The position numbers and the translations under genes were made by a program. Under the pieces are notes generated by a model. It had not been told where the DNA came from. It searched no databases and was given only the letters and a program-made list of their open reading frames with translations. This document shows positions 1 to 64,000 of a stretch of 64,000 nucleotides of DNA, piece by piece. The DNA comes from Methyloversatilis sp. GTDB taxonomy: Bacteria; Pseudomonadota; Gammaproteobacteria; Burkholderiales; Rhodocyclaceae. The stretch is from contig JAGNYW010000012.1 of assembly GCA_017984755.1 (NCBI GenBank), forward strand, positions 9,942 to 73,941, written 5' to 3'. Each line of letters begins with the position of its first letter. Positions within the stretch are counted from its first letter, which is position 1.

Positions 1-650
1 AAGAGAAGATCGGCGAGACGAACGCGCAGGCAAAGGAAAAGGAAGCCGAGCAGCTGGACGCAGAAGCCGTTTCTCTCGATGAGCAGATCAAGACGGCTGA
101 GCAGAGCATCAACAATGTGAAAGCGGAGCTGGCCAAGCCGGTGACGCTGCAGCTCGACATCTCCGAAGCGGAGAAGCAGATCAAGTCCCTGCAGGCGCAG
201 ATCGCCGCGCTGAGCACTCCGAAGGTTGGTGCCCCGACCGAATCCGGATCGACCGCACCAACGAGCGGCAGCGGAAGCGGCGCTTCCGGCAGCTTCGCCG
301 TCGGCGGCTACACCGGCCCGGGCGGGAAATACGAGCCCGCCGGCGTCGTCCATGCCGGCGAGTATGTGCTGCGCCAAGAGGTTGTCCGGCAACGCGGAAT
401 GCGTGGATTACTCGATTCCCTGAATCGTGACGGTGCGCGAGCCCTGCGCGGCTACGCGACGGGCGGTGCGGTCACCAGCATCCGAACCAGTGGGAGTGTT
501 TCTCCCGTTCGCGACGGTCTCAGCGACATGAAGAAAGCGGAGTTTGTATTTCCCGGCATCGGGAACGTGCCCGCGATTGTGGACCGACAGGTTGCGGAAA
601 GCCTATCGCGCCAGCTCCGCCGAGAAGCAGTTAAGGCCGGGCGGCGGTGA
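1..650 (+). CDS. phage tail tape-measure protein, C-terminal part (5' end outside window)
   Basis: The frame is open from base 3 ([19 protein letters not shown]...), so the N-terminus is off-window. A coiled-coil stretch is followed by [22 protein letters not shown]...RGYATGG, a motif I recognise from lambda gpH-type tape-measure proteins. Stop at 648-650. Confidence 0.55.
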
Positions 651-690
651 GTGTGGACGCAGGCACCAACGCGAAAGGGAGGCCGTTACC

Positions 691-1089
691 GTGCAGAGGA
701 TCTTGAAAGAAATCGCCGCCGTAATCGGCCTGCCCGCATGCCTTGAGCTGGTTTCACGTTGGGGCGGACGAGATCTGTACGTTCCAGAGACCATCGATCG
801 CATGCACCCCATCGCATTCGCAATCGGGTTCGAATCCGCACAGAAGCTCAGCGGTGAATTTCCTTCCTGCATCTTGTCGCTTCCCATCGAGCGAAACGCA
901 ACCATCGACCTGCGCAACGAACTGATTTTCAAGGAATGGAAGGACGGCGCCAGCGTCCTGCGGCTCTCGCACCGATGGGGACTCACTCGACCTGGCATTG
1001 ACGCAGTGCTCGCCAAAATGAAGGAGCGGGAAGCGGACGCGCGACTGCGTAGCTCCAAACCCCCAAACGATGAACGCTACCCAGGATGA
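691..1089 (+). CDS. Mor-family phage transcriptional activator
   Basis: GTG at 691 is preceded by AAAGGGAGG. EIAAVIGLPACLELVSRWGGRDLYVP ... SVLRLSHRWGLTRPGIDAVL fits the Mu Mor-family layout with a C-terminal HTH. Confidence 0.6.
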   Translation: MQRILKEIAAVIGLPACLELVSRWGGRDLYVPETIDRMHPIAFAIGFESAQKLSGEFPSCILSLPIERNATIDLRNELIFKEWKDGASVLRLSHRWGLTRPGIDAVLAKMKEREADARLRSSKPPNDERYPG

Positions 1090-1591
1090 ACAACCCATGA
1101 AAAGCAAGACAGGCGCGGAGGCCGTCACCACGGCCCAATCTGAAGAGCAGGCACTAGATCTTCGACGAAGCGGGGCAAGTTATCGGGAGATCGCCAAGGC
1201 GCTGGATATGAGCCTCGGAAACGCGCACCGGTTGGTCAAACGCGCGCTGAACCGAAACCTGGCCAAGTGTGAAGAAATCGCGGTCGAGATCCGCACGCTC
1301 GAGCTTGACCGGCTGGATGCCCTTCAGACCTTCCTGTGGGAGAAGGCCAAGAAGGGCAACGCGACGGCCATCGATCGCATCCTGAAGATCATGGAGCGCC
1401 GAGCGCGGCTCTTGGGCCTCGACGCACCGCAGCGCATCGGCTTGGGGGGTGATCCTGATGCACCACCGGTACGACACGAGACGCACATAGCCGCCGAATT
1501 CACCGACGACGAACTCGCCGAGATGCTCAAACCATTTCCGCCAGCAGGTGATCCGCCGTTCTTCAACAACCGGCCTCACATTGGAGACTGA
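1070..1591 (+). CDS. phage HTH protein, possible small terminase subunit
   Basis: LDLRRSGASYREIAKALDMSLGNAHRLVKRAL is an HTH. It is followed by ELDRLDALQ...AIDRILKIMERRARLLGLD, a pattern common in phage small terminase subunits. The start is uncertain (1070 or 1097). Confidence 0.45.
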   Translation: MNATQDEQPMKSKTGAEAVTTAQSEEQALDLRRSGASYREIAKALDMSLGNAHRLVKRALNRNLAKCEEIAVEIRTLELDRLDALQTFLWEKAKKGNATAIDRILKIMERRARLLGLDAPQRIGLGGDPDAPPVRHETHIAAEFTDDELAEMLKPFPPAGDPPFFNNRPHIGD

Positions 1592-1939
1592 GACATGATC
1601 ACCATCGAAACCGCAGAGGCACCGGCCAAGCTCGAAACGCTGGAGATCGCCAAGCCGGACCATATCGGCGCCGGACATGAACACCCGAGCCGACCGCGAT
1701 ACCAAGCTGCACGCCATGGGGTTTCGACCTGACGAGGCATACATCAAGGCGACGTACGGCGAGGGCTGGAAGCCGCGCGCGGTCCGTGACTACGCCGAAC
1801 AGCAGCGCAATATGCCTGCCTCAAGCAGGGCCGGTTTTCTGGATTTCTGACCAAGAAGGTACTCGCGGCCAGAGGCGTGTCGACCAGAAGGACGTTCAGG
1901 AATCGGCTACACCTGGGCTACACGATCTCAGAAACGACA

Positions 1940-1963
1940 AAGCCAGCCCTCTCGAACTGGCTT
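1940..1963 (-). terminator. candidate stem-loop downstream of tRNA-Thr
   Basis: On the minus strand, AAGCCAG-TTCGAGAGGG-CTGGCTT is followed by a TGTCGTTTCT T-rich tail, about 17 nt past the tRNA 3' end. Confidence 0.35.
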
Positions 1964-1979
1964 AAGTCATTGAATTCAT

Positions 1980-2055
1980 TGGTGCCGCTTGTCGGAATCG
2001 AACTGACGACCTACCGCTTACAAGGCGGTTGCTCTACCAACTGAGCTAAAGCGGC
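1980..2055 (-). tRNA. tRNA-Thr (anticodon UGU)
   Basis: 76-nt cloverleaf read by hand. Acceptor GCCGCTT/AAGCGGC, D-stem GCTC/GAGC, anticodon stem ACCGC/GCGGT with loop CTTGTAA, T-loop TTCGATT, and an encoded CCA. The T-stem GTCAG/CCGAC has one A:C mismatch (52:62). Confidence 0.85.
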
Positions 2056-2064
2056 GCGCGGCGG

Positions 2065-2070
2065 ATTATA
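2065..2070 (-). promoter_or_regulatory. candidate -10 element for tRNA-Thr
   Basis: A perfect TATAAT on the minus strand lies 9 nt upstream of the mature tRNA 5' end, with a GC-rich discriminator CCGCCGC. No convincing -35 was found. Confidence 0.3.
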
Positions 2071-2167
2071 TCTGCAGTCTTGGCGCGATGGCGCACCCTC
2101 TTGCGGTGCACCACATCCGTCATGGATTAAACTCCGGCGATCGCCATCCAGCCATTCCATTTGCGCG

Positions 2168-3724
2168 TTGCACGGATGCACGCCGCAAGTGAAATACATG
2201 CCCATGCTCGACGCCGCCATGCACGCACCCGCTGCACCACGCACGCTGAATGTGCTGCTGATCGAGGATTCCGAAGACGACGCGATGCTGCTGCTGCATC
2301 GCTTCAGGCTGGCCGGCTATCAGGTCTGGGCGCAACGTGTCGAAGACGAACGCTCGCTGCGCGAGGCCCTCGCGTCGCGCACCTGGGACGTGGTGCTGTC
2401 GGACCACAACATGCCGCGCTTTTCGGCAATGGTTGCACTGGCGATCCTGCAGGAACTGGGTCTGGACCTTCCCTTCATCATCGTATCGGGCGTCATCGAG
2501 GAAGACATCGCCGTGTCGGCGATGCGAGCCGGCGCCCACGACTATCTGAGCAAGGGCAAACTCGACCGGCTGATCCCCGCCGTCGAGCGCGAAATGCGCG
2601 AAGCGCGCAATCGCGCGGAACGACACAGCGCGCTCGATGCGGTGCGCGACAGCGAAGCCCGCTTCCGCGCCCTCGCCGCCAACATTCCCGGCATGGTTTT
2701 CCAGCTGCTGCGCCACGACGACGGTGGCTGGCGCTTTCTGTTCGTAAGCGAAGGCTGCCTCGCATTGCTCGGATTCAAGTCCAGCGAACTGGTGGCGCAG
2801 CCGCGCCGCTTCCTCGACATGGTGCTGGCGGAGGACATGCCCGAACTGGAACGAGCGATGCACCTTTCGGCGCATACGCAATCCACCGTGAACTGGGACG
2901 GCCGCATCCGCTTGCCGGACGAGGACATCAAGTGGGTGAACCTGCGTTCGTCGCCGCGCCTGCTCGCTTCGGGCGTACTGATCTGGGAAGGCATCGTCTC
3001 CAACATCACGCAGAGCAAGCTGACCGAGCGCGAACTGCGCCAGTCACGCGGTCAACTGGCAGAACTGTCATCGCACCTGCAGATCGCGAAGGAAGAGGAG
3101 CGGGAACGCATTGCGCGCGACATTCACGACGAACTGGGCGGCCTGCTGGTGGCGCTGAAATTCGAGGTGTCGCTGCTCGCCAACAAGACTGCGGTCGATC
3201 TCACCGCCATCAAGGCACGTTCGCAGAGCATGGGCAAGCTGGTCGATGACGCTATCAGCACGGTCGGGCGGATCGCGCGCGAACTGCGGCCCGGCATCCT
3301 GAAGGAATTCGGACTCGCGCCGGCCGTCGAGAGCCATGCGGAAGACTTTTCTGCGCGCACCGGGCTGAAGTGCGAGTTGTTGTGCATCGATCACGACATC
3401 GACCCGGACGAAGAAACCGCGATCGCACTGTTCCGCGTGTTCCAGGAGGCGCTGACGAATGTATCCAAGCACTCCGGCGCGCACAAGGTCGAAGTCAGGC
3501 TGACCCAGGAGGACGACGACATCGTGCTGGAAATCGGCGACGACGGACGCGGACTGGCGCCGGAAGACCTGAACAAACCCAAGTCGTTCGGCCTGCGCGG
3601 CATACGCGAGCGGGTCGCTCATCTGAATGGCCGATTCGAGGCGAGCAGCCGCGAACACGGCGGTACCCGACTGTTGCTGCGCGTGCCGGCGTGCCGAAGA
3701 ACCGTACTGGAGTTTTCCCGATGA
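2168..3724 (+). CDS. hybrid sensor kinase: N-terminal receiver, PAS, HisKA_3 and HATPase domains
   Basis: The receiver is LNVLLIEDSEDDAMLL...VLSDHNMPRFSA...DYLSKGKL. A PAS-like region follows (FRALAANIPGMVFQL...). The HisKA_3 H-box is RIARDIHDELGGLL, with N/G boxes (FQEALTNVSKH, DDGRGL, GLRGIRERV). The start could be 2168, 2198 or 2219. Confidence 0.85.
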   Translation: MHGCTPQVKYMPMLDAAMHAPAAPRTLNVLLIEDSEDDAMLLLHRFRLAGYQVWAQRVEDERSLREALASRTWDVVLSDHNMPRFSAMVALAILQELGLDLPFIIVSGVIEEDIAVSAMRAGAHDYLSKGKLDRLIPAVEREMREARNRAERHSALDAVRDSEARFRALAANIPGMVFQLLRHDDGGWRFLFVSEGCLALLGFKSSELVAQPRRFLDMVLAEDMPELERAMHLSAHTQSTVNWDGRIRLPDEDIKWVNLRSSPRLLASGVLIWEGIVSNITQSKLTERELRQSRGQLAELSSHLQIAKEEERERIARDIHDELGGLLVALKFEVSLLANKTAVDLTAIKARSQSMGKLVDDAISTVGRIARELRPGILKEFGLAPAVESHAEDFSARTGLKCELLCIDHDIDPDEETAIALFRVFQEALTNVSKHSGAHKVEVRLTQEDDDIVLEIGDDGRGLAPEDLNKPKSFGLRGIRERVAHLNGRFEASSREHGGTRLLLRVPACRRTVLEFSR

Positions 3725-4362
3725 GCAGCAGCATCCGCATTCTGATTGCCGACGACCACGCAATCGTGCGTTCGGGCCTGCGCCAGATTCTCTCCGACAG
3801 CCCGGACCTGGTCGTGACCGGCGAGGCCGAGAACGGCGTCGAAGCGATGCACAAGCTGCGCGACGGCAATTTCGACCTGGTGCTGATGGACGTGTCGATG
3901 CCCGACCGCAACGGCATCGACACGCTGAAGCTGGTGCGCAAGGAGTTCCCCAAGCTCCCGGTGCTGGTGCTGTCGATGCATCCGGAGGAGCAATACGCGA
4001 TCCGCGCACTCAAGGCCGGTGCATCCGGCTACCTGACCAAGCAAAGCGCGCCTGAGCAACTGGTAACCGCCATCCGTCAGGTCGCCAGCGGCAAGAAATA
4101 CGTTTCGCCCTCGCTGGCGATGGAACTGGCTAACGCCATTACCGATGACGACGAACGACCGCCGCACGAAAAACTGTCGGATCGCGAATATCAGACGCTG
4201 GTGATGATTGCCTCGGGCAAGACGCTGACGCAGATCGGTGAAGAACTGAGCCTGAGCGTCAAGACAGTCAGCGTCTATCGCGCGCGTCTGCTGGAGAAGA
4301 TGCGCATGAAGAACAACGCCGAACTGACGCATTACGGCCTGAAACATGGCCTGACCGATTGA
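3721..4362 (+). CDS. NarL/FixJ-family response regulator (REC plus LuxR-type HTH)
   Basis: MSSSIRILIADDHAIVRSGL...DLVLMDVSMPDRNG; C-terminal LSDREYQTLVMIASGKTLTQIGEELSLSVKTVSVYRARLLEKM. The ATG overlaps the kinase stop (ATGA). Confidence 0.9.
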   Translation: MSSSIRILIADDHAIVRSGLRQILSDSPDLVVTGEAENGVEAMHKLRDGNFDLVLMDVSMPDRNGIDTLKLVRKEFPKLPVLVLSMHPEEQYAIRALKAGASGYLTKQSAPEQLVTAIRQVASGKKYVSPSLAMELANAITDDDERPPHEKLSDREYQTLVMIASGKTLTQIGEELSLSVKTVSVYRARLLEKMRMKNNAELTHYGLKHGLTD

Positions 4363-4433
4363 ACGGCCTCGATCGGCAACCACGGCAGCCGAAGGCCCGA
4401 ATTGCGTGGCACAGGCGAATTAAGCAAATGCCC

Positions 4434-4460
4434 TAAAGGCGTGCCGCCTCGTGCCGTTGA
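4434..4460 (+). promoter_or_regulatory. candidate sigma-28 (FliA) promoter upstream of the GGDEF gene
   Basis: TAAAGGCG-N11-GCCGTTGA compared with the consensus TAAAGTTT-N11-GCCGATAA. The spacing is exact and the -10 element ends 35 nt before the ATG at 4496. Confidence 0.45.
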
Positions 4461-4495
4461 TTGCATTCGTCAAGGATTGTTAGCAACGCATCCAA

Positions 4496-6250
4496 ATGTC
4501 AGACGCCATGCAACCGCTCGAAATAGCCCGTGAAGCATTGCGACGCTTAGCCATGCGTCAGCTCCAGCCCACGCCGGAGAATTACCGCTCCCTTTATCAC
4601 GAGATCGCAGGCACCAAGGCCGACGATCTCTTTCCGGAGCGGGCGCTCAAGCTCGTCTGCAGCACACTCCCGCGACTGAATCAGGCCCAGGTGGAATTCG
4701 CCGAACGCCTCGAAACAGCCGTCGCCAGCCGGAGCTGGTCGGCCATCAGCGAATCGCTGGTCGGTCTGCTGCGCGCACAGGCGGCCCCTCAGCGAAAATG
4801 GACGGCTCTGCTCAAGGATCTTTTCAAGCGATTCGAGCGACCGCACGCATCGCTGAGCCATGCACAGAAGCAACAGGTCATTCAGCAACTGCTCGATTCG
4901 TCGAACGGAGAACTGGATGTCCTCTACACCCGCCTGAGCAAGCTAGCCGACACATGGGAATCGATCGAAACGACCGCCAGAACGGCGCACCCCCATCCCG
5001 AAGACGTTGCAGCGTCCGGTCCGCTGGACAACAGTGACGCCGCGCTGCGGGAGCTGTTTGCAAGCACGCTCGAAGGTGTGGTCGGCAGCCTTCTGATCAC
5101 CGCACCCGAATTGCGTGATGAAGCGCATGAACTCGGTCAGCTGCTGCGCGGCGTACGCGACATGAGCGGTGTCGATGATCTGGCTGCCAAGCTGCGCAAT
5201 CTGATCTACCGCCTCAACTGGGTGGTCGACGATCAACTGGAAATACGGTCGGGGCTGCTTTCACTGCTCGACCTCCTGCTCAAGAACATCGGCGAACTGG
5301 TGATCGACGACCGCTGGATGCGCGGTCAGATCGACGCCCTCCGCACTCTGTGCGATCACCCTCTGACCGCACGAGAGCTCGATGAAGTCGAGCGCAGGCT
5401 GCGTGGCGTGATAGAACGGCAGGGCTCGCTGCGCGGCAACATCGATGACGCCAAGCATCAGATCAAGCTGATGCTCGCCGGCTTTGTGGAACAGCTCGGC
5501 AGTTTCAGCGACGCGACCTCCGGTTTCAGCGACCGGATGGAAAACTACGCCAACACCATTGCAGCGGCGGACGATATCGGTGCGCTGCAGAGCGTGATCG
5601 CGGAAGTCATCGCAACCACGCACGACATGCGGGCAACCAGCGATCGCTCACGCGCCGAAGTCGACAACATGCGCGACCGGGTACGCGCGGCGGAAGCAGA
5701 GATCGAACGGCTGCAGATAGAACTCGAGCAGACCAGCGAGAAAATGCGCCACGACCCGCTGACCGGTGCCCTCAACCGGAAAGGTCTTGAAGAATCGTAT
5801 GCCAAGGAAGTATCGCGTGCGGCGCGGCGCGGCTCCAATCTTTGTCTCGCGGTGCTGGACATCGACAACTTCAAGCGCCTCAACGACACGTACGGTCACA
5901 ACACGGGTGACGAGGCGCTGCTGCATCTGGTTGGAACCGTGCGTGACTGCCTGCGGCCCCATGACACCCTGTCGCGCTACGGCGGCGAAGAGTTCGTGAT
6001 CCTGCTGCCCGAAACATCGATCGAGGATTCAGTCATCGTGGTGCAGCGGCTGCAGCGGGAACTGACAAAGCGCTACTTTCTGGCCAACAACGACAAGCTG
6101 CTGATCACATTCAGCGCGGGCGTCACCGTAGTCGGGCATGAAGAGCCGCAAACGCTCGCCATCGAGCGGGCCGATGTGGCCATGTATCAAGCCAAGGCGA
6201 CCGGCAAGAACCGCGTCGTCATTGCACCGGCAGCACAGATGGCCGCCTGA
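4496..6250 (+). CDS. diguanylate cyclase (GGDEF) with a long N-terminal helical/coiled-coil sensor region
   Basis: C-terminal DPLTGALNRKGLEE...LAVLDIDNFKRLNDTYGHNTGDEAL...RPHDTLSRYGGEEF. The GGEEF active site is present, with an RxxD I-site 5 residues upstream. Confidence 0.85.
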   Translation: MSDAMQPLEIAREALRRLAMRQLQPTPENYRSLYHEIAGTKADDLFPERALKLVCSTLPRLNQAQVEFAERLETAVASRSWSAISESLVGLLRAQAAPQRKWTALLKDLFKRFERPHASLSHAQKQQVIQQLLDSSNGELDVLYTRLSKLADTWESIETTARTAHPHPEDVAASGPLDNSDAALRELFASTLEGVVGSLLITAPELRDEAHELGQLLRGVRDMSGVDDLAAKLRNLIYRLNWVVDDQLEIRSGLLSLLDLLLKNIGELVIDDRWMRGQIDALRTLCDHPLTARELDEVERRLRGVIERQGSLRGNIDDAKHQIKLMLAGFVEQLGSFSDATSGFSDRMENYANTIAAADDIGALQSVIAEVIATTHDMRATSDRSRAEVDNMRDRVRAAEAEIERLQIELEQTSEKMRHDPLTGALNRKGLEESYAKEVSRAARRGSNLCLAVLDIDNFKRLNDTYGHNTGDEALLHLVGTVRDCLRPHDTLSRYGGEEFVILLPETSIEDSVIVVQRLQRELTKRYFLANNDKLLITFSAGVTVVGHEEPQTLAIERADVAMYQAKATGKNRVVIAPAAQMAA

Positions 6251-6279
6251 CGTCGTTCGATCATCCGAACTCCACTCCG

Positions 6280-6306
6280 ACGCCGCCTCACAGCGGCGTT
6301 TTTTCT
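6280..6306 (+). terminator. rho-independent terminator after the GGDEF gene
   Basis: ACGCCGC-CTCACA-GCGGCGT followed by TTTTTTCTT. Confidence 0.6.
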
Positions 6307-6554
6307 TCCCGGCAGCCAATGCAACCATTCGCCGAACGTACGCGAAACGGCGTTCCACTCACATTCCGCAACAGTCTCGGGGCACGACAAACGGAGGTTT
6401 CGGGCGCCACCGGCAGAAACCTTGCAGGCAAAGATGCAGATCGCGGCAACCTTCTCTCTGCACAAACGCTCCCGAAGCCCGCACAGGCACGCCATTTCTC
6501 GAGGGTGCACGCCTGAAAGCCAATACGAGAAAGGCTTTCGTTAAGGTGCTCCAC

Positions 6555-6581
6555 TAAAGTTTCGAGCTGCACCTCCGTTAC
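6555..6581 (+). promoter_or_regulatory. candidate sigma-28 promoter of fliC
   Basis: TAAAGTTT (a perfect -35) -N11- TCCGTTAC, 83 nt upstream of the fliC ATG. Confidence 0.5.
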
Positions 6582-6663
6582 TTGAAACATCGGCGACATC
6601 AACGCCGGGCCATGTAGCCCAGAGCGCCGTAACCACACACCACTTCGTGACAGGAGAATCAAA

Positions 6664-8157
6664 ATGCCGCAAATCATCAATAGCAACGTTTCGTCGCTGA
6701 CCGCACAACGCAACCTCAACTCTTCGCAAACCTCGCTTGCCACGTCGCTCCAGCGACTTTCTTCCGGCCTGCGCATCAACAGTGCCAAGGACGACGCCGC
6801 CGGCCTCGCAATCTCGGAGCGCATGACCTCGCAGGTTCGCGGCCTCAACCAGGCTGTACGCAATGCCAACGACGCCATCTCGCTGACGCAGACGGCCGAA
6901 GGCGCGATGGGCTCGATCACCGAAGGCCTGCAGCGCATGCGTGAATTGTCGGTTCAGGCTGCCAATGACTCGAACAGCGCCAGCGACCGCCAGGCACTGC
7001 AGCAGGAAGTTTCGCAGCTGCAGCAGGAAATCAACCGCGTCGCCTCGACGACGCAGTTCAACGGCAAAAACCTGCTCGACGGTTCGTTCTCCGGTCAGTA
7101 CTTCCAGGTCGGCGCGAACGCCAACCAGTCGCTCGGTATCAGCCTGGCCAACACGAAGGCGACGAACATCGGCGCCAACACGGTGACGGCCAGCGGCACG
7201 CTGAACAACTCTGCAGCCCTCGCAGCCGGTGCCGGCGCCCGTGTCGCCAATACCGTCGTTGCAGCGGAAGACCTGACGGTGACCGGTTCCCTCGGTACTG
7301 CAGCCGTTACGGTCAATGCCGCTGACACCGCCAAGGCTGTCGCCGCATCGGTCAATGCACAGAGCGCCACCACCGGTGTGAGCGCAACGGCAGCGACCGA
7401 AGCGACCCTGAGTGGCCTGACTGCCGCCGGCACGTTCTCCTTCACGCTGTTCGGCGATAACGCCACCGGTGTGGCTGTCTCGGCAACGATCGGCAATACG
7501 GCCGACCTGAGTTCGCTCTCGACCGCCATCAACAACTATGCAGCGACAACCGGCATCACTGCTACGGTCAGCGGTGGTTCGGTCACGCTGAAGTCGGATA
7601 CGGGCGCTGACATCTCGATCAGCGACTTCACCGGTGCCGGCAACATCAGCCTGCAGGGCCGCAACGCCTTCACCAGTGCAACAGCCGGTGCAGCGGTTGT
7701 CCTGACCGGTGCGACGGCAACCACCGACTCCTCGACAGTCGGCGGCACGCTGAAGTTCACGTCGTCTGACGCCTTCTCGGTCACGAGCGCATCGGCCGGT
7801 GGTCTTTTCACCGCCACCACGGCAAACGCCAGCGCGCTGTCGTCGGTTGCTTCGATCAGCGTCGGTACGCAAACCGGTGCCAACGCAGCGATCGACGTCA
7901 TCGACGCCGCCCTGCAGTCGATCAACACGCAACGCGCCTCGCTGGGTGCCATCCAGAATCGCGTGCAGAACACGATCAGCAACCTGCAGACCACGTCGGA
8001 AAACGTCAGCGCAGCCCGCAGCCGCATCCAGGACGCCGATTTCGCGATGGAAACCGCCAATCTGACCCGTGCGCAGATCCTGCAGCAAGCCGGTACTGCG
8101 ATGCTGGCGCAAGCCAACTCGCTGCCGCAGAACGTGCTCAGCCTGCTCCGCGGCTAA
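6664..8157 (+). CDS. fliC: flagellin
   Basis: N-terminus MPQIINSNVSSLTAQRNLN...LSSGLRINSAKDDAAGLAISERM and C-terminus SLGAIQNRVQNTISNLQT...TRAQILQQAGTAMLAQANSLPQNVLSLLRG are canonical D0/D1 flagellin segments. AGGAG lies upstream. Confidence 0.95.
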   Translation: MPQIINSNVSSLTAQRNLNSSQTSLATSLQRLSSGLRINSAKDDAAGLAISERMTSQVRGLNQAVRNANDAISLTQTAEGAMGSITEGLQRMRELSVQAANDSNSASDRQALQQEVSQLQQEINRVASTTQFNGKNLLDGSFSGQYFQVGANANQSLGISLANTKATNIGANTVTASGTLNNSAALAAGAGARVANTVVAAEDLTVTGSLGTAAVTVNAADTAKAVAASVNAQSATTGVSATAATEATLSGLTAAGTFSFTLFGDNATGVAVSATIGNTADLSSLSTAINNYAATTGITATVSGGSVTLKSDTGADISISDFTGAGNISLQGRNAFTSATAGAAVVLTGATATTDSSTVGGTLKFTSSDAFSVTSASAGGLFTATTANASALSSVASISVGTQTGANAAIDVIDAALQSINTQRASLGAIQNRVQNTISNLQTTSENVSAARSRIQDADFAMETANLTRAQILQQAGTAMLAQANSLPQNVLSLLRG

Positions 8158-8176
8158 GTAGCCGCAACTGAAGAAA

Positions 8177-8200
8177 CGGGGCACGGTCCGCCGTGCCCCG
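8177..8200 (+). terminator. strong stem-loop after fliC (no U-tract)
   Basis: CGGGGCACGG-TCCG-CCGTGCCCCG, a 10-bp stem. It lacks a T-run, so it may be a partial terminator or an mRNA-stabilising hairpin. Confidence 0.35.
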
Positions 8201-8222
8201 CACATCGCAAGGGGAAATCGTC

Positions 8223-8570
8223 ATGGCCATCCCGCCAATCCCGAACGCCTCGCCACCGCTCACTCCAGCCCTCTCATCGAGCACTGGAGTGGTTGCCGTG
8301 GAGACCGGCAATGTCCGCGATAAACCGGCATCTGCGGCAACGCTTACCATCGAACAGATTGAACGGACGGTCGACGAGATCCGCCGCCAGATCGCGCCAG
8401 TGGACCAGAATTTGCTTTTCACGATTGACAAGGAAACAGGGAAGACAATCGTGAGACTCATCGATTCAAGCACCAAGGAAATCCTGCGGCAGATTCCGTC
8501 AGAGGAACTGATCGCCATCGCACGCGCACTCGGCAAGGGCCAGAGTGGCCTGATTGAGCGCAAGGCCTGA
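8223..8570 (+). CDS. flaG: FlaG-family flagellar protein
   Basis: LLFTIDKETGKTIVRLIDSSTKEILRQIPSEELIAIARAL is typical of FlaG. It lies between fliC and fliD, and AAGGGGA precedes the ATG at 8223. Confidence 0.8.
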   Translation: MAIPPIPNASPPLTPALSSSTGVVAVETGNVRDKPASAATLTIEQIERTVDEIRRQIAPVDQNLLFTIDKETGKTIVRLIDSSTKEILRQIPSEELIAIARALGKGQSGLIERKA

Positions 8571-8583
8571 GGAGCCCGGCACC

Positions 8584-10002
8584 ATGCCCATCTCCTCCGC
8601 CGGAATCGGCTCAGGCCTTGACATAGCGGGTCTCGTATCGCAGCTGATGTCGATTGAGCAGCGTCCGCTGACGCTGCTTGCCCAGAAGGAAGCCTCAGTC
8701 CAGGCAAAGATTTCCGCCTACGGTGCAATCAAGGGCTCTCTGTCGTCGCTGCAGTCTGCGGCAACAGCGATGTCCAACGAGGCAACTTTTACCGCCCGCA
8801 AGGCAGCAATTGCCAACGCCGATGTGGCAACAGTTGCCGCCACCACGGCTGCCGTTGCCGGTAGTTACTCCCTGGAGGTGAATTCGCTGGCCGAAGCGCA
8901 GGTTGTGGCGTCCGGTCAGTTCGCAGGCACCACCGCCAATGTGGGCAGCGGCACATTGACCATACAGCTGGGAAAATACAGCGCAGGAATATTCACCGCA
9001 AATCCGGACAAGACCGCCGTCAACATCAGCATCGGCAGTGACGCCGCAACGCTGGCCGATGTCCGTGACGCGATCAACGACGCCAATGCCGGCGTCACAG
9101 CATCGCTGGTCAATGACGGGATCGGCAACAGGCTGGTGCTGCGCTCCCTTGATGGCGGCACCGAGAACACGGTGAAGATCACTGCCGTCGACGACGACGG
9201 CATCCATACCGACGACGCCGGCCTGTCCCGCCTCATCTATGACGCATCTACCGGTGGCACGTCGCGGCTCACGCAGCAGGTTCCGGCTGCCGACGCAGCG
9301 CTGACGGTCAATGGCATCCCCATCACGTCGAGCACCAACACGCTGACCGACGCGATCGAGGGCGTTACCCTGAATCTCAAGAAGACGAATATAGGCAGCC
9401 CGACCATCGTTACGGTTACCAATGACACCAGCGTCGCCAAGAGCGGCGTCGAGCGCCTGGTCAAGGCCTACAACGATGCGCTGGGCGTCATCAAGACACA
9501 GACCAACTACAACACCGAGACCGATACGGCGGCCACGCTCAACGGCGAAAGCACGCTGCTCGCGTTGCGAACACGCCTTTCGGCACTGGTCACGACTTCC
9601 ATCGCGCCCGGTTTGAACCTGTCGGCCATTGGCGTCTCGGTCGAGAAGGACGGCAAGCTGGCCATAGACTCGACCAAACTCGCCACGGCGCTCGATAACG
9701 GCAACGTGCAGAAGCTTTTCCGGGGTGTCGGTGACGTGACCGGACTTGGCAAACAGATGTCGAGCCTGCTTGAGGGCGTGATTGACAGCAAGGGACTGAT
9801 CACGAGCCGAACTTCGGGCCTGACGTCGGCAGCCAAGGCACTGCAGAAGCAGAGTGAAGTCGTGTCGGACCGCCTCATCACGATCGAGGCGCGCTACCGA
9901 AAGCAATTCACTGCACTCGATTCGCTGATCAGCAACATGACGACGACCAGCAACTACCTGTCGCAGCAACTGGCGAATCTGCCGACGATTTCGTCGAGCT
10001 GA
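8584..10002 (+). CDS. fliD: flagellar filament cap protein
   Basis: MPISSAGIGSGLDIAGLVSQLMSIEQRPL... at the N-terminus and C-terminal ...RYRKQFTALDSLISNMTTTSNYLSQQL. Confidence 0.9.
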   Translation: MPISSAGIGSGLDIAGLVSQLMSIEQRPLTLLAQKEASVQAKISAYGAIKGSLSSLQSAATAMSNEATFTARKAAIANADVATVAATTAAVAGSYSLEVNSLAEAQVVASGQFAGTTANVGSGTLTIQLGKYSAGIFTANPDKTAVNISIGSDAATLADVRDAINDANAGVTASLVNDGIGNRLVLRSLDGGTENTVKITAVDDDGIHTDDAGLSRLIYDASTGGTSRLTQQVPAADAALTVNGIPITSSTNTLTDAIEGVTLNLKKTNIGSPTIVTVTNDTSVAKSGVERLVKAYNDALGVIKTQTNYNTETDTAATLNGESTLLALRTRLSALVTTSIAPGLNLSAIGVSVEKDGKLAIDSTKLATALDNGNVQKLFRGVGDVTGLGKQMSSLLEGVIDSKGLITSRTSGLTSAAKALQKQSEVVSDRLITIEARYRKQFTALDSLISNMTTTSNYLSQQLANLPTISSS

Positions 10003-10037
10003 TGCAATCACCACGAACGGGAAAAAAAGGGACTTAC

Positions 10038-10451
10038 ATGTTTGCATCGCTTTCCAATCCGCGCATGGCCTACGCACAGGTCGGCATGGAAACCCAGGTG
10101 GCCGGCGCCGACCCTCATCTGCTTATCCTGATGCTGTTCGATGGGGCATTGATGTCGGTATCGACCGCCAGCCACCAGATCGAACTGGGCGAGACGGCTG
10201 GCAAAGGCCTGTCGATTTCGCGTGCGATAGACATCATCGGAAACGGTCTGAAGGTGAGTCTCGATCTGGACGCGGGCGGCGAACTGGCGCAGCGACTGTT
10301 TGCGTTGTATGACTACATGTGTGCACGTCTGCTGCATGCCAACGCGCACAACGACCGCGCCGCGCTGGAGGAGGTCAGTCAGCTGCTTGGCGAACTGAAG
10401 GGCGCCTGGGAAGAGATCCGCCAGAAGCTTTCCCAGGGCTCGCCGATGTAG
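10038..10451 (+). CDS. fliS: flagellin-specific chaperone
   Basis: AYAQVGMETQVAGADPHLLILMLFDGAL...ISRAIDIIGNGLKVSLDLDAGGELAQRLFALYDYM matches the FliS family. Confidence 0.9.
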   Translation: MFASLSNPRMAYAQVGMETQVAGADPHLLILMLFDGALMSVSTASHQIELGETAGKGLSISRAIDIIGNGLKVSLDLDAGGELAQRLFALYDYMCARLLHANAHNDRAALEEVSQLLGELKGAWEEIRQKLSQGSPM

Positions 10452-10560
10452 GCAAACGCAGAAATTGCACGGTAAAAACCACCTACATGCAAATCTGCAG
10501 AGTCGAAACACACGGTACGCTTGCTGAATAACCGGCATCACTCGCGCGACGGTCCGACAC

Positions 10561-10860
10561 ATGAACTCCCTGCCCTTGCTAGAAGACATGCATCAGCTTT
10601 CCAGCCACATGGTGGACGCCGCGCGCGCCAATGACTGGGACAGGCTGGTCACGCTTGAACTCGATGTATCCGCGCTGCGTCAACGCATCGCGGACAATGA
10701 CGAACCGGTGGCATCGCCGGCCGAGCGCGCACGCAAGGTCGATCTGATCAGACAGATACTCGCGCATGACGCAGAAGTACGCCGACACGTCGAACCCTGG
10801 ATGGCACAGGTCAAGGTATTCCTGGGCAAGCTGCCGGCAGGCAAGGCGGAGAACGCCTGA
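10561..10860 (+). CDS. fliT: FliT-like flagellar export chaperone
   Basis: 99 aa and helical, with NDWDRLVTLELDVSALRQRI resembling the FliT WD..L core. It sits after fliS. Confidence 0.6.
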   Translation: MNSLPLLEDMHQLSSHMVDAARANDWDRLVTLELDVSALRQRIADNDEPVASPAERARKVDLIRQILAHDAEVRRHVEPWMAQVKVFLGKLPAGKAENA

Positions 10861-10867
10861 GCACGGC

Positions 10868-12040
10868 ATGAATCAACTGCTGCCGGGCATCTCGCAACGT
10901 CTCGCGGAACTGACCCGCAGCGCGGTACAGCTGACCGGCCCGGTCAGCCCGCTCGGCGAGCAATTGCCCGACTTTCAACCGGGCGAGCGGTACACCGCGC
11001 AGATCCTGCAGAATCTTCAGGACGGAAAGGCCCGGGCACAGGTTGCCGGCCAGATGGTCACGCTGCAGCTGCCGCAGGGCGCACGCGAGGGCAGCACGGT
11101 CACGCTCACGCATGTCGGGCGGAGCGCACAGACGCTCATCGCCACCATGGAGCCGGAAAGCCACGATGCGCCGGACAGCCCCGTACAGCTGAGCCAGTCA
11201 GCACGAACCATCGGGGCGCTGCTGGACCAGCCGCAACCCGCACCCGCCAGACTGGTGGCCGGTCAGCCATTGATTGAACCCACGGTGACGAGTGCAGGCG
11301 TTCAGGCGAGCCCGGACACACCCACACCGGTCATCGCGGGCCGGCTCGCCACGGCCATCGGCCAGAGCGGTCTTTTCTACGAATCGCATCAGGCGCAGTG
11401 GGTCAACGGTGAACGCAACATCGAATCCACTGCTGCCGAACCGCAACGCAGCTTCGACCCGGCCCAGGCGGTCAGGATTCGGGCGCCTATACCCGACATG
11501 GCCGGCACGCCGGTACCGGCGAATACGAACACCCGTGGCGAAATCACCGACCCTGCCATCCGGGAACGCATGGAGCTGATCAAGCCCGATGCAGGACCGC
11601 CCGGAGAGCTCCGTCAGCTGGTGCAGAACCAGTTGCTCGGACTGTCACAGCACACGCTGGCGTGGGAAGGCCTGGCCTGGCCGGGTCAGATGATGAAGAT
11701 AGAAATCGACGACCCGCGCGGCGATCCGCGCGAACCGGACAGCGACCGGAGCGACGAGGCGACCGCCGACGTTCCCTGGACGTCACGACTGCGTCTCGTG
11801 CTGCCGGGTCTGGGCGAGGTCGAAACATCGCTTACCCTGTGGCGCGACCACGGCCTCGCAGTGAATTTTTCAAGCGATCCGGAGGCCCGCCTGCACATGG
11901 GTGCCGCATTGATGGAACTCCAGCAGCGGATGACCGATGCCGGTCTGCGGCTCGGGGCGGTCAGCTTCGCCGACACAGTGGCGGAAAGCGCCGAATTGCG
12001 GGCTGCGCATGCAGCAGATGATGGAGCACGAGGCGCATGA
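10868..12040 (+). CDS. FliK-like (hook-length control C-terminal domain) protein, second copy in window
   Basis: The C-terminus RLRLVLPGLGEVETSLTLWRDHGLAVNFSSDPEARLHMGAALMELQQRMTDAGLRLGAVSF follows the Flg_hook/FliK C-domain pattern. The middle of the protein is Pro/Gln-rich. Confidence 0.6.
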   Translation: MNQLLPGISQRLAELTRSAVQLTGPVSPLGEQLPDFQPGERYTAQILQNLQDGKARAQVAGQMVTLQLPQGAREGSTVTLTHVGRSAQTLIATMEPESHDAPDSPVQLSQSARTIGALLDQPQPAPARLVAGQPLIEPTVTSAGVQASPDTPTPVIAGRLATAIGQSGLFYESHQAQWVNGERNIESTAAEPQRSFDPAQAVRIRAPIPDMAGTPVPANTNTRGEITDPAIRERMELIKPDAGPPGELRQLVQNQLLGLSQHTLAWEGLAWPGQMMKIEIDDPRGDPREPDSDRSDEATADVPWTSRLRLVLPGLGEVETSLTLWRDHGLAVNFSSDPEARLHMGAALMELQQRMTDAGLRLGAVSFADTVAESAELRAAHAADDGARGA

Positions 12041-12330
12041 CCGCATCTCCGCGCGCACAGGCGGTCGCCATGGCGTATGGCGCGGGGGACGCGGCCCCGC
12101 GTGTGGTGGCCAAGGGTCGTGGCCTGCTGGCCGACGAAATCATCCGGCGCGCACGCGAAGCCGGCGTGTTCGTTCATGAATCCCGCGAAATGGTTGCGCT
12201 TCTGATGGGCCTGGATCTGGATCAGCGCATCCCGCCGGAGCTCTATGTCGCAGTGGCCGAATTGCTTGCATGGATCTATCGTGTCGAAAGAGGATTCAAT
12301 TGCGCCCCGCCGGATGCAGTCAAACCATGA
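12037..12330 (+). CDS. free-standing FlhB C-terminal (FlhB-CC / FlhX / YlqH-like) domain protein
   Basis: AVAMAYGAGDAAPRVVAKGRGLLADEIIRRAREAGVFVHESREMVALLMGLDLDQRIPPELYVAVAELLAWIY equals the part of FlhB after the NPTH site. There are no TM segments and no NPTH motif. The ATG overlaps the upstream stop (ATGA). Confidence 0.75.
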   Translation: MTASPRAQAVAMAYGAGDAAPRVVAKGRGLLADEIIRRAREAGVFVHESREMVALLMGLDLDQRIPPELYVAVAELLAWIYRVERGFNCAPPDAVKP

Positions 12331-12400
12331 ATCACGTATTCCGAATCACCCGGCTGCTGTCCGTAGCAGCGGAGCCGGTCTTCAGACAGGAAGCACTAAA

Positions 12401-13156
12401 ATGACCGAAGACATCCGCTTCGATCTGGTCGAAGCCGACGACTTTGCACGCTATGTTCTCGATGGTCAGACCGACATCGTCTTCTACCTTCGCGCGATGA
12501 AGGATCGCAAGGCGAACGTGTCGGTCTATGCCGGGCGCGCGAACGAATCCTTCCTGACTGCGCTGCTCGCCATCGACGAACAGCGCGGTGTGGTGGTGTT
12601 CGACGCTCCGCGCGATGAAAAGCTGATGGAACGGTCTGCCAGGTCTGCGCCGCTGGTATTCCTCACTTCGCTCGAGCGGGTGAAGATCCAGTTCATGGTG
12701 CCGCGTTGCACGCTGGTCGAATTCGAGGGCAGCCCGGCGTTCGAAATACCGCTGCCCACACGCATGCTACGTCTGCAGCGACGTGACTACTATCGATTGA
12801 TACTGCCTCCGAATCCGCGACTGCGCTGCCTCATTCCGACCGGCGAAAGCGGCGGGCGCATGGTGGAAGCCACGATCGTGGATATCTCGGGCGGCGGGCT
12901 GGCGGTCGTCGCGCCACCGAGCAGCCTCAGTCTTTCGGTCGATAGCCTGATCGACAACTGTCAGATCACCTTGCCCGAAGTCGGCACGATTTCCGCCACC
13001 CTGCAGGTCCGAAACGTGTTCCGCGTCACCGAGCGCGGAGGCACGGAACTGCGTGCCGGCTGCCAGTTCATCGGTTTGCCGGGCAGTGCCGATGCGCTGA
13101 TACAGCGCTACATCCTGCGCATGGAGAAGGAGCGCGCGGATCCGCAGGACGCGTAG
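12401..13156 (+). CDS. ycgR: flagellar brake protein YcgR (PilZN plus PilZ, c-di-GMP receptor)
   Basis: The N-terminal YcgR domain (ILDGQTDIVFYLRAMKDRKANVSVY) is present. The PilZ motifs are QRRDYYR (RxxxR) and DISGGG (DxSxxG). Confidence 0.8.
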   Translation: MTEDIRFDLVEADDFARYVLDGQTDIVFYLRAMKDRKANVSVYAGRANESFLTALLAIDEQRGVVVFDAPRDEKLMERSARSAPLVFLTSLERVKIQFMVPRCTLVEFEGSPAFEIPLPTRMLRLQRRDYYRLILPPNPRLRCLIPTGESGGRMVEATIVDISGGGLAVVAPPSSLSLSVDSLIDNCQITLPEVGTISATLQVRNVFRVTERGGTELRAGCQFIGLPGSADALIQRYILRMEKERADPQDA

Positions 13157-13331
13157 CCGCTGCTGAATCGTTTCCCCGTTGATGCCGAGCCCCCGGCAAC
13201 GGCGCAGGACGATGCAGAGTGCCCCATGTTTTCGTTGTCGAAGCATCAGGTCAGGCGTTATAAGGTCGGAACCCTGAAGCCGCCTCACACCATGCGACGC
13301 GGCACGGCAACTGTTCGCGGAGGCACGTGGC

Positions 13332-14534
13332 ATGTTGAATGAAATTCAGTCGCTGCTGCCGCATGGTTACTGCTTTTCCTGGCAGAAGGATCTCTTGTCG
13401 CTGCACGCGGTGGCCAACATCCTCATCGCGGTCGCCTACTTCACGATTCCAGTCACCCTGTGGACCTTCGTGCGCCGCCGCGCGGATCTGCGCTTCAGCG
13501 GCATCTTCGTGATGTTCGGTCTGTTCATCATGGCCTGCGGCGTGACGCACGTGATGGACGTATGGACGCTCTGGTATCCGGATTTCTGGCTCGACGGCTG
13601 GTTGCGCCTCCTTACCGCCGTGGTGTCCATCGCCACCGCGGTCGTGCTCTGGCGCCTCGTGCCGGTCGCGCTGACACTGCCCAGTCCGGACGCGCTGAAA
13701 CAGGCGAATGAAGAACTGCGTGCTGAAATCGCGCGACGCCAGGCCTACGAAGATGAACTGCGCGCCGTGAATGAGCGGATGAAGCGCCAGATCGATGAAC
13801 TCGAATCGCTCTCGTACGCCATCTCGCACGACGTACGCGGACCACTTCGCCACATCGAAGGCTTCGCCCGCGTGCTGGCCGACAACTATCCGCCGCCTGA
13901 AGGGCATCCGGCACATCGGTACATCGATCGGATTCGCTCATCGGTACGCCATCTGAGCAATATCGTCGAAGGCCTGCTTGCCTTTTCCCGTGCCAGCCGG
14001 AGCGAAATGCATTTTGAGTGCTGCGACACCGGTCGCCTGGTTGCCGAGGTAATGGAAGAACTCGCTCCGGATATGGAAAACCGCCTCATCGATTTGCGGG
14101 TAGGCACGCTGCCCGACATTCAGGCGGATCCGAAGCTCATGTACCAAGTGTTCTACAACGTGATCGCGAACGCCGTGAAATACACGCGCGACCGGAATCC
14201 GGCCGTGATCGAAATCGACTGCATCGAAGAGAACGCGACCCGCGCAGTCATCCGCGTGCGGGACAACGGCGCCGGTTTCGACATGCAGTACGCCGGAAAA
14301 CTTTTCGGCGTATTCCAGCGCCTGCATCACACCGACGAATTCGAAGGTACAGGCATCGGTCTTGCAAACGTACGCCGCATCGTCGAGCGCCATGGCGGCA
14401 AGGTGTGGGCAGACGGAGCGGTCGGAACCGGCGCGAGCTTCTTCCTCTCATTAGGCCGCCACACATCGGCAGTGATGGAAAATACGCAGACGACACATAA
14501 CAACGGAGCGAGCGATGTCCCTGCACTTGCGTGA
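13332..14534 (+). CDS. membrane histidine kinase with an ETR1-like (ethylene-binding-type) three-helix N-terminal domain
   Basis: Residues 20-111 form three TM helices that align to the ETR1 ethylene-binding domain (IAVAYFTIP...FIMACGVTH...LLTAVVSIATAVVL). A coiled coil follows, then the HisKA H-box SYAISHDVRGPLRHI and the HATPase N/G boxes (NAVKYT, DNGAGFD, GTGIGLA). GGAGG lies 10 nt upstream. Confidence 0.85.
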   Translation: MLNEIQSLLPHGYCFSWQKDLLSLHAVANILIAVAYFTIPVTLWTFVRRRADLRFSGIFVMFGLFIMACGVTHVMDVWTLWYPDFWLDGWLRLLTAVVSIATAVVLWRLVPVALTLPSPDALKQANEELRAEIARRQAYEDELRAVNERMKRQIDELESLSYAISHDVRGPLRHIEGFARVLADNYPPPEGHPAHRYIDRIRSSVRHLSNIVEGLLAFSRASRSEMHFECCDTGRLVAEVMEELAPDMENRLIDLRVGTLPDIQADPKLMYQVFYNVIANAVKYTRDRNPAVIEIDCIEENATRAVIRVRDNGAGFDMQYAGKLFGVFQRLHHTDEFEGTGIGLANVRRIVERHGGKVWADGAVGTGASFFLSLGRHTSAVMENTQTTHNNGASDVPALA

Positions 14535-14958
14535 CATTCTGGTTGTCGACGACAACGAGAACGATGTCGAACTGATGCTGCTCAGCCTGAGCGGCATCAA
14601 GCTTGCCAACACGATCACGGTGGTACGCGACGGCGTCGAGGGGCTGGACTACCTTTACCGACGCGGCCGCTTCGCGGATCGCCTCGGCGACCCCCCGTTA
14701 TTCATGCTGCTCGACCTCAACATGCCACGCATGGGCGGCATCGAAATGCTGATGGAAATGCGCCGCGACGACAGTCTGCGGACACTGCCGGTCGTCATCA
14801 TGACCTCGTCGCGCGAGGATCCCGACCTGCGACGTTGTTACGACCTGGGTATCAATGCGTACGTGGTCAAACCGGTCGATTTCGACCAGTTTTCACGTAC
14901 CGTCGCCAACCTGGGGGTCTTCTGGGCGCTGATCAACGAGCCGCCGCCCAGGGTTTGA
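14515..14958 (+). CDS. single-domain (CheY/Rcp1-like) response regulator
   Basis: ILVVDDNENDVELM...FMLLDLNMPRMGG...VVIMTSSREDPD...INAYVVKPVDFDQF. It has no output domain and overlaps the kinase 3' end by 20 nt. Confidence 0.85.
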   Translation: MSLHLRDILVVDDNENDVELMLLSLSGIKLANTITVVRDGVEGLDYLYRRGRFADRLGDPPLFMLLDLNMPRMGGIEMLMEMRRDDSLRTLPVVIMTSSREDPDLRRCYDLGINAYVVKPVDFDQFSRTVANLGVFWALINEPPPRV

Positions 14959-15097
14959 CCCGACACCCGCCCGCTTTTTTTCCTCGAAGTTCGGCAGCAC
15001 CTGCATCCGGTTCTGGCTCTGTCGAGTAGACACCGGTACGAAGCGCTCTCGACGCGTGCGCTCGTCCGTTTCCAACCGTCTACAGCAGAGGTCAGAC

Positions 15098-15982
15098 ATG
15101 TATTCGAAATTCCTCATTGCAGCCGCCTCGACCGCAGCCATGGCACACACCCCCGCCATCGCCGCGGATTTCGTCGGTCTGACAACCGGCAACCAGGTCG
15201 GTACTTTCAGCAGCGACAACACGGTTGAGGCAAGCTTCATGAGCATCAGCGGGCTCGGCACCGGTGAGCGGATGCTCGGCATCGATCTGCGTCCGAGTGA
15301 CAACATGATCTATGGCGTGAGCAGCCTGAACCGCATCTACACCCTGAATGCAGGCACCGGTCAGGCAAGCTTCGTGTCCGTGCTGGACACCCCGGTGGTT
15401 AATGCAGCGCTGTCCTACGGCATCGACTTCAATCCGGTAGCTGACTTCGCTGGCGCGGCTTCGCTGCGCTATGTCAGCAGCACCGGCAACAACTACGCGA
15501 TCAACGCAGATACCGGAGCCGTCGGCAACGCAGCCAGCTCGATTGGCGCGGGATTCAGCGGAATCGCCTATACCGGGTCGGATGCTGCGCAGACCAGCCG
15601 CCCGGCCTCGACCTCGCTGTATTACATCAACACGATGACGGACACGCTGCAGATCGCGCCATCCGCCTTCAATGCACCGACCATCACCACTGTCGGATCG
15701 CTTGGCATTTCCGGCAATGTTATCGGTGCCAACGGCTTCGACATCGATGCCTTCGGCATGGGGTGGGCCGCGCTGACGCTCGACAACGGCGACAGCGGCC
15801 TCTACCGGATCGATCTCGCGACCGGTCTGGCAACATTCGGCGGCGCGTTGAATGCCAACCTGCGAGGATTCACCGCTGCGCCTTTCATGGCGCCCGTCCC
15901 CGAACCGGAAACCTGGGGCATGCTGCTCGCCGGCATCGGCCTGCTCGGGGTGATCGCGCGCCGCCGGCCTGGTCAGGGCTGA
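15098..15982 (+). CDS. secreted DUF4394-like protein with a PEP-CTERM sorting signal
   Basis: Signal peptide MYSKFLIAAASTAAMAHTPAIA. MLGIDLRPSDNMIYGVSSLNRIYTLN is a DUF4394-type repeat. The C-terminus VPEPETWGMLLAGIGLLGVIARRR is PEP-CTERM. Confidence 0.7.
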   Translation: MYSKFLIAAASTAAMAHTPAIAADFVGLTTGNQVGTFSSDNTVEASFMSISGLGTGERMLGIDLRPSDNMIYGVSSLNRIYTLNAGTGQASFVSVLDTPVVNAALSYGIDFNPVADFAGAASLRYVSSTGNNYAINADTGAVGNAASSIGAGFSGIAYTGSDAAQTSRPASTSLYYINTMTDTLQIAPSAFNAPTITTVGSLGISGNVIGANGFDIDAFGMGWAALTLDNGDSGLYRIDLATGLATFGGALNANLRGFTAAPFMAPVPEPETWGMLLAGIGLLGVIARRRPGQG

Positions 15983-16095
15983 CGCATCCCAGGCGCCGCC
16001 GCGCCGGCCCTGTCCCGTCATGGCGTTGACTTCCGACAATAAGCATCTTGGAAGAAGCTGCGAGGCTCGCATTTCGTCATGCGGAGAACCTCGCC

Positions 16096-16425
16096 ATGAA
16101 TCAGCCGTCACGCCTCATCTCGATCGCACTCGCACTCGCAATCATCAATCCGGCGCAGCCCGCAGCGGCCAACCCGCAACTGGCCGAAGACAAACAGTGC
16201 CTGAAGTGTCACCAGATGGACAAGGACACGATCGGTCCATCCATGCGCGCCATCGCCGACCGTTACGCCAGCAGACCGGAAGCTTTCGACATGCTGGTCA
16301 GTCGCGTGAAGACCGGCGGCTGGGGACACTGGGGCGACACGATGATGCCGCCACGCACCGAGTACATCAAACCCAGCGACGATGAAGCAGCCGAACTGGT
16401 GCGCTGGATACTCCGGCAGCGTTAG
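16096..16425 (+). CDS. periplasmic monohaem cytochrome c (c551/c552-like)
   Basis: Signal peptide MNQPSRLISIALALAIINPAQPAAA, haem motif CLKCH, and distal ligand region GDTMMPP. Confidence 0.75.
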   Translation: MNQPSRLISIALALAIINPAQPAAANPQLAEDKQCLKCHQMDKDTIGPSMRAIADRYASRPEAFDMLVSRVKTGGWGHWGDTMMPPRTEYIKPSDDEAAELVRWILRQR

Positions 16426-16458
16426 CGCCTGCTGGTCTCGTTTAAGCCGGGCAAGCCG

Positions 16459-16749
16459 CTATGAGCCAACGAGCGGTATCGCACGCTGCGACGAAACGAA
16501 AATGAGCGCATCGGACAGGGCGACGACATCGTGTTCCTCACCGGATTCGGTGAACAGATAATCGCCCTCGCCCAGCTCCACACCTCCGACGCGCCCCCTC
16601 CCCGCGAGCACGAGTACGTCTTCGCCGCCTTCGTGTGCGTGGCGGGGAAAGCGAGCATCGGCATTCAGACGGACAAGCGATGTGCGCCCACCCGCGTCGT
16701 TGCTGCGGAAAAGGCTGCGTTCGATGCCGGCGTGACCGTTCACCTGCAT
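16459..16749 (-). CDS. small cupin-domain protein
   Basis: 96 aa. FPRHAHEGGEDVLVLAGRGRVGGVELGEGDYLFTESGEEH fits the cupin motifs. It lies directly downstream of the MBL gene on the same strand. Confidence 0.6.
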   Translation of the reverse strand: MQVNGHAGIERSLFRSNDAGGRTSLVRLNADARFPRHAHEGGEDVLVLAGRGRVGGVELGEGDYLFTESGEEHDVVALSDALIFVSSQRAIPLVGS

Positions 16750-16816
16750 CCATATCTCCTGTCACGGTTGCATCGGAACCATCCGGCTACGCCATGGGAA
16801 TGGTCCGCAGACGCCT

Positions 16817-18172
16817 TCAGTCCAGCGTGAACTCTTCGTCCTGTTCCGGTACGACGGCCGACCAGCCAAGATCATGCTCGAGCTTCTGGCGCAGGCTGTC
16901 GGAGGCGACCGGTTCGCCGTGGGTGACGAAAACGCGGCGCGGTGCGCGTTCGACCGGACGCAGCCAGTCGAGGATTTCACGGTAGTCGGCGTGCGCGGAC
17001 AAACCGTCGATCTGTGCGACCTCGCAGCTGATCTGCGCATCGCGCCCGAAGATGCGCAGGCTGCGCGACCCCTTGAGCAGCGCGTCACCCCGCGTGCCTT
17101 CAGCCTGATAGCCGGTGATCACGATGGTGCTTCGCGCGTCGGCGCCGAAGGCCAGCAGATGATGCAGGATGCGTCCGCCATTGAGCATGCCGGCACCGGC
17201 GATGATCACCTTCGGATAGCGGTTGGACGCCAGCGCTTCCGAATCTTCCGGCGAGCGCGTGCAGGTCACAGCGTCCCGGATGCGGTCGCAGGCATCCTGG
17301 GTCAGGCGGTGCTCGTGCCGGTACTTGCGGAACACACCGGTGACGTCGATGGCCATCGGGCTGTCGAGAAATACCGGGAGATCCGGAATGCGGTGTTCGT
17401 CCATCAGGCGCGACAGCAAATACATCAGGGTCTGCGCGCGCCCAACGGCAAAGGCCGGCAGCAGCACCGTACCGCCCCGCGCAGCCGTACGGCTGACGAT
17501 GTCGGCGAGTGTTTCGTAGGGGTCGTGCTCCGCATGCAGGCGGTCGCCGTAAGTCGATTCCACGACCAGCCAGTCGGTCGCGGCGAGCGCGTCGGGTGCC
17601 GTCATGACCGGGTCGTCCGGACGTCCGACGTCACCGCTGAAAGTGATGCTGCGCCCGCCGCATTCGACCCTGACGCTGGCGGCTCCGAGGATGTGGCCGG
17701 CCCGGAAAAAAGTCACACGAAAGGGACCGATGGTCACCGGCTGGCCGAAATCGGCGCTGCGGAAGTGCTTCATCGCCTGGTCCGCATCCTCGGACGTATA
17801 GAGCGGTTCGGCCGGGTGGTGCTTGCTGTAACCGTAACGGTTGGCATGCCGTGCGTCTTCTTCCTGCAGATGCGCACTGTCTTCCAGCAGGATGTCGACC
17901 AGTTCGCGACTGGCCGACGTGGTCCACACCGGGCCGCTGAATCCCTCCCGCATCAGGCGCGGCAGGTAGCCAGAATGATCGAGATGGGCGTGCGTGAGCA
18001 CAACGGCAGAGATATCGGCTGCATCGACCGGAAACGGCTTCCAGTTGCGGCTGCGAATGTTCTTCACGCCCTGGAACAGACCGCAATCCACGAGCAGTCG
18101 CTGACCGCCGTGGGTCAGCAGGTAGCGCGAGCCGGTCACCGTGCCTGCAGCGCCGAGAAATCGTATTTTCAT
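16817..18172 (-). CDS. MBL-fold / beta-CASP metallo-hydrolase (RNA-specificity domain family)
   Basis: MKIRFLGAAGTVTGSRYLL...VLTHAHLDHSGYLPRL (HxHxDH), then beta-CASP and a C-terminal domain. The start is set at MKIRF; the ORF track extends 19 codons further. Confidence 0.8.
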   Translation of the reverse strand: MKIRFLGAAGTVTGSRYLLTHGGQRLLVDCGLFQGVKNIRSRNWKPFPVDAADISAVVLTHAHLDHSGYLPRLMREGFSGPVWTTSASRELVDILLEDSAHLQEEDARHANRYGYSKHHPAEPLYTSEDADQAMKHFRSADFGQPVTIGPFRVTFFRAGHILGAASVRVECGGRSITFSGDVGRPDDPVMTAPDALAATDWLVVESTYGDRLHAEHDPYETLADIVSRTAARGGTVLLPAFAVGRAQTLMYLLSRLMDEHRIPDLPVFLDSPMAIDVTGVFRKYRHEHRLTQDACDRIRDAVTCTRSPEDSEALASNRYPKVIIAGAGMLNGGRILHHLLAFGADARSTIVITGYQAEGTRGDALLKGSRSLRIFGRDAQISCEVAQIDGLSAHADYREILDWLRPVERAPRRVFVTHGEPVASDSLRQKLEHDLGWSAVVPEQDEEFTLD

Positions 18173-18225
18173 GACCGCATCCTCCTGTCTGCGAGTGTAC
18201 CCGCATGCCGGAAGCCATCGTGCCG

Positions 18226-18252
18226 ACAAAAAAAACCGGCCAACGGCCGGTT
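18226..18252 (-). terminator. rho-independent terminator after fliE
   Basis: On the minus strand, AACCGGCC-GTT-GGCCGGTT is followed by TTTTTT. Confidence 0.65.
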
Positions 18253-18280
18253 CCTTTCTGCAGCAGCGGCGATCACGCCG

Positions 18281-18598
18281 CTACACACCCATGTTCATGA
18301 TGTCCTGATAGGCATTGACCAGCTTGTTGCGCACCTGAACCATCTGCTGGAACGAGAGGCTGGCCTTCTGCGAGGCGATCATCACGTCCTGCAGATTGGC
18401 TTCGGAACTGCCGGTGATGAAACCTTCCGACATCTGCTTGGCCTGCGCCTGCGCGGCATTTACCTGCTCGATCGCATTCTTCAGCGCATCGCTGAAATCG
18501 GCACCCGAACCTTCGCCCGATTGCGCCGACGGCTTGCTGGCAGCGACCTGCGCCGTGGAGCGCAGCTCGGTGATCATCTGGTTGAGACTGGTGTTCAT
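18281..18598 (-). CDS. fliE: flagellar hook-basal body complex protein
   Basis: MNTSLNQMITEL...FSDALKNAIEQVNAAQAQAKQMSEGF...LQDVMIASQKASLSFQQMVQVRNKLVNAYQDIMNM is canonical FliE. GGAGGAAG lies upstream of the ATG. Confidence 0.9.
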   Translation of the reverse strand: MNTSLNQMITELRSTAQVAASKPSAQSGEGSGADFSDALKNAIEQVNAAQAQAKQMSEGFITGSSEANLQDVMIASQKASLSFQQMVQVRNKLVNAYQDIMNMGV

Positions 18599-18682
18599 GT
18601 TTCTTCCTCCATTGCCGGAACGGCAATAAATGCCGCCCGCTGGCCGCCGCAACGGCGGTTGTCACCCGGTTACCGAATACCC

Positions 18683-18698
18683 AGCAAATATCGGGCCA
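18683..18698 (-). promoter_or_regulatory. candidate sigma-54 promoter of fliE
   Basis: Minus strand TGGCCCG-ATAT-TTGCT compared with the consensus TGGCACG-N4-TTGCW. It lies about 85 nt upstream of the fliE ATG, in the fleR-fliE spacer. Confidence 0.6.
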
Positions 18699-18717
18699 CA
18701 AACCTTCACGACATCGA

Positions 18718-20133
18718 TCAACCTTCGCGCAGCAATCCATCTGCCTTGTAGCGTGCAAGTTTATATCGCAACGTGCGTTCGGAAATGCCCAGCTTTTCGA
18801 TCGCCTTCTTGCGCGACCCGCCGACCGCGGCCAGTGTTTCCAGTATCAGGTCGCGCTCCATGTCGCGCACTGATCTCACTCGCAGGGGCGCGTCCGGCAA
18901 GGCGTTGGGCGGCGCGTCGTTGGCTGCCGCCGATGGCATTGCCACCTCGGGAGTGGATGCTGCCGGCGCCGTTTCCACCACCTGACGCAGCGGCGAACGC
19001 TGACCACCCAGCACGATGTGGTCGGCTTCGACCTGATCGTCGGGCGCCAGAATGGCCGCACGCTGCATGGTGTTTTCCAGCTCGCGCACATTGCCGGGCC
19101 AATCGTGGGCGGCAAGTATTGCCGCCGCCGAGTCGCCGAGGCGCAGCATGCGGCCCTGTGCCCTGGCGCAGGCGGCAAGGAAGTGACGCGCGAGCGGCAC
19201 GATGTCGCCCGGGCGGTCGCGCAGCGACGGAATGCCGATCGGGAACACGTTCAGCCGGTAATACAGATCTTCCCGGAAGCGCCCGGCCCGGGCTTCGGCT
19301 TCCATGTCGCGGTTGCTGGTGGCGAGGACGCGGATATCCAGCGGAATCGGCTTCTTGCCGCCAACCCTTTCCACCTCGCGTTCCTGCAGCACGCGCAGCA
19401 TCTTGGCCTGCAGCGCAAGCGGCATTTCCGAGATTTCGTCCAGCAGCAGCGTACCGCCGTCGGCCTGTTCGAACTTGCCTGCCTGCGCCGTCGCGGCCCC
19501 GGTGAATGCGCCCTTTTCGTAGCCGAACAGCGTCGCTTCGAGCAGATTGTCCGGAATCGCCGCGCAGTTGATGGCGATGAAGGGCTTGCCGGCACGCGCC
19601 GACTGTTGATGAATGTAGCGGGCGAAGACTTCCTTGCCTGTACCCGATTCGCCGGTCAGCAGCACGGTTGCTTCCGATCGCGCCACACGCGCCGCCAGCC
19701 CGAGTACCTGCCGGGTCCGCGTATCCTCGGCGATCATGTCGGTCGGTGTGACCACCGGCACGGCATAGCGCTCGATATGGGCAAGCAGCACGTCCGGTTC
19801 GAACGGTTTGAGCAGGAAGTCGCACGCGCCGGCGCGCATCGCGGCCACCGCCTTTTCGACATCGCCGAAGGCAGTCATCAGCAGCACCGGCAGAGCGGCC
19901 TCGCGGGCGCGTATTTCGCGCAGCAGGGTCAAGCCGTCCATCGGCTGCATGCGCAGATCGGTAATGACCAGATTGAGCGCGTGGTCGCCGGTGTTCCGTT
20001 CGATCATGCGCAGCGCCTGCGGACCGTCTGCCGCGCCGATCACGCGATGGCCGGCGCATTCGATGGCCAGACACAGCGCATCGCGCAGATTCGGTTCGTC
20101 CTCGACCACCAGGATGTTCAGCTTGTCGCTCAT
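18718..20133 (-). CDS. fleR: sigma-54-dependent flagellar response regulator (FleR/FlrC type)
   Basis: The REC domain (ILVVEDEPNLRDAL...VITDLRMQPMDG) is followed by an AAA+ domain (GESGTGKEVFARYIH, GAFTGA, ESELFGYEKGAFTGA-like region). The C-terminal Fis-type HTH is AIEKLGISERTLRYKL. Confidence 0.85.
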   Translation of the reverse strand: MSDKLNILVVEDEPNLRDALCLAIECAGHRVIGAADGPQALRMIERNTGDHALNLVITDLRMQPMDGLTLLREIRAREAALPVLLMTAFGDVEKAVAAMRAGACDFLLKPFEPDVLLAHIERYAVPVVTPTDMIAEDTRTRQVLGLAARVARSEATVLLTGESGTGKEVFARYIHQQSARAGKPFIAINCAAIPDNLLEATLFGYEKGAFTGAATAQAGKFEQADGGTLLLDEISEMPLALQAKMLRVLQEREVERVGGKKPIPLDIRVLATSNRDMEAEARAGRFREDLYYRLNVFPIGIPSLRDRPGDIVPLARHFLAACARAQGRMLRLGDSAAAILAAHDWPGNVRELENTMQRAAILAPDDQVEADHIVLGGQRSPLRQVVETAPAASTPEVAMPSAAANDAPPNALPDAPLRVRSVRDMERDLILETLAAVGGSRKKAIEKLGISERTLRYKLARYKADGLLREG

Positions 20134-21353
20134 TGGACGTTCTCCAGCACTTCGTCAGATAGGCTGCCTTCTGCCTGCACCGGCAGCCGCAGCGTAAACA
20201 GGCTGCCCACGCCCGGCGTGGACCCGCATTCGATGTCGCCGCCGTGCACCCGAGCCACCCCGCGCGCGATCGCCAGCCCCAGCCCCGTTCCTTCATCACG
20301 CGTGGTGAAGAAGGGTTCGAACAGTCGTTCCTGTATGTCCAGCGGGATGCCGCGTCCGTTGTCGTGCACCGTGAAGCACAGGCTGCCGGCACCCGGCACC
20401 ACTGCAAGGACAACTGCGCCACCATCGGCACAGGCCTGTACGGCGTTCTCCAGCAGGCTGACCAGCGCGCTGGCGATCGCCTTGCGATCACCCGACACGG
20501 TGGCATCCACCGGTGCGGGCTCCACCACGAGGTCGACACCCGCCTGACGCGCCACCGGTTCCACCGTGTGGCGCAGCTCTTCCACCAGCGCCGCGATGTC
20601 GATCGCTTCGCGGCCGAGCACTTCGCCACGCGCAAACATCAGCGTGTCGCGGATCAGGCGTTCGAGATGGCGCAGCCTGTCCTGCGCGCGCGAGGCGATC
20701 GAGCGAATGTCGGCCGACGGCAGTTCGCGCGTGATCAGCGTGCCGACGTAAAGCGTCGCGGCAGCCAGCGGCGTGCGTAGCTGATGTGCCAGCGAAGCCG
20801 CCATCTCACCCATGGCCGCCAGACGTTCGTTCCGTGCAGCCGCAATCTTCAGTGCATGCTGGCGCGTCATGTCGTGCAGCAGCACGATGCGCGCGTTTTC
20901 GCCGGTCAGTGAAGCCTCGCTCACCGACAGCCGGCGCCGCGCGCCGTCGCTGCCGACGCACTCCCACTCGGCCGGTGCGTCGGCAGGCTGCAGGCTGGCG
21001 ACGCAGTCCGCCCAGGTCTGTCCGGCACACGCGCCCACCATGTCGAAGGCTGCCGGATTGGCCTGTTCGATGGCGCCTTCGCCATCGACCACCACCACGC
21101 CGGCGGGCAATTGATTGAGCAGCGTGGACAGCCGGTCGGTGAGCCGTGCCTTCTGTTCGTACTGGCGTCGCAACTCACCGTTTGCCGCAGCCAGCTCTTC
21201 GGTGAGGCTGGCGACCTGACGCTCCAGCGTTCCATACGCTTCCGACAGTTCGGCCGACGCGGCATTGAACAGGCGGAATGCTTCGGCCAGCCGCGCAGCC
21301 TCTTCCGGAGCGATGCGTGCGGTATCAGCAGTGGATGCGAGCGGTTCGGACAT
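20130..21353 (-). CDS. fleS: cytoplasmic PAS histidine kinase (FleS/FlrB type)
   Basis: No TM segments. Contains a PAS region (LPAGVVVVDGEGAIEQANPAA), the H-box MAASLAHQLRTPLAA and HATPase boxes. The stop overlaps the fleR start. The start is set at MSEPLAS because the sigma-54 promoter overlaps the longer ORF. Confidence 0.8.
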   Translation of the reverse strand: MSEPLASTADTARIAPEEAARLAEAFRLFNAASAELSEAYGTLERQVASLTEELAAANGELRRQYEQKARLTDRLSTLLNQLPAGVVVVDGEGAIEQANPAAFDMVGACAGQTWADCVASLQPADAPAEWECVGSDGARRRLSVSEASLTGENARIVLLHDMTRQHALKIAAARNERLAAMGEMAASLAHQLRTPLAAATLYVGTLITRELPSADIRSIASRAQDRLRHLERLIRDTLMFARGEVLGREAIDIAALVEELRHTVEPVARQAGVDLVVEPAPVDATVSGDRKAIASALVSLLENAVQACADGGAVVLAVVPGAGSLCFTVHDNGRGIPLDIQERLFEPFFTTRDEGTGLGLAIARGVARVHGGDIECGSTPGVGSLFTLRLPVQAEGSLSDEVLENVQ

Positions 21354-21411
21354 GCCTTGGGTGCCTTGTTCGCGCTGTTTACGTGCAGGGATTGATCGAT
21401 CGTGAAAGCGT

Positions 21412-21427
21412 AGCAAGCGTCAAGCCA
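21412..21427 (-). promoter_or_regulatory. candidate sigma-54 promoter of fleSR
   Basis: Minus strand TGGCTTG-ACGC-TTGCT. GG and GC are at the exact consensus spacing, about 60 nt upstream of the ATG at 21353. Confidence 0.55.
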
Positions 21428-21568
21428 TGCACTTGACGGGATCAGCCGGCCAAAACACCGCTTTATCCGCGGAACGGCTCGCGCGAGGCGCGCCGACAAT
21501 CCGTCCCATTCCGCAAGGTGGGTCGGTGCGCGGCTCCCTTCACTTCAGTCACCTGTACGAGACGAATC

Positions 21569-23272
21569 ATGGCCGCTGGCAACGCTGTACTCGACCCGAA
21601 CACCGCATCCCCGGCAGTCACGCCGCTGGCGCTCGCCCAGCAGCGACTGGCCGACATGCCGATCCAGAAGAAGATGATGATGGCCGGTGGCATCGCCATG
21701 GCGATCGCGCTGCTGGTCGGGCTCACGCTGTGGAGCCGCGTGCCGGACTACGAAGTGCTGTTTTCCAATATCAGCGACAAGGATGGCGGCGCCATCGTGG
21801 CGATGCTGCAGCAGCAGAACGTGCCGCACAAGTTCTCCGAGGGTGGCCACGCCATTCTCGTGCCCTCGCAATTCGTGCATGACACCCGTCTCAAGCTGGC
21901 AGCCCAGGGCCTGCCGCGCGGCGGCTCGGTTGGCTTCGAGTTGATGGAGAATCAAAAGCTCGGACAGTCGCAGTTCTCGGAACAGGTCACCTATCAGCGC
22001 GCACTCGAAGGCGAGCTGTCGCAGACCATCGGCACGCTGGCGGCGGTGAACAGCGCGCGGGTGCATCTGGCGATTCCGAAGCAGAGTGCGTTCCTGCGCG
22101 ACGACCAGAAGCCTTCCGCGTCGGTGGTGCTGGGCCTGCTGGGTGGTCGCACGCTGACGCCCGAACAGGTCGGCGGCATCGTGCACCTGGTTGCATCCAG
22201 CGTGCCGCAACTGGCGCCGTCCAGCGTGTCGGTGCTCGATCAGAACGGCAACCTGCTGTCGAACAAGCAGGAGCCGGGCGACGGCAGCGCGCTCAATCCG
22301 ACACAGCTGAAGTATGTGCACGAGATCGAGGCAGCGACCATACGCCGCATCGAAGCCATGCTCGAACCCATCATGGGCCGCGGCAACTACCGTGTGCAGA
22401 CGGCAGCCGACATCGACTTCAGCCACACCGAACAGACGGCGGAAACCTACAAGCCCAATCCGACACCGCAGGCCGCGATACGCAGCCAGCAGATGAGCGA
22501 ATCGATCAGCAACCAGCCGGCAGCCGGCGGCGTGCCCGGTGCGCTGGCCAATCAGCCTCCGGCGCCGGCCACCGCACCGGTGACCGATCCGGCAGCGCCC
22601 GGAACACCGGCTGCTGCCGGTCAGGGCGTACCGATCAACACGCGCAAGGATTCCACCACCAATTACGAACTGGACAAGACGGTTCAGCACGTGCGTCAGC
22701 CGACCGGTCAGATCCGCAGGCTGTCGGTGGCCGTTCTGGTGGCACAGAAGGTGGAAACCGACGCCAAGGGCGTTGCCAAGCCAGTCGCGCTTTCGGAAGA
22801 GGAAATGCAGCGGATCAACGCGCTGACGCGCGAAGCCATGGGCTTCAGCGAAGCCCGTGGCGACACGCTGAATGTATCGGCGGCACCCTTTACGGAAGTG
22901 CGCGAAGAACTGGTCGAAACACCGATCTGGAAGGATCCGGAAATGACCGGCCTCGCGGGCGAACTGGTGAAGTACCTGCTGGTCGCCGGAGTCGCCGCCT
23001 ACCTGCTGTTCGGCGTGCTGCGGCCACTGGTGCGGAATCTCACTGCGCCGGTGGAACAGGATGAGGAGTCGGCGGTGCGCGACGTGACGCTGGACGAGGA
23101 CGGGCAGCCGATCGGGATCGCCGGTGGCGCGGCGGCACAACTCGAGTTGTCGCCGGAAGCGAGGGCCCAGCTCGAATTCGAGAACAAGCTCGGTGCGGCG
23201 CGCACCATGGCCAAAGACGATCCGAAGGCAATTGCCGAGGTGATCAAGCACTGGGTGAGCGGCGATGAATGA
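21569..23272 (+). CDS. fliF: flagellar MS-ring protein
   Basis: LFSNISDKDGGAIVAMLQQQNVPHKF...YQRALEGELSQTIGTLAAVNSARVHLAIPKQSAFLRD is canonical FliF. The start is chosen at MAAGN. Confidence 0.9.
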   Translation: MAAGNAVLDPNTASPAVTPLALAQQRLADMPIQKKMMMAGGIAMAIALLVGLTLWSRVPDYEVLFSNISDKDGGAIVAMLQQQNVPHKFSEGGHAILVPSQFVHDTRLKLAAQGLPRGGSVGFELMENQKLGQSQFSEQVTYQRALEGELSQTIGTLAAVNSARVHLAIPKQSAFLRDDQKPSASVVLGLLGGRTLTPEQVGGIVHLVASSVPQLAPSSVSVLDQNGNLLSNKQEPGDGSALNPTQLKYVHEIEAATIRRIEAMLEPIMGRGNYRVQTAADIDFSHTEQTAETYKPNPTPQAAIRSQQMSESISNQPAAGGVPGALANQPPAPATAPVTDPAAPGTPAAAGQGVPINTRKDSTTNYELDKTVQHVRQPTGQIRRLSVAVLVAQKVETDAKGVAKPVALSEEEMQRINALTREAMGFSEARGDTLNVSAAPFTEVREELVETPIWKDPEMTGLAGELVKYLLVAGVAAYLLFGVLRPLVRNLTAPVEQDEESAVRDVTLDEDGQPIGIAGGAAAQLELSPEARAQLEFENKLGAARTMAKDDPKAIAEVIKHWVSGDE

Positions 23273-24257
23273 TCTGGGAATCGAACGCAGCGCACTGCTG
23301 CTGGTGACACTGGGCGAAGACGCGGCAGCCGAGGTGCTCAAGCATCTGGGGCCGCGCGAGGTGCACAAGATCGGCACGGCCATGGCCGCCCTGCGCAATG
23401 TGCCGCGCGAAAAGGTGATCGAAGTACTGGACCTGTTCGATCAGGCCACCTCCGCCGGCAGCCGCGTATCGGCCGACGAAACGCTGATACGCAACATGCT
23501 CACCAAGGCGCTGGGCGAAGAACGCGCCGGCCACCTGCTGTCGCGCATCCTCAACGATTCGGACACCGCCGGCATCGAAGGCCTCAAATGGCTGGATGCG
23601 GCAACCATCGCCAATCTGATCAAGAACGAGCACCCGCAGATCATCGCCACCATCCTGACCCACCTTGAATTCGATCAGGCTGCGGAAGTGCTGAAGCTGT
23701 TCGGCGAGCGCCTGCGCAACGATGTGGTGCTGCGCATTGCCACCCTCGACGGGGTGCAGCCGGTGGCACTGAAGGAACTGAACGAAGCGATGTCGCGCGT
23801 GCTGGCCGGCTCGGCCAAGATGAAGAAGACGGCACTGGGCGGCATCAAGGCGACGGCCGAAATCCTCGGCTTCGTCGGCAGCGCCAATGAATCGGCGATC
23901 CTCGACGCGGTCAAGGAATACGATTCGGAGCTCGCACAGAAGATCGTCGACGAAATGTTCGTGTTCGAGAACCTGCTCGACATCGACGATCGCGGCATCC
24001 AGACGCTGTTGCGCGAAGTCAGCGGCGACCAGCTGGTGCTGGCGCTCAAGGGCGCATCGCCGGAACTGCGTGAGAAGATATTCAAGAACATGTCTTCCCG
24101 CGCCGCCGAATCGCTGCGCGAGGACCTCGAGGGGCGCGGTCCGGTCAAGCTGTCCGAAGTCGAGGGCGAACAGAAGGAAATCCTGAAGATCGCGCGCCGT
24201 CTGGCGGAAGAAGGCCAGATCGTGATGGGTGGCAAGGGCGGCGAGGAAATGCTGTGA
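23265..24257 (+). CDS. fliG: flagellar motor switch protein
   Basis: RSALLLVTLGEDAAAEVLKHLGPREVHKI...EHPQIIATILTHL...MFVFENLLDIDDRGIQTLLREV. It overlaps the fliF 3' end by 8 nt (23265-23272). Confidence 0.95.
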   Translation: MNDLGIERSALLLVTLGEDAAAEVLKHLGPREVHKIGTAMAALRNVPREKVIEVLDLFDQATSAGSRVSADETLIRNMLTKALGEERAGHLLSRILNDSDTAGIEGLKWLDAATIANLIKNEHPQIIATILTHLEFDQAAEVLKLFGERLRNDVVLRIATLDGVQPVALKELNEAMSRVLAGSAKMKKTALGGIKATAEILGFVGSANESAILDAVKEYDSELAQKIVDEMFVFENLLDIDDRGIQTLLREVSGDQLVLALKGASPELREKIFKNMSSRAAESLREDLEGRGPVKLSEVEGEQKEILKIARRLAEEGQIVMGGKGGEEML

Positions 24258-24294
24258 GCCTGGCCTGCCCTGAAAGCTGCACGAGGTACCCGGC

Positions 24295-24993
24295 ATGACG
24301 CTGAACGGGACACTCGCTTTCACGCAATGGAAGATGCAGGTATTCGACGACAGGTCGACTGCAGATCATGCCGACACCGCGATCGAAGTTCCAACGGCGA
24401 CCGAAACCCGGGCCGGAGACGGATCCTCCGCCGAAGCCGGCGATGAAACGCCCCGGTTCGATGCAGAAGCCGTTTTCAGGCTGCCGACCGCCGACCAGCT
24501 GGAAAAGCTGCAGCAGGACGCACATCGCGAAGGTTACGCCGCCGGATATGAAGAGGGCACTGCACGCGTACGCATGGAGGCGATGCGCCTGCACAGCGTG
24601 ATCGAACAGCTGGAAGAGGCGCTCGCCGCCCTCGACAACAAGGTTGCGCAGGACGTGCTGCGCCTCGGTGTCGAGATCGCCCGCCAGGTGGTGCGGCAGG
24701 CAATCGTGGTCAAGCCCGAGGTGGTGTTGAGCGTAGTGAAGGAAGCCATCAATCAGCTGCCGCACCAGCACACCGCGGTGTATCTGAATCCGGACGACGC
24801 CTCGCTGGTGCGTTCGCACATGGGCGAACAGCTCACGCACGCGGGTCACCGCATATTCGAAGACGCGGCCATCGCACGCGGCGGCTGCAAGATCGAAGCC
24901 GGCGGAAGCCAGATCGACGCGACGGTGGCGACACGCTGGACCCGCATCGTCGAGGCCCTGACAGACAACGTTGATTGGATCGATCGTGACTGA
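24295..24993 (+). CDS. fliH: flagellar assembly protein
   Basis: Sits between fliG and fli[19 protein letters not shown]...[11 protein letters not shown]...[20 protein letters not shown] is typical of FliH. Confidence 0.8.
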
Positions 24994-26494
24994 GCCGGGC
25001 GAAGCCGTCGTGGCAGACGCAGACGAGACCGGAAACGCTGTTTCGGACGCGGTCGCGCAAGACATCGGAGGCGCGGCAGAGCCTGCCCACGACAACGGCC
25101 ACCTATCGAAGTGGTCAGGTTTCATGACCGACTGCGGTACGCTGGCCGGACGGGTAAACCCCTACCTGCACGCGGGTCGTCTCACCCGCATCAACGGACT
25201 CGTGATGGAGGCGGCGGGTCTCAAGCTGCCTCTCGGTTCCGGCTGCCGCATCATGGTGCCGGGCGGCAACAGCTGCGAAGCCGAAGTTGTAGGGTTCAAC
25301 GGCGACAAGCTGTTCATGATGCCGACCGACGATGTAGTCGGACTCGCCCCCGGCGCGCAGGTCATACCACTCGAAACCAGTCCGCCGCGTCCGACGCCGA
25401 CCGAAAGGCTGGAACCGCGACGTCGTGCGTCAGACCGGGCCAAGCACCTGCCGGTCGGCGACGCGCTGCTCGGTCGCGTGGTCGATGGCGCCGGCAGGCC
25501 GCTCGACGGTCTTGGCGCCATCGTGACGAGGCACTCGCGTTCGGTCGCCAGCCGCGCAGTCAATCCGCTGCTGCGCGAACCGATACGCCGCACCATGGAC
25601 ACCGGCATCCGGTCCATCAATTCGCTGCTCACCGTCGGCCGTGGCCAGCGCATCGGACTGTTCGCAGGCTCCGGCGTCGGCAAGTCCGTGCTGCTGGGCA
25701 TGATGGCCCGCTTCACCTCGGCCGAGGTCGTGGTGGTTGGGCTGATCGGCGAACGGGGCCGCGAAGTGAAGGAATTCATCGAGCAGATCCTCGGCGCCGC
25801 GGGTCTGAAGCGCTCGGTCGTCATCGCCGCGCCGGCCGACACCAGTCCGCTGATGCGGCTGCAGGGTGCCGCCTATGCAACCACGGTGGCCGAGTGGTTC
25901 CGCGACCAGGGGCGTCACGTGCTGCTGATCATGGATTCGCTGACGCGCTACGCCATGGCACAGCGCGAAATCGCGCTCGCCATCGGCGAACCGCCGGTCA
26001 CGCGCGGCTATCCGCCGAGCGTTTTCGCGCGCCTGCCGCAGCTGGTCGAACGCGCCGGCAACGGCCCGGAGGGCGGCGGATCGATCACCGCCTTCTACAC
26101 GGTACTGGCTGAAGGCGACGACCAGCAGGATCCGATCGCCGACTCCGCACGCGCCATTCTCGATGGTCACTTCGTGCTGACCCGGCAGCTGGCAGACGCC
26201 GGCCACTACCCGGCCATCGACATCGAACAGTCGGTGTCGCGCGCCATGCACGGGTTGGTCAAACCCACTCATTTCGATCTGGTGCGACGCTTCAAGGGGC
26301 TGTGGTCGCGCTACCAGCGCGCGCGCGACCTCATTTCGGTCGGCGCCTATTCGCCCGGGTCGGACCCGCAACTCGATCTGGCGGTAAGCATGTTCCCGAC
26401 GCTGGAAGCCTTTCTGCAGCAACCGATGGAGGAACGGGAAGGATTCGAGGAGGCGGTCACCAAGCTGCACCAGCTGTTCGGGATGAATCCGTGA
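24986..26494 (+). CDS. fliI: flagellum-specific ATPase
   Basis: Walker [13 protein letters not shown] and Walker [14 protein letters not shown], with an F1-beta-like fold signature. The start is uncertain: GTG at 24986 overlapping the fliH stop, TTG at 24971, or ATG at 25124. Confidence 0.9.
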
Positions 26495-26575
26495 TTGCAA
26501 ACATCCATGACACGCGGCGCCCGCGTGAGATGGAACACAGGCAGAACTGTGTGAACCAGAGATGCTCGTATCGAC

Positions 26576-27013
26576 ATGGCTGAACAATTTCGACTGCAAT
26601 CGATACTCGACCTGAGCCAGACCCGCATGGACGACGCTGCTCGCACGCTGGCGACCCTGATCGCCGGGGAAAACGATCAGGCCGGCAAGCTCGCGATGCT
26701 GGAAGACTATCGGCGGGAATATCAGGACCAGTTCATGGCAGCCGCACGCAGCGGGCTTACGCCGGGGCAATGGTCCAACTACCGTGCATTCCTCGCGCGC
26801 ATCGACGACGCGATCAGTCACCAGCAGCAGCAGGTGATGCAGTCGCGTCAGCGCGCACAGGTCGGTCAGCGCGACTGGCTGGACACCCGCACTCGCGTGA
26901 AGGCGTTCGAAGCCTTGTCCGATCGACATCAGGCGACTGTAGTGAAACGCGAAGCTCGTTCCGAACAACGCGTGGCTGACGACCGTTCAGGTCGTCTCGT
27001 TCAGGAAGACTGA
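26576..27013 (+). CDS. fliJ: flagellar export chaperone/stalk protein
   Basis: 145 aa coiled coil. FRLQSILDLSQTRMDDAARTLATL...LEDYRREY is typical of FliJ, and it follows fliI. Confidence 0.8.
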   Translation: MAEQFRLQSILDLSQTRMDDAARTLATLIAGENDQAGKLAMLEDYRREYQDQFMAAARSGLTPGQWSNYRAFLARIDDAISHQQQQVMQSRQRAQVGQRDWLDTRTRVKAFEALSDRHQATVVKREARSEQRVADDRSGRLVQED

Positions 27014-27179
27014 GCGCACGCCGCCCGGTACCCGATCCGTCCTGCCGCGCCGTCACCGGCAGCGCGCCCGCAATATCCTCACCCGATCGAACCTCAGCTG
27101 CGACTCCCGACTCGCACGATGAATCCGCTTCGCATTCCCCTGCCGGCAATCCGCGGGGGATGAATGGACGAAACGCCGC

Positions 27180-27195
27180 TGGCACGACTGGTGCT
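27180..27195 (+). promoter_or_regulatory. candidate sigma-54 promoter of fliK
   Basis: TGGCACG-ACTG-GTGCT has a perfect -24 element and TGC at -12. It ends 30 nt before the fliK ATG. Confidence 0.6.
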
Positions 27196-27224
27196 TATAC
27201 ACCTCCATCACTGGAGGAATCACC

Positions 27225-28250
27225 ATGCCGGACATCACGCTCAACCTGCCGTCGTCAGCCACTCCGCTGGCTTCCGGAAGCCCCGTCGGCGAAATCCGCA
27301 GCATCGGTGCCGAAGCATCGACCGAAGACGCAGCCACAGCGTTTGCCGCGCTGCTTCAGAACACCATCAAGGAACTGCCGGAAAATCCGCAGGCTGCCCT
27401 GCTGGCCACTCTGATGGCGGAGGAGACGGCCCTTGCCGAGCCGGAAACCGAGCCTGAGGCGCTTGTCGCCGACCCGGCGCAGCTCGCCGGTGATCTGCTC
27501 GCAAGCAGCCTGATGCTGCCACTCGCGCTGCGGATCGCGCCCCCTCCCGACGACAGACCGCTGCAGGTCGAAGGTGACGATGCAGCACCAGAGCTGAATG
27601 GGCTCGGCGACGCAACGGGCCGGCAGCGCGAAAGCGGCAACGCCGGCGAATCGGACCTGCCGGCGGCAGCGATTGCCGCACAGGCCGTTACGGCGGAGGA
27701 GCGCGAAGGGAAAAATCTGCCGGAGTCGTCCCTCATCGCCGAGACCCGGACCGAGCCCCCCGGCCCGCAGGCAGCGCAGATGCAGCACGCCGACTTCCGC
27801 ACGCATCTCACGGCCGCACAGCGACCGGCCACCGAAATGACGGTCGCCACGCCGATCAGCAATCCGGGCTGGGCTGATGACGTCGGACACCAGATCTCCT
27901 GGCTGGCCGGACAGGGCACCAGCAACGCCGAACTCGTGCTGACGCCACCGCACCTCGGGCGCATCGAAATTTCGATCCAGATCGGCGCCGACCTGAGTAC
28001 CGCGCAGTTCGTATCCGCCAGCCCTCAGGTACGCGAGGCACTTGAACAGGCGATGCCGCGGCTGCGCGAAATGCTGGCGGAAAGCGGTATTTCTCTCGGC
28101 CAGGCCAATGTGAGCAGCGATCAGCCGTCCGGGGAACGCGGTCAGGGTAGCGAGCGCCACGGTCGCGGCCGCGATGCGTCAGGCGAAACGGACGGGGTCA
28201 TCCTTCCTCCGGTCAGGCGCGGCATGGGCCTGGTTGACCTGTTCGCGTGA
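27225..28250 (+). CDS. fliK: flagellar hook-length control protein
   Basis: Pro/Ala/Glu-rich middle region. The C-terminal domain is AELVLTPPHLGRIEISIQIGADLSTAQFVSASPQVREALEQAMPRLREMLAESGISLGQANVS. GGAGG lies upstream. Confidence 0.8.
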   Translation: MPDITLNLPSSATPLASGSPVGEIRSIGAEASTEDAATAFAALLQNTIKELPENPQAALLATLMAEETALAEPETEPEALVADPAQLAGDLLASSLMLPLALRIAPPPDDRPLQVEGDDAAPELNGLGDATGRQRESGNAGESDLPAAAIAAQAVTAEEREGKNLPESSLIAETRTEPPGPQAAQMQHADFRTHLTAAQRPATEMTVATPISNPGWADDVGHQISWLAGQGTSNAELVLTPPHLGRIEISIQIGADLSTAQFVSASPQVREALEQAMPRLREMLAESGISLGQANVSSDQPSGERGQGSERHGRGRDASGETDGVILPPVRRGMGLVDLFA

Positions 28251-28292
28251 GCCCACTTTTGCGGGTTTCAGGCCCTGAATCCGCATCAGCGC

Positions 28293-28319
28293 TAAAAAAC
28301 CGGGACATTAGGCCGTTAT
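28293..28319 (+). promoter_or_regulatory. candidate sigma-28 promoter of fliLMN
   Basis: TAAAAAAC-N11-GCCGTTAT. The -10 matches 6 of 8 positions of GCCGATAA, the spacing is exact, and it lies 60 nt upstream of the fliL ATG. Confidence 0.5.
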
Positions 28320-28378
28320 TCGGACATTGAAAGGCATCAGTACCCGCCGACAATCCTACCCATACCGGAGCGAACATC

Positions 28379-28987
28379 ATGTCCAAGGCAGCAACCGCAG
28401 ACGACGCAGGCGCAGAAGCACCGAAGAAGAGCAAGAAGATGCTCATCATCATCATCGCCGTACTGGTGCTGGTGATCGTCGGTGGTGCCGCTGCGTTCTT
28501 CATGATGGGCAGCGCCCACCCGGAAGAAGGCGATGAGGAGCACGCCGAAGAATCGATGTCCGAAGAGGAACTCGACGCCAAGGACAAGGCCGCCAAGAAA
28601 GCCAAGCTGAAGAAGAAGAAGGAAGCGGAAGCCAAGGGGCTGCCACCGGTTTTTGTCGAACTCGAGCCGTTCACGGTCAATCTCCAGGCTGAATCGGCCG
28701 CGGACCAATACCTGCAGATCAAGGCATCGCTGAAGATGGAAGATCAAGCCGCTGCAGACAGCCTCAAGGCCTACATGCCGGAAATACGCCACCACGCGCT
28801 GATGCTGCTGTCGGGCAAGAAAGCCTCCGAACTGTCCAACACCGAGGGTCGCGAAGCGCTCGCGCTGGAATTCAAGAACTCGGTCAACACGATCGTCGGC
28901 GAGGTACCGACCAACCGCAAGGGCGAGCCTGAAGAACCGATCGGTCCGGTTGAAGCCGTGCTCTTCACGTCCTTCATCGTCCAGTAG
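28379..28987 (+). CDS. fliL: flagellar basal-body-associated protein
   Basis: Single TM helix (MLIIIIAVLVLVIVGGAAAFFMM), then FVELEPFTVNLQAE...YLQIKASLKMED...YMPEIRHHALMLLSGK, typical of FliL. A Lys/Glu-rich insert lies between the two. Confidence 0.85.
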   Translation: MSKAATADDAGAEAPKKSKKMLIIIIAVLVLVIVGGAAAFFMMGSAHPEEGDEEHAEESMSEEELDAKDKAAKKAKLKKKKEAEAKGLPPVFVELEPFTVNLQAESAADQYLQIKASLKMEDQAAADSLKAYMPEIRHHALMLLSGKKASELSNTEGREALALEFKNSVNTIVGEVPTNRKGEPEEPIGPVEAVLFTSFIVQ

Positions 28988-28994
28988 GAAAACA

Positions 28995-30020
28995 ATGTCG
29001 GATTTTCTTTCCCAGGAAGAGGTTGACGCCCTGCTCAAGGGCGTGACCGGCGAGGCCGACGAAGCGGTCGAAGCCGAAGATACGAGCGGCGTTCGCCCGT
29101 ACAACCTCGGCACGCAGGAAAGAATCGTGCGTGGGCGCATGCCCACGCTGGAACTGATACACGAACGTTTTGCACGCTATCTGCGCATCGGGCTGTTCAA
29201 CTTCATGCAGCGCAGCGCCGAAATCTCGCTCGGCCCGATCCGCCTGCAGAAGTATTCGGAATTCATCCGCAACCTGGTGGTACCGACCAATCTCAACCTG
29301 GTCCAGGTGAAACCCCTGCGCGGCACCGGACTCGTGGTGTTCGACCCGAATCTGGTCTTCCTCGTCATCGACAACATGTTCGGTGGGGACGGACGCTTTC
29401 ACACACGGGTCGAAGGACGTGACTTCACGCCGACGGAACAACGCATCATCCATGGCCTGCTTGACGTGTTCTTCGAAGAATACGAACGCTCGTGGGAACC
29501 GGTGTTCAAGATCAACTTCGAGTACATGCGCTCGGAAATGAATTCGCAGTTCGCGAACATCGCGACCCCGTCCGAAATCGTCGTTGCTGCGACCTTCACG
29601 GTCGAGCTCGGCGGCGTATCGGCCGAAATGCACATCTGCCTGCCCTACTCCATGGTCGAACCGCTGCGCGACACGCTGAATTCGTCGATGCAGAGCGACA
29701 GCGTGAGCTCCGACAACCGCTGGATCAACCTGCTGACCCGTCAGGTACAGGACGCCGCCGTCGAACTGAACGTGACGCTGGGCGACGGCTCGCTCACCCT
29801 GGGCGGCCTGAACAACCTAAAGGTCGGCGACATCATTCCGATAACGATTTCAGAGACAGTGCAGGCCGAAGTAGACGGCATCCCGGTGCTCGAATGCAAA
29901 TACGGCATACAGGGCGGCCGCTACGCGCTGAAGATCGAGCGCTTCATGGCCGGCGAGGAAGAACTGATTGAACACGCCCTGAATGTTCAGGGCAGAAAAA
30001 AAGGTGAGGAACCATCATGA
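28995..30020 (+). CDS. fliM: flagellar motor switch protein
   Basis: MSDFLSQEEVDALLKG (the CheY-P-binding LSQxEIDALL motif) plus the canonical middle and C-terminal SpoA domains. Confidence 0.95.
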   Translation: MSDFLSQEEVDALLKGVTGEADEAVEAEDTSGVRPYNLGTQERIVRGRMPTLELIHERFARYLRIGLFNFMQRSAEISLGPIRLQKYSEFIRNLVVPTNLNLVQVKPLRGTGLVVFDPNLVFLVIDNMFGGDGRFHTRVEGRDFTPTEQRIIHGLLDVFFEEYERSWEPVFKINFEYMRSEMNSQFANIATPSEIVVAATFTVELGGVSAEMHICLPYSMVEPLRDTLNSSMQSDSVSSDNRWINLLTRQVQDAAVELNVTLGDGSLTLGGLNNLKVGDIIPITISETVQAEVDGIPVLECKYGIQGGRYALKIERFMAGEEELIEHALNVQGRKKGEEPS

Positions 30021-30463
30021 GCGATCTGGCCGAGGCGGAACAGCAGGTCAGCGAGGACGACTGGGCGGCAGCGATGTCCGAACAGACGACCGCCGACGAG
30101 GCGCTCGCTGCGCTCGACGAGAGCGCAGTTGTCGCCAAGGAAGTGCAGCCGGCGAACATCTTCCAGCAGTTCGGTGATGCAGCGAACAAGTCGGAAGGCC
30201 TTCGCGACTTCGAAATGATCCTCGACATCCCGGTGCAGCTGACCGTGGAACTCGGACGCACCAAGATTTCGATCCGCAACCTGCTGCAGCTCGGTCACGG
30301 CTCGGTCGTGGAACTCGACGGCATGGCTGGCGAGCCGATGGACGTACTGGTCAACGGCACGCTGATCGCCCAGGGTGAAGTGGTGGTGGTGAACGAGAAG
30401 TTCGGCATCCGCCTCACCGACATCATCACACCGGCCGAGCGCATGAAGAAACTCAAACGCTGA
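30017..30463 (+). CDS. fliN: flagellar motor switch protein
   Basis: The C-terminus ILDIPVQLTVELGRTKISIRNLLQLGHGSVVELDGMAGEPMDVLVNGTLIAQGEVVVVNEKFGIRLTDI is a SpoA domain. There is an ATGA overlap with fliM. Confidence 0.95.
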   Translation: MSDLAEAEQQVSEDDWAAAMSEQTTADEALAALDESAVVAKEVQPANIFQQFGDAANKSEGLRDFEMILDIPVQLTVELGRTKISIRNLLQLGHGSVVELDGMAGEPMDVLVNGTLIAQGEVVVVNEKFGIRLTDIITPAERMKKLKR

Positions 30464-30511
30464 CCGGTACTGCAGCCCGGACACCACCGTGGCTGCGTCA
30501 TCGGGGACAGG

Positions 30512-30546
30512 GGGGCGACGCCACGGCATCGCCCCTTCTTCGTTTA
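30512..30546 (+). terminator. candidate terminator after fliN
   Basis: GGGGCGA-(10 nt loop)-TCGCCCC followed by TTCTTCGTTT. Confidence 0.35.
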
Positions 30547-30650
30547 CCGCCCGCAACCGACGTGCGCGTGACGACGCCGCGGTCGTGTGTTCATGCCGGG
30601 CTCCCGGGGTGTTATGTTTCGTTTCTCCCCACCCCGTTCACGGAGCCGCC

Positions 30651-30842
30651 ATGCGCCTGCTGCTCGCGATCTTTCTGCCCTTCACGGTGTTCTTCACCAT
30701 CGGTCGCCCGATCGCCGGCGTGATCTGCCTCATCCTGCAACTGACGCTGATCGGCTGGATTCCGGCAGCGCTTTGGGCGGTGTACGCACTGAGCCAGTAC
30801 AAGACGGAAAAGAAGATAGAAGAAGCGCTCGGGCGTCGTTGA
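30651..30842 (+). CDS. small two-TM membrane protein, YqaE/Pmp3-like proteolipid
   Basis: 63 aa. LLAIFLPFTVFFTIGRPIAGVICLILQLTLIGWIPAALWAVYAL follows the Pmp3/UPF0057 pattern (LP..., G.IP...A.Y). GGAG lies 7 nt upstream of the ATG. Confidence 0.55.
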   Translation: MRLLLAIFLPFTVFFTIGRPIAGVICLILQLTLIGWIPAALWAVYALSQYKTEKKIEEALGRR

Positions 30843-31035
30843 ACGGATGCAGGACAGTGCGCGCCGTAATCTTCCTGCCTGAATGAAGTCATCCGCCCCG
30901 ATGTGGATCACAGGAGCCCGCCATCGGTTTCCGTGAGCGTTTCCCGCGTCGTTGTGCCGAGCGGCAGAAATTGCCGCCCTAAAACCGATCTATTCCCGCG
31001 CTGAACCGATGCCTTCCGGCGCTAGCCTGTAGCGC

Positions 31036-31455
31036 ATGAACCGATGGCTTACTTTTCTGCTTCTGGCCCCCTGCGGCGCCCTGCGCGCAGCAGAAACCGC
31101 AGCCGCTGCATCGCCGCCCGGCGGAACGGCTGCCGTGGTGCAGATGCTTGGCGCACTCGGCCTCGTGCTGGCCGCGCTGTTCGGCGCCCTGTGGCTGCTG
31201 CGCAGGCTGTCCGGCGGGCGTCTGGCCAGCGGGTCACCCTTCAGGACGGTGGGTGGCATAGCCGTCGGCTCCCGCGAGCGCGTCGTGCTGCTGGAAATCG
31301 GCGAGCACTGGCTGGTGGTCGGTGTGGCGCCGGGTTCAGTCACCGGCATCGCCACGCTGCCGCGCGGCGAAATCAGCAGCACCGACACAGACCGACAGGC
31401 GGCCCCGGACTTCGGCGCCATGCTGGCGCGGTTGAAGGCAGGCAGGAAGTCATGA
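31036..31455 (+). CDS. fliO: flagellar biosynthesis protein
   Basis: Single TM helix (LGALGLVLAALFGALWLLRRL), then GSRERVVLLEIGEHWLVVGVAPGSV, typical of FliO. The stop overlaps the fliP ATG. Confidence 0.75.
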   Translation: MNRWLTFLLLAPCGALRAAETAAAASPPGGTAAVVQMLGALGLVLAALFGALWLLRRLSGGRLASGSPFRTVGGIAVGSRERVVLLEIGEHWLVVGVAPGSVTGIATLPRGEISSTDTDRQAAPDFGAMLARLKAGRKS

Positions 31456-32204
31456 AGTACAGGGTGCCGATGATTTTCGGGCTGGCCGGACTGATGGCCT
31501 TGTCCGCACCGGATGCCGGTGCCCAGGCGCTGCCGGCTCTGACGAGTACGCCGGCAGCCGGTGGCGGCACAAACTGGTCACTGTCGATCCAGACGCTGCT
31601 GTTCCTGACCAGCCTCTCGTTTCTGCCGGCGATCATCCTGATGATGACCAGCTTCACGCGCATCATCATCGTGCTGTCGTTGCTGCGGCAGGCACTGGGC
31701 ACGCAGAGCAGCCCGCCGAATCAGGTGCTGATCGGGCTTTCGCTGTTTCTGACCTTTTTCATCATGGCGCCGGTCGGCGAGAAGATCTACGCCGACGCCT
31801 ACATCCCGTTGTCGGAAAACCGCATCGGTTTCGAACAGGCGCTGGACATCGGTGCCAAGCCACTGAAGACCTTCATGCTGACGCAGGTGCGCGAACCCGA
31901 CATCGAGCTTTTCATGCGACTGTCGAAAACGACCAAGGTCGCCAGTTCGGAGGAACTGCCGATGCGGGTGGTCGTGCCCGCCTACGTCACGTCGGAGCTG
32001 AAAACGGCGTTCCAGATCGGTTTCATTGTCTTCATCCCGTTCATCATCATCGACATGGTGGTGGCATCGGTGCTCATGTCCATGGGCATGATGATGATGT
32101 CGCCGGTCATCGTGTCGCTGCCTTTCAAGCTCATGCTGTTCGTGCTGGTGGACGGGTGGAACCTCATCCTCGGCACGCTGGTATCCAGTTTCGGCTCGTC
32201 GTGA
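31452..32204 (+). CDS. fliP: flagellar type III export apparatus protein
   Basis: SIQTLLFLTSLSFLPAIILMMTSFTRIIIVLSLLRQALGTQSSPPNQVLIGLSLFLTFFIMAPV is canonical FliP. Confidence 0.95.
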   Translation: MKYRVPMIFGLAGLMALSAPDAGAQALPALTSTPAAGGGTNWSLSIQTLLFLTSLSFLPAIILMMTSFTRIIIVLSLLRQALGTQSSPPNQVLIGLSLFLTFFIMAPVGEKIYADAYIPLSENRIGFEQALDIGAKPLKTFMLTQVREPDIELFMRLSKTTKVASSEELPMRVVVPAYVTSELKTAFQIGFIVFIPFIIIDMVVASVLMSMGMMMMSPVIVSLPFKLMLFVLVDGWNLILGTLVSSFGSS

Positions 32205-32217
32205 AGGATTTTCTGCA

Positions 32218-32487
32218 ATGACCCCCACCACCGTCGTAGACATCGGCCGCCACGCAGTGGAGACACTGTTGCTGGTATCCGCCCCGCTGCTGGCAGCGGC
32301 ACTGATCACGGGCCTCATCATCAGCATCTTCCAGGCGGCAACGCAGGTGAATGAAATGACCTTGTCCTTCATTCCGAAGCTGATTGCGGTATTCGCGGTT
32401 CTGGTCATCGGCGGACCGTGGATGATCGCCACGATGACCGACTACATGCGCAGGCTGTACTCGTCCATTCCGTCGCTGCTGGGATAG
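32218..32487 (+). CDS. fliQ: flagellar type III export apparatus protein
   Basis: 89 aa. LLVSAPLLAAALITGLIISIFQAATQVNEMTLSFIPKLIAVF is canonical FliQ. Confidence 0.95.
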   Translation: MTPTTVVDIGRHAVETLLLVSAPLLAAALITGLIISIFQAATQVNEMTLSFIPKLIAVFAVLVIGGPWMIATMTDYMRRLYSSIPSLLG

Positions 32488-32550
32488 CCCGTGACCGCGT
32501 CCCGACCTCGCGAGGCACGCGCACGGCGAAATGCGGGCCTGCGCTGAACC

Positions 32551-33324
32551 ATGATTTCACTGAGTGCCGAACAGCTAGACCTGTGGATGGCAGGCTTCCT
32601 GTTTCCGCTCGTCCGCATCCTCGGCATGTTCGCTGCGGCACCGGTGCTCAGCAACCGCGCCTTTCCGGCACGCATCCGCCTCGGTCTGGGTGCCATGATG
32701 ACCTTCGCACTGTTGCCGACGCTGCCGCCGTCCGGATTGGTGGTCGGCTCATGGCCGGGGATGATGGCGCTGCTGCAGCAGATGCTCATCGGCATCGCGC
32801 TCGGCTTCACGGTGCGCATCATCTTCGCCGCGGTCGATCTGGCAGGCGAGTTGATCGGCCTGCAGATGGGCCTTGGTTTTGCGATGTTCTACGATCCCGA
32901 CAATTCCGCCCAGTCACCTGTCATCTCGGAATTTCTCGGCCTGCTGGCGACGCTGATCTTTCTGTCCATCAATGGCCATCTCATGCTGCTCGCTGTATTG
33001 GGCAACAGTTTCGAATGGTGGCCGGTCGGTGCCGAGCTGTTTCCCGCCAATGGCTGGCTGGCCATCGCGCGCTGGGGCAGTACGCTGTTTTCAGCGGGAC
33101 TGATGCTCGCACTGCCACTGATCGCCGCGCTGCTGGTCGTGAACATCGCACTGGCAGTACTCACGCGCGCGGCACCGGCGCTCAACCTGTTCGCCATCGG
33201 TTTCCCGGTAACGCTGATCGCTGGCTTCACAATGCTGCTGCTGTCGCTGTCCTTCTTCGCGCCAGCGCTGCAGAGACTGTTCGAATACGGACTTCAGACC
33301 GTAGCGCAGCTCGCAATGGGGTGA
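32551..33324 (+). CDS. fliR: flagellar type III export apparatus protein
   Basis: 257 aa polytopic protein. FLFPLVRILGMFAAAPVLS...GLQMGLGFAMFYDP is typical of FliR. Confidence 0.9.
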   Translation: MISLSAEQLDLWMAGFLFPLVRILGMFAAAPVLSNRAFPARIRLGLGAMMTFALLPTLPPSGLVVGSWPGMMALLQQMLIGIALGFTVRIIFAAVDLAGELIGLQMGLGFAMFYDPDNSAQSPVISEFLGLLATLIFLSINGHLMLLAVLGNSFEWWPVGAELFPANGWLAIARWGSTLFSAGLMLALPLIAALLVVNIALAVLTRAAPALNLFAIGFPVTLIAGFTMLLLSLSFFAPALQRLFEYGLQTVAQLAMG

Positions 33325-33328
33325 GGCA

Positions 33329-33672
33329 GGGGTTTCGCAGCGCATTGCGCTGCGCCTGCTGAACGGGCTGGCTGTGCCAAGCCAGCCTCCGTACCACAGG
33401 GGTTTCGCAGCGCATTGCGCTGCGCCTGCTGAACGGGCTGGCTGTGCCAAGCCAGCCTCCGTACCACAGGGGTTTCGCAGCGCATTGCGCTGCGCCTGCC
33501 GAACGGGCTGGCTGTGCCAAGCCAGCCTCCGTACCACCGGGGTTTCGCAGCGCATTGCGCTGCGCCTGCCGAACGGGCTGGCTGTGCCAAGCCAGCCGCC
33601 GTACCACCGGGGTTTCGCAGCGCTTTGCGCTGCACCTGCTGAACAGGCTGGCTTTGCAAAGCCAGCCGTGGG
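33329..33672. repeat. tandem array of about 4.9 copies of a 70-bp double-hairpin unit
   Basis: Unit starts are at 33329, 33399, 33469, 33539 and 33609, an exact 70-bp period. Each unit has CGCAGCGC-ATT-GCGCTGCG and GGCTGGCT-GTGCCA-AGCCAGCC hairpins. The last unit is diverged but keeps both stems. Confidence 0.9.
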
Positions 33673-33791
33673 CAGAAGATCGGCGTCATCGCCCGAGGGC
33701 CAGGCCGTTCTGGACGAGAGCAGAGAGCGTCACCCTGCAGCCACACTCGGCGCATCCCGCGTTTCGATCCGACAGGCGTTCCAACCGACTG

Positions 33792-34748
33792 TTACAGCAG
33801 CACGTCACGCGACACGCCGGCACGACGCAGTATCTTGCGCAGCTGGGCGAGCGCCTCGAGCTGAATCTGGCGCACCCGCTCGCGCGTCAGATCGAGCTGG
33901 TCAGCCAGCTCTTCCAGCGTTGAAATTTCGCGGTTGTTGATGCCGTAACGGCACTCGATCACCGTACGCTGCTTGTCGTTGAGCTGACCAATCCATATCT
34001 GCACCAGACCGCCGATCTCGGCGTTCTGGATCTCTTCCTCCGGGCCGATCTGGTTGTCGTCGGCCAGGGACTCGCCGATCGACAGCGACGGATCGATATC
34101 GAGCGGCGCATCGAGCGACGCCGTGTGTTCATTCAACGACAGAATATGGCGGACATCCTCGACCGGCTTGGCAAGCAGCTGTGCAATGTCCTCCGCACAG
34201 CATTCGCCGCCGCTGCGCGATTCGAGATTGCGCATGGCGCGCAGCACCTGATTCAGTTCCTTCACCACATGAACCGGCAGGCGGATGGTGCGCGACTGGT
34301 TCATGATCGCGCGCTCGATGTTCTGGCGGATCCACCAGGTCGCATAGGTCGAAAAACGGAAACCGCGCTCGGGATCGTATTTTTCAAGCGCGTGGATCAG
34401 TCCGAGATTGCCCTCCTCGACCAGGTCGAGCAGCGGCATGCCACGATTCAGGTAGTGCTTGGCGATATTCACGACCAGTCGCAGGTTGCGTTCGATCATG
34501 ATCTGCCGCGCTTCGAAATCACCGGTACGCACGCGCCGGGCCATCGCCAGCTCTTCTTCCGGCGTGAGCAGCGGGTTGGCGCCGATTTCGTTCAGATAGA
34601 GCTGGGTTGCATCACCCAGAAACTCCGCTTCAGGCGCTTCTGCGACCTCGATGGGTGCCGAGTCTGTCGCTTCGATGTCGGACGCGTCCACGTCGTCTTC
34701 TACGGACTCGACCGGTTCGGCATCTTCGGAGTGCGACAAATCGGACAT
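33792..34748 (-). CDS. rpoS: stationary-phase sigma factor
   Basis: Sigma-70 regions 1.2 to 4 are present (DATQLYLNEIG, RFSTYATWWIRQ, TLEELADQLDLTRERVRQIQ). It is 318 aa, immediately downstream of nlpD in the surE-pcm-nlpD-rpoS context. Confidence 0.9.
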   Translation of the reverse strand: MSDLSHSEDAEPVESVEDDVDASDIEATDSAPIEVAEAPEAEFLGDATQLYLNEIGANPLLTPEEELAMARRVRTGDFEARQIMIERNLRLVVNIAKHYLNRGMPLLDLVEEGNLGLIHALEKYDPERGFRFSTYATWWIRQNIERAIMNQSRTIRLPVHVVKELNQVLRAMRNLESRSGGECCAEDIAQLLAKPVEDVRHILSLNEHTASLDAPLDIDPSLSIGESLADDNQIGPEEEIQNAEIGGLVQIWIGQLNDKQRTVIECRYGINNREISTLEELADQLDLTRERVRQIQLEALAQLRKILRRAGVSRDVLL

Positions 34749-34752
34749 GGCT

Positions 34753-35724
34753 TTATCTCGGCGGCAGATACTTCAGGGGGTCTACGGGTTTGCCCTGGCG
34801 TCTGATCTCGAAGTGCAGCCGAGGTTTCCCGGCGTCCGCATCCGTGTCGCCGAGTTCGGCAATCCGTTGTCCGCGCTTCACCGTATCGCGTTCCTGCACG
34901 AGTATCTTGCTGTTGTGCGCATAAGCCGACAGGAAGGTGCCGTCGTGCTTCACGATGACGAGTTTGCCGTAGCCACGCATGGCTTCCCCTGCATAGACCA
35001 CACGGCCCCCGGCGGCAGCCAGCACCGGATCGCCTGTGCGCCCTGCAAGATCAACGCCTTTGTTCGTACCTTCGCCGAATCGTCCGACGATGCGGCCGCT
35101 CGACGGCCAGCTCCATTCGACACCCGCCTCGGCACGTACCGAATCGGGTGCAGTGACAGCCGCAGCAACCGGTGCTGCTTCTGCGGTGGCGACTGCAGCC
35201 GATGGCGCAACGGCCGGTACCGCGGCACCGGATTTCATCTGCGCCAGCGCCTGCTCGGAATAAGGTTCCACGCCTCCGCGCGGCTCGCGCTTCACCAGCG
35301 CGGTATTGGCCGAGGGGATCACCGGCTCCGCCGCTGCAGTCGCGGGAGGGGTTGCTGCGATCGGCTGAATCGGCCGCGACTCGACGCCGCTGGCTGCAGC
35401 AATCGGCTGCGTTTCGACAGCCCCCTCCGGCGGTGTCACCCGCACCTCCTGTCCGACGCGGATCAGGTTCGGGTTCTCCAGTCGGTTCCAGATGATGAGG
35501 TCGCGCCAGTCCTGACCATATTCCAGTGCGATGCTGTACAGCGTATCGCCCTTGGCCACCTGGTGATAGCCCGGGCGCGCCGCTGCCGGTACGCGTGCGA
35601 CTGAGGCGGGCACTGAGGACGATCCGGGCGCCGGCGAGCGGTCCTCGACCGGCGCGGGCCTCGTACCCGCGCAGGATGCGAGCACCAGACACAGGCCAGA
35701 CAGGACGAACAGCGATTTCCTCAT
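34753..35724 (-). CDS. nlpD: LysM / M23 peptidase-family lipoprotein
   Basis: Lipobox LVLASCAG, a LysM domain ([18 protein letters not shown]), a Pro/Ala linker, and a C-terminal M23 domain (GVDLAG...[19 protein letters not shown]). Confidence 0.9.
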
Positions 35725-36374
35725 TCAACCCCCGGCAACAACGGCACGAAGCGCACCGCATCCAGCTTTGACTCTACGTAGCGCTGAGGCTGTCGTTCGA
35801 TCAGCCGCAAGGACTGGTCGGTGGTGCCGATCGGAATGATCAGACGCCCCCCTTCCGCCAGCTGTTCCAGAAGCGGCATCGGTACGGAAGCCGACGCCGC
35901 AGCCACGATGATTGTATCGAAGGGCGCTTCGGCAGCCAGTCCAACCGACCCATCGGCATGCTTCAGACGCACATTCGGCAGACGCAGGGGACGCAGATTG
36001 CGCTTCGCGCGCTCTAGCAGCGGCGCAATTCGCTCAACCGCGTAGACGTCGGTTGCGAGCTTCGACAGGACGGCCGCCTGATAACCGCACCCTGCCCCGA
36101 CTTCCAGCGTCTTGCCCAGAGGACGCCCGCCAGCCCTCAGAAGTTCAATCATGCGGGCGACCACGAAGGGCTGGGAGATGGTCTGTTGAAAACCGAGCGG
36201 CAACGCTGTGTCCTCGTAGGCACGCGTGCCGAGCGCTTCTTCGACGAACTGATGGCGAGGCACCGCGAGGATGGCCGCCAGCACGCCTTCGTCGCGGATG
36301 CCGGAGGTGCGCAGCCGCTCCACCATCCTGGTCCGCGCACGCGTCAGGCTGAGGCTCAGATCCGGCACGCTCAT
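35721..36374 (-). CDS. pcm: protein-L-isoaspartate O-methyltransferase
   Basis: [16 protein letters not shown]...[15 protein letters not shown]... is canonical Pcm. It overlaps the neighbouring genes by 4 nt. Confidence 0.9.
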
Positions 36375-37114
36375 GCGCCCAGCCAGTCCCGTACTTGTCC
36401 CATCTGCGACACATGGGTCAGATCGATCTGCAGCGGCGTGACCGACGCGAAGCCATTGGCGGTGGCGTGAAAATCAGTACCTTCGCCGGCATCCTGGGCG
36501 GCGCCGGCAGCACCGACCCAATACACGGTTTCATTGCGCGGATTGGTCGTCCGGACCACCGGTTCCGCCTTGTGGCGCCGGCCGAGTCGCGTCACCTGAA
36601 TGCCCCGGAGTGCGTCAGGCGCCAGATCGGGCACATTGACGTTGAGCAGTACGGGCGTCGCAAAAGGACGGGCCGTGAGACGACGAACCAGGTCGCAGGC
36701 GATGCGTGCCGCAGTGTCGTAGTGGGCACCGCCCTTGCGCGTCATCGAGATCGCGATCGCCGGCACACCCAGCAGATAGCCTTCGGTGGCGGCCGCAACT
36801 GTGCCGGAATAGATCGTGTCGTCGCCCATGTTGGCGCCGTCATTGATGCCGGATACGACAATGTCCGGAAGATGATCGAGCATGCCGGTCACCGCCAGAT
36901 GCACGCAGTCGGTCGGCGTGCCGTTTACATAGTGGAACCCATTTCGGGCACGGCGCAGGATGAGCGGACGATCGAGTGTGAGGGAGTTGCTGGCACCGCT
37001 TCGATCCGCTTCGGGTGCCACGACGGTCACTTCGCCGACTTCGGACAATGCGCGGTGAAGCGCTTCCAGGCCGGGGGCAAAATAGCCATCGTCATTGGAC
37101 AACAGGATACGCAT
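36371..37114 (-). CDS. surE: 5'/3'-nucleotidase
   Basis: [19 protein letters not shown]...[24 protein letters not shown]. The start is set at [10 protein letters not shown]. The 114-codon upstream extension in the ORF track is Arg-rich and not SurE-like. Confidence 0.9.
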
Positions 37115-37469
37115 GGGAGGCTGCGAGTGAAGGACGCGCACAGGTGTCGCGACCGAGTGTTGCGACCGGAAGAGACGATCGGGACGAAGGGGGAACAAAC
37201 GCCTGCAGACTCGCATGCGCGCTTGATCGAGCCGAAAACGGCTCGTTCGTAGCGCAACGGTTGCACCCACCAAACCAGCGTTTGAATATAGCACAGGACA
37301 CCAGCGCATCCAGACGAGGCAGGCTGGCTGTTCGATGCACCGGCAAGGGCCGAAGCGGCCGGGGCGTGATCCGGGGAATTCCGAAATGCGTACCCGGGAG
37401 ACGCCGACTCGCCGAATACGAAGACAGCCTCGCGAGACGCCATTCCGCCATCGCACAAATCACCGGACG

Positions 37470-37498
37470 AAAAAAAACCGCATCGTCAAGAATGCGGT
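37470..37498 (-). terminator. rho-independent terminator after tRNA-Pro
   Basis: On the minus strand, ACCGCAT-(8 nt loop)-ATGCGGT is followed by TTTTTTT. Confidence 0.6.
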
Positions 37499-37576
37499 CT
37501 TTCATTCAAACTCCCGTTGTCGGGAGACAACTTCCATCCGACTTGCCTGCCTGTCGCCTGCAAATCGAAAGAAATT

Positions 37577-37653
37577 TGGTCGGGGCGGCGGGATTCGAAC
37601 TCGCGACCCCTTGCACCCCATGCAAGTGCGCTACCAGGCTGCGCCACGCCCCG
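37577..37653 (-). tRNA. tRNA-Pro (anticodon GGG)
   Basis: 77-nt cloverleaf. Acceptor CGGGGCG/CGCCCCG, D-stem GCGC/GCGC, anticodon stem CTTGC/GCAAG with loop ATGGGGT, T-loop TTCGAAT, and an encoded CCA. The T-stem GCGAG/CCCGC has one A:C mismatch (52:62). Confidence 0.85.
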
Positions 37654-37738
37654 ACTCAGAGCCGAATTGTATCAGGCGCGGCCGTTGTTTAGCCCACATG
37701 GCCACAAAAAACAGTCATTGCTGCGCCATGTCGAACGC

Positions 37739-38107
37739 TCATTCGAGCAGGCCGAGTATGTCCTGCAACTCGGTGCGCAGCGCCGCGAAATCAATTTCAT
37801 TGTCCGCTGCGCCTGCAGCGCTTGAGCCGCGTTGATCCGAATCATCAAGGCGGTTGCGCGCACCGTTGATGGTGAACCCTTCTTCGTAGAGAAGTTGGCG
37901 TATGCGTCGCACGAGCAACACTTCGTGATGCTGGTAGTAGCGACGATTGCCGCGCCTCTTGACCGGTTTGAGCTGGGTGAATTCCTGCTCCCAGTAGCGC
38001 AGCACATGCGGCTTGACGCCGCACAGCTCGCTCACCTCGCCAATCGTGAAATAGCGCTTGGCGGGAATCGCCGGCAGTACCAGCGGATCCTTACTCGTCG
38101 CTTCCAT
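37739..38107 (-). CDS. MerR-family transcriptional regulator
   Basis: [25 protein letters not shown]...[33 protein letters not shown] is a MerR-type wHTH. It overlaps the ihfA 3' end by 17 nt. Confidence 0.8.
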
Positions 38108-38399
38108 CGTAATCGATGCCCTCGACGGCTGCCTTCAGTTTCTGACTGGCGTGAAAAGTGACTACCCGTCTCGCAGTGATCGGTATCTCTTCACCAGTCT
38201 TGGGGTTTCGGCCCGGGCGCTGCGGCTTGTCGCGCAGCTGAAAATTGCCGAAGCCGGACAGCTTGACACCGTCGCCGCTCTCCAGCGCATCACGGATCTC
38301 GTCGAAGAACGCTTCAACCATATCCTTGGCTTCGCGCTTGTTCAGTCCTACCTGTTCGAACAGCATTTCCGCCAGTTCGGCCTTGGTCAATGTGGTCAT
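38091..38399 (-). CDS. ihfA: integration host factor alpha subunit
   Basis: [35 protein letters not shown]...[26 protein letters not shown]. Confidence 0.95.
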
Positions 38400-38431
38400 G
38401 CGGCTTCCTTGTACCCTGTCGCCCTGCCGCC

Positions 38432-40801
38432 TCAGGCGCGCAGCTTTGCTCCGAACTCACGCTCGGCATATGTCAGAAGTTCATGCACCGCTCCATCGAC
38501 TTCCGCGTCCGCCAAAGTACGTTGAGTATCTTGCATAACTATACGGAACGCAAAGCTTTTTTCGTTATCAGCTATGCCTTTCCCCTGATACAGGTCGAAT
38601 AAAGAGACCTCGTTCACGATGGCCGGCGCAGCACGGCGGAGGCCTTCGAGAACGGTTGTAGCACAGGTCGAACGCGGCAAAAGCAAGGCAATGTCACGGC
38701 GCACCGAAGGCTGACGCGACAGCGGGCTGTAAGCCGGAACCGGCACCTGGCAAAGCGGCTCGAGATCGATTTCGAACACCACGGGCGCACTGCCCAATTC
38801 ATGGCGCTGAACCAGCTCCGGATGCAGTTCGCCGATGAAACCGATCGCACGTCCGTCGAGACTGACCTCGGCGGCTCGGCCCGGATGCAATGCGACGTGG
38901 CGTGCTGCAGTGAAGTCTGCCTGCAGCGGCCACAGCAAGGCTTCCAAATCCGCCTTGAGATCGAAGAAGTCGGTCGCGCGTGCAGAAGCACCCCACTGTT
39001 CGGGCTGCACATCACCCCATGCAAGACCGGCGACGCGCAGCGTCTGAGCAAAACCGGAAACCGGGGTAGCCGCCGCGTCATGCGCGAAACAGCGTCCGAT
39101 CTCGAATACTCGCACCCGGTCCAGCTGGCGACGACGATTGGTCGCAACGTTATCGACGAGACCGCCGATCAGCGTCGAACGCATGACCGACATCTGGCTG
39201 GCGATCGGATTCGCCAGTACGACCGGCGCCTCGTTGCCCGCGAAATCCTGCTCCCAGCGACGTTCCACGAATGCGAAATTGATCACTTCCTGGAAGTCGC
39301 GATCAGCCAGCAGATGGCGCAGCGCGGATGCATTGCGCCGTGCTTCCGGCAGCGCCGGCATGGCAAGGCGGCCAACCGGCGGGTGCGTGGGAATGTTGTC
39401 GTAGCCATGGAGGCGCGCCAGTTCTTCTATCAGATCCTCTTCGATGCGCAGATCGAAGCGCCACGTCGGTGGCTGAACGATGAAGTCAGCGCCATCGCGC
39501 GCGAATCCGAACGCCATGCGGGTCAGGCAGGCGGCGATCTCGTCGTCGCTGAATGCCACGCCCAGCACGCGCGCTGCGCGCGCCGGGCGCAGTCGAACCG
39601 GGTCGCGCGAGGGCAATGCCGTGATCTGGTCGTCGACCGGACCGGCCTGTCCACCGCAGATGTCGATGATGAGTTGCGTCACGCGTTCGACACCGCTCAC
39701 CGTATCGGCGAAATCGACGCCCCGCTCGAAGCGATGTGCCGCCTCGCTGGAGAACGCATAGCGGCGCGCGCGCCCCTGTATCGCATCGGGCAGCCAGAAA
39801 GCCGCTTCGACGTAAACATTGCGTGTATCGAGCGAACAGGCCGTCGCAGCGCCGCCCATGACTCCAGCGAAACTTTCGACGCCGGAATCATCCGCAATGA
39901 CGCCGCAATCCGCGGTGAATTCGATGGTCTGGTCATTGAGCAGCACCAGCTTTTCGCCCGCCCTCGCCCAGCGTACCTGCAGACCACCGTGCACCCGATC
40001 GAGGTCGAACACGTGATTCGGCCGATTCAGTTCCAGCATGACGTAGTTGGAAATATCGACCAGGATGGAGATCGAACGCATGCCGGCACGTTCCAGCCGG
40101 CGCTTCATCCACTCAGGTGTTGCGGCACGGGCATCGACTCCGCGGATGACACGACCGGAAAAACGACCGCAAAGCTCGCTGTGCTCGACCTTCACCGGCA
40201 GAACATCCGGCAGCGATACTGGCGCAGCGGCAATCATAGGTACGCGCAGCGGTGCACCTGCAAGGGCGGCAACTTCGCGTGCGATGCCCAGCATGCCGAA
40301 GCAGTCGGCGCGGTTCGGCGTGAGCTTGATGACGAAAACGTTGTCATCAAGCTCGAGGTAGGTGCGGATGTCGGCGCCGACCGGCGCATCGGCGGGCAGC
40401 GCGAGCAGGCCACCATGGTCTTCGGACAAACCGAGTTCGCGGGCCGAGCACAGCATGCCGTTGCTCTCCACCCCGCGCAGCTTGGCACGCTTGATGTCGA
40501 TGCCGGGCAGATGCGCACCGACAGTGGCGCAGGGCACCTTCATGCCCGCCGCCACGTTCGGCGCTCCACACACGATCTGCAGCGGCTCACAGCCGGCATT
40601 CACGCTGCACACGCGCAATCGATCTGCGTCGGGATGCGGGGCAACGGAAAGCACCTCGGCAACCACCACACCGTCGAACACTGCTGCCGCTGCATTGAGT
40701 TCCTCGACCTCCAGCCCGGCCATCGTCAGCAGATGCGACAGAGCCTGAGTGTCGATGGACGGATCGACGAATTCACGCAACCACTTTTCGGAAAATTTCA
40801 T
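38432..40801 (-). CDS. pheT: phenylalanine-tRNA ligase beta subunit
   Basis: [14 protein letters not shown]... with tRNA-binding, B3/4, B5 and FDX-ACB domains, 789 aa, downstream of pheS. Confidence 0.95.
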
Positions 40802-40813
40802 CTCGGTAGAACC

Positions 40814-41914
<1,101 letters not shown>

Positions 41915-42271
41915 TCAGGCGAGCTGGGCCTTTGCCTGATTCGCAATGGCTGCAAAAGCCGCCTTGTCGAACACGGCAAGATCAGCGAGAACCTTGCGAT
42001 CGACCTGGATCGACGCCTTGTTCAGGCCATTGATCAGCTTCGAGTAGGTCAGGCCGACTTCACGGGCTGCAGCGTTGATGCGGACAATCCACAGTGCGCG
42101 GAACTGCCTCTTCCTCTGACGACGGTCGCGATACGCATATTGCCCCGCCTTCATCACCGCCTGCTTGGCGATCCTGTAGACGCTATTGCGGCGGCCGCGG
42201 TAACCCTTGGCCTGATCAAGAACTTTCTTGTGACGGGCGCGTGCCGTTACACCACGTTTGACTCTTGGCAT
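41915..42271 (-). CDS. rplT: 50S ribosomal protein L20
   Basis: [28 protein letters not shown]... is canonical L20. Confidence 0.95.
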
Positions 42272-42283
42272 CTCGTCGGCTCC

Positions 42284-42481
42284 TTATGCGTAGGGCAGCA
42301 TGTTGCGGACGCGTGCGTCATCCGTTGCATGCACCGCCGTCATACCGCGAAGCTGACGCTTCGACTTGGTGGTTTTCTTGGTCAGAATGTGGCGCTTGAA
42401 CGCCTGCGAACGCTTGATGCTGCCGCTCGCCCTGACCTTGAAGCGCTTGGCAGCGCCCTTTTTGGTCTTCATCTTGGGCAT
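42284..42481 (-). CDS. rpmI: 50S ribosomal protein L35
   Basis: [24 protein letters not shown]... is canonical L35. Confidence 0.95.
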
Positions 42482-42648
42482 GACAAAACTCCATTTATGT
42501 CATCTTCACAGGTGGCCGCGAACCCTTCGCCGCACTTTCATACCCGTGAACACTTTTTGTGTCGCCACTTTCATGACGACCCCGCGAAGCAGAGCCTCGC
42601 GTTTCGCCAGACCATCTGGTCCGGCTCATTCTTTTCACTGCCTCGCGG

Positions 42649-43173
42649 TCAGACCTTTTTCTTGCTGGGTGCAAGCACCATGATCAGTTGCCTGCCTTCG
42701 AGCTTCGGAAACTGCTCGACCACCGCAACTGCTTCAAGATCAGCCTTCACTCGCTCAAGCAACCGGATGCCGAATTCCTGATGCGCCATTTCGCGGCCAC
42801 GGAACCGCAGGGTAACCTTCGCCTTGTCACCATCCAGGAGAAAGCGGGACAGATTGCGCAGCTTGATCTGGTAGTCGCCTTCGTCCGTACCAGGACGGAA
42901 CTTGACTTCCTTGATCTGTATCTGCTTCTGCTTCGACTTGGCTTCAGCGGCTCGCTTCGCTTCCTGGTACTTGAACTTGCCGAAGTCCATCAGACGACAG
43001 ACGGGCGGCTTCGCCAGAGGTGCGATTTCAACCAGATCAATGCCCGCTTCTTCTGCCATTGACAACGCCTGACGGGCCGACATGATACCTAACTGCTCAC
43101 CCTCTTCGCCGACAAGCCGAATCTCCGGGGCGTTGATTTCCGAGTTGAGGCGCTGCGATTTTTGCTGACTGAT
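42649..43173 (-). CDS. infC: translation initiation factor IF-3 (probable non-AUG, AUC start)
   Basis: [25 protein letters not shown]...[19 protein letters not shown]...[10 protein letters not shown] is canonical IF-3. GGGAG lies 7 nt upstream of ATC at 43173, 26 nt after the thrS stop. The in-frame ATG at 43236 lies inside thrS and would add non-IF3-like residues. Confidence 0.85.
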
Positions 43174-43198
43174 GCTCTTACTCCCAAGGCGAAAAAAA

Positions 43199-45121
43199 TC
43201 AGGCCGTGCGATCGACGCCCCGTGTCGCGATTTCATCTGCGAGACGCTGCAGGAAATCACTTAAGGTCATCTGCCCGAGATCGGTATTTCCACGGGCGCG
43301 CACGGCCACCACTCCTGCTGCCTTTTCCTTGTCGCCGACGACGACCTGATAAGGCAACTTTTGCAAACTATGTTCGCGGATTTTATAGTTAATCTTCTCG
43401 CCGCGCAAATCGCATTCGACGCGCAGACCGGCATTGCGCAACGCATTGGCGACTTCCACCGCATAATCGGCCTGCGCTTCCGTGATACCCATCACAACGA
43501 CCTGAACCGGCGCGAGCCACAGCGGGAAATTGCCCGCGTGGTTTTCGATCAGAATTCCGATGAAGCGCTCGAGTGAACCGAGCACGGCTCGATGCAGCAT
43601 GACCGGCCGGTAGCGACCATTGTCCTCGGCCACGTACTCGGCACCGAGACGCTCGGGCAACACGAAATCGAGCTGCAGCGTACCGCATTGCCAGGAGCGA
43701 CCGATGGCGTCCTTGATGTGGTACTCGATCTTCGGACCGTAGAACGCACCCTCGCCCGGCAGCTCTTCCCATTGCATGCCTGACGCGGCAAGCGCGTCGC
43801 GCAAACCCGATTCCGCGCGGTCCCACACATCGTCGGAACCGGCGCGCTTGGCCGGGCGAAGCGACAGCTTGATGGCAAGATCATTGAAGCCGAAGTCGCG
43901 ATAGACGCGCAGCAGCAGCTCGTTGAATGCCGTCACTTCGGACGTGATCTGCGCTTCGGTACAGAAAATATGGGCATCGTCCTGCACGAAACCACGTACG
44001 CGCATCAGACCGTGGAGCGCGCCGGACGGCTCGTTGCGATGGCATGAGCCGAACTCGGCCAGACGCAACGGAAGGTCGCGGTAGGAGTGCAGCGCCGCAT
44101 TGAATATCTGCACATGACCCGGGCAATTCATCGGCTTCACCGCGTAGTCGCGCTTTTCCGACTCGGTGGTGAACATGTTCTCGCGGTAATTCTCCCAGTG
44201 ACCGGACTTCTCCCACAGCACGCGGTCCATCATCAGCGGCGTCTTGACCTCGCTGTAACCGGCCTCGTCGAGAACGTGCCGCATGTACTGCTCGATCTGC
44301 TGCCAGACAACCCAACCCTTGGGATGCCAGAACACCATGCCAGGCGCCTCTTCCTGCATGTGGAACAGGTCGAGCTGCTTGCCCAGCCGCCGGTGGTCGC
44401 GCTTTTCGGCTTCCTCGAGCATGTGCAGATAGGCGTCCTGCTCGTCCTTCTTCGCCCAGGCAGTGCCGTAGATCCGCTGCAGCATTTCGTTCTTTGCATC
44501 GCCGCGCCAGTAGGCGCCGGCCACCTTCATGAGCTTGAAAACCTTTAGCTTGCCGGTCGACGGTACGTGCGGGCCGCGGCAAAGGTCGACGAAGTCGCCT
44601 TCCCGGTAGAGGGAAACGTCCTGGTCGGCGGGAATCGAAGCAATGATTTCCGCCTTGTAATGCTCGCCGATCGATTCGAAGAATTCGACCGCCTTGTCGC
44701 GCTGCCAGACTTCGCGGGAAACCGGAATGTCCTTCTTCGACAGCTCGGCCATGCGCAGCTCGATCGCTGTCAGATCTTCCGGCGTAAAGGGACGCTTGTA
44801 GGAAAAATCATAGTAGAAGCCATTCTCGATGACAGGTCCGATGGTCACCTGGGCATCCGGGAACAGTTCCTTGACCGCGAAAGCCAGCAGGTGAGCCGTC
44901 GAGTGCCGGATCATATCGAGCCCATCGGCATCGCGATCGGTCACGACGGACAACTGCGCGTCATGTTCGATCACGAAGGAGGTATCGACCAGATTCCCAT
45001 CGACACGCCCGGCGAGCGCTGCCTTGGCCAGACCCGCACCGATCGATGCGGCGACTTCACGCACGGTGATTGCCGATTCGAAACTTCGGACAGAGCCGTC
45101 TGGCAGGGTGACATTGACCAT
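43199..45121 (-). CDS. thrS: threonine-tRNA ligase
   Basis: [15 protein letters not shown] (TGS domain), an editing domain, a class II core ([26 protein letters not shown]) and an anticodon-binding domain. 640 aa. Confidence 0.95.
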
Positions 45122-45187
45122 GATGTTGCTCCGGAAAACGGTAATCGGGACGGCTTGACGAGCGTCCGCAGGCGCTGGCTACGGACG

Positions 45188-45219
45188 AAAAAAAAGTGCG
45201 GCCTGGGCCGCACTTTTTT
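45188..45219 (-). terminator. bidirectional rho-independent terminator between tRNA-Val and thrS
   Basis: A8-GTGCGGCC-TG-GGCCGCAC-T6. On the minus strand the hairpin is followed by T8. Confidence 0.65.
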
Positions 45220-45345
45220 GGATGCGCACGACTAGGACTTCGTCATTCGTGCGTCTTTCGCTGCAGGGCTCAGACAGTGACTGATACCGGGATGTAGCAA
45301 GTTCGCGGTGTCATAACTCTGCCTTTCAATTCCTGCAGTGTGTGT

Positions 45346-45422
45346 TGGTAGGCGCGATTGGACTCGAACCAACGACCCCCACCATGTCAAGGTGGTGCTC
45401 TAACCAGCTGAGCTACGCGCCT
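45346..45422 (-). tRNA. tRNA-Val (anticodon GAC)
   Basis: 77-nt cloverleaf. Acceptor AGGCGCG/CGCGCCT, D-stem GCTC/GAGC, anticodon stem CCACC/GGTGG with loop TTGACAT, T-arm GTTGG-TTCGAGT-CCAAT, and an encoded CCA. Confidence 0.9.
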
Positions 45423-45435
45423 AAAAGAGCGCGCA

Positions 45436-45463
45436 AGTATAGCCCGAAAAATTCCCCGCTCAA
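45436..45463 (-). promoter_or_regulatory. candidate sigma-70 promoter of tRNA-Val
   Basis: Minus strand TTGAGC-N16-TATACT, with the GC-rich discriminator TGCGCGC and an AT-rich upstream stretch (AATATCAAAAATATG). The -10 ends 13 nt before the tRNA 5' end. Confidence 0.45.
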
Positions 45464-45506
45464 CATATTTTTGATATTCGTCGAACGATCCGCCGGAATT
45501 CCGCCT

Positions 45507-46298
45507 TCAAACCACCTTCCACGCAGCGAGGTATTCCTTCCAGTGCTCGCCGGGTTGCGCAGCCAGCCACTCCCTTACGAAGGCGATTTCCGCGTCGTAC
45601 TGTGCGTGGTCAAGCACGCCACGCATCAGTTGAAAGCGCTGGAAGACGAGGAAGGTGTTGAGCACGTCGGTCTCGCAATAGTCGCGTATCTGCGCGGTCT
45701 CTCCGCGCTGCCATGCCCCCCAGACGGCGGAACCATCCATGCCGAGCTTGCCAGGAAAACCGATCAGTTTGGCCAGATCATCCAGCGGCGCATTGCCTCG
45801 GCCCTGATAGAGGGCGAGCAGATCCATCAAATCGAGATGGCGCGAGTGATAGCGGCTGATGTAGTTGTTCCACTTGAATTCACGCGCATCCGGGCCGTCG
45901 CCTTCACCCATTTCCCAATACCGGGGCGCCGTCACACCGTGAATCAGACCGCGATAGTGGAGCACCGGCAGATCGAAGCCTGCACCGTTCCATGACACGA
46001 TCTGCGGTGTCAGCTTCTCGATGCCTTCGTAGAAGCGCTGGATGATCTGGCCTTCGCCGCATTCCGGCTCGGCCAGTGACCATACCCGCAGCGAACGGGC
46101 GTCGCGCAGCGCGCATGAGATCACCACCACGCGCTGGAGATGCAGAGGAAGGAAGTCGTGCCCTACGCTCGCACGACGTTGCTGGAATGCGAACTCCGCG
46201 ACTTCGGCGTCGGACAGCGCATCCGGCAGGTGGTGGAGCGAGCGTATGCCCGCGATGTCCGGGATGCTCTCGATATCGAATACTAGTACGGCGGCCAT
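45507..46298 (-). CDS. predicted 3'-5' exonuclease (PolB-exonuclease-like, RNase H fold)
   Basis: LVFDIESIPD...VSWNGAGFDLPVLHYR...YCETDVLNT carry DEDD-type Exo I/II/III-like motifs. The start is set at MAAVLVFDIES; the upstream extension is Arg-rich. Confidence 0.7.
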   Translation of the reverse strand: MAAVLVFDIESIPDIAGIRSLHHLPDALSDAEVAEFAFQQRRASVGHDFLPLHLQRVVVISCALRDARSLRVWSLAEPECGEGQIIQRFYEGIEKLTPQIVSWNGAGFDLPVLHYRGLIHGVTAPRYWEMGEGDGPDAREFKWNNYISRYHSRHLDLMDLLALYQGRGNAPLDDLAKLIGFPGKLGMDGSAVWGAWQRGETAQIRDYCETDVLNTFLVFQRFQLMRGVLDHAQYDAEIAFVREWLAAQPGEHWKEYLAAWKVV

Positions 46299-46323
46299 GG
46301 CAATCCTGTGATGACGTTGATCG

Positions 46324-46734
46324 TTATTTTCGGGACCACTGCCCGCCGGACTGGATGTACCAGCCGCCCTGCGCACGGTCGATCCAGCGCTTTGCAAAGG
46401 TCGAGCGGATTTCCGCTTCCCATTCCGGATGTCCGTTGGCGCGCGCGATTTCCCTGTACAGGGCGTCACGGTCGCCGTTCTCCCTGGCAACCAGACCCTG
46501 CACTGCGGTTCGCTGTGCCAGCGGCACGGCATTCGCATCGCGCAGCGCGATGTGGCCATCGACCGTCAGACCAACGGCGCCCGATGCATAGTGCGGAGCG
46601 AGCTGCGCATGGCGCGCCTGCATCGAATCGCGCAGCTGACTGATCGCCGGCGTATTGATTTCCAGATTGCCCTGCGCCCAGACGCTGGGCACGAGCAGTA
46701 CGCACAGCAGCACGATACGTTGCAGCAGCTTCAT
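46324..46734 (-). CDS. ydbL: YdbL-like periplasmic protein (DUF1318)
   Basis: Signal peptide MKLLQRIVLLCVLLVPSVWAQ. RENGDRDALYREIARANGHPEWEAEIRSTFAKRW is the DUF1318 signature. It is downstream of ynbE and ydbH. Confidence 0.7.
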   Translation of the reverse strand: MKLLQRIVLLCVLLVPSVWAQGNLEINTPAISQLRDSMQARHAQLAPHYASGAVGLTVDGHIALRDANAVPLAQRTAVQGLVARENGDRDALYREIARANGHPEWEAEIRSTFAKRWIDRAQGGWYIQSGGQWSRK

Positions 46735-46910
46735 GGCTGTTGTCCTTCCGAAGGGACGGGAGTCTGGCTGTCCTTCTTCAATTGCCAGACTTCGTCGATG
46801 ATGCGGTCGGCCGCCTTTTCTGCAGCAGCGGCCGGAAAGTAGATGTTGATGGTGACGCAGCCGGCAAGGAGCACCGCGCCAGCCAGCACCGCTTGGAGCG
46901 ATCTTTTCAT
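46731..46910 (-). CDS. ynbE: YnbE-like small lipoprotein
   Basis: 59 aa. MKRSLQAVLAGAVLLAGCVTINIYFP has a lipobox followed by the conserved INIYFP-type segment. There is a 4-nt overlap with ydbL. Confidence 0.7.
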   Translation of the reverse strand: MKRSLQAVLAGAVLLAGCVTINIYFPAAAAEKAADRIIDEVWQLKKDSQTPVPSEGQQP

Positions 46911-46918
46911 TTCATTCC

Positions 46919-48907
46919 TCACTGAACCACCGGTTTCGTCCCGGTCACGCGCGCCAGACGTTCCAGCAACACCGGCCAGTCTACGCGCCGATTGTAGCCA
47001 ACGACACTGAGTGCCGGCAGCCCGCCTCCTTCGATCAGCATGAATCCATCCCCCTTTTCCGCCAGCCCGTCCATTTCGCAGACACCGTTGCGCAGCCTGC
47101 ATGACAAGCCCATGCGTTTGTAGCCGAAACGTTCGAAGAAACCCAGAAAGCTTCTCTGAATCGCTGCAACAGCACCTGCTCCGCCCAGCGCGGTGATGCT
47201 TTCCACTGCGCTCTGGCTGATCGTTCGTGGATAGTCACCCGGACTCGAACGTATGCGGGCGTCGAATGAAACAGGCGCCCAGCGCGACAACTCAAGCGCT
47301 TCAACATCTCCGTCAATGCGACCTGTGATGCGCCCGAACTGAAAGGTCTCGGTCATTGCATCAAGGTCGATGTAACGCATCTGAAGGTCTGCAAGCACAC
47401 GCGGCGTCGCACCGAAGGGTTCGATCACCTGCAACCCGTTGGCCGCAACATAGCCATCGAACACCTGTATCAGCATCTGACCATCAAGCGAGAGCACACC
47501 ATCAAGCCAGCGCACGCGCGGCACGCTTGCACCCAGACTGCCCGTCATGCGCGGCCAGCCAAGCGCGGCCGTCAATTCGGGCATCGACACCGGCTCGAGG
47601 TCGGCCGACATGTCGCCGTTCCAGCGGCCATCCGCACGATCGAAGCGCAGCGCATTTAGGCGCAGTCCTGCATCCAGCAACGGGATTCGAACGGGCTGCA
47701 CCGCAACGTGGTCCGGCGCAACCTCGGCATGCATCTCGAACGGACCCAACGGCACACGCCCGAAGCGCCCCTGCTCTGCTGCGAGCGTCATGTCGGTCGC
47801 CGCATCGCGCAGCCAGGGCAGATCGGCATTGATTCCCGAGAGCAAAAACCGCCCGGCCGCATCGGCCACCTCGGCGTCGTGCAGGCGCACCGCCGCGCTG
47901 CGCATTCCAAGCTGATCAATCAGCGCACTCAGATCTGCCCGCCCGGTCATGGCAAACGTCGGCCAGCCGCGCGCAGCAAGAAGGGGAGCGATGAAGCGCT
48001 CATTGAGCGCCTGCAGGTCGAAAGCGCGTCCCTGAACTTCAGCCGAGCGAAGCGCAAGCGGTGCGCGACCGAAGCGCGCATTGCCGGTCAGGCGCCCGAC
48101 ATCGGCAAGATCAAGCATCACATCCGACAACTCAACCGCCTTGTCCGAAAGTACGAAACCAGACGAAAGAACGCTGCCGCCTCCGGCGAGGTAGAGGCTG
48201 TCCCACAGCAACTCGCCACCCCGCCAGTCAATCTGCAACCGGCCAGCCCAGTCCGTGCCGGCGCGATGAACGTCCAGATTGAGTGTGCCACGCAGCGCAT
48301 CGGCCGCCCGGAGACCGTCTGCGGATCCGAATGCTCCGCCGGACAGCGCGACCGTCATGTGGAAGTGCGGCGTTCGCGCAGCGCCGATCTGCGTCAGTTC
48401 TGCCGTGATGTTGACGCGGCCGGCCGGTGCATAAGGCTTCAGCGCCGCCTCGTCGCCGAGCAGTCGGCCCAGGTCGAGACCGGACGATTCAAGCTTGATG
48501 TGAGGCTGTCGGCCAGCCAGCTTGCCGGCAAGGTCGACGCGCACATCACGATCGATGTGCAGCGTGGCATTCAGCTCGCGCTGCGCTCCGGCAATCGCGA
48601 ATTCGACTCGCCACGGACCCATGCCACGCGCCCGCAGCACACCGCCCCGGCACCGCATCTGCGGAGTGACCGCGAAGTCCGCGCAATCAAGGCGCACGTC
48701 GTGCAGCATGCGCCCACCGAAATTCGCGCGAGTGGCCTCGATACGGGCCGGACCAGTGCTCAGTGACGATGCACTGATGCTTACATCGTCGAGCGTCAGT
48801 TGAGGAGCGGACACGGCCTGGAACCGAAGCGTGATGGCAGCCGATGCTGGCAGCGACGCACAGGCGACGCACAGAACAAATAGCCAGCGTCCCGGATTTC
48901 GCCGCAA
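46919..48907 (-). CDS. ydbH: YdbH-like AsmA-family intermembrane protein
   Basis: Large beta-rich protein whose C-terminus YRLSCRLRNGVCEMDGL... is typical of YdbH/DUF748-like proteins, upstream of ynbE-ydbL. The start is proposed at TTG 48907 (RRNPGRWLFVLCVACASLPASA anchor), 4 nt after the cysM stop. The longer ORF would lie inside cysM. Confidence 0.6.
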   Translation of the reverse strand: MRRNPGRWLFVLCVACASLPASAAITLRFQAVSAPQLTLDDVSISASSLSTGPARIEATRANFGGRMLHDVRLDCADFAVTPQMRCRGGVLRARGMGPWRVEFAIAGAQRELNATLHIDRDVRVDLAGKLAGRQPHIKLESSGLDLGRLLGDEAALKPYAPAGRVNITAELTQIGAARTPHFHMTVALSGGAFGSADGLRAADALRGTLNLDVHRAGTDWAGRLQIDWRGGELLWDSLYLAGGGSVLSSGFVLSDKAVELSDVMLDLADVGRLTGNARFGRAPLALRSAEVQGRAFDLQALNERFIAPLLAARGWPTFAMTGRADLSALIDQLGMRSAAVRLHDAEVADAAGRFLLSGINADLPWLRDAATDMTLAAEQGRFGRVPLGPFEMHAEVAPDHVAVQPVRIPLLDAGLRLNALRFDRADGRWNGDMSADLEPVSMPELTAALGWPRMTGSLGASVPRVRWLDGVLSLDGQMLIQVFDGYVAANGLQVIEPFGATPRVLADLQMRYIDLDAMTETFQFGRITGRIDGDVEALELSRWAPVSFDARIRSSPGDYPRTISQSAVESITALGGAGAVAAIQRSFLGFFERFGYKRMGLSCRLRNGVCEMDGLAEKGDGFMLIEGGGLPALSVVGYNRRVDWPVLLERLARVTGTKPVVQ

Positions 48908-48911
48908 CGGG

Positions 48912-49814
48912 TCAGGACGGGAACACACCCGTCGACAGGTATCGGTCGCCGCGATCGCAGACGATGCTGACGATGGTCGCATTCTCGACTTCAGCCGCAA
49001 TGCGCAGGGCAACCACGAGTGCCCCGCCGGAACTGATGCCGGCACAGATGCCTTCTTCACTCGCGAGGCGGCGCGTCATGTCCTCTGCTGCTGCCTGACC
49101 CACGTATTCGATGCGATCGACGCGCTTGCCGTCGTATATCTTCGGCAGATAGGCCTCGGGCCACTTCCGGATCCCGGGGATCTGCGAACCGTCTTCCGGC
49201 TGGCAGCCGATGATCCGAATCGCAGGATTCATCGACTTCAGATACGTGGAGGTACCCATGATAGTGCCGGTGGTGCCCATCGAGCTGACGAAGTGCGTGA
49301 CTTCACCGCCGGTGTCGCGCCAGATCTCAGGCCCCGTACCTTCGATGTGTGCGCGCGGATTATCGGGGTTGGCGAACTGGTCGAGGATGATGCCGCGGCC
49401 CTCGTCGCGCAACTTCTCCGCAACATCGCGTGCCAGTTCCATGCTTCCTGCCTTGCTGGTCAGCACCAGTTCGGCGCCATAAGCCGCCATGCTCTGGCGC
49501 CGCTCGATGCTCTGGTTTTCAGGCATCACCAGAATCATCCGGTAGCCGCGCATGGCGGCCACCATCGCCAGCGCAATGCCGGTGTTTCCGCTGGTCGCCT
49601 CGATCAGCGTGTCACCAGGCTTGATGTCGCCCCGTTCTTCGGCGCGGCGGATCATCGACAACGCGGGACGGTCCTTGACTGATCCGGCCGGATTGTTGCC
49701 CTCCAGCTTCGCAAGGATGACGTTGTCGCGCCGCCCGTTGTCATAGCCAGGAATGCGCTGCAGCCGCACCAGTGGTGTATTGCCGACGAAGTCTTCGAGT
49801 GTCTTGTATTTCAT
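48912..49814 (-). CDS. cysM: cysteine synthase B
   Basis: LEDFVGNTPLVRLQRI...LEGNNPAGSVKDRPALSMI...EATSGNTGIALAM contains the PLP lysine motif. 300 aa. Confidence 0.85.
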   Translation of the reverse strand: MKYKTLEDFVGNTPLVRLQRIPGYDNGRRDNVILAKLEGNNPAGSVKDRPALSMIRRAEERGDIKPGDTLIEATSGNTGIALAMVAAMRGYRMILVMPENQSIERRQSMAAYGAELVLTSKAGSMELARDVAEKLRDEGRGIILDQFANPDNPRAHIEGTGPEIWRDTGGEVTHFVSSMGTTGTIMGTSTYLKSMNPAIRIIGCQPEDGSQIPGIRKWPEAYLPKIYDGKRVDRIEYVGQAAAEDMTRRLASEEGICAGISSGGALVVALRIAAEVENATIVSIVCDRGDRYLSTGVFPS

Positions 49815-49839
49815 GGCGAACCTGATGTGCTCCGGATGT

Positions 49840-50532
49840 TCAGCGCGAGCCGGCGGGTTTGGGCAGAGCTCCCGCCGGTTTCGGTGCTGACGCCGACGGG
49901 AATTCAGACGAAGCAGCCTGCGCCGGCGCCGGCGGGCCGCCGGCGGGTCTGGGCGGCGCTCCGGCCGGGCTTGGCGCTGTCGGGGCCGGTGCTACCGGCG
50001 CTTGAGCAGGAGCGCTTGCAGCGGGACGCGGCGGCGCAGATTTCGAAACGGATGCAGGAGCGGCAATCGGGGCAGACTCCGGCTCGGCTGCCCCGTCGGC
50101 GGAGGGTGAAGAAGCCGGTCCCAAGGGTCGCGTCGGCACCGGCGCACTGCGGCGGCGCATGATCACGAACGCAACGACCGCCACGACCACGCCGGCAATC
50201 AGCATCCACCAGGGAAAGCCCGATGATGCCGTACCCCCGGACCCGACCGGCGCCGACGGGGTCTGAGCAGCCGCACCACGCGAACCTGCAGTCAGCAGCG
50301 GCTTGAGTTCGGCAAGGGTCTTTTCACCGATGCCCTTGACCTTGCCCAGATCATCGACCGATGCGAAATCGCCGTGGGTACGCCGGTATTCGATGATGGC
50401 CTGAGCGCGGCTCGGTCCGACCCCCGGCAGCGCATCAAGCTCGGCTTCGGTGGCTGTGTTCAGGTCAAGCGCAGCGATAGCGAACGGCGACGCGAAGGAG
50501 AGCAGCAGGACGCAGATCAGGTGACGCATCAT
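49840..50532 (-). CDS. comEA: ComEA-family helix-hairpin-helix DNA-binding protein with an extra TM helix and Pro/Ala-rich tail
   Basis: A signal peptide is followed by LDLNTATEAELDALPGVGPSRAQAIIEYRRTHGDFASVDDLGKVKGIGEKTLAEL (HhH). Then come FPWWMLIAGVVVAVVAFVIMRRR and a roughly 95-aa P/A/S-rich tail. Confidence 0.75.
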   Translation of the reverse strand: MMRHLICVLLLSFASPFAIAALDLNTATEAELDALPGVGPSRAQAIIEYRRTHGDFASVDDLGKVKGIGEKTLAELKPLLTAGSRGAAAQTPSAPVGSGGTASSGFPWWMLIAGVVVAVVAFVIMRRRSAPVPTRPLGPASSPSADGAAEPESAPIAAPASVSKSAPPRPAASAPAQAPVAPAPTAPSPAGAPPRPAGGPPAPAQAASSEFPSASAPKPAGALPKPAGSR

Positions 50533-50579
50533 GGCAATGGGCACTCCGTGGCTCGATTTGAAGGGAAGGCTGGAAGTAA

Positions 50580-51530
50580 TCAGGCCGAAGCGTGGCGAAC
50601 ATCGGCGGCCAGTTCTTCAAGCGAGCATACCGCAGTGCCAAGCTTGCCGACGACGATGCCGGCTGCACGATTCGCCAGACGCATGGCATCGACCAGGGAT
50701 GCTCCGGCAGCCAGCATGACCGCCATGGTCGCAATGACCGTGTCGCCGGCGCCACTGACATCGTAGACTTCACGCGCCAGCGCCGGTTCGTTCACCACAC
50801 CCTGCTCGTTGTACAGACTCATGCCCGCATCGGAACGGGTGAGCAGCAGCGCGCCCAAACCCAGCTCCTCGCGCAACGCGCGGGCGCGCCGCGCCAGATC
50901 CTCGTCATCGATCCAGCGCCCGACCACTTCCCGCAACTCGTTGCGATTCGGTTTGAGCAGGGTCGCTCCTGCGTATCGCGAATAGTCGTCGCCCTTCGGG
51001 TCAACCAGCACCGGGCGCCCCGCCGCGCGCGCGATCTCCATCATTTCACGGATGTTCGACAACGCCCCCTTGCCGTAGTCGGACAGCACGACGACATCTG
51101 CGTCGCTGACCCGGCGGGTGAATTCATCGAGCTTCGCGCGCAGGACTTCATGCGTCGGCAGATTTTCGAAGTCGATGCGCAGCAGTTGCTGCTGGCGTGC
51201 AATCACGCGCAGCTTGATCGTGGTGGACAACTGCACATCTTCATGCAGGCTGGCATCGATTCCGGCCGCCTGCATCTGGGCACGCAGGGTACGTCCGGCA
51301 TCGTCATCTCCCACCACCGACAACAGACTGACGTGCGCACCGAGAGCAGCGCAGTTGCGGGCCACGTTGGCCGCGCCACCGGGTCGTTCTTCAACACGCT
51401 CTATCTTCGCGACCGGAACCGGCGCTTCCGGCGAAATGCGCTGTACGTCGCCAAACCAGTAGCGGTCCAGCATCACATCACCCGCCACGAGAATGTGGAC
51501 CTTGCAGGTTTCAGGCAGCGACAGGGTCAT
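50580..51530 (-). CDS. hldA: D-glycero-beta-D-manno-heptose-7-phosphate kinase (RfaE domain I only)
   Basis: ILVAGDVMLDRYWFGDVQRISPEAPVPV...PGGAANVARN...DVSGAGDTVIATMA is a PfkB-type kinase. At 316 aa it has no adenylyltransferase domain. Confidence 0.85.
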   Translation of the reverse strand: MTLSLPETCKVHILVAGDVMLDRYWFGDVQRISPEAPVPVAKIERVEERPGGAANVARNCAALGAHVSLLSVVGDDDAGRTLRAQMQAAGIDASLHEDVQLSTTIKLRVIARQQQLLRIDFENLPTHEVLRAKLDEFTRRVSDADVVVLSDYGKGALSNIREMMEIARAAGRPVLVDPKGDDYSRYAGATLLKPNRNELREVVGRWIDDEDLARRARALREELGLGALLLTRSDAGMSLYNEQGVVNEPALAREVYDVSGAGDTVIATMAVMLAAGASLVDAMRLANRAAGIVVGKLGTAVCSLEELAADVRHASA

Positions 51531-51556
51531 GTGTGAGGGCCGTCCGGTGCGTTCGA

Positions 51557-52732
51557 TCAGGGCGCAAGGTCAAACTCTTCGGTGCGCTTGGGCGGATAGG
51601 TTTCCCAGCCGCCGCAGGCAGGGCAGCGCCAGTGGAACTGACGCGCCTTGAAGCCACAGGTGTCGCAGCGGTAGCGTGCGACACGCCTCGTGTGCGCATG
51701 AATGATGTCCTTCATCAGGTCCGAATCGGTGCGCGCCTCCGGCGGCAGGGTCTGCAGCTGCGCATCGAGGAGCTTGTCCAGACCGAGCAGCGTCGGATTG
51801 CGGCGCAGCTCTTCCCTGACCAGCCCGAGCGCTCCTGCCGGCCCTTCGGTATCGAGTTCTTCCTTGAACACGACGTCGAGCAGATCGAGCGACGTGTGAC
51901 GTTCGAGATAGCTCTTCAACAGCGTGATGCCCTGCCGCTCGCGCCCGAGCTTGCGGTAAGCATCGGCCAGACGTGCGGCGATCAGTGCCAGATAGACAGG
52001 ATTCTGCTGTTCGACGCGTTGCCACTGTTCGATTGCCAGTTCCCACTGCTGGTCGGCTGCATACGTATCGCCGAGCAGCATCTGCGCACGCACGCACTTG
52101 CGATGCGTGGCAAGCGCATCGGCCAGCAGCGGACGGGCGTCGGCCAGACGCGACTGAGCAAGCGCCTGCGTTGCAAGCTCGCACAGGAACTGAGCGATGT
52201 CCTTCTGTGCCAGATGCGAATCGCTTGTAGGCAAGGCTCGCGCGATCTCGATCGCCTTGGCCCACTCCTTTTCCTGCTGGTAGATGTCCAGCAGATGGTG
52301 CAGTGCGGACGTATCCAGCGCCGTGTTGCGCAGACCGATGAATACGTCTTCGGCACGGTCGAGCAGGCCCGCCTTCAGGTAGTCAAGCCCCAGCTCCAGT
52401 CGTGCATCCAGGCGCAGTTCGGGTCTGATGTCCTCGCGCTTGGCGAGCGTCTGGTGAATCTGGATGGCACGATCGGTTTCGCCTCGACGACGGAACAGGT
52501 TGCCGAGTGCAAACTGAAGTTCGGTGGTCTGCGGATCGCTGCGCGTCGCTTCGATGAAGGACTCTATGGCGCGATCCGGTTGTTCGTTCAGCAGGAAATT
52601 CAGACCGGCGAAGTAGGAACGCGGCAGCGCGCGCGACTCGCGTACCACATGACGGATGTCGATGCGCGCGGCAAGCCAGCCCAGTCCGAAGAAGAGCGGC
52701 AGCGCGAGGAGCCACCAGAGTTCTATTTCCAT
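51557..52732 (-). CDS. lapB: LPS assembly protein LapB (YciM)
   Basis: An N-terminal TM helix, TPR repeats, and a C-terminal rubredoxin-like RYRCDTCGFKARQFHWRCPACGGWETYPP. Confidence 0.9.
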   Translation of the reverse strand: MEIELWWLLALPLFFGLGWLAARIDIRHVVRESRALPRSYFAGLNFLLNEQPDRAIESFIEATRSDPQTTELQFALGNLFRRRGETDRAIQIHQTLAKREDIRPELRLDARLELGLDYLKAGLLDRAEDVFIGLRNTALDTSALHHLLDIYQQEKEWAKAIEIARALPTSDSHLAQKDIAQFLCELATQALAQSRLADARPLLADALATHRKCVRAQMLLGDTYAADQQWELAIEQWQRVEQQNPVYLALIAARLADAYRKLGRERQGITLLKSYLERHTSLDLLDVVFKEELDTEGPAGALGLVREELRRNPTLLGLDKLLDAQLQTLPPEARTDSDLMKDIIHAHTRRVARYRCDTCGFKARQFHWRCPACGGWETYPPKRTEEFDLAP

Positions 52733-52750
52733 GATCAGAGAGGGCGCCGC

Positions 52751-52996
52751 TCAGTCAGCTGCAGGATTCTGGATCGACGAAGACGCCGCGCGCTTGCCGC
52801 GATGTGCGAACGACCAGCCCGCCAGTGCACCCAGCATGGCCCCCAGGCAGAAAAGCAGCAGAAGCAGCGCGGACAATTCAATGCGCCACTCGTTACCGAA
52901 AAACCATCGGACGGTGACGAAGTCGCTGTTGCGGGCGGCCAGGCCCAGCAACAGCAGAAAGACGACGATGCGCAGAAGCCAGCTCAGGACGGCCAT
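52751..52996 (-). CDS. lapA: LapA (YciS)-like inner-membrane protein
   Basis: 81 aa with two TM helices (LRIVVFLLLLGLAA..., LLLLLFCLGAMLGALAGW), immediately upstream of lapB. The start is set at MAVLSW. Confidence 0.7.
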   Translation of the reverse strand: MAVLSWLLRIVVFLLLLGLAARNSDFVTVRWFFGNEWRIELSALLLLLFCLGAMLGALAGWSFAHRGKRAASSSIQNPAAD

Positions 52997-53006
52997 GGGA
53001 ATCGAC

Positions 53007-53312
53007 TCAGGCCTTCTCATTCTCGGAAGCCAGCGCCTGATCGACGCGCTCGCGCAGTTCCTTGCCAGCCTTGAAGTGCGGGACACGCTTTTCCGGAACC
53101 ATCACCTTTTCACCCGACTTCGGATTGCGTCCGACACGCGGCGGCCGGTGATTCAGCGAAAAACTGCCGAAGCCACGTATTTCAATGCGATCACCGCGTG
53201 CCAGCGAGGTGGTCATTTCATCCAGGATCATCTTGACTGCGTAATCGGCATCCTTCGCAACCAGTTGCGGAAAGCGGTTTGCAAGCCGGGTAATCAGTTC
53301 GGATTTGGTCAT
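53007..53312 (-). CDS. ihfB: integration host factor beta subunit
   Basis: [17 protein letters not shown]...[28 protein letters not shown]. Confidence 0.95.
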
Positions 53313-53355
53313 GACGGATCCGTTGAGCTATTGCAGGTTCAGCAGCGGTGACAAG

Positions 53356-53383
53356 ACAACGCCGCCCGCAGGCGGCGTTGTCA
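53356..53383 (-). terminator. 12-bp stem-loop between rpsA and ihfB (no clear U-tract)
   Basis: GACAACGCCGCC-(4 nt loop)-GGCGGCGTTGTC, 25 nt after the rpsA stop. It may be a partial terminator or a processing site. Confidence 0.4.
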
Positions 53384-53407
53384 CGTACTCCGTCCCGCCA
53401 GCAGCGG

Positions 53408-55126
53408 TCAGGAGGGATTCTTGAGCTTGGCCTTGAGCAGCGCGCCAAGATTGGTCGTACCGCTGCTTGCCGACGAACCTTCCGACTGGATCTTCTGGAT
53501 CACGTCGTTCTGGTCCGCCTGATCCTTTGCACGCACGGACAGCGTGATCGAACGGGTCTTGCGGTCGAGATTGACGATCATCGCCTCGACTTCGTCGCCG
53601 ACGTTCATGATCGTGGTCAGGTCTTCGACGCGGTCACGCGAAGCTTCCGATGCGCGCAGATAACCTTCGACATCTTCATTCAGCGCGATGACTGCACCCT
53701 TGGCATCCAGCGACTTGACCGTTCCGCGCACGACGCTGTTCTTGTCATGCGTGGCGATGAAGTTGGTGAAGGGGTCCCCATCCATCTGCTTCACGCCAAG
53801 CGAAATGCGCTCGCGCTCTACATCGATGGACAGCACGACTGCCTCGACTTCGTCGCCCTTCTTGTAGTTGCGGACGGCTTCCTCGCCGGTCAGCGACCAC
53901 GACAGGTCGGACAGATGCACCAGACCGTCGATAGCGCCGGTCAGGCCGATGAACACGCCGAAGTCTGTGATCGACTTGATCTGGCCGCGGACCTTGTCGC
54001 CCTTCTTGTGGTTCATCGAGAAGTCTTCCCACGGATTGGCCTGGCACTGCTTCATGCCCAGCGAGATCCGGCGGCGGTCTTCGTCGATTTCGAGAATCAT
54101 CACTTCGACTTCGTCGCCCAACTGGACAACCTTGGTCGGGTGAATGTTCTTGTTGGTCCAGTCCATTTCCGACACGTGAACCAGGCCCTCAATGCCCTGC
54201 TCGATTTCGACGAATGCGCCGTAGTCGGTCAGATTGGTCACCTTGCCAAACAGGCGGGTGCCCTGCGGATAGCGGCGCGAGATGCCCACCCACGGATCTT
54301 CGCCCAGCTGCTTGAGGCCGAGCGATACGCGATTCTTCTCGGCATCGAACTTGAGGACCTTCGCTTCGACTTCGTCACCGACAGCCAGCACTTCCGACGG
54401 GTGACGCACGCGACGCCAGGCCAGATCGGTAATGTGCAGCAGACCATCGATGCCGCCGAGGTCGACGAATGCGCCGTAGTCGGTGATGTTCTTGACGATG
54501 CCCTTGACGATCGTGCCTTCCTTCAGGTTCTCGAGCAGCTTTTCGCGCTCTTCGCCTGCAGTCAGTTCGAGCACTGCGCGACGCGAAACAACCACGTTGT
54601 TGCGCTTGCGGTCGAGCTTGATGACCTTGAATTCGAATTCCTTGTTTTCGTACGGAGCCGTGTCCTTGACCGGACGCAGATCGACCAGCGAACCCGGCAG
54701 GAATGCGCGGATGCCATTGGTCATGACGGTAAGGCCACCCTTCACCTTGCCGGATACCAGACCCTTGACAATGGTGCCGTCATTGAGAGCCTTCTCGAGT
54801 TCGTTCCACGCGGCGATGCGCTTGGCCTTGTCGCGGGACAGCCGGGTTTCACCGTAGCCGTCTTCGAGCATCTCGATGGCAACGCTCACATAGTCGCCCG
54901 GAGCGACCGTCAGTTCGCCACGATCGGTGCGGAACTCTTCAATTGCGATGTAACTTTCCGACTTCAGGCCTGCATTCACGACAACGAAATTGTTGTCGAC
55001 ACGCATGACTTCGGCGGTGATGACCTCACCTGCGCGCATTTCCTGGCGCTGGAGGCTTTCCTCGAACAACGCAGCAAAACTTTCCATGGACGGCATGGAA
55101 TCTGACGACTGGGCAACTTGGGACAT
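53408..55126 (-). CDS. rpsA: 30S ribosomal protein S1
   Basis: [11 protein letters not shown]... followed by six S1 repeats. The start is ambiguous (ATG at 55126, 55096 or 55087; TTG at 55150) and no strong SD is visible. Confidence 0.9.
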
Positions 55127-55247
55127 TGGCAAAAGCCGCTTTCGCGGCAACGGGTTAGGTATGGAAAAAAGCGACAGGCAACTTACTCACCTGCCGCGCT
55201 TCGGGCGGCTGACGAAGATCCAGGTGCTGAAATGACGGCTCTTCGGG

Positions 55248-55910
55248 CTACCCCGCCTTCACGTTCTCCCACGCATCCAGAACAAACCGGACGGCGGCAT
55301 CCGCGGACATCGAACTGGTATCGAGCAACAACGCGTCTGCAACCTGCACCAGCGGTGCATTTGCTCGTTTCATGTCGCGCTCGTCCCGGTCACGCAGATC
55401 TTGCGAAAGACTTTCTAGATTAGCAGAAACACCTTTGTCCATCAACTGCTTATAGCGTCGAAGCGCCCGCACTTCGACGCTCGCGGTCAGAAATACCTTG
55501 AGAGCCGCATCCGGAAATACAACGGACGCCATGTCGCGGCCATCGGCAACCAGCCCGGGCGGATGCCTGAAGGCGCGCTGACGCGCCAGCAGCGCACTGC
55601 GCACCCCTTCGAACACGGCAACTTTCGACGCCCCGACCGACGCCGCCTCGCTGCGCATCGCATCCGACACCTCGTCAGCGGCCAACCATACCTGACCGTC
55701 GCCGAAGCGCACATCCAGTGCGCTTGCAACCCGCCCGAGGGCCGTTTCGTCATCGAGCGGCACACCGGCACGCCGCGCAGCCAGCGCCGTCAGGCGATAC
55801 AGCGCTCCGCTGTCCAGCAGATGAAAGCCCAAAGCCGCTGCCACCCGCGCTGCGACCGTACCCTTGCCGGATGCGGACGGTCCGTCTATGGCGATGACCG
55901 GAACGCTCAC
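55248..55910 (-). CDS. cmk: cytidylate kinase
   Basis: [35 protein letters not shown]. The start is proposed at GTG 55910, overlapping the aroA stop (GTGA). Confidence 0.9.
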
Positions 55911-57202
55911 GCGGCAACCTCGGCCCAGCGGGTGAAATAGTCGGGGAAGGTCTTGGCGACGCAACCCGGGTCCATGATGCGGACCGGCACGCCGCCGAGC
56001 GTAGCCAGCGAGAAGCACATGGCCATGCGGTGGTCGTCGTAGGTGTCGATCGAAGCACCCGGCGTCAGTCTCTCGGGCGGAGCGATGACGAGATAGTCCG
56101 CGCCCTCCTCCACCGTCGCGCCGAGTTTGCGCAATTCGATCGCCATGGCCGAAATGCGATCGGTTTCCTTTACGCGCCAGCTGGCGATGTTTCGCAGTCG
56201 GCTCGGGCCGTCGGCAAACAGCGCGCAGATCGCCAGCGTCATGGCTGCATCCGGAATGTGATTCAGATCCAGATCGAATGCACGCAGACGACCGCCTGCC
56301 GGCGCCTGCGCCTCCATCCAGTTCGGGCCCATCAACACACGCGCACCCAGTTGTTCGAGCGCCTGTGCGAATGCCACGTCGCCCTGAACGGAATCCCGCC
56401 CGACACCATCGACCCGCACGGGACCGCCGCCGATGGCACCGGCCGCGAGGAAATAGGATGCCGACGACGCATCACCCTCGACAAAGCATTCGCCGGGCGA
56501 CATGTAACGCGCACCGGCCGGCAGGTTGATCGCCCGCCAGTCTTCGCGTTGCGCATGGACACCGAATTGCCGCATCAGCGCGAGCGTGATGTCCACATAG
56601 GGTTTCGAAATGAGTTCGCCATCGACTTCGACCCGCACTGCGCGACCGGTCAGCGGAAGTGCAATCAGCAGACCCGTCAGAAACTGGCTCGATACATCTC
56701 CGCGCACACGCACGACGGATGCGTCGCGGAGCTGCGGCGGATGGATGCGCAGGGGCGGGAAACCGGTCGTACCCTCGTAGTCGATGCACGCGCCGATCTG
56801 GCGCAGCGCATCGACCAGATCACCGATCGGGCGCTCGTGCATGCGTGGCACACCGTGCAGCCGATACTCGCCACCCATCAGGGCAAGCACGGCCGTCAGG
56901 GGCCTGAACGCCGTTCCGGCATTGCCCAGGAACAGATCGGCCTCGCGTACGGAAAATTGACCGCCAGTGCCGCTGACGCGGTAATCATCGCCACCTGCAT
57001 GCTGCCATGCGACCGAAAGCGTGCGCAGCGCATCAAGCATGCGATCGACGTCATCCGATGACAGCAGGTCATGCAGCAGCGTGTCGCCCTGCGCCAGTGC
57101 AGCCAGCAGCAGCACCCGGTTCGAAATGCTTTTCGAGCCGGGAAGACGCAGCGAGCCGCGTGCGGAGGAGGCAGGGGGAAGATCGAGGAAGTCTGTTTTC
57201 AT
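55907..57202 (-). CDS. aroA: 3-phosphoshikimate 1-carboxyvinyltransferase (EPSP synthase)
   Basis: [22 protein letters not shown]...[14 protein letters not shown]...RVKETDR. The start is set at MKTDFLDL. Confidence 0.95.
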
Positions 57203-57239
57203 CGTTGCACAAGGACGCACGGAGCGCCGTTGGTGAAGG

Positions 57240-58118
57240 TCAGCCCTGGCGTTGCTGCCAGGCAACACGTGCTTCGCGTGCAACATCGAGCACACGCTCG
57301 ATGCCGTCTGCGTCCGCCCGTTCAATCAGCGACCGATAGCGTGCGAGCTCCTGCTCGTAAGCGGACAGTTCAGCAAGCAACGCATCCCGATTGGCGAGAA
57401 AGATGTCGCGCCACATTTCCGGGTGACTCGCCGCGATGCGGGTGAAGTCGCGGAATCCTCCGCCGGCAAGATCGAAGATTTCCTCGGCATTGGGTCGGGC
57501 TGCGAGTTCGGACACGAGCGCGAACGACAGCAGATGCGGCAGATGGCTGACCGAAGCCAGCCAACGGTCATGATGTTCCGGCGACGTGGTCGACACCAGC
57601 GCACCACAGGCGACCCAGGCCGCACGAACCAGCGCGACCGATGCGTCGTGGTTCTCGGCCAGCGGAGTCAGCACTACGCGGCGCTTGTCGTAAAGATCTG
57701 CACGCGCCGCCTGCGGACCGCTCTTTTCGGCACCTGCGATCGGATGCCCCGGCACGAACTGGCCGATGCGCGAACCGAACTGCCGGCGCGCGGCAGCGAC
57801 CACATCAGACTTCGTGCTGCCGGCGTCGGTCACGATCGCACGCGGCGGAAGATGCGGCACCAGCTGCGCCATCACGTCATCCATCTGGCCGACCGGCATC
57901 GCGAGCAACACAAGATCGGCATCGTTCAGCGCCGTCGCCCAGTCGGTTTCGACACGATCAATGAGGCCAAGGGCCAGCGCATCGCGCTTGCTCTCGACGC
58001 TTCGTCCCATACCGACCACCTCGCCGACCTGACCAGCGCGCTTCAGCGCGGCAGCGAACGACCCGCCGATCAGACCGACACCGACGACCACGAGACGCCG
58101 GATCAACGGTGCGCTCAC
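57240..58118 (-). CDS. tyrA: prephenate/arogenate dehydrogenase
   Basis: [21 protein letters not shown] is a Rossmann fold; also present are ...[11 protein letters not shown]... and [11 protein letters not shown]. Confidence 0.9.
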
Positions 58119-59212
58119 GACCTTGCCTTCGTCAGCACATCGATGAAGCGGGCGTTTTCATGTTCGAGACCGATCGAGACGCGCAGCCACTCGGGCATTG
58201 CGTAGGCGCCGATCGGACGCACGATGACGCCTTGCTCCAGCAGACGGCGGTTGATGCCCGCCGCGTCACCGGCTCGGAATGCGATGAAATTCGCGTATGA
58301 GCGGATGAACTCAATGCCGGCTGACGCAAAGTACGATTCCATCTGTTTCAGACCGGCCGCATTGGCCTTCGCCGACGCACGCACGAAATCCTGGTCGGCC
58401 AGAGCAGCAGTGGCAGCAGCCAGACCGATGTTCGTCACATTGAACGGCTGCCTTACACGGTTGAGCAGATCGATCACCTGCGGCTGGCCGATGCCATACC
58501 CAACGCGCAGCCCCGCCAGCCCGTAGGCCTTGGAGAAGGTGCGCGACACCAGAAGGTTGGGATGACGTTCCAGCCAGCGAGCGCTGTCGTAGGCAAGACT
58601 GTCCGGCAGATACTCGCTGTAGGCTTCATCGAGCACGACCAGCACATCGCGCGGCACGGCGGCGATGAAACGCTTCAGCGCAACAGCTTCGATGAACGTA
58701 CCGGTCGGGTTGTTCGGATTGGCAATGAAGACGACGCGCGTATCGTCACGGATTGCGTCGCGCATGGCATCGAGATCGCACCCGAAATCACGCGCCGGAA
58801 CTTCGATGCCGACGGCGCCGGAAGCCAGCGTGGCCAGCGGATACACGGCAAACGCATGACGCGAGAACACGGCACTTCGTCCCGGCCCGAGCAATGCTCG
58901 CGCAACCATTTCCAGCACGTCGTTCGAACCATTGCCCAGAACGATCTGGTCCATCCCGACATCGTGATGCCGCGAAACCGCCTGCTTCAGATCGAAGCCA
59001 TTGCCGTCCGGGTAACGCGGAATGTCCGCCAGCGCCGCCAGCGCCGCAGCCGACGCACGAGGGCTCATGCCAAGCGGATTCTCGTTGGACGCCAGTTTGA
59101 CGATCGATGACTCGTCCAGCCCCATCTCGCGCGCCAGTTCGGAAATCGGCTTGCCTGGCTGATAGGGCGAAATGGAGCGGATGTGCGCAGCAGCGCGATC
59201 GAATACCGTCAT
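58115..59212 (-). CDS. hisC: histidinol-phosphate / aromatic aminotransferase (class II)
   Basis: KLASNENPLG...NPNNPTG...SRTFSKAYGLAGLRVGY contains the PLP lysine. It sits between pheA and tyrA with 4-nt overlaps on both sides. Confidence 0.85.
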   Translation of the reverse strand: MTVFDRAAAHIRSISPYQPGKPISELAREMGLDESSIVKLASNENPLGMSPRASAAALAALADIPRYPDGNGFDLKQAVSRHHDVGMDQIVLGNGSNDVLEMVARALLGPGRSAVFSRHAFAVYPLATLASGAVGIEVPARDFGCDLDAMRDAIRDDTRVVFIANPNNPTGTFIEAVALKRFIAAVPRDVLVVLDEAYSEYLPDSLAYDSARWLERHPNLLVSRTFSKAYGLAGLRVGYGIGQPQVIDLLNRVRQPFNVTNIGLAAATAALADQDFVRASAKANAAGLKQMESYFASAGIEFIRSYANFIAFRAGDAAGINRRLLEQGVIVRPIGAYAMPEWLRVSIGLEHENARFIDVLTKARS

Positions 59213-60309
59213 GACGCACTCACGGAAACAGGATAGGAACCGAGCACCTTCAGAGAACCCGCTTCTTCACGGATGCGCGCAATCGCCTTGTTCACCGACG
59301 GATCGCTCTGGTGACCTTCGATATCCACATAAAACACATACTGCCAGCCACCGTTGCCGAAGCCACGTACCGGGCGCGACTGCAGCTTGGTCATGCTGAC
59401 GCCTTCATCGGCCAGCGGTTGCAGCAGGCGGACAACCGCGCCGGAGCGATTCTGCACGGTGAAGATGAGCGACGTCTTGTCGCGTCCGGACGGACCGGCG
59501 TCGTGCTCCCCCATCACCAGAAAGCGCGTCGTGTTGGCCGGGTCATCCTCGATATTGGCCGACAGGATGTTCAGATCGTAGACACGGGCCGCTGCTTCTC
59601 CCGCAATCGCCGCCGCACGCTCTTCCTCGGACGCCCGTCGCGCTGCCTCCGCGTTGCTGGCCACTGCGATGACCGGCACCCCCGGCAGATTCCTGTTGAG
59701 CCACTCGTGGCACTGTGCCAGCGACTGCGCGTGGGAATAGACACAGCGGATTTCGCCCAACGGCGTGTCGCGGCTCATCAGGTTCTGTTCGACCCGCAGC
59801 ATCACCTCGCCGCATACCATCTGCGTCGTGCTGAGCAGCATGTCGAGCGTGCGGCCGACGGCGCCTTCTGTGGAGTTCTCGACCGGAACCACGCCATAGG
59901 AGGCATTGCCGGCCTCGACCGCGCGAAAGACGTCGTCGATGGTCGCCAGCGGCAGCAGCGTCGGAGCGGATCCGAAATGACGACGCGCAGCACTTTCCGA
60001 AAACGTGCCGGCCGGGCCGAGGAAAGCCACCTTCAGGGGCTGCTCCAGCGCCAGGCAGTGCGACATGATTTCCCTGAACACCGCCTTCACCGCAGACGCA
60101 GGCAGGGGCCCGGGATTGCTGTCTTCGAGACGGCGCAGCACCTGCGCTTCCCGCTCGGGTCGGTAGATGTTGCCCTGCTTGATTTCGCCGATGCGATGCG
60201 CCAGTCGCGCCCGCCGGGAAATCAGCTGCAACACCTGCTCATCGATATCGTCTATCCCGTCACGCAGGTTCAGGAGTTCTTCGTTCGGACTCGGGTCGGA
60301 TGCCATCAT
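59209..60309 (-). CDS. pheA: bifunctional chorismate mutase / prephenate dehydratase (P-protein)
   Basis: CM domain LLNLRDGIDDIDEQVLQLISRRARL, PDT domain VAFLGPAGTFSE...TRFLV, and an ACT domain with the ESRP-like QSRP motif. Confidence 0.95.
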   Translation of the reverse strand: MMASDPSPNEELLNLRDGIDDIDEQVLQLISRRARLAHRIGEIKQGNIYRPEREAQVLRRLEDSNPGPLPASAVKAVFREIMSHCLALEQPLKVAFLGPAGTFSESAARRHFGSAPTLLPLATIDDVFRAVEAGNASYGVVPVENSTEGAVGRTLDMLLSTTQMVCGEVMLRVEQNLMSRDTPLGEIRCVYSHAQSLAQCHEWLNRNLPGVPVIAVASNAEAARRASEEERAAAIAGEAAARVYDLNILSANIEDDPANTTRFLVMGEHDAGPSGRDKTSLIFTVQNRSGAVVRLLQPLADEGVSMTKLQSRPVRGFGNGGWQYVFYVDIEGHQSDPSVNKAIARIREEAGSLKVLGSYPVSVSAS

Positions 60310-61395
60310 TCAGCCGTATCTGCGTTCAAATTCAGTCATGTATTCGGCCAGCGCGCGAGCGCCTTCGAGCGGCATCGCGTTGTAGAGCGATGCACGCACG
60401 CCACCCACGGCCCGGTGCCCTTTCAGATTCAACAGCCCGCGCCGTCGCGCGCCGTCCAGAAAGCGCGTCTCCAGCCGGGGCTCGCGCAGGAAGAACGGAA
60501 CGTTCATGCGCGAGCGCGAACCCGTCTGAATGCGGTTCGTGTAAAGCGTCGAGCTGTTCAGCACGTCGTAGAGCAGCTTCGACTTCGCTGCGTTCCGACG
60601 GCCCATTTCGGCGACGCCGCCTTCGTTCTTCACGTGATCGAAAACCAGTCCGGCAACCCATATCATGAAAGCTGCCGGTGTGTTGTACATCGAATCCCAT
60701 TCGACGTGGCGGGTGTAATTCATCACCGACGGCACACCCGGGCGCGCACGCTTGAGCAGATCGTCGCGGATGATGACGATGGCCAGACCGGCCGGCCCGA
60801 CATTCTTCTGCGCACCGGCGTAGATAAGTCCGAAACGCGACACGTCCAGCTTTGCCGAAAGGATGTTGGAGGACATATCCGCAACAAGCGGCACATCGCC
60901 TGTATCGGGGTATTCGGCGAATTCGACGCCACCGATGGTTTCGTTGGCGCAAAGGTGAACGTAGGCGGCCTGCGGATCGGGCTGCCAGTCCGAAAGGTCA
61001 GGCACGCGATCGAATTCGCTGGCTGCCGCACTGGCCGCAATTCGCACATTGACCAGTGCCGCCGCTTCCGCCATTGCCTTGTCCGACCAGTAACCGGTAT
61101 GAATGTACTCCGCGCTCTGCCCTTCGCGCGCCAGGTTCAGCGGAACCATGGCGAAGTGCGGCGTCGCGCCGCCGTGCAGGAACAGGATGTGATGCGACTC
61201 CGGCACGGCCAGCAGTTCGCGCAGGTCGGATTTGGCCCGCGCGAGGATGTCGCTGAAGTATTCGCTGCGGTGCCCGAGCTCGAGTGCCGAATAGCCGTCA
61301 CCGTGAAAGTCCTGCCATTCGCGCGCCACACGATCGATCACCGCGTCCGGCATCATGGCCGGACCGGCACCGAAATTGTAAGCGCGCGCGCCCAT
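60310..61395 (-). CDS. serC: phosphoserine aminotransferase
   Basis: YNFGAGPAMMP...GGATPHFAMVPLNL...YAGAQKNVGPAGL...GGVRASLYNAMP. Its stop abuts the pheA start. Confidence 0.95.
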   Translation of the reverse strand: MGARAYNFGAGPAMMPDAVIDRVAREWQDFHGDGYSALELGHRSEYFSDILARAKSDLRELLAVPESHHILFLHGGATPHFAMVPLNLAREGQSAEYIHTGYWSDKAMAEAAALVNVRIAASAAASEFDRVPDLSDWQPDPQAAYVHLCANETIGGVEFAEYPDTGDVPLVADMSSNILSAKLDVSRFGLIYAGAQKNVGPAGLAIVIIRDDLLKRARPGVPSVMNYTRHVEWDSMYNTPAAFMIWVAGLVFDHVKNEGGVAEMGRRNAAKSKLLYDVLNSSTLYTNRIQTGSRSRMNVPFFLREPRLETRFLDGARRRGLLNLKGHRAVGGVRASLYNAMPLEGARALAEYMTEFERRYG

Positions 61396-61403
61396 CGGCC
61401 GAC

Positions 61404-64000
61404 CTATTCCCCGACCCCGTCCCCCGCCTCGGCGTCGCCTGCCGGGGCGTCCCCGTCGACGTCACCCTCGGCATCGACATCGACGTCTGCCTCCGCGTCG
61501 GCTTCGCTGTCGCTCTCGATCACCTTCTCGACACCGGCAAGGCGGGTGCCATCGTCCAGGTTGATCAGCGTGACGCCCTGCGTCGACCGGCCCATCTCCC
61601 GGATGTCGGCGACCTTGGTACGGATCAGCACGCCACCTGTCGAAATCAGCATGATCTCGTCGCTGGTCTCCACCAGCACGGCGCCCACGACCGCGCCATT
61701 GCGCTCGCTCGACGCAATCGCCATCACGCCCTTGGTGCCCCGTCCATGCTTCGGATATTCGGTCACGCGGGTCCGCTTGCCGTAGCCGTTCTCTGTCGCG
61801 GTCAGCACGCTCAGGTCATCGTTCTTCGACACCAGCATGCAGATCACGCTCTGCCCGCCTTCGATCATCATTCCGCGCACACCCCGCGCCGTACGTCCCA
61901 TCGGGCGGACATCGGCTTCGGCAAAGCGCACCGCCTTGCCGGCGTCGGAGAACAGCATTATGTCGTCGGTGCCATCGGTGATCGCAACGCCGATCAGCAC
62001 GTCACCCTCGTCCAGATCGACCGCGATGATGCCGGCCTTGCGGGGATTGCCGAAATCGGACAACGGCGTCTTCTTGACCGTGCCGCGGCCTGTTGCCATG
62101 AAGATGTAGTGGTTTTCGTCGAACTCCCTGACCGGCAGCACCGCCGTGATCTTCTCGCCTTCCATCAGCGGGAACAGATTCACGATGGGTTTGCCGCGCG
62201 AGTTGCGCGAGCCTTCCGGCACTTCGTAAACCTTCAGCCAATAAACGCGGCCGCGACTCGAGAAGCACAGGATGTAATCGTGCGTGTTGGCGATGAAGAG
62301 CTGATCGACGAAATCGTCTTCCTTCACTGCTGCTGCCTGCTTGCCGCGACCGCCACGGCGCTGCGAGCGGTAATCCGCGAGCGGCTGGCGCTTGAAGTAG
62401 CCGCCGTGCGACAGGGTGACGACCATATCCTGCTGCGCGATCAGGTCCTCGATGCCGAGATCCTGCGTATGCACGACGATTTCGGAACGACGGCCATCCG
62501 CGAACTGGTCACGGATCTGGCGCAGCTCGTCTGAAATGATCCAGTTGATGCGTTCCGGGCGGGCCAGGATGTCGAGCAGGTCGATGATCTGCTCGATCAC
62601 CTCCTTGTACTCGGACATGATCTTTTCCTGCTCCAGCCCCGTCAGGCGAGCCAGCTGCATGTCCAGGATGGCCTTGGCCTGGGCGTCCGACATGCGGTAA
62701 CCGTCCGGGAATGATCCAAACGCCGCATCAAGTCCGTCCGGGCGGAAGTTCTCCGCGCCTGCACGCGCGAGCATTTCATCGACCAGCGTCGACATCCATG
62801 CGCGCCCCATCAGCGCAACCTGCGCCTCGGCGCGCGATGCGGACGCCTTGATCAAGGCGATGATTTCATCGATGTTCGACAGCGCGACGGCAAGGCCCTC
62901 TAGCACGTGGCCACGCTCGCGCGCCTTGCGCAACTCGTAGACGGTGCGGCGCGTGATCACTTCCCGGCGATGCGACAGGAAGCAGTCCAGCATTTCGCGC
63001 AGGTTCAGCAGGCGCGGACGGCCATCGACCAGAGCCACCATGTTCATGCCGAAGGTATCCTGCAACTGCGTGAGCTTGTACAGGTTGTTCAGGATGACTT
63101 CCGGCACTTCGTTGCGCTTCAGCTCTACGACGACGCGCATGCCCGACTTGTCCGACTCATCGCGGATGTCGGAAATCCCCTCGACCTTCTTGTCATTCAC
63201 CAGCTCGGCAATCCGCTCGAGCAGGGTCTTCTTGTTAACCTGGTACGGCAGTTCGTCGACGATGATGGCCTGGCGGTTGCCGCGATCGATGTCTTCGAAG
63301 TGGGTGCGGGCGCGCATCACGACGCGGCCACGACCGGTCATGTAGCCCTCGCGCACGCCGGTCAGACCGTAGATGAAGCCGCTGGTCGGGAAATCGGGCG
63401 CCTGCACGATGTCGATCAGCTGCTCGATGGTGGTTTCCGGTTCCTTCAGCAGCAGCTGGCAGGCATCGAGCACTTCACCGAGATTGTGCGGAGGAATGTT
63501 GGTCGCCATGCCGACCGCGATGCCGGCACTGCCGTTGATCAGCAGGTTCGGAATGCGGCTCGGCAGGACCAGCGGCTCCTGCTCCTTGCCATCGTAGTTG
63601 GGGCCGAAGTCGACCGTTTCCTTGTCGATGTCGGCCAGCAGTTCGGCAGCAATCTTGTCGAGCCGGCACTCCGTGTAACGCATGGCTGCGGCGTTGTCGC
63701 CATCGACCGATCCGAAGTTGCCCTGTCCGTCGATCAAGGTGTAGCGCAGCGAGAAGTCCTGCGCCATGCGCACCAGGGTGTCGTAGATCGCCGAATCGCC
63801 GTGCGGATGGTATTTACCCATCACATCGCCGACCACGCGGGCGCACTTCACGTAAGGGCGATTCCACTGGATATTGGCTTCATGCATCGCGAACAGCACC
63901 CGGCGATGGACGGGTTTGAGTCCGTCACGCACATCGGGCAGCGCGCGTCCCACGATCACGCTCATCGCGTAATCGAGGTAGGAGTGCCGCATTTCGTCTT
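61404..64000 (-). CDS. gyrA: DNA gyrase subunit A (5' end outside window)
   Basis: [33 protein letters not shown]...[21 protein letters not shown]. The frame remains open to base 64000. The acidic C-terminal tail is [23 protein letters not shown]. Confidence 0.95.

Follow-up and report, generated by a model that had tools for sequence, protein, structure and literature searches.

A histidine kinase with a predicted ETR1-type ethylene-binding domain and a bacteriophytochrome-type response regulator at a flagellar locus of Methyloversatilis

The kinase–regulator gene pair

The window analysed here is a stretch of 64,000 nucleotides from Methyloversatilis sp. (contig JAGNYW010000012.1), and all coordinates refer to it. 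On the forward strand it carries a sensor histidine kinase gene (13332..14534; 400 amino acids plus stop) with an ATG start and a GGAGG ribosome-binding site 9–13 nt 5′ of the start. A protein identical to the kinase is carried by 10 metagenome contigs. The adjoining gene on the same strand (14515..14958) encodes a single-domain response regulator of 147 residues, for which Pfam reports Response_reg only. The open reading frames agree with the initial annotation that this stand-alone receiver gene overlaps the 3′ end of the kinase gene by 20 nt (14515..14534), an arrangement that suggests translational coupling.

From the N- to the C-terminus, the kinase consists of an ethylene-binding domain, a signalling helix, HisKA (residues 160–221) and HATPase_c (residues 266–374, 14127..14453). 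The ethylene-binding domain proper (residues 21–116, 13392..13679) is matched by the Pfam profile ETR1_N (PF25487) over profile positions 2–97 of 97, with E = 3.3e-37 and 127.1 bits against a curated cut-off of 27 bits. Pfam found neither a GAF nor a PAS domain, which bears out the original description of an ETR1-type domain fused straight to a histidine kinase. In an AlphaFold2 model of the monomer (mean pLDDT 76.9) three transmembrane helices occupy residues 19–49, 56–81 and 85–114 (block-mean pLDDT about 73–92 there), and the hydropathy profile has three peaks in the N-terminal region. A conserved L-P-S-P motif (residues 116–119) marks the junction between the sensor and a single continuous helix, which runs from residue 119 into HisKA (residues 119–185; 13686..13994 with HisKA included) where plant receptors have their GAF domain. 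The phospho-acceptor of the HisKA motif is His166 (13827–13829), and the N (N276, N280), G1 (D311, G313, G315) and G2 (G339, G341, G343) boxes of HATPase_c are intact. With His166 and all boxes present, the kinase core is predicted to be catalytically complete.

The ethylene-binding domain

As plant references we used the Brassicaceae ETR1 orthologue P0121 and the Petunia sequence Q8W2M6, which are at most 97% identical to the N-terminus of Arabidopsis ETR1 (AtETR1). The 22 identities in 49 positions first counted between residues 32–80 and ETR1 28–76 were reproduced both with the string quoted in the initial annotation and with P0121, which differs from that string at one position. Helix 3 shares 10 of 13 residues with ETR1, and residues 1–125 gave 37/110 identities (34%) to P0121 in BLASTP (E = 4e-17). 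The alignment is not free of gaps, as had been thought: a 2-residue gap precedes helix 1, and the loop between helices 2 and 3 is 3 residues shorter than in the plant protein. Because of these gaps the proposed uniform offset of +4 holds for helices 1 and 2 (N29 = D25, C69 = C65, H73 = H69) and gives way to +1 in helix 3 (R92 = K91).

AtETR1 needs seven residues to bind ethylene, D25, C65 and H69 among them; the other four are reportedly Y32, I35, P36 and I62. Six of the seven are kept in the kinase, as Y36, I39, P40, I66, C69 and H73, the exception being the change of D25 to N29. Alignment to the plant orthologues and counts among homologues thus support the initial assignment of these residues, and the codons given for Cys69 (TGC, 13536–13538) and His73 (CAC, 13548–13550) were also correct. 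The two residues form a C-x3-H motif in helix 2 (13536..13550) that corresponds to ETR1 Cys65/His69 and is the predicted Cu(I) site. Both are invariant in 120/120 close and 148/148 wider homologues. The same is true of Y36, I39, P40 and I66 in these two sets, and T95, S99 and T102 are strictly invariant across hundreds of homologues.

The modest identity to plant ETR1 and the compositional bias of transmembrane segments would be expected if hydrophobic helices resembled each other by chance and the N-terminus were a mere membrane anchor of a generic kinase. This reading is refuted by the profile match over the whole model, by the pairwise E-values against the plant receptor (above) and against the Azospirillum receptor AzoEtr1 (7e-40), and by the strict invariance of C69, H73, Y36, P40, T95, S99 and T102; we consider its probability negligible. 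Judged by its sequence, the N-terminal domain is a genuine relative of the ethylene-binding domain of the plant ethylene receptor.

The sensor domain of AzoEtr1 from Azospirillum brasilense Sp7 (PMC11819568) is 47% identical to that of the kinase (67/142), with no gaps across the domain. Both proteins have a histidine-kinase output and a proteobacterial host, and they share the C-x3-H site, the LPS junction and a PHGxC motif (LPHGVCLFW in AzoEtr1). In the Methyloversatilis kinase this motif reads PHGYCFSW (residues 10–17, 13359..13382) and lies ahead of helix 1, outside the Pfam model. Its predicted location is the periplasmic side. An N-out, C-in topology would fit the basic loop RRRADLR that joins helices 1 and 2. 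In the 148 wider representatives (148/148) and the 120 closest homologues, P10, H11, G12, C14 and W17 vary little or not at all. PHGxC is missing from the plant sequences aligned, where an N-terminal Cys4/Cys6 pair is present instead.

Asn29 (codon AAC, 13416..13418) occupies the position of ETR1 Asp25. The 120 closest homologues have Asp (106) or Asn (13) here, and the 148 wider representatives have Asp in 144 cases and Asn in 4; same-clade sister sequences carry Asp. The residue equivalent to ETR1 Lys91, which pairs with Asp25 from helix 3, is Arg92 (13605..13607), and the 120 homologues have Lys (79) or Arg (41) there. AzoEtr1 has Asp and Lys at the two positions. In ETR1, the Asp-to-Asn change lowers affinity about 100-fold and leaves the receptor functional; the D25N protein bound very little copper in vitro, and in yeast its binding of 14C-ethylene was below detection. 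The K91R change keeps binding and disturbs signalling in planta. Natural Asn variants make up 3.67% of 1,221 sequences, and it has been proposed that they serve fast, taxis-like responses (Azhar et al., 2023). With Asn in place of ETR1 Asp25, ligand binding by the kinase is predicted to be weaker and faster-exchanging than in plant receptors. Since ETR1 D25N binds so little, the Asn29 receptor may bind poorly or prefer another ligand.

A homologous domain that has been turned to another signal would account for the loss of the high-affinity Asp and of measurable binding of both copper and ethylene by ETR1 D25N in standard assays. The signal could be a different Cu(I) ligand (alkenes, alkynes, CO or isocyanides), or the availability or redox state of copper in the membrane or periplasm. 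ETR1 is itself known to bind other unsaturated ligands, the bacterial members have the additional invariant His/Cys motif PHGxC on the predicted periplasmic side, and the ETR1_N family, with about 8,300 representatives at 50% identity, includes many carriers among bacteria that are not plant-associated. Against this, AzoEtr1 has the same PHGxC motif, and ethylene is bound by both bacterial members that have been tested, SynEtr1 and AzoEtr1, with responses at about 1 ppb; for AzoEtr1, saturable 14C-ethylene binding was obtained with the first 130 residues (PMC11819568). The invariance of six of the seven binding residues and the presence of Asp in same-clade sisters also argue against a different signal, which we regard as improbable. 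The kinase likely senses ethylene or a small alkene.

A bacteriophytochrome-type output module

Neither a sequence search nor a Foldseek fold search of the PDB turned up a solved ethylene-binding-domain structure, and the Foldseek matches were to the kinase half alone. Among solved structures, the kinase core is closest to the bacteriophytochrome RpBphP2 kinase domain (8f71; E 4e-41, with 35% identity in the fold comparison). The regulator has the full set of receiver active-site residues (D12, D13, the phospho-acceptor D67 at 14713–14715, T97, Y116 and K119) and a C-terminal FWALINEPPP arm. It is matched along its full length by the phytochrome response regulators RtBRR (5ic5, E 3e-45) and AtBRR (5brj, 1e-43), with RcpA, RcpB and Rcp1 (1k68, 1k66, 1i3c) as further relatives. 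The initial annotation had called the regulator CheY-like; CheY matches reach only about 1e-8 to 1e-9 compared with 1e-45 for the phytochrome regulators, and a chemotaxis CheY was rejected. No che gene was called in the neighbourhood. Kinase core and regulator are thus, on the basis of these matches, of the bacteriophytochrome type (RpBphP2 and Rcp/BRR, with a COG4251-like kinase).

The protein is not itself a bacteriophytochrome, as by Pfam it lacks the bilin-binding PAS-GAF-PHY photosensory core; in its place stands the membrane ethylene-binding domain. The JGI name 'bacteriophytochrome' given to homologues reflects the kinase half only. The expectation that automated annotation would be generic was borne out by the source names ('sensor histidine kinase', 'ATP-binding protein' or 'bacteriophytochrome') but not by the domain assignments, since PF25487 is present on every close homologue.

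The likeness to AzoEtr1 is confined to part of the system. AzoEtr1 also has a stand-alone receiver gene (AzoRR-etr1) directly downstream that overlaps the kinase stop, but it is a 525-residue protein in which sensor and kinase are separated by a PAS domain (PMC11819568) that is absent here, and the kinase cores are only 23% identical. Its 135-residue regulator is of another receiver type (34% identity over 64 residues) and has no C-terminal arm, and its gene neighbours are non-flagellar (PMC11819568). Plant ETR1 shares the three helices and the binding residues listed above; unlike it, the present kinase has neither a GAF domain nor a fused receiver, and plant receptors signal mainly via CTR1 rather than by phosphotransfer. 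SynEtr1 (slr1212) from Synechocystis PCC 6803, which we compared by description alone, likewise places a bacterial ethylene-binding domain on a phosphotransfer histidine kinase. It differs in having a light-sensing domain and in signalling to slr1213 and a small RNA. The pair described here is a member of a large, already catalogued and partly characterised family and not a new type of system.

The flagellar neighbourhood and a proposed function

The kinase gene begins 175 nt downstream of ycgR (12401..13156, forward strand), which encodes a PilZN-PilZ protein, the c-di-GMP flagellar brake. The regulator gene is followed on the forward strand by a gene for a DUF4394 protein with a PEP-CTERM sorting signal (15098..15982) and, on the reverse strand, by genes for a β-CASP RNase of the metallo-β-lactamase fold (16817..18229), fliE (18281–18652), a fleR-like σ54 activator (18718–20133) and a fleS-like PAS-HisKA kinase (20130–21416). 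Beyond the latter, fliF is divergent and starts at 21518. Within the window the pair therefore lies between ycgR and fleSR–fliE, as first described; the flagellar location, however, is limited to relatives of 66% or higher kinase identity.

The pair is retained in seven further loci, down to 47% kinase identity, and regulator identities (87, 83, 77, 73, 59, 52 and 52%) track the divergence of the kinases. Six of these loci (L087, L088, L089, L091, L092 and L093) also have the 20-nt overlap, which extends down to 52% kinase identity; in L090 the pair is present without it. Homologues at 66–73% identity keep the flagellar location; one locus with this context, L088, is from Methyloversatilis discipulorum. 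In four taxa (66–100% identity) the pair follows ycgR on the same strand and a GGDEF gene lies upstream of fliC, and the β-CASP RNase gene is the sole non-flagellar neighbour common to all four loci. In the homologues at 62, 52, 52 and 47% the pair is present and flagellar neighbours are absent. The flagellar location is found only in one lineage, the Methyloversatilis-like relatives (≥ 66% identity). A genome-collection scan based on a full-length alignment used patterns from the kinase catalytic core and is uninformative on neighbourhood statistics: 78 of 80 loci matched residues about 120–376 only and are generic kinases whose transmitter is of the same type. The sensor domain was included in just two, L007 (Massilia) and L019 (a Steroidobacteraceae MAG).

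These observations bear on where the signal goes. The pair may sense ethylene and have an output unrelated to flagella, having settled at a variable insertion site that lies between two flagellar operons. Its targets would then be cell-surface, biofilm or metabolic functions, as for AzoEtr1 and SynEtr1, possibly including the adjacent DUF4394/PEP-CTERM surface protein. The four homologous loci with the pair and no flagellar neighbours are in line with such an output, and so is the interval between regulator and fliE: its genes (DUF4394/PEP-CTERM, cytochrome c, cupin and β-CASP RNase) are unrelated to flagella and differ in content and order between relatives. A σ28-like GCCGTAAC precedes fliC in the four taxa, but neither it nor another flagellar-type promoter was found upstream of the kinase, a region whose sequence is not kept in the relative at 73% identity. 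AzoEtr1, for its part, has a role in biofilm, root colonisation and carbon/nitrogen metabolism; its deletion in Azospirillum leaves aerotaxis and swimming unchanged. What speaks against a non-flagellar output is that the same-strand place right after ycgR is kept in four taxa although the kinases have diverged to 66%. In addition, a regulator without a DNA-binding domain cannot directly switch on a neighbouring gene, and L091 has no DUF4394 gene. We consider a non-flagellar output possible, at odds clearly short of even.

The search for regulatory signals gave little else. There was no σ70-like site in 12000–16600 (1.3 expected by chance). Terminator prediction gave nothing either between ycgR and the kinase gene or after the regulator gene, where a run of seven Ts (14974–14980) follows the stop. 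A weak σ54-like string, CGGCACG-N4-CTGT (13300–13315), was rejected; its −12 element has no GC and it ends 16 nt before the ATG.

Our preferred explanation, to which we assign a probability of roughly 60%, is a two-component system with a copper-dependent ethylene-binding input and, most likely, a swim-or-stick output. From the sequence, the N-terminal membrane helices of the kinase dimer would hold Cu(I) at Cys69/His73 in helix 2, with Asn29 of helix 1 beside the site and paired with Arg92 of helix 3. By analogy with the characterised relatives, the copper would bind ethylene or a comparable small unsaturated gas, and the signal would pass from helix 3 through the LPSP junction to the long signalling helix, which is predicted to lead directly to the HisKA/HATPase core with His166. 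Phosphate would then be exchanged between the kinase and Asp67 of the putatively co-translated regulator. The kinase is probably on without ligand and off with it, following the inverse-agonist model for ETR1, SynEtr1 and AzoEtr1; this behaviour and the kinase-to-regulator route have been described for SynEtr1 and proposed for AzoEtr1. Because the regulator has no DNA-binding domain and belongs to the bacteriophytochrome-regulator class, whose members act via dimer changes and protein contacts, its output is probably a protein–protein interaction. The position of the pair points to the swim-or-stick decision as the most likely target in this lineage, through flagellar function or c-di-GMP signalling.

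Control of motility by the pair is plausible in view of gene position, and the link to motility or attachment drawn in the initial annotation is a reasonable hypothesis. SynEtr1 acts on motility and biofilm, although it controls pilus-based phototaxis and not flagella. AzoEtr1 is located at a cell pole, which its authors read as the site of the polar flagellum, and c-di-GMP in Azospirillum falls with ethylene (PMC11819568). A more specific version of the swim-or-stick proposal is that a low-affinity, fast-exchanging Asn29 sensor was recruited to the flagellar regulon of Methyloversatilis-like freshwater and sludge betaproteobacteria and acts via the regulator on the flagellar motor, YcgR or the c-di-GMP circuit; this we put forward as a speculation that is rather unlikely to hold in full. 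In the literature on ethylene receptors and chemotaxis or flagella we found no report of a flagellar gene cluster that includes a gene for an ethylene receptor, and a search for Methyloversatilis gave nothing linking it to an ethylene receptor. Methyloversatilis, the closest named relatives, are not known to be plant associates.

Just two bacterial ethylene receptors, SynEtr1 and AzoEtr1, have been studied, although thousands of bacterial protein clusters contain the sensor domain. The Methyloversatilis locus is a minimal system of a sensor domain, one helix, a kinase and one small regulator. Its value as a test case lies in the natural occurrence of Asn where the affinity of ETR1 is set, with same-clade sisters that have Asp for comparison, in a bacteriophytochrome-derived output module whose downstream partners are still poorly known, and in a conserved place in a flagellar cluster, beside a c-di-GMP brake gene, in bacteria not known as plant partners. 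The locus could therefore shed light on the meaning of ethylene for free-living bacteria and on whether fast responses are what Asn variants are tuned to. If recruitment to the flagellar regulon were true, it would imply ethylene-guided swimming or a rapid switch between swimming and sticking, would connect an ethylene receptor with flagellar motility for the first time, and would lend direct support to the fast-response idea of Azhar et al. (2023).

The membrane domain and its alignment to plant ETR1

The kinase ORF (13332-14534, +) comprises 400 codons from an ATG preceded by GGAGG 9-13 nt upstream; the regulator ORF (14515-14958, +; 147 codons) begins 20 nt before the kinase ends. Pfam assigns kinase residues 21-116 to ETR1_N (PF25487, 'Ethylene receptor 1-like, N-terminal domain') with an E-value of 3.3e-37 and 127 bits (curated cut-off 27 bits), the match spanning profile positions 2-97 of 97. 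HisKA (residues 160-221) and HATPase_c (266-374) follow, no GAF or PAS domain was found in the kinase by Pfam, and the regulator is a receiver domain alone. An AlphaFold2 model of the kinase (37 homologues as input; mean pLDDT 76.9) has membrane-domain helices at residues 19-49, 56-81 and 85-114, which match three hydropathy peaks, and a single uninterrupted helix (119-185) that enters the kinase core after a short break at a conserved LPSP junction. The loop between helices 1 and 2, RRRADLR, is basic and, given the positive-inside rule, compatible with a topology in which the N-terminus lies outside and the kinase part inside. H166 and the N, G1 and G2 boxes are intact in the kinase, as are D12, D13, D67, T97, Y116 and K119 in the regulator. 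On sequence grounds the membrane domain is complete and of the ethylene-binding type, with its Cu(I) Cys/His pair, the kinase is predicted to be competent, and the single-domain regulator is predicted to be competent and translationally coupled.

The initial annotation had recognized an ETR1-type domain by alignment to ETR1, and the Pfam match and a BLASTP alignment of kinase residues 1-125 to P0121, a Brassicaceae ETR1 orthologue (37/110 identities, E 4e-17), confirm that the assignment is correct and the finding real. P0121 came from a search seeded with an ETR1 N-terminus, which gave authentic plant receptors, including Petunia Q8W2M6; these orthologues stand in for the Arabidopsis record. 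It carries the source name 'ethylene receptor', is 97% identical to the seed and differs at one position from the 49-residue ETR1 string quoted originally. The 22 identities counted over those 49 residues were reproduced against both the quoted string and P0121, helix 3 shares 10 of 13 residues with ETR1, and the codon coordinates given for Cys69 (13536-13538) and His73 (13548-13550) are exact. The observed likeness thus stands, but not the claim that the alignment is without gaps: a gap of two residues precedes helix 1, and the loop joining helices 2 and 3 is three residues shorter here. Two offsets result, +4 for N29, Y36, I39, P40, I66, C69 and H73 (ETR1 D25, Y32, I35, P36, I62, C65 and H69) and +1 for R92 (ETR1 K91).

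Predicted binding-site residues and the Asp/Asn position

Y36, I39, P40, I66, C69, G70, H73, T95, A96 and S99 are invariant in the 120 closest database homologues, one of which is an incomplete fragment with gaps at Y36, I39 and P40. Positions 29 (Asp in 106, Asn in 13) and 92 (Lys in 79, Arg in 41) vary in this set. In a more diverse set of 148 representatives, 144 have Asp at position 29 and four have Asn, which puts Asn near the 3.67% of 1,221 sequences reported for the D25 position (Azhar et al., 2023). In a neighbour-joining tree the Asn forms group in one clade, which contains the window kinase and its relatives at 69% identity or above and whose sister is the Asp-bearing Methyloversatilis clade. 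Since two Asp members (P0012 and P0014, among homologues P0001-P0015) are nested inside the Asn clade, the D25-equivalent position (window codon 13416-13418) has, on this tree, changed more than once within it. In all members of the clade, the Asp ones included, the partner residue on helix 3 is Arg rather than Lys.

In ETR1, Asp25 assists copper binding and is the source of the very high ethylene affinity. The D25N mutant loses detectable binding in the yeast assay; in planta signalling persists, with an approximately 100-fold lower affinity. Natural Asn variants have been proposed to suit fast, chemotaxis-like responses (Azhar et al., 2023), and by analogy Asn29 may confer weaker binding and faster release.

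Just before helix 1, and outside the Pfam ETR1_N model, lies the motif P-H-G-x-C-[FY]-x-W (13359-13382, kinase residues 10-17). It hardly varies across the 148 diverse bacterial homologues, and AzoEtr1, the ethylene receptor of Azospirillum brasilense, has it too; in the aligned plant receptors it is missing, and the Cys4/Cys6 pair stands in its place. It may form an intersubunit disulfide or serve as a periplasmic-side copper-loading site.

A large family and a phytochrome-type output half

With the sensor domain as query, 8,290 representatives of 50%-identity clusters were found at E ≤1e-3 and 5,938 at E ≤1e-10, in proteins of 160 to 1,477 residues. A protein-level search of plasmid records showed the domain to occur in Azospirillum, cyanobacteria, Novosphingobium, Rhizobium and others. 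The 120 best full-length matches have all been assigned PF25487 already, under nonspecific source names ('sensor histidine kinase', 'ATP-binding protein', 'light-regulated ... bacteriophytochrome'), and the nearest named organisms among them are Methyloversatilis species (66-68% identity).

AzoEtr1 was recovered from the A. brasilense Sp7 megaplasmid as a 525-aa protein, in agreement with the published length. Its residues 1-130 bind 14C-ethylene, it controls biofilm formation and root colonization, its gene is followed by an overlapping gene for a 135-aa regulator, and it localizes to a cell pole, read by the authors as the site of the polar flagellum (PMC11819568). The PLSDB gene table for plasmid p1 of Sp7 (record 783482-783847) has no entry for this locus, so the characterized receptor is invisible there, although the 525-aa and 135-aa ORFs are intact.

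The sensor domains of AzoEtr1 and the window kinase are 47% identical (67/142, E 7e-40) and align gap-free, whereas the kinase cores share only 23% identity and the regulators align over just 64 residues. Among solved structures, the window kinase core is closest to the kinase domain of the bacteriophytochrome RpBphP2 (8f71, E 4e-41), with other bacteriophytochromes ranking next. The regulator had been described as CheY-like but is not of the chemotaxis CheY type: it matches the bacteriophytochrome regulators RtBRR (5ic5, 3e-45) and AtBRR (5brj, 1e-43) over its full length, including the C-terminal FWALINEPPP arm, then RcpA, RcpB and Rcp1, but E. coli-type CheY at only about 1e-8 to 1e-9. The description that best fits these comparisons is a phytochrome-type pair of transmitter and regulator onto which an ethylene-binding domain has been placed.

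Flagellar neighbourhood and possible output

Gene order bears out the reported location within a flagellar cluster. A GGDEF diguanylate cyclase gene (4496-6250, 584 aa) lies directly upstream of fliC, which is followed by flaG, fliD, fliS and fliT (order taken from L002 and L003, matching contigs with an identical kinase). A FliK-like (Flg_hook) gene (10766-12040) shares 4 nt with a gene (12037-12330) whose 97-aa product is the FlhB C-terminal domain only (Bac_export_2 profile positions 258-335); ycgR, the kinase and the regulator follow. Next come a DUF4394/PEP-CTERM gene, cytochrome c, a cupin (-) and a beta-CASP RNase (-), then fliE, fleR-like and fleS-like genes, each on the minus strand, and fliF onwards; a second FliK-like (Flg_hook) gene lies at 27225-28250. 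Components of c-di-GMP signalling thus bracket the late flagellar operon, the GGDEF gene on one side and ycgR on the other. Elsewhere the window holds ordinary chromosomal genes (sigma factor, pheS, thrS, rpsA, aroA, gyrA). Upstream of the flagellar region a 518-aa hybrid protein (receiver-PAS-HisKA_3-HATPase_c; 2168-3724) adjoins tRNA-Thr(tgt) (1980-2055, -). With tRNA-Pro(ggg) (37577-37653, -) and tRNA-Val(gac) (45346-45422, -) this makes three tRNA genes, beyond which no Rfam family exceeded threshold in the window.

Ten metagenome contigs encode an identical kinase flanked by the same genes. The flagellar position is kept in homologous loci at 73% (L087), 68% (L091) and 66% identity (L088, Methyloversatilis discipulorum), with the non-flagellar genes somewhat reshuffled; all three have the GGDEF gene upstream of fliC. 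The FliK-like and FlhB C-terminal-domain gene pair is found 5' of ycgR in every related locus. Between the regulator and fliE (15098-18229) these loci and the window share a variable cargo spot, in which DUF4394/PEP-CTERM, cytochrome c, ChrR-like cupin, bestrophin-like and hypothetical genes vary in combination and order and only the beta-CASP RNase is constant. Homologues at 62% (L092), 52% (L089, L093) and 47% identity (L090) have no flagellar neighbours, but in each the kinase is followed by a 147-150-aa regulator, 73-52% identical to that of the window and with the same C-terminal arm, and the 20-nt overlap is mostly retained. The conserved unit is therefore the two-gene kinase-regulator module, and the flagellar address is a trait of one betaproteobacterial lineage. 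We found no mention of this address in Methyloversatilis-like bacteria in the literature searched.

The sequence GCCGTAAC (6626-6633), 31-38 nt 5' of the fliC start codon, recurs before fliC in L087, L088 and L091; in this lineage it probably serves as the -10 element of a promoter read by FliA (sigma-28). It is absent upstream of the kinase, where no conserved motif was found; the pair has no sigma-70-like promoter match and no predicted terminator on either side. Read-through from ycgR (same strand, 175 nt upstream) is possible. A seven-T run (14974-14980) lies 16 nt past the regulator stop codon behind GC-rich sequence; the terminator scan recognized no stem.

By analogy with characterized relatives, the membrane domain would bind ethylene in a Cu(I)-dependent manner, the kinase would be on without ligand and inhibited by it, and phosphotransfer would run from kinase to regulator. 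The adjoining ycgR, the GGDEF gene upstream of fliC and the reduction of c-di-GMP by ethylene in Azospirillum suggest from gene position that the output may bear on the decision between swimming and attachment, perhaps through c-di-GMP. Against such an output stand the loss of flagellar context in more distant homologues, the location of the pair in a variable stretch among unrelated genes and the normal aerotaxis of AzoEtr1 mutants. The pair belongs to a known, Pfam-defined and partly characterized family and is no new kind of system. It is of some specialist interest for its naturally occurring Asn, set beside Asp-bearing sisters of its own clade, its phytochrome-type output module and its flagellar address conserved in Methyloversatilis-like bacteria.
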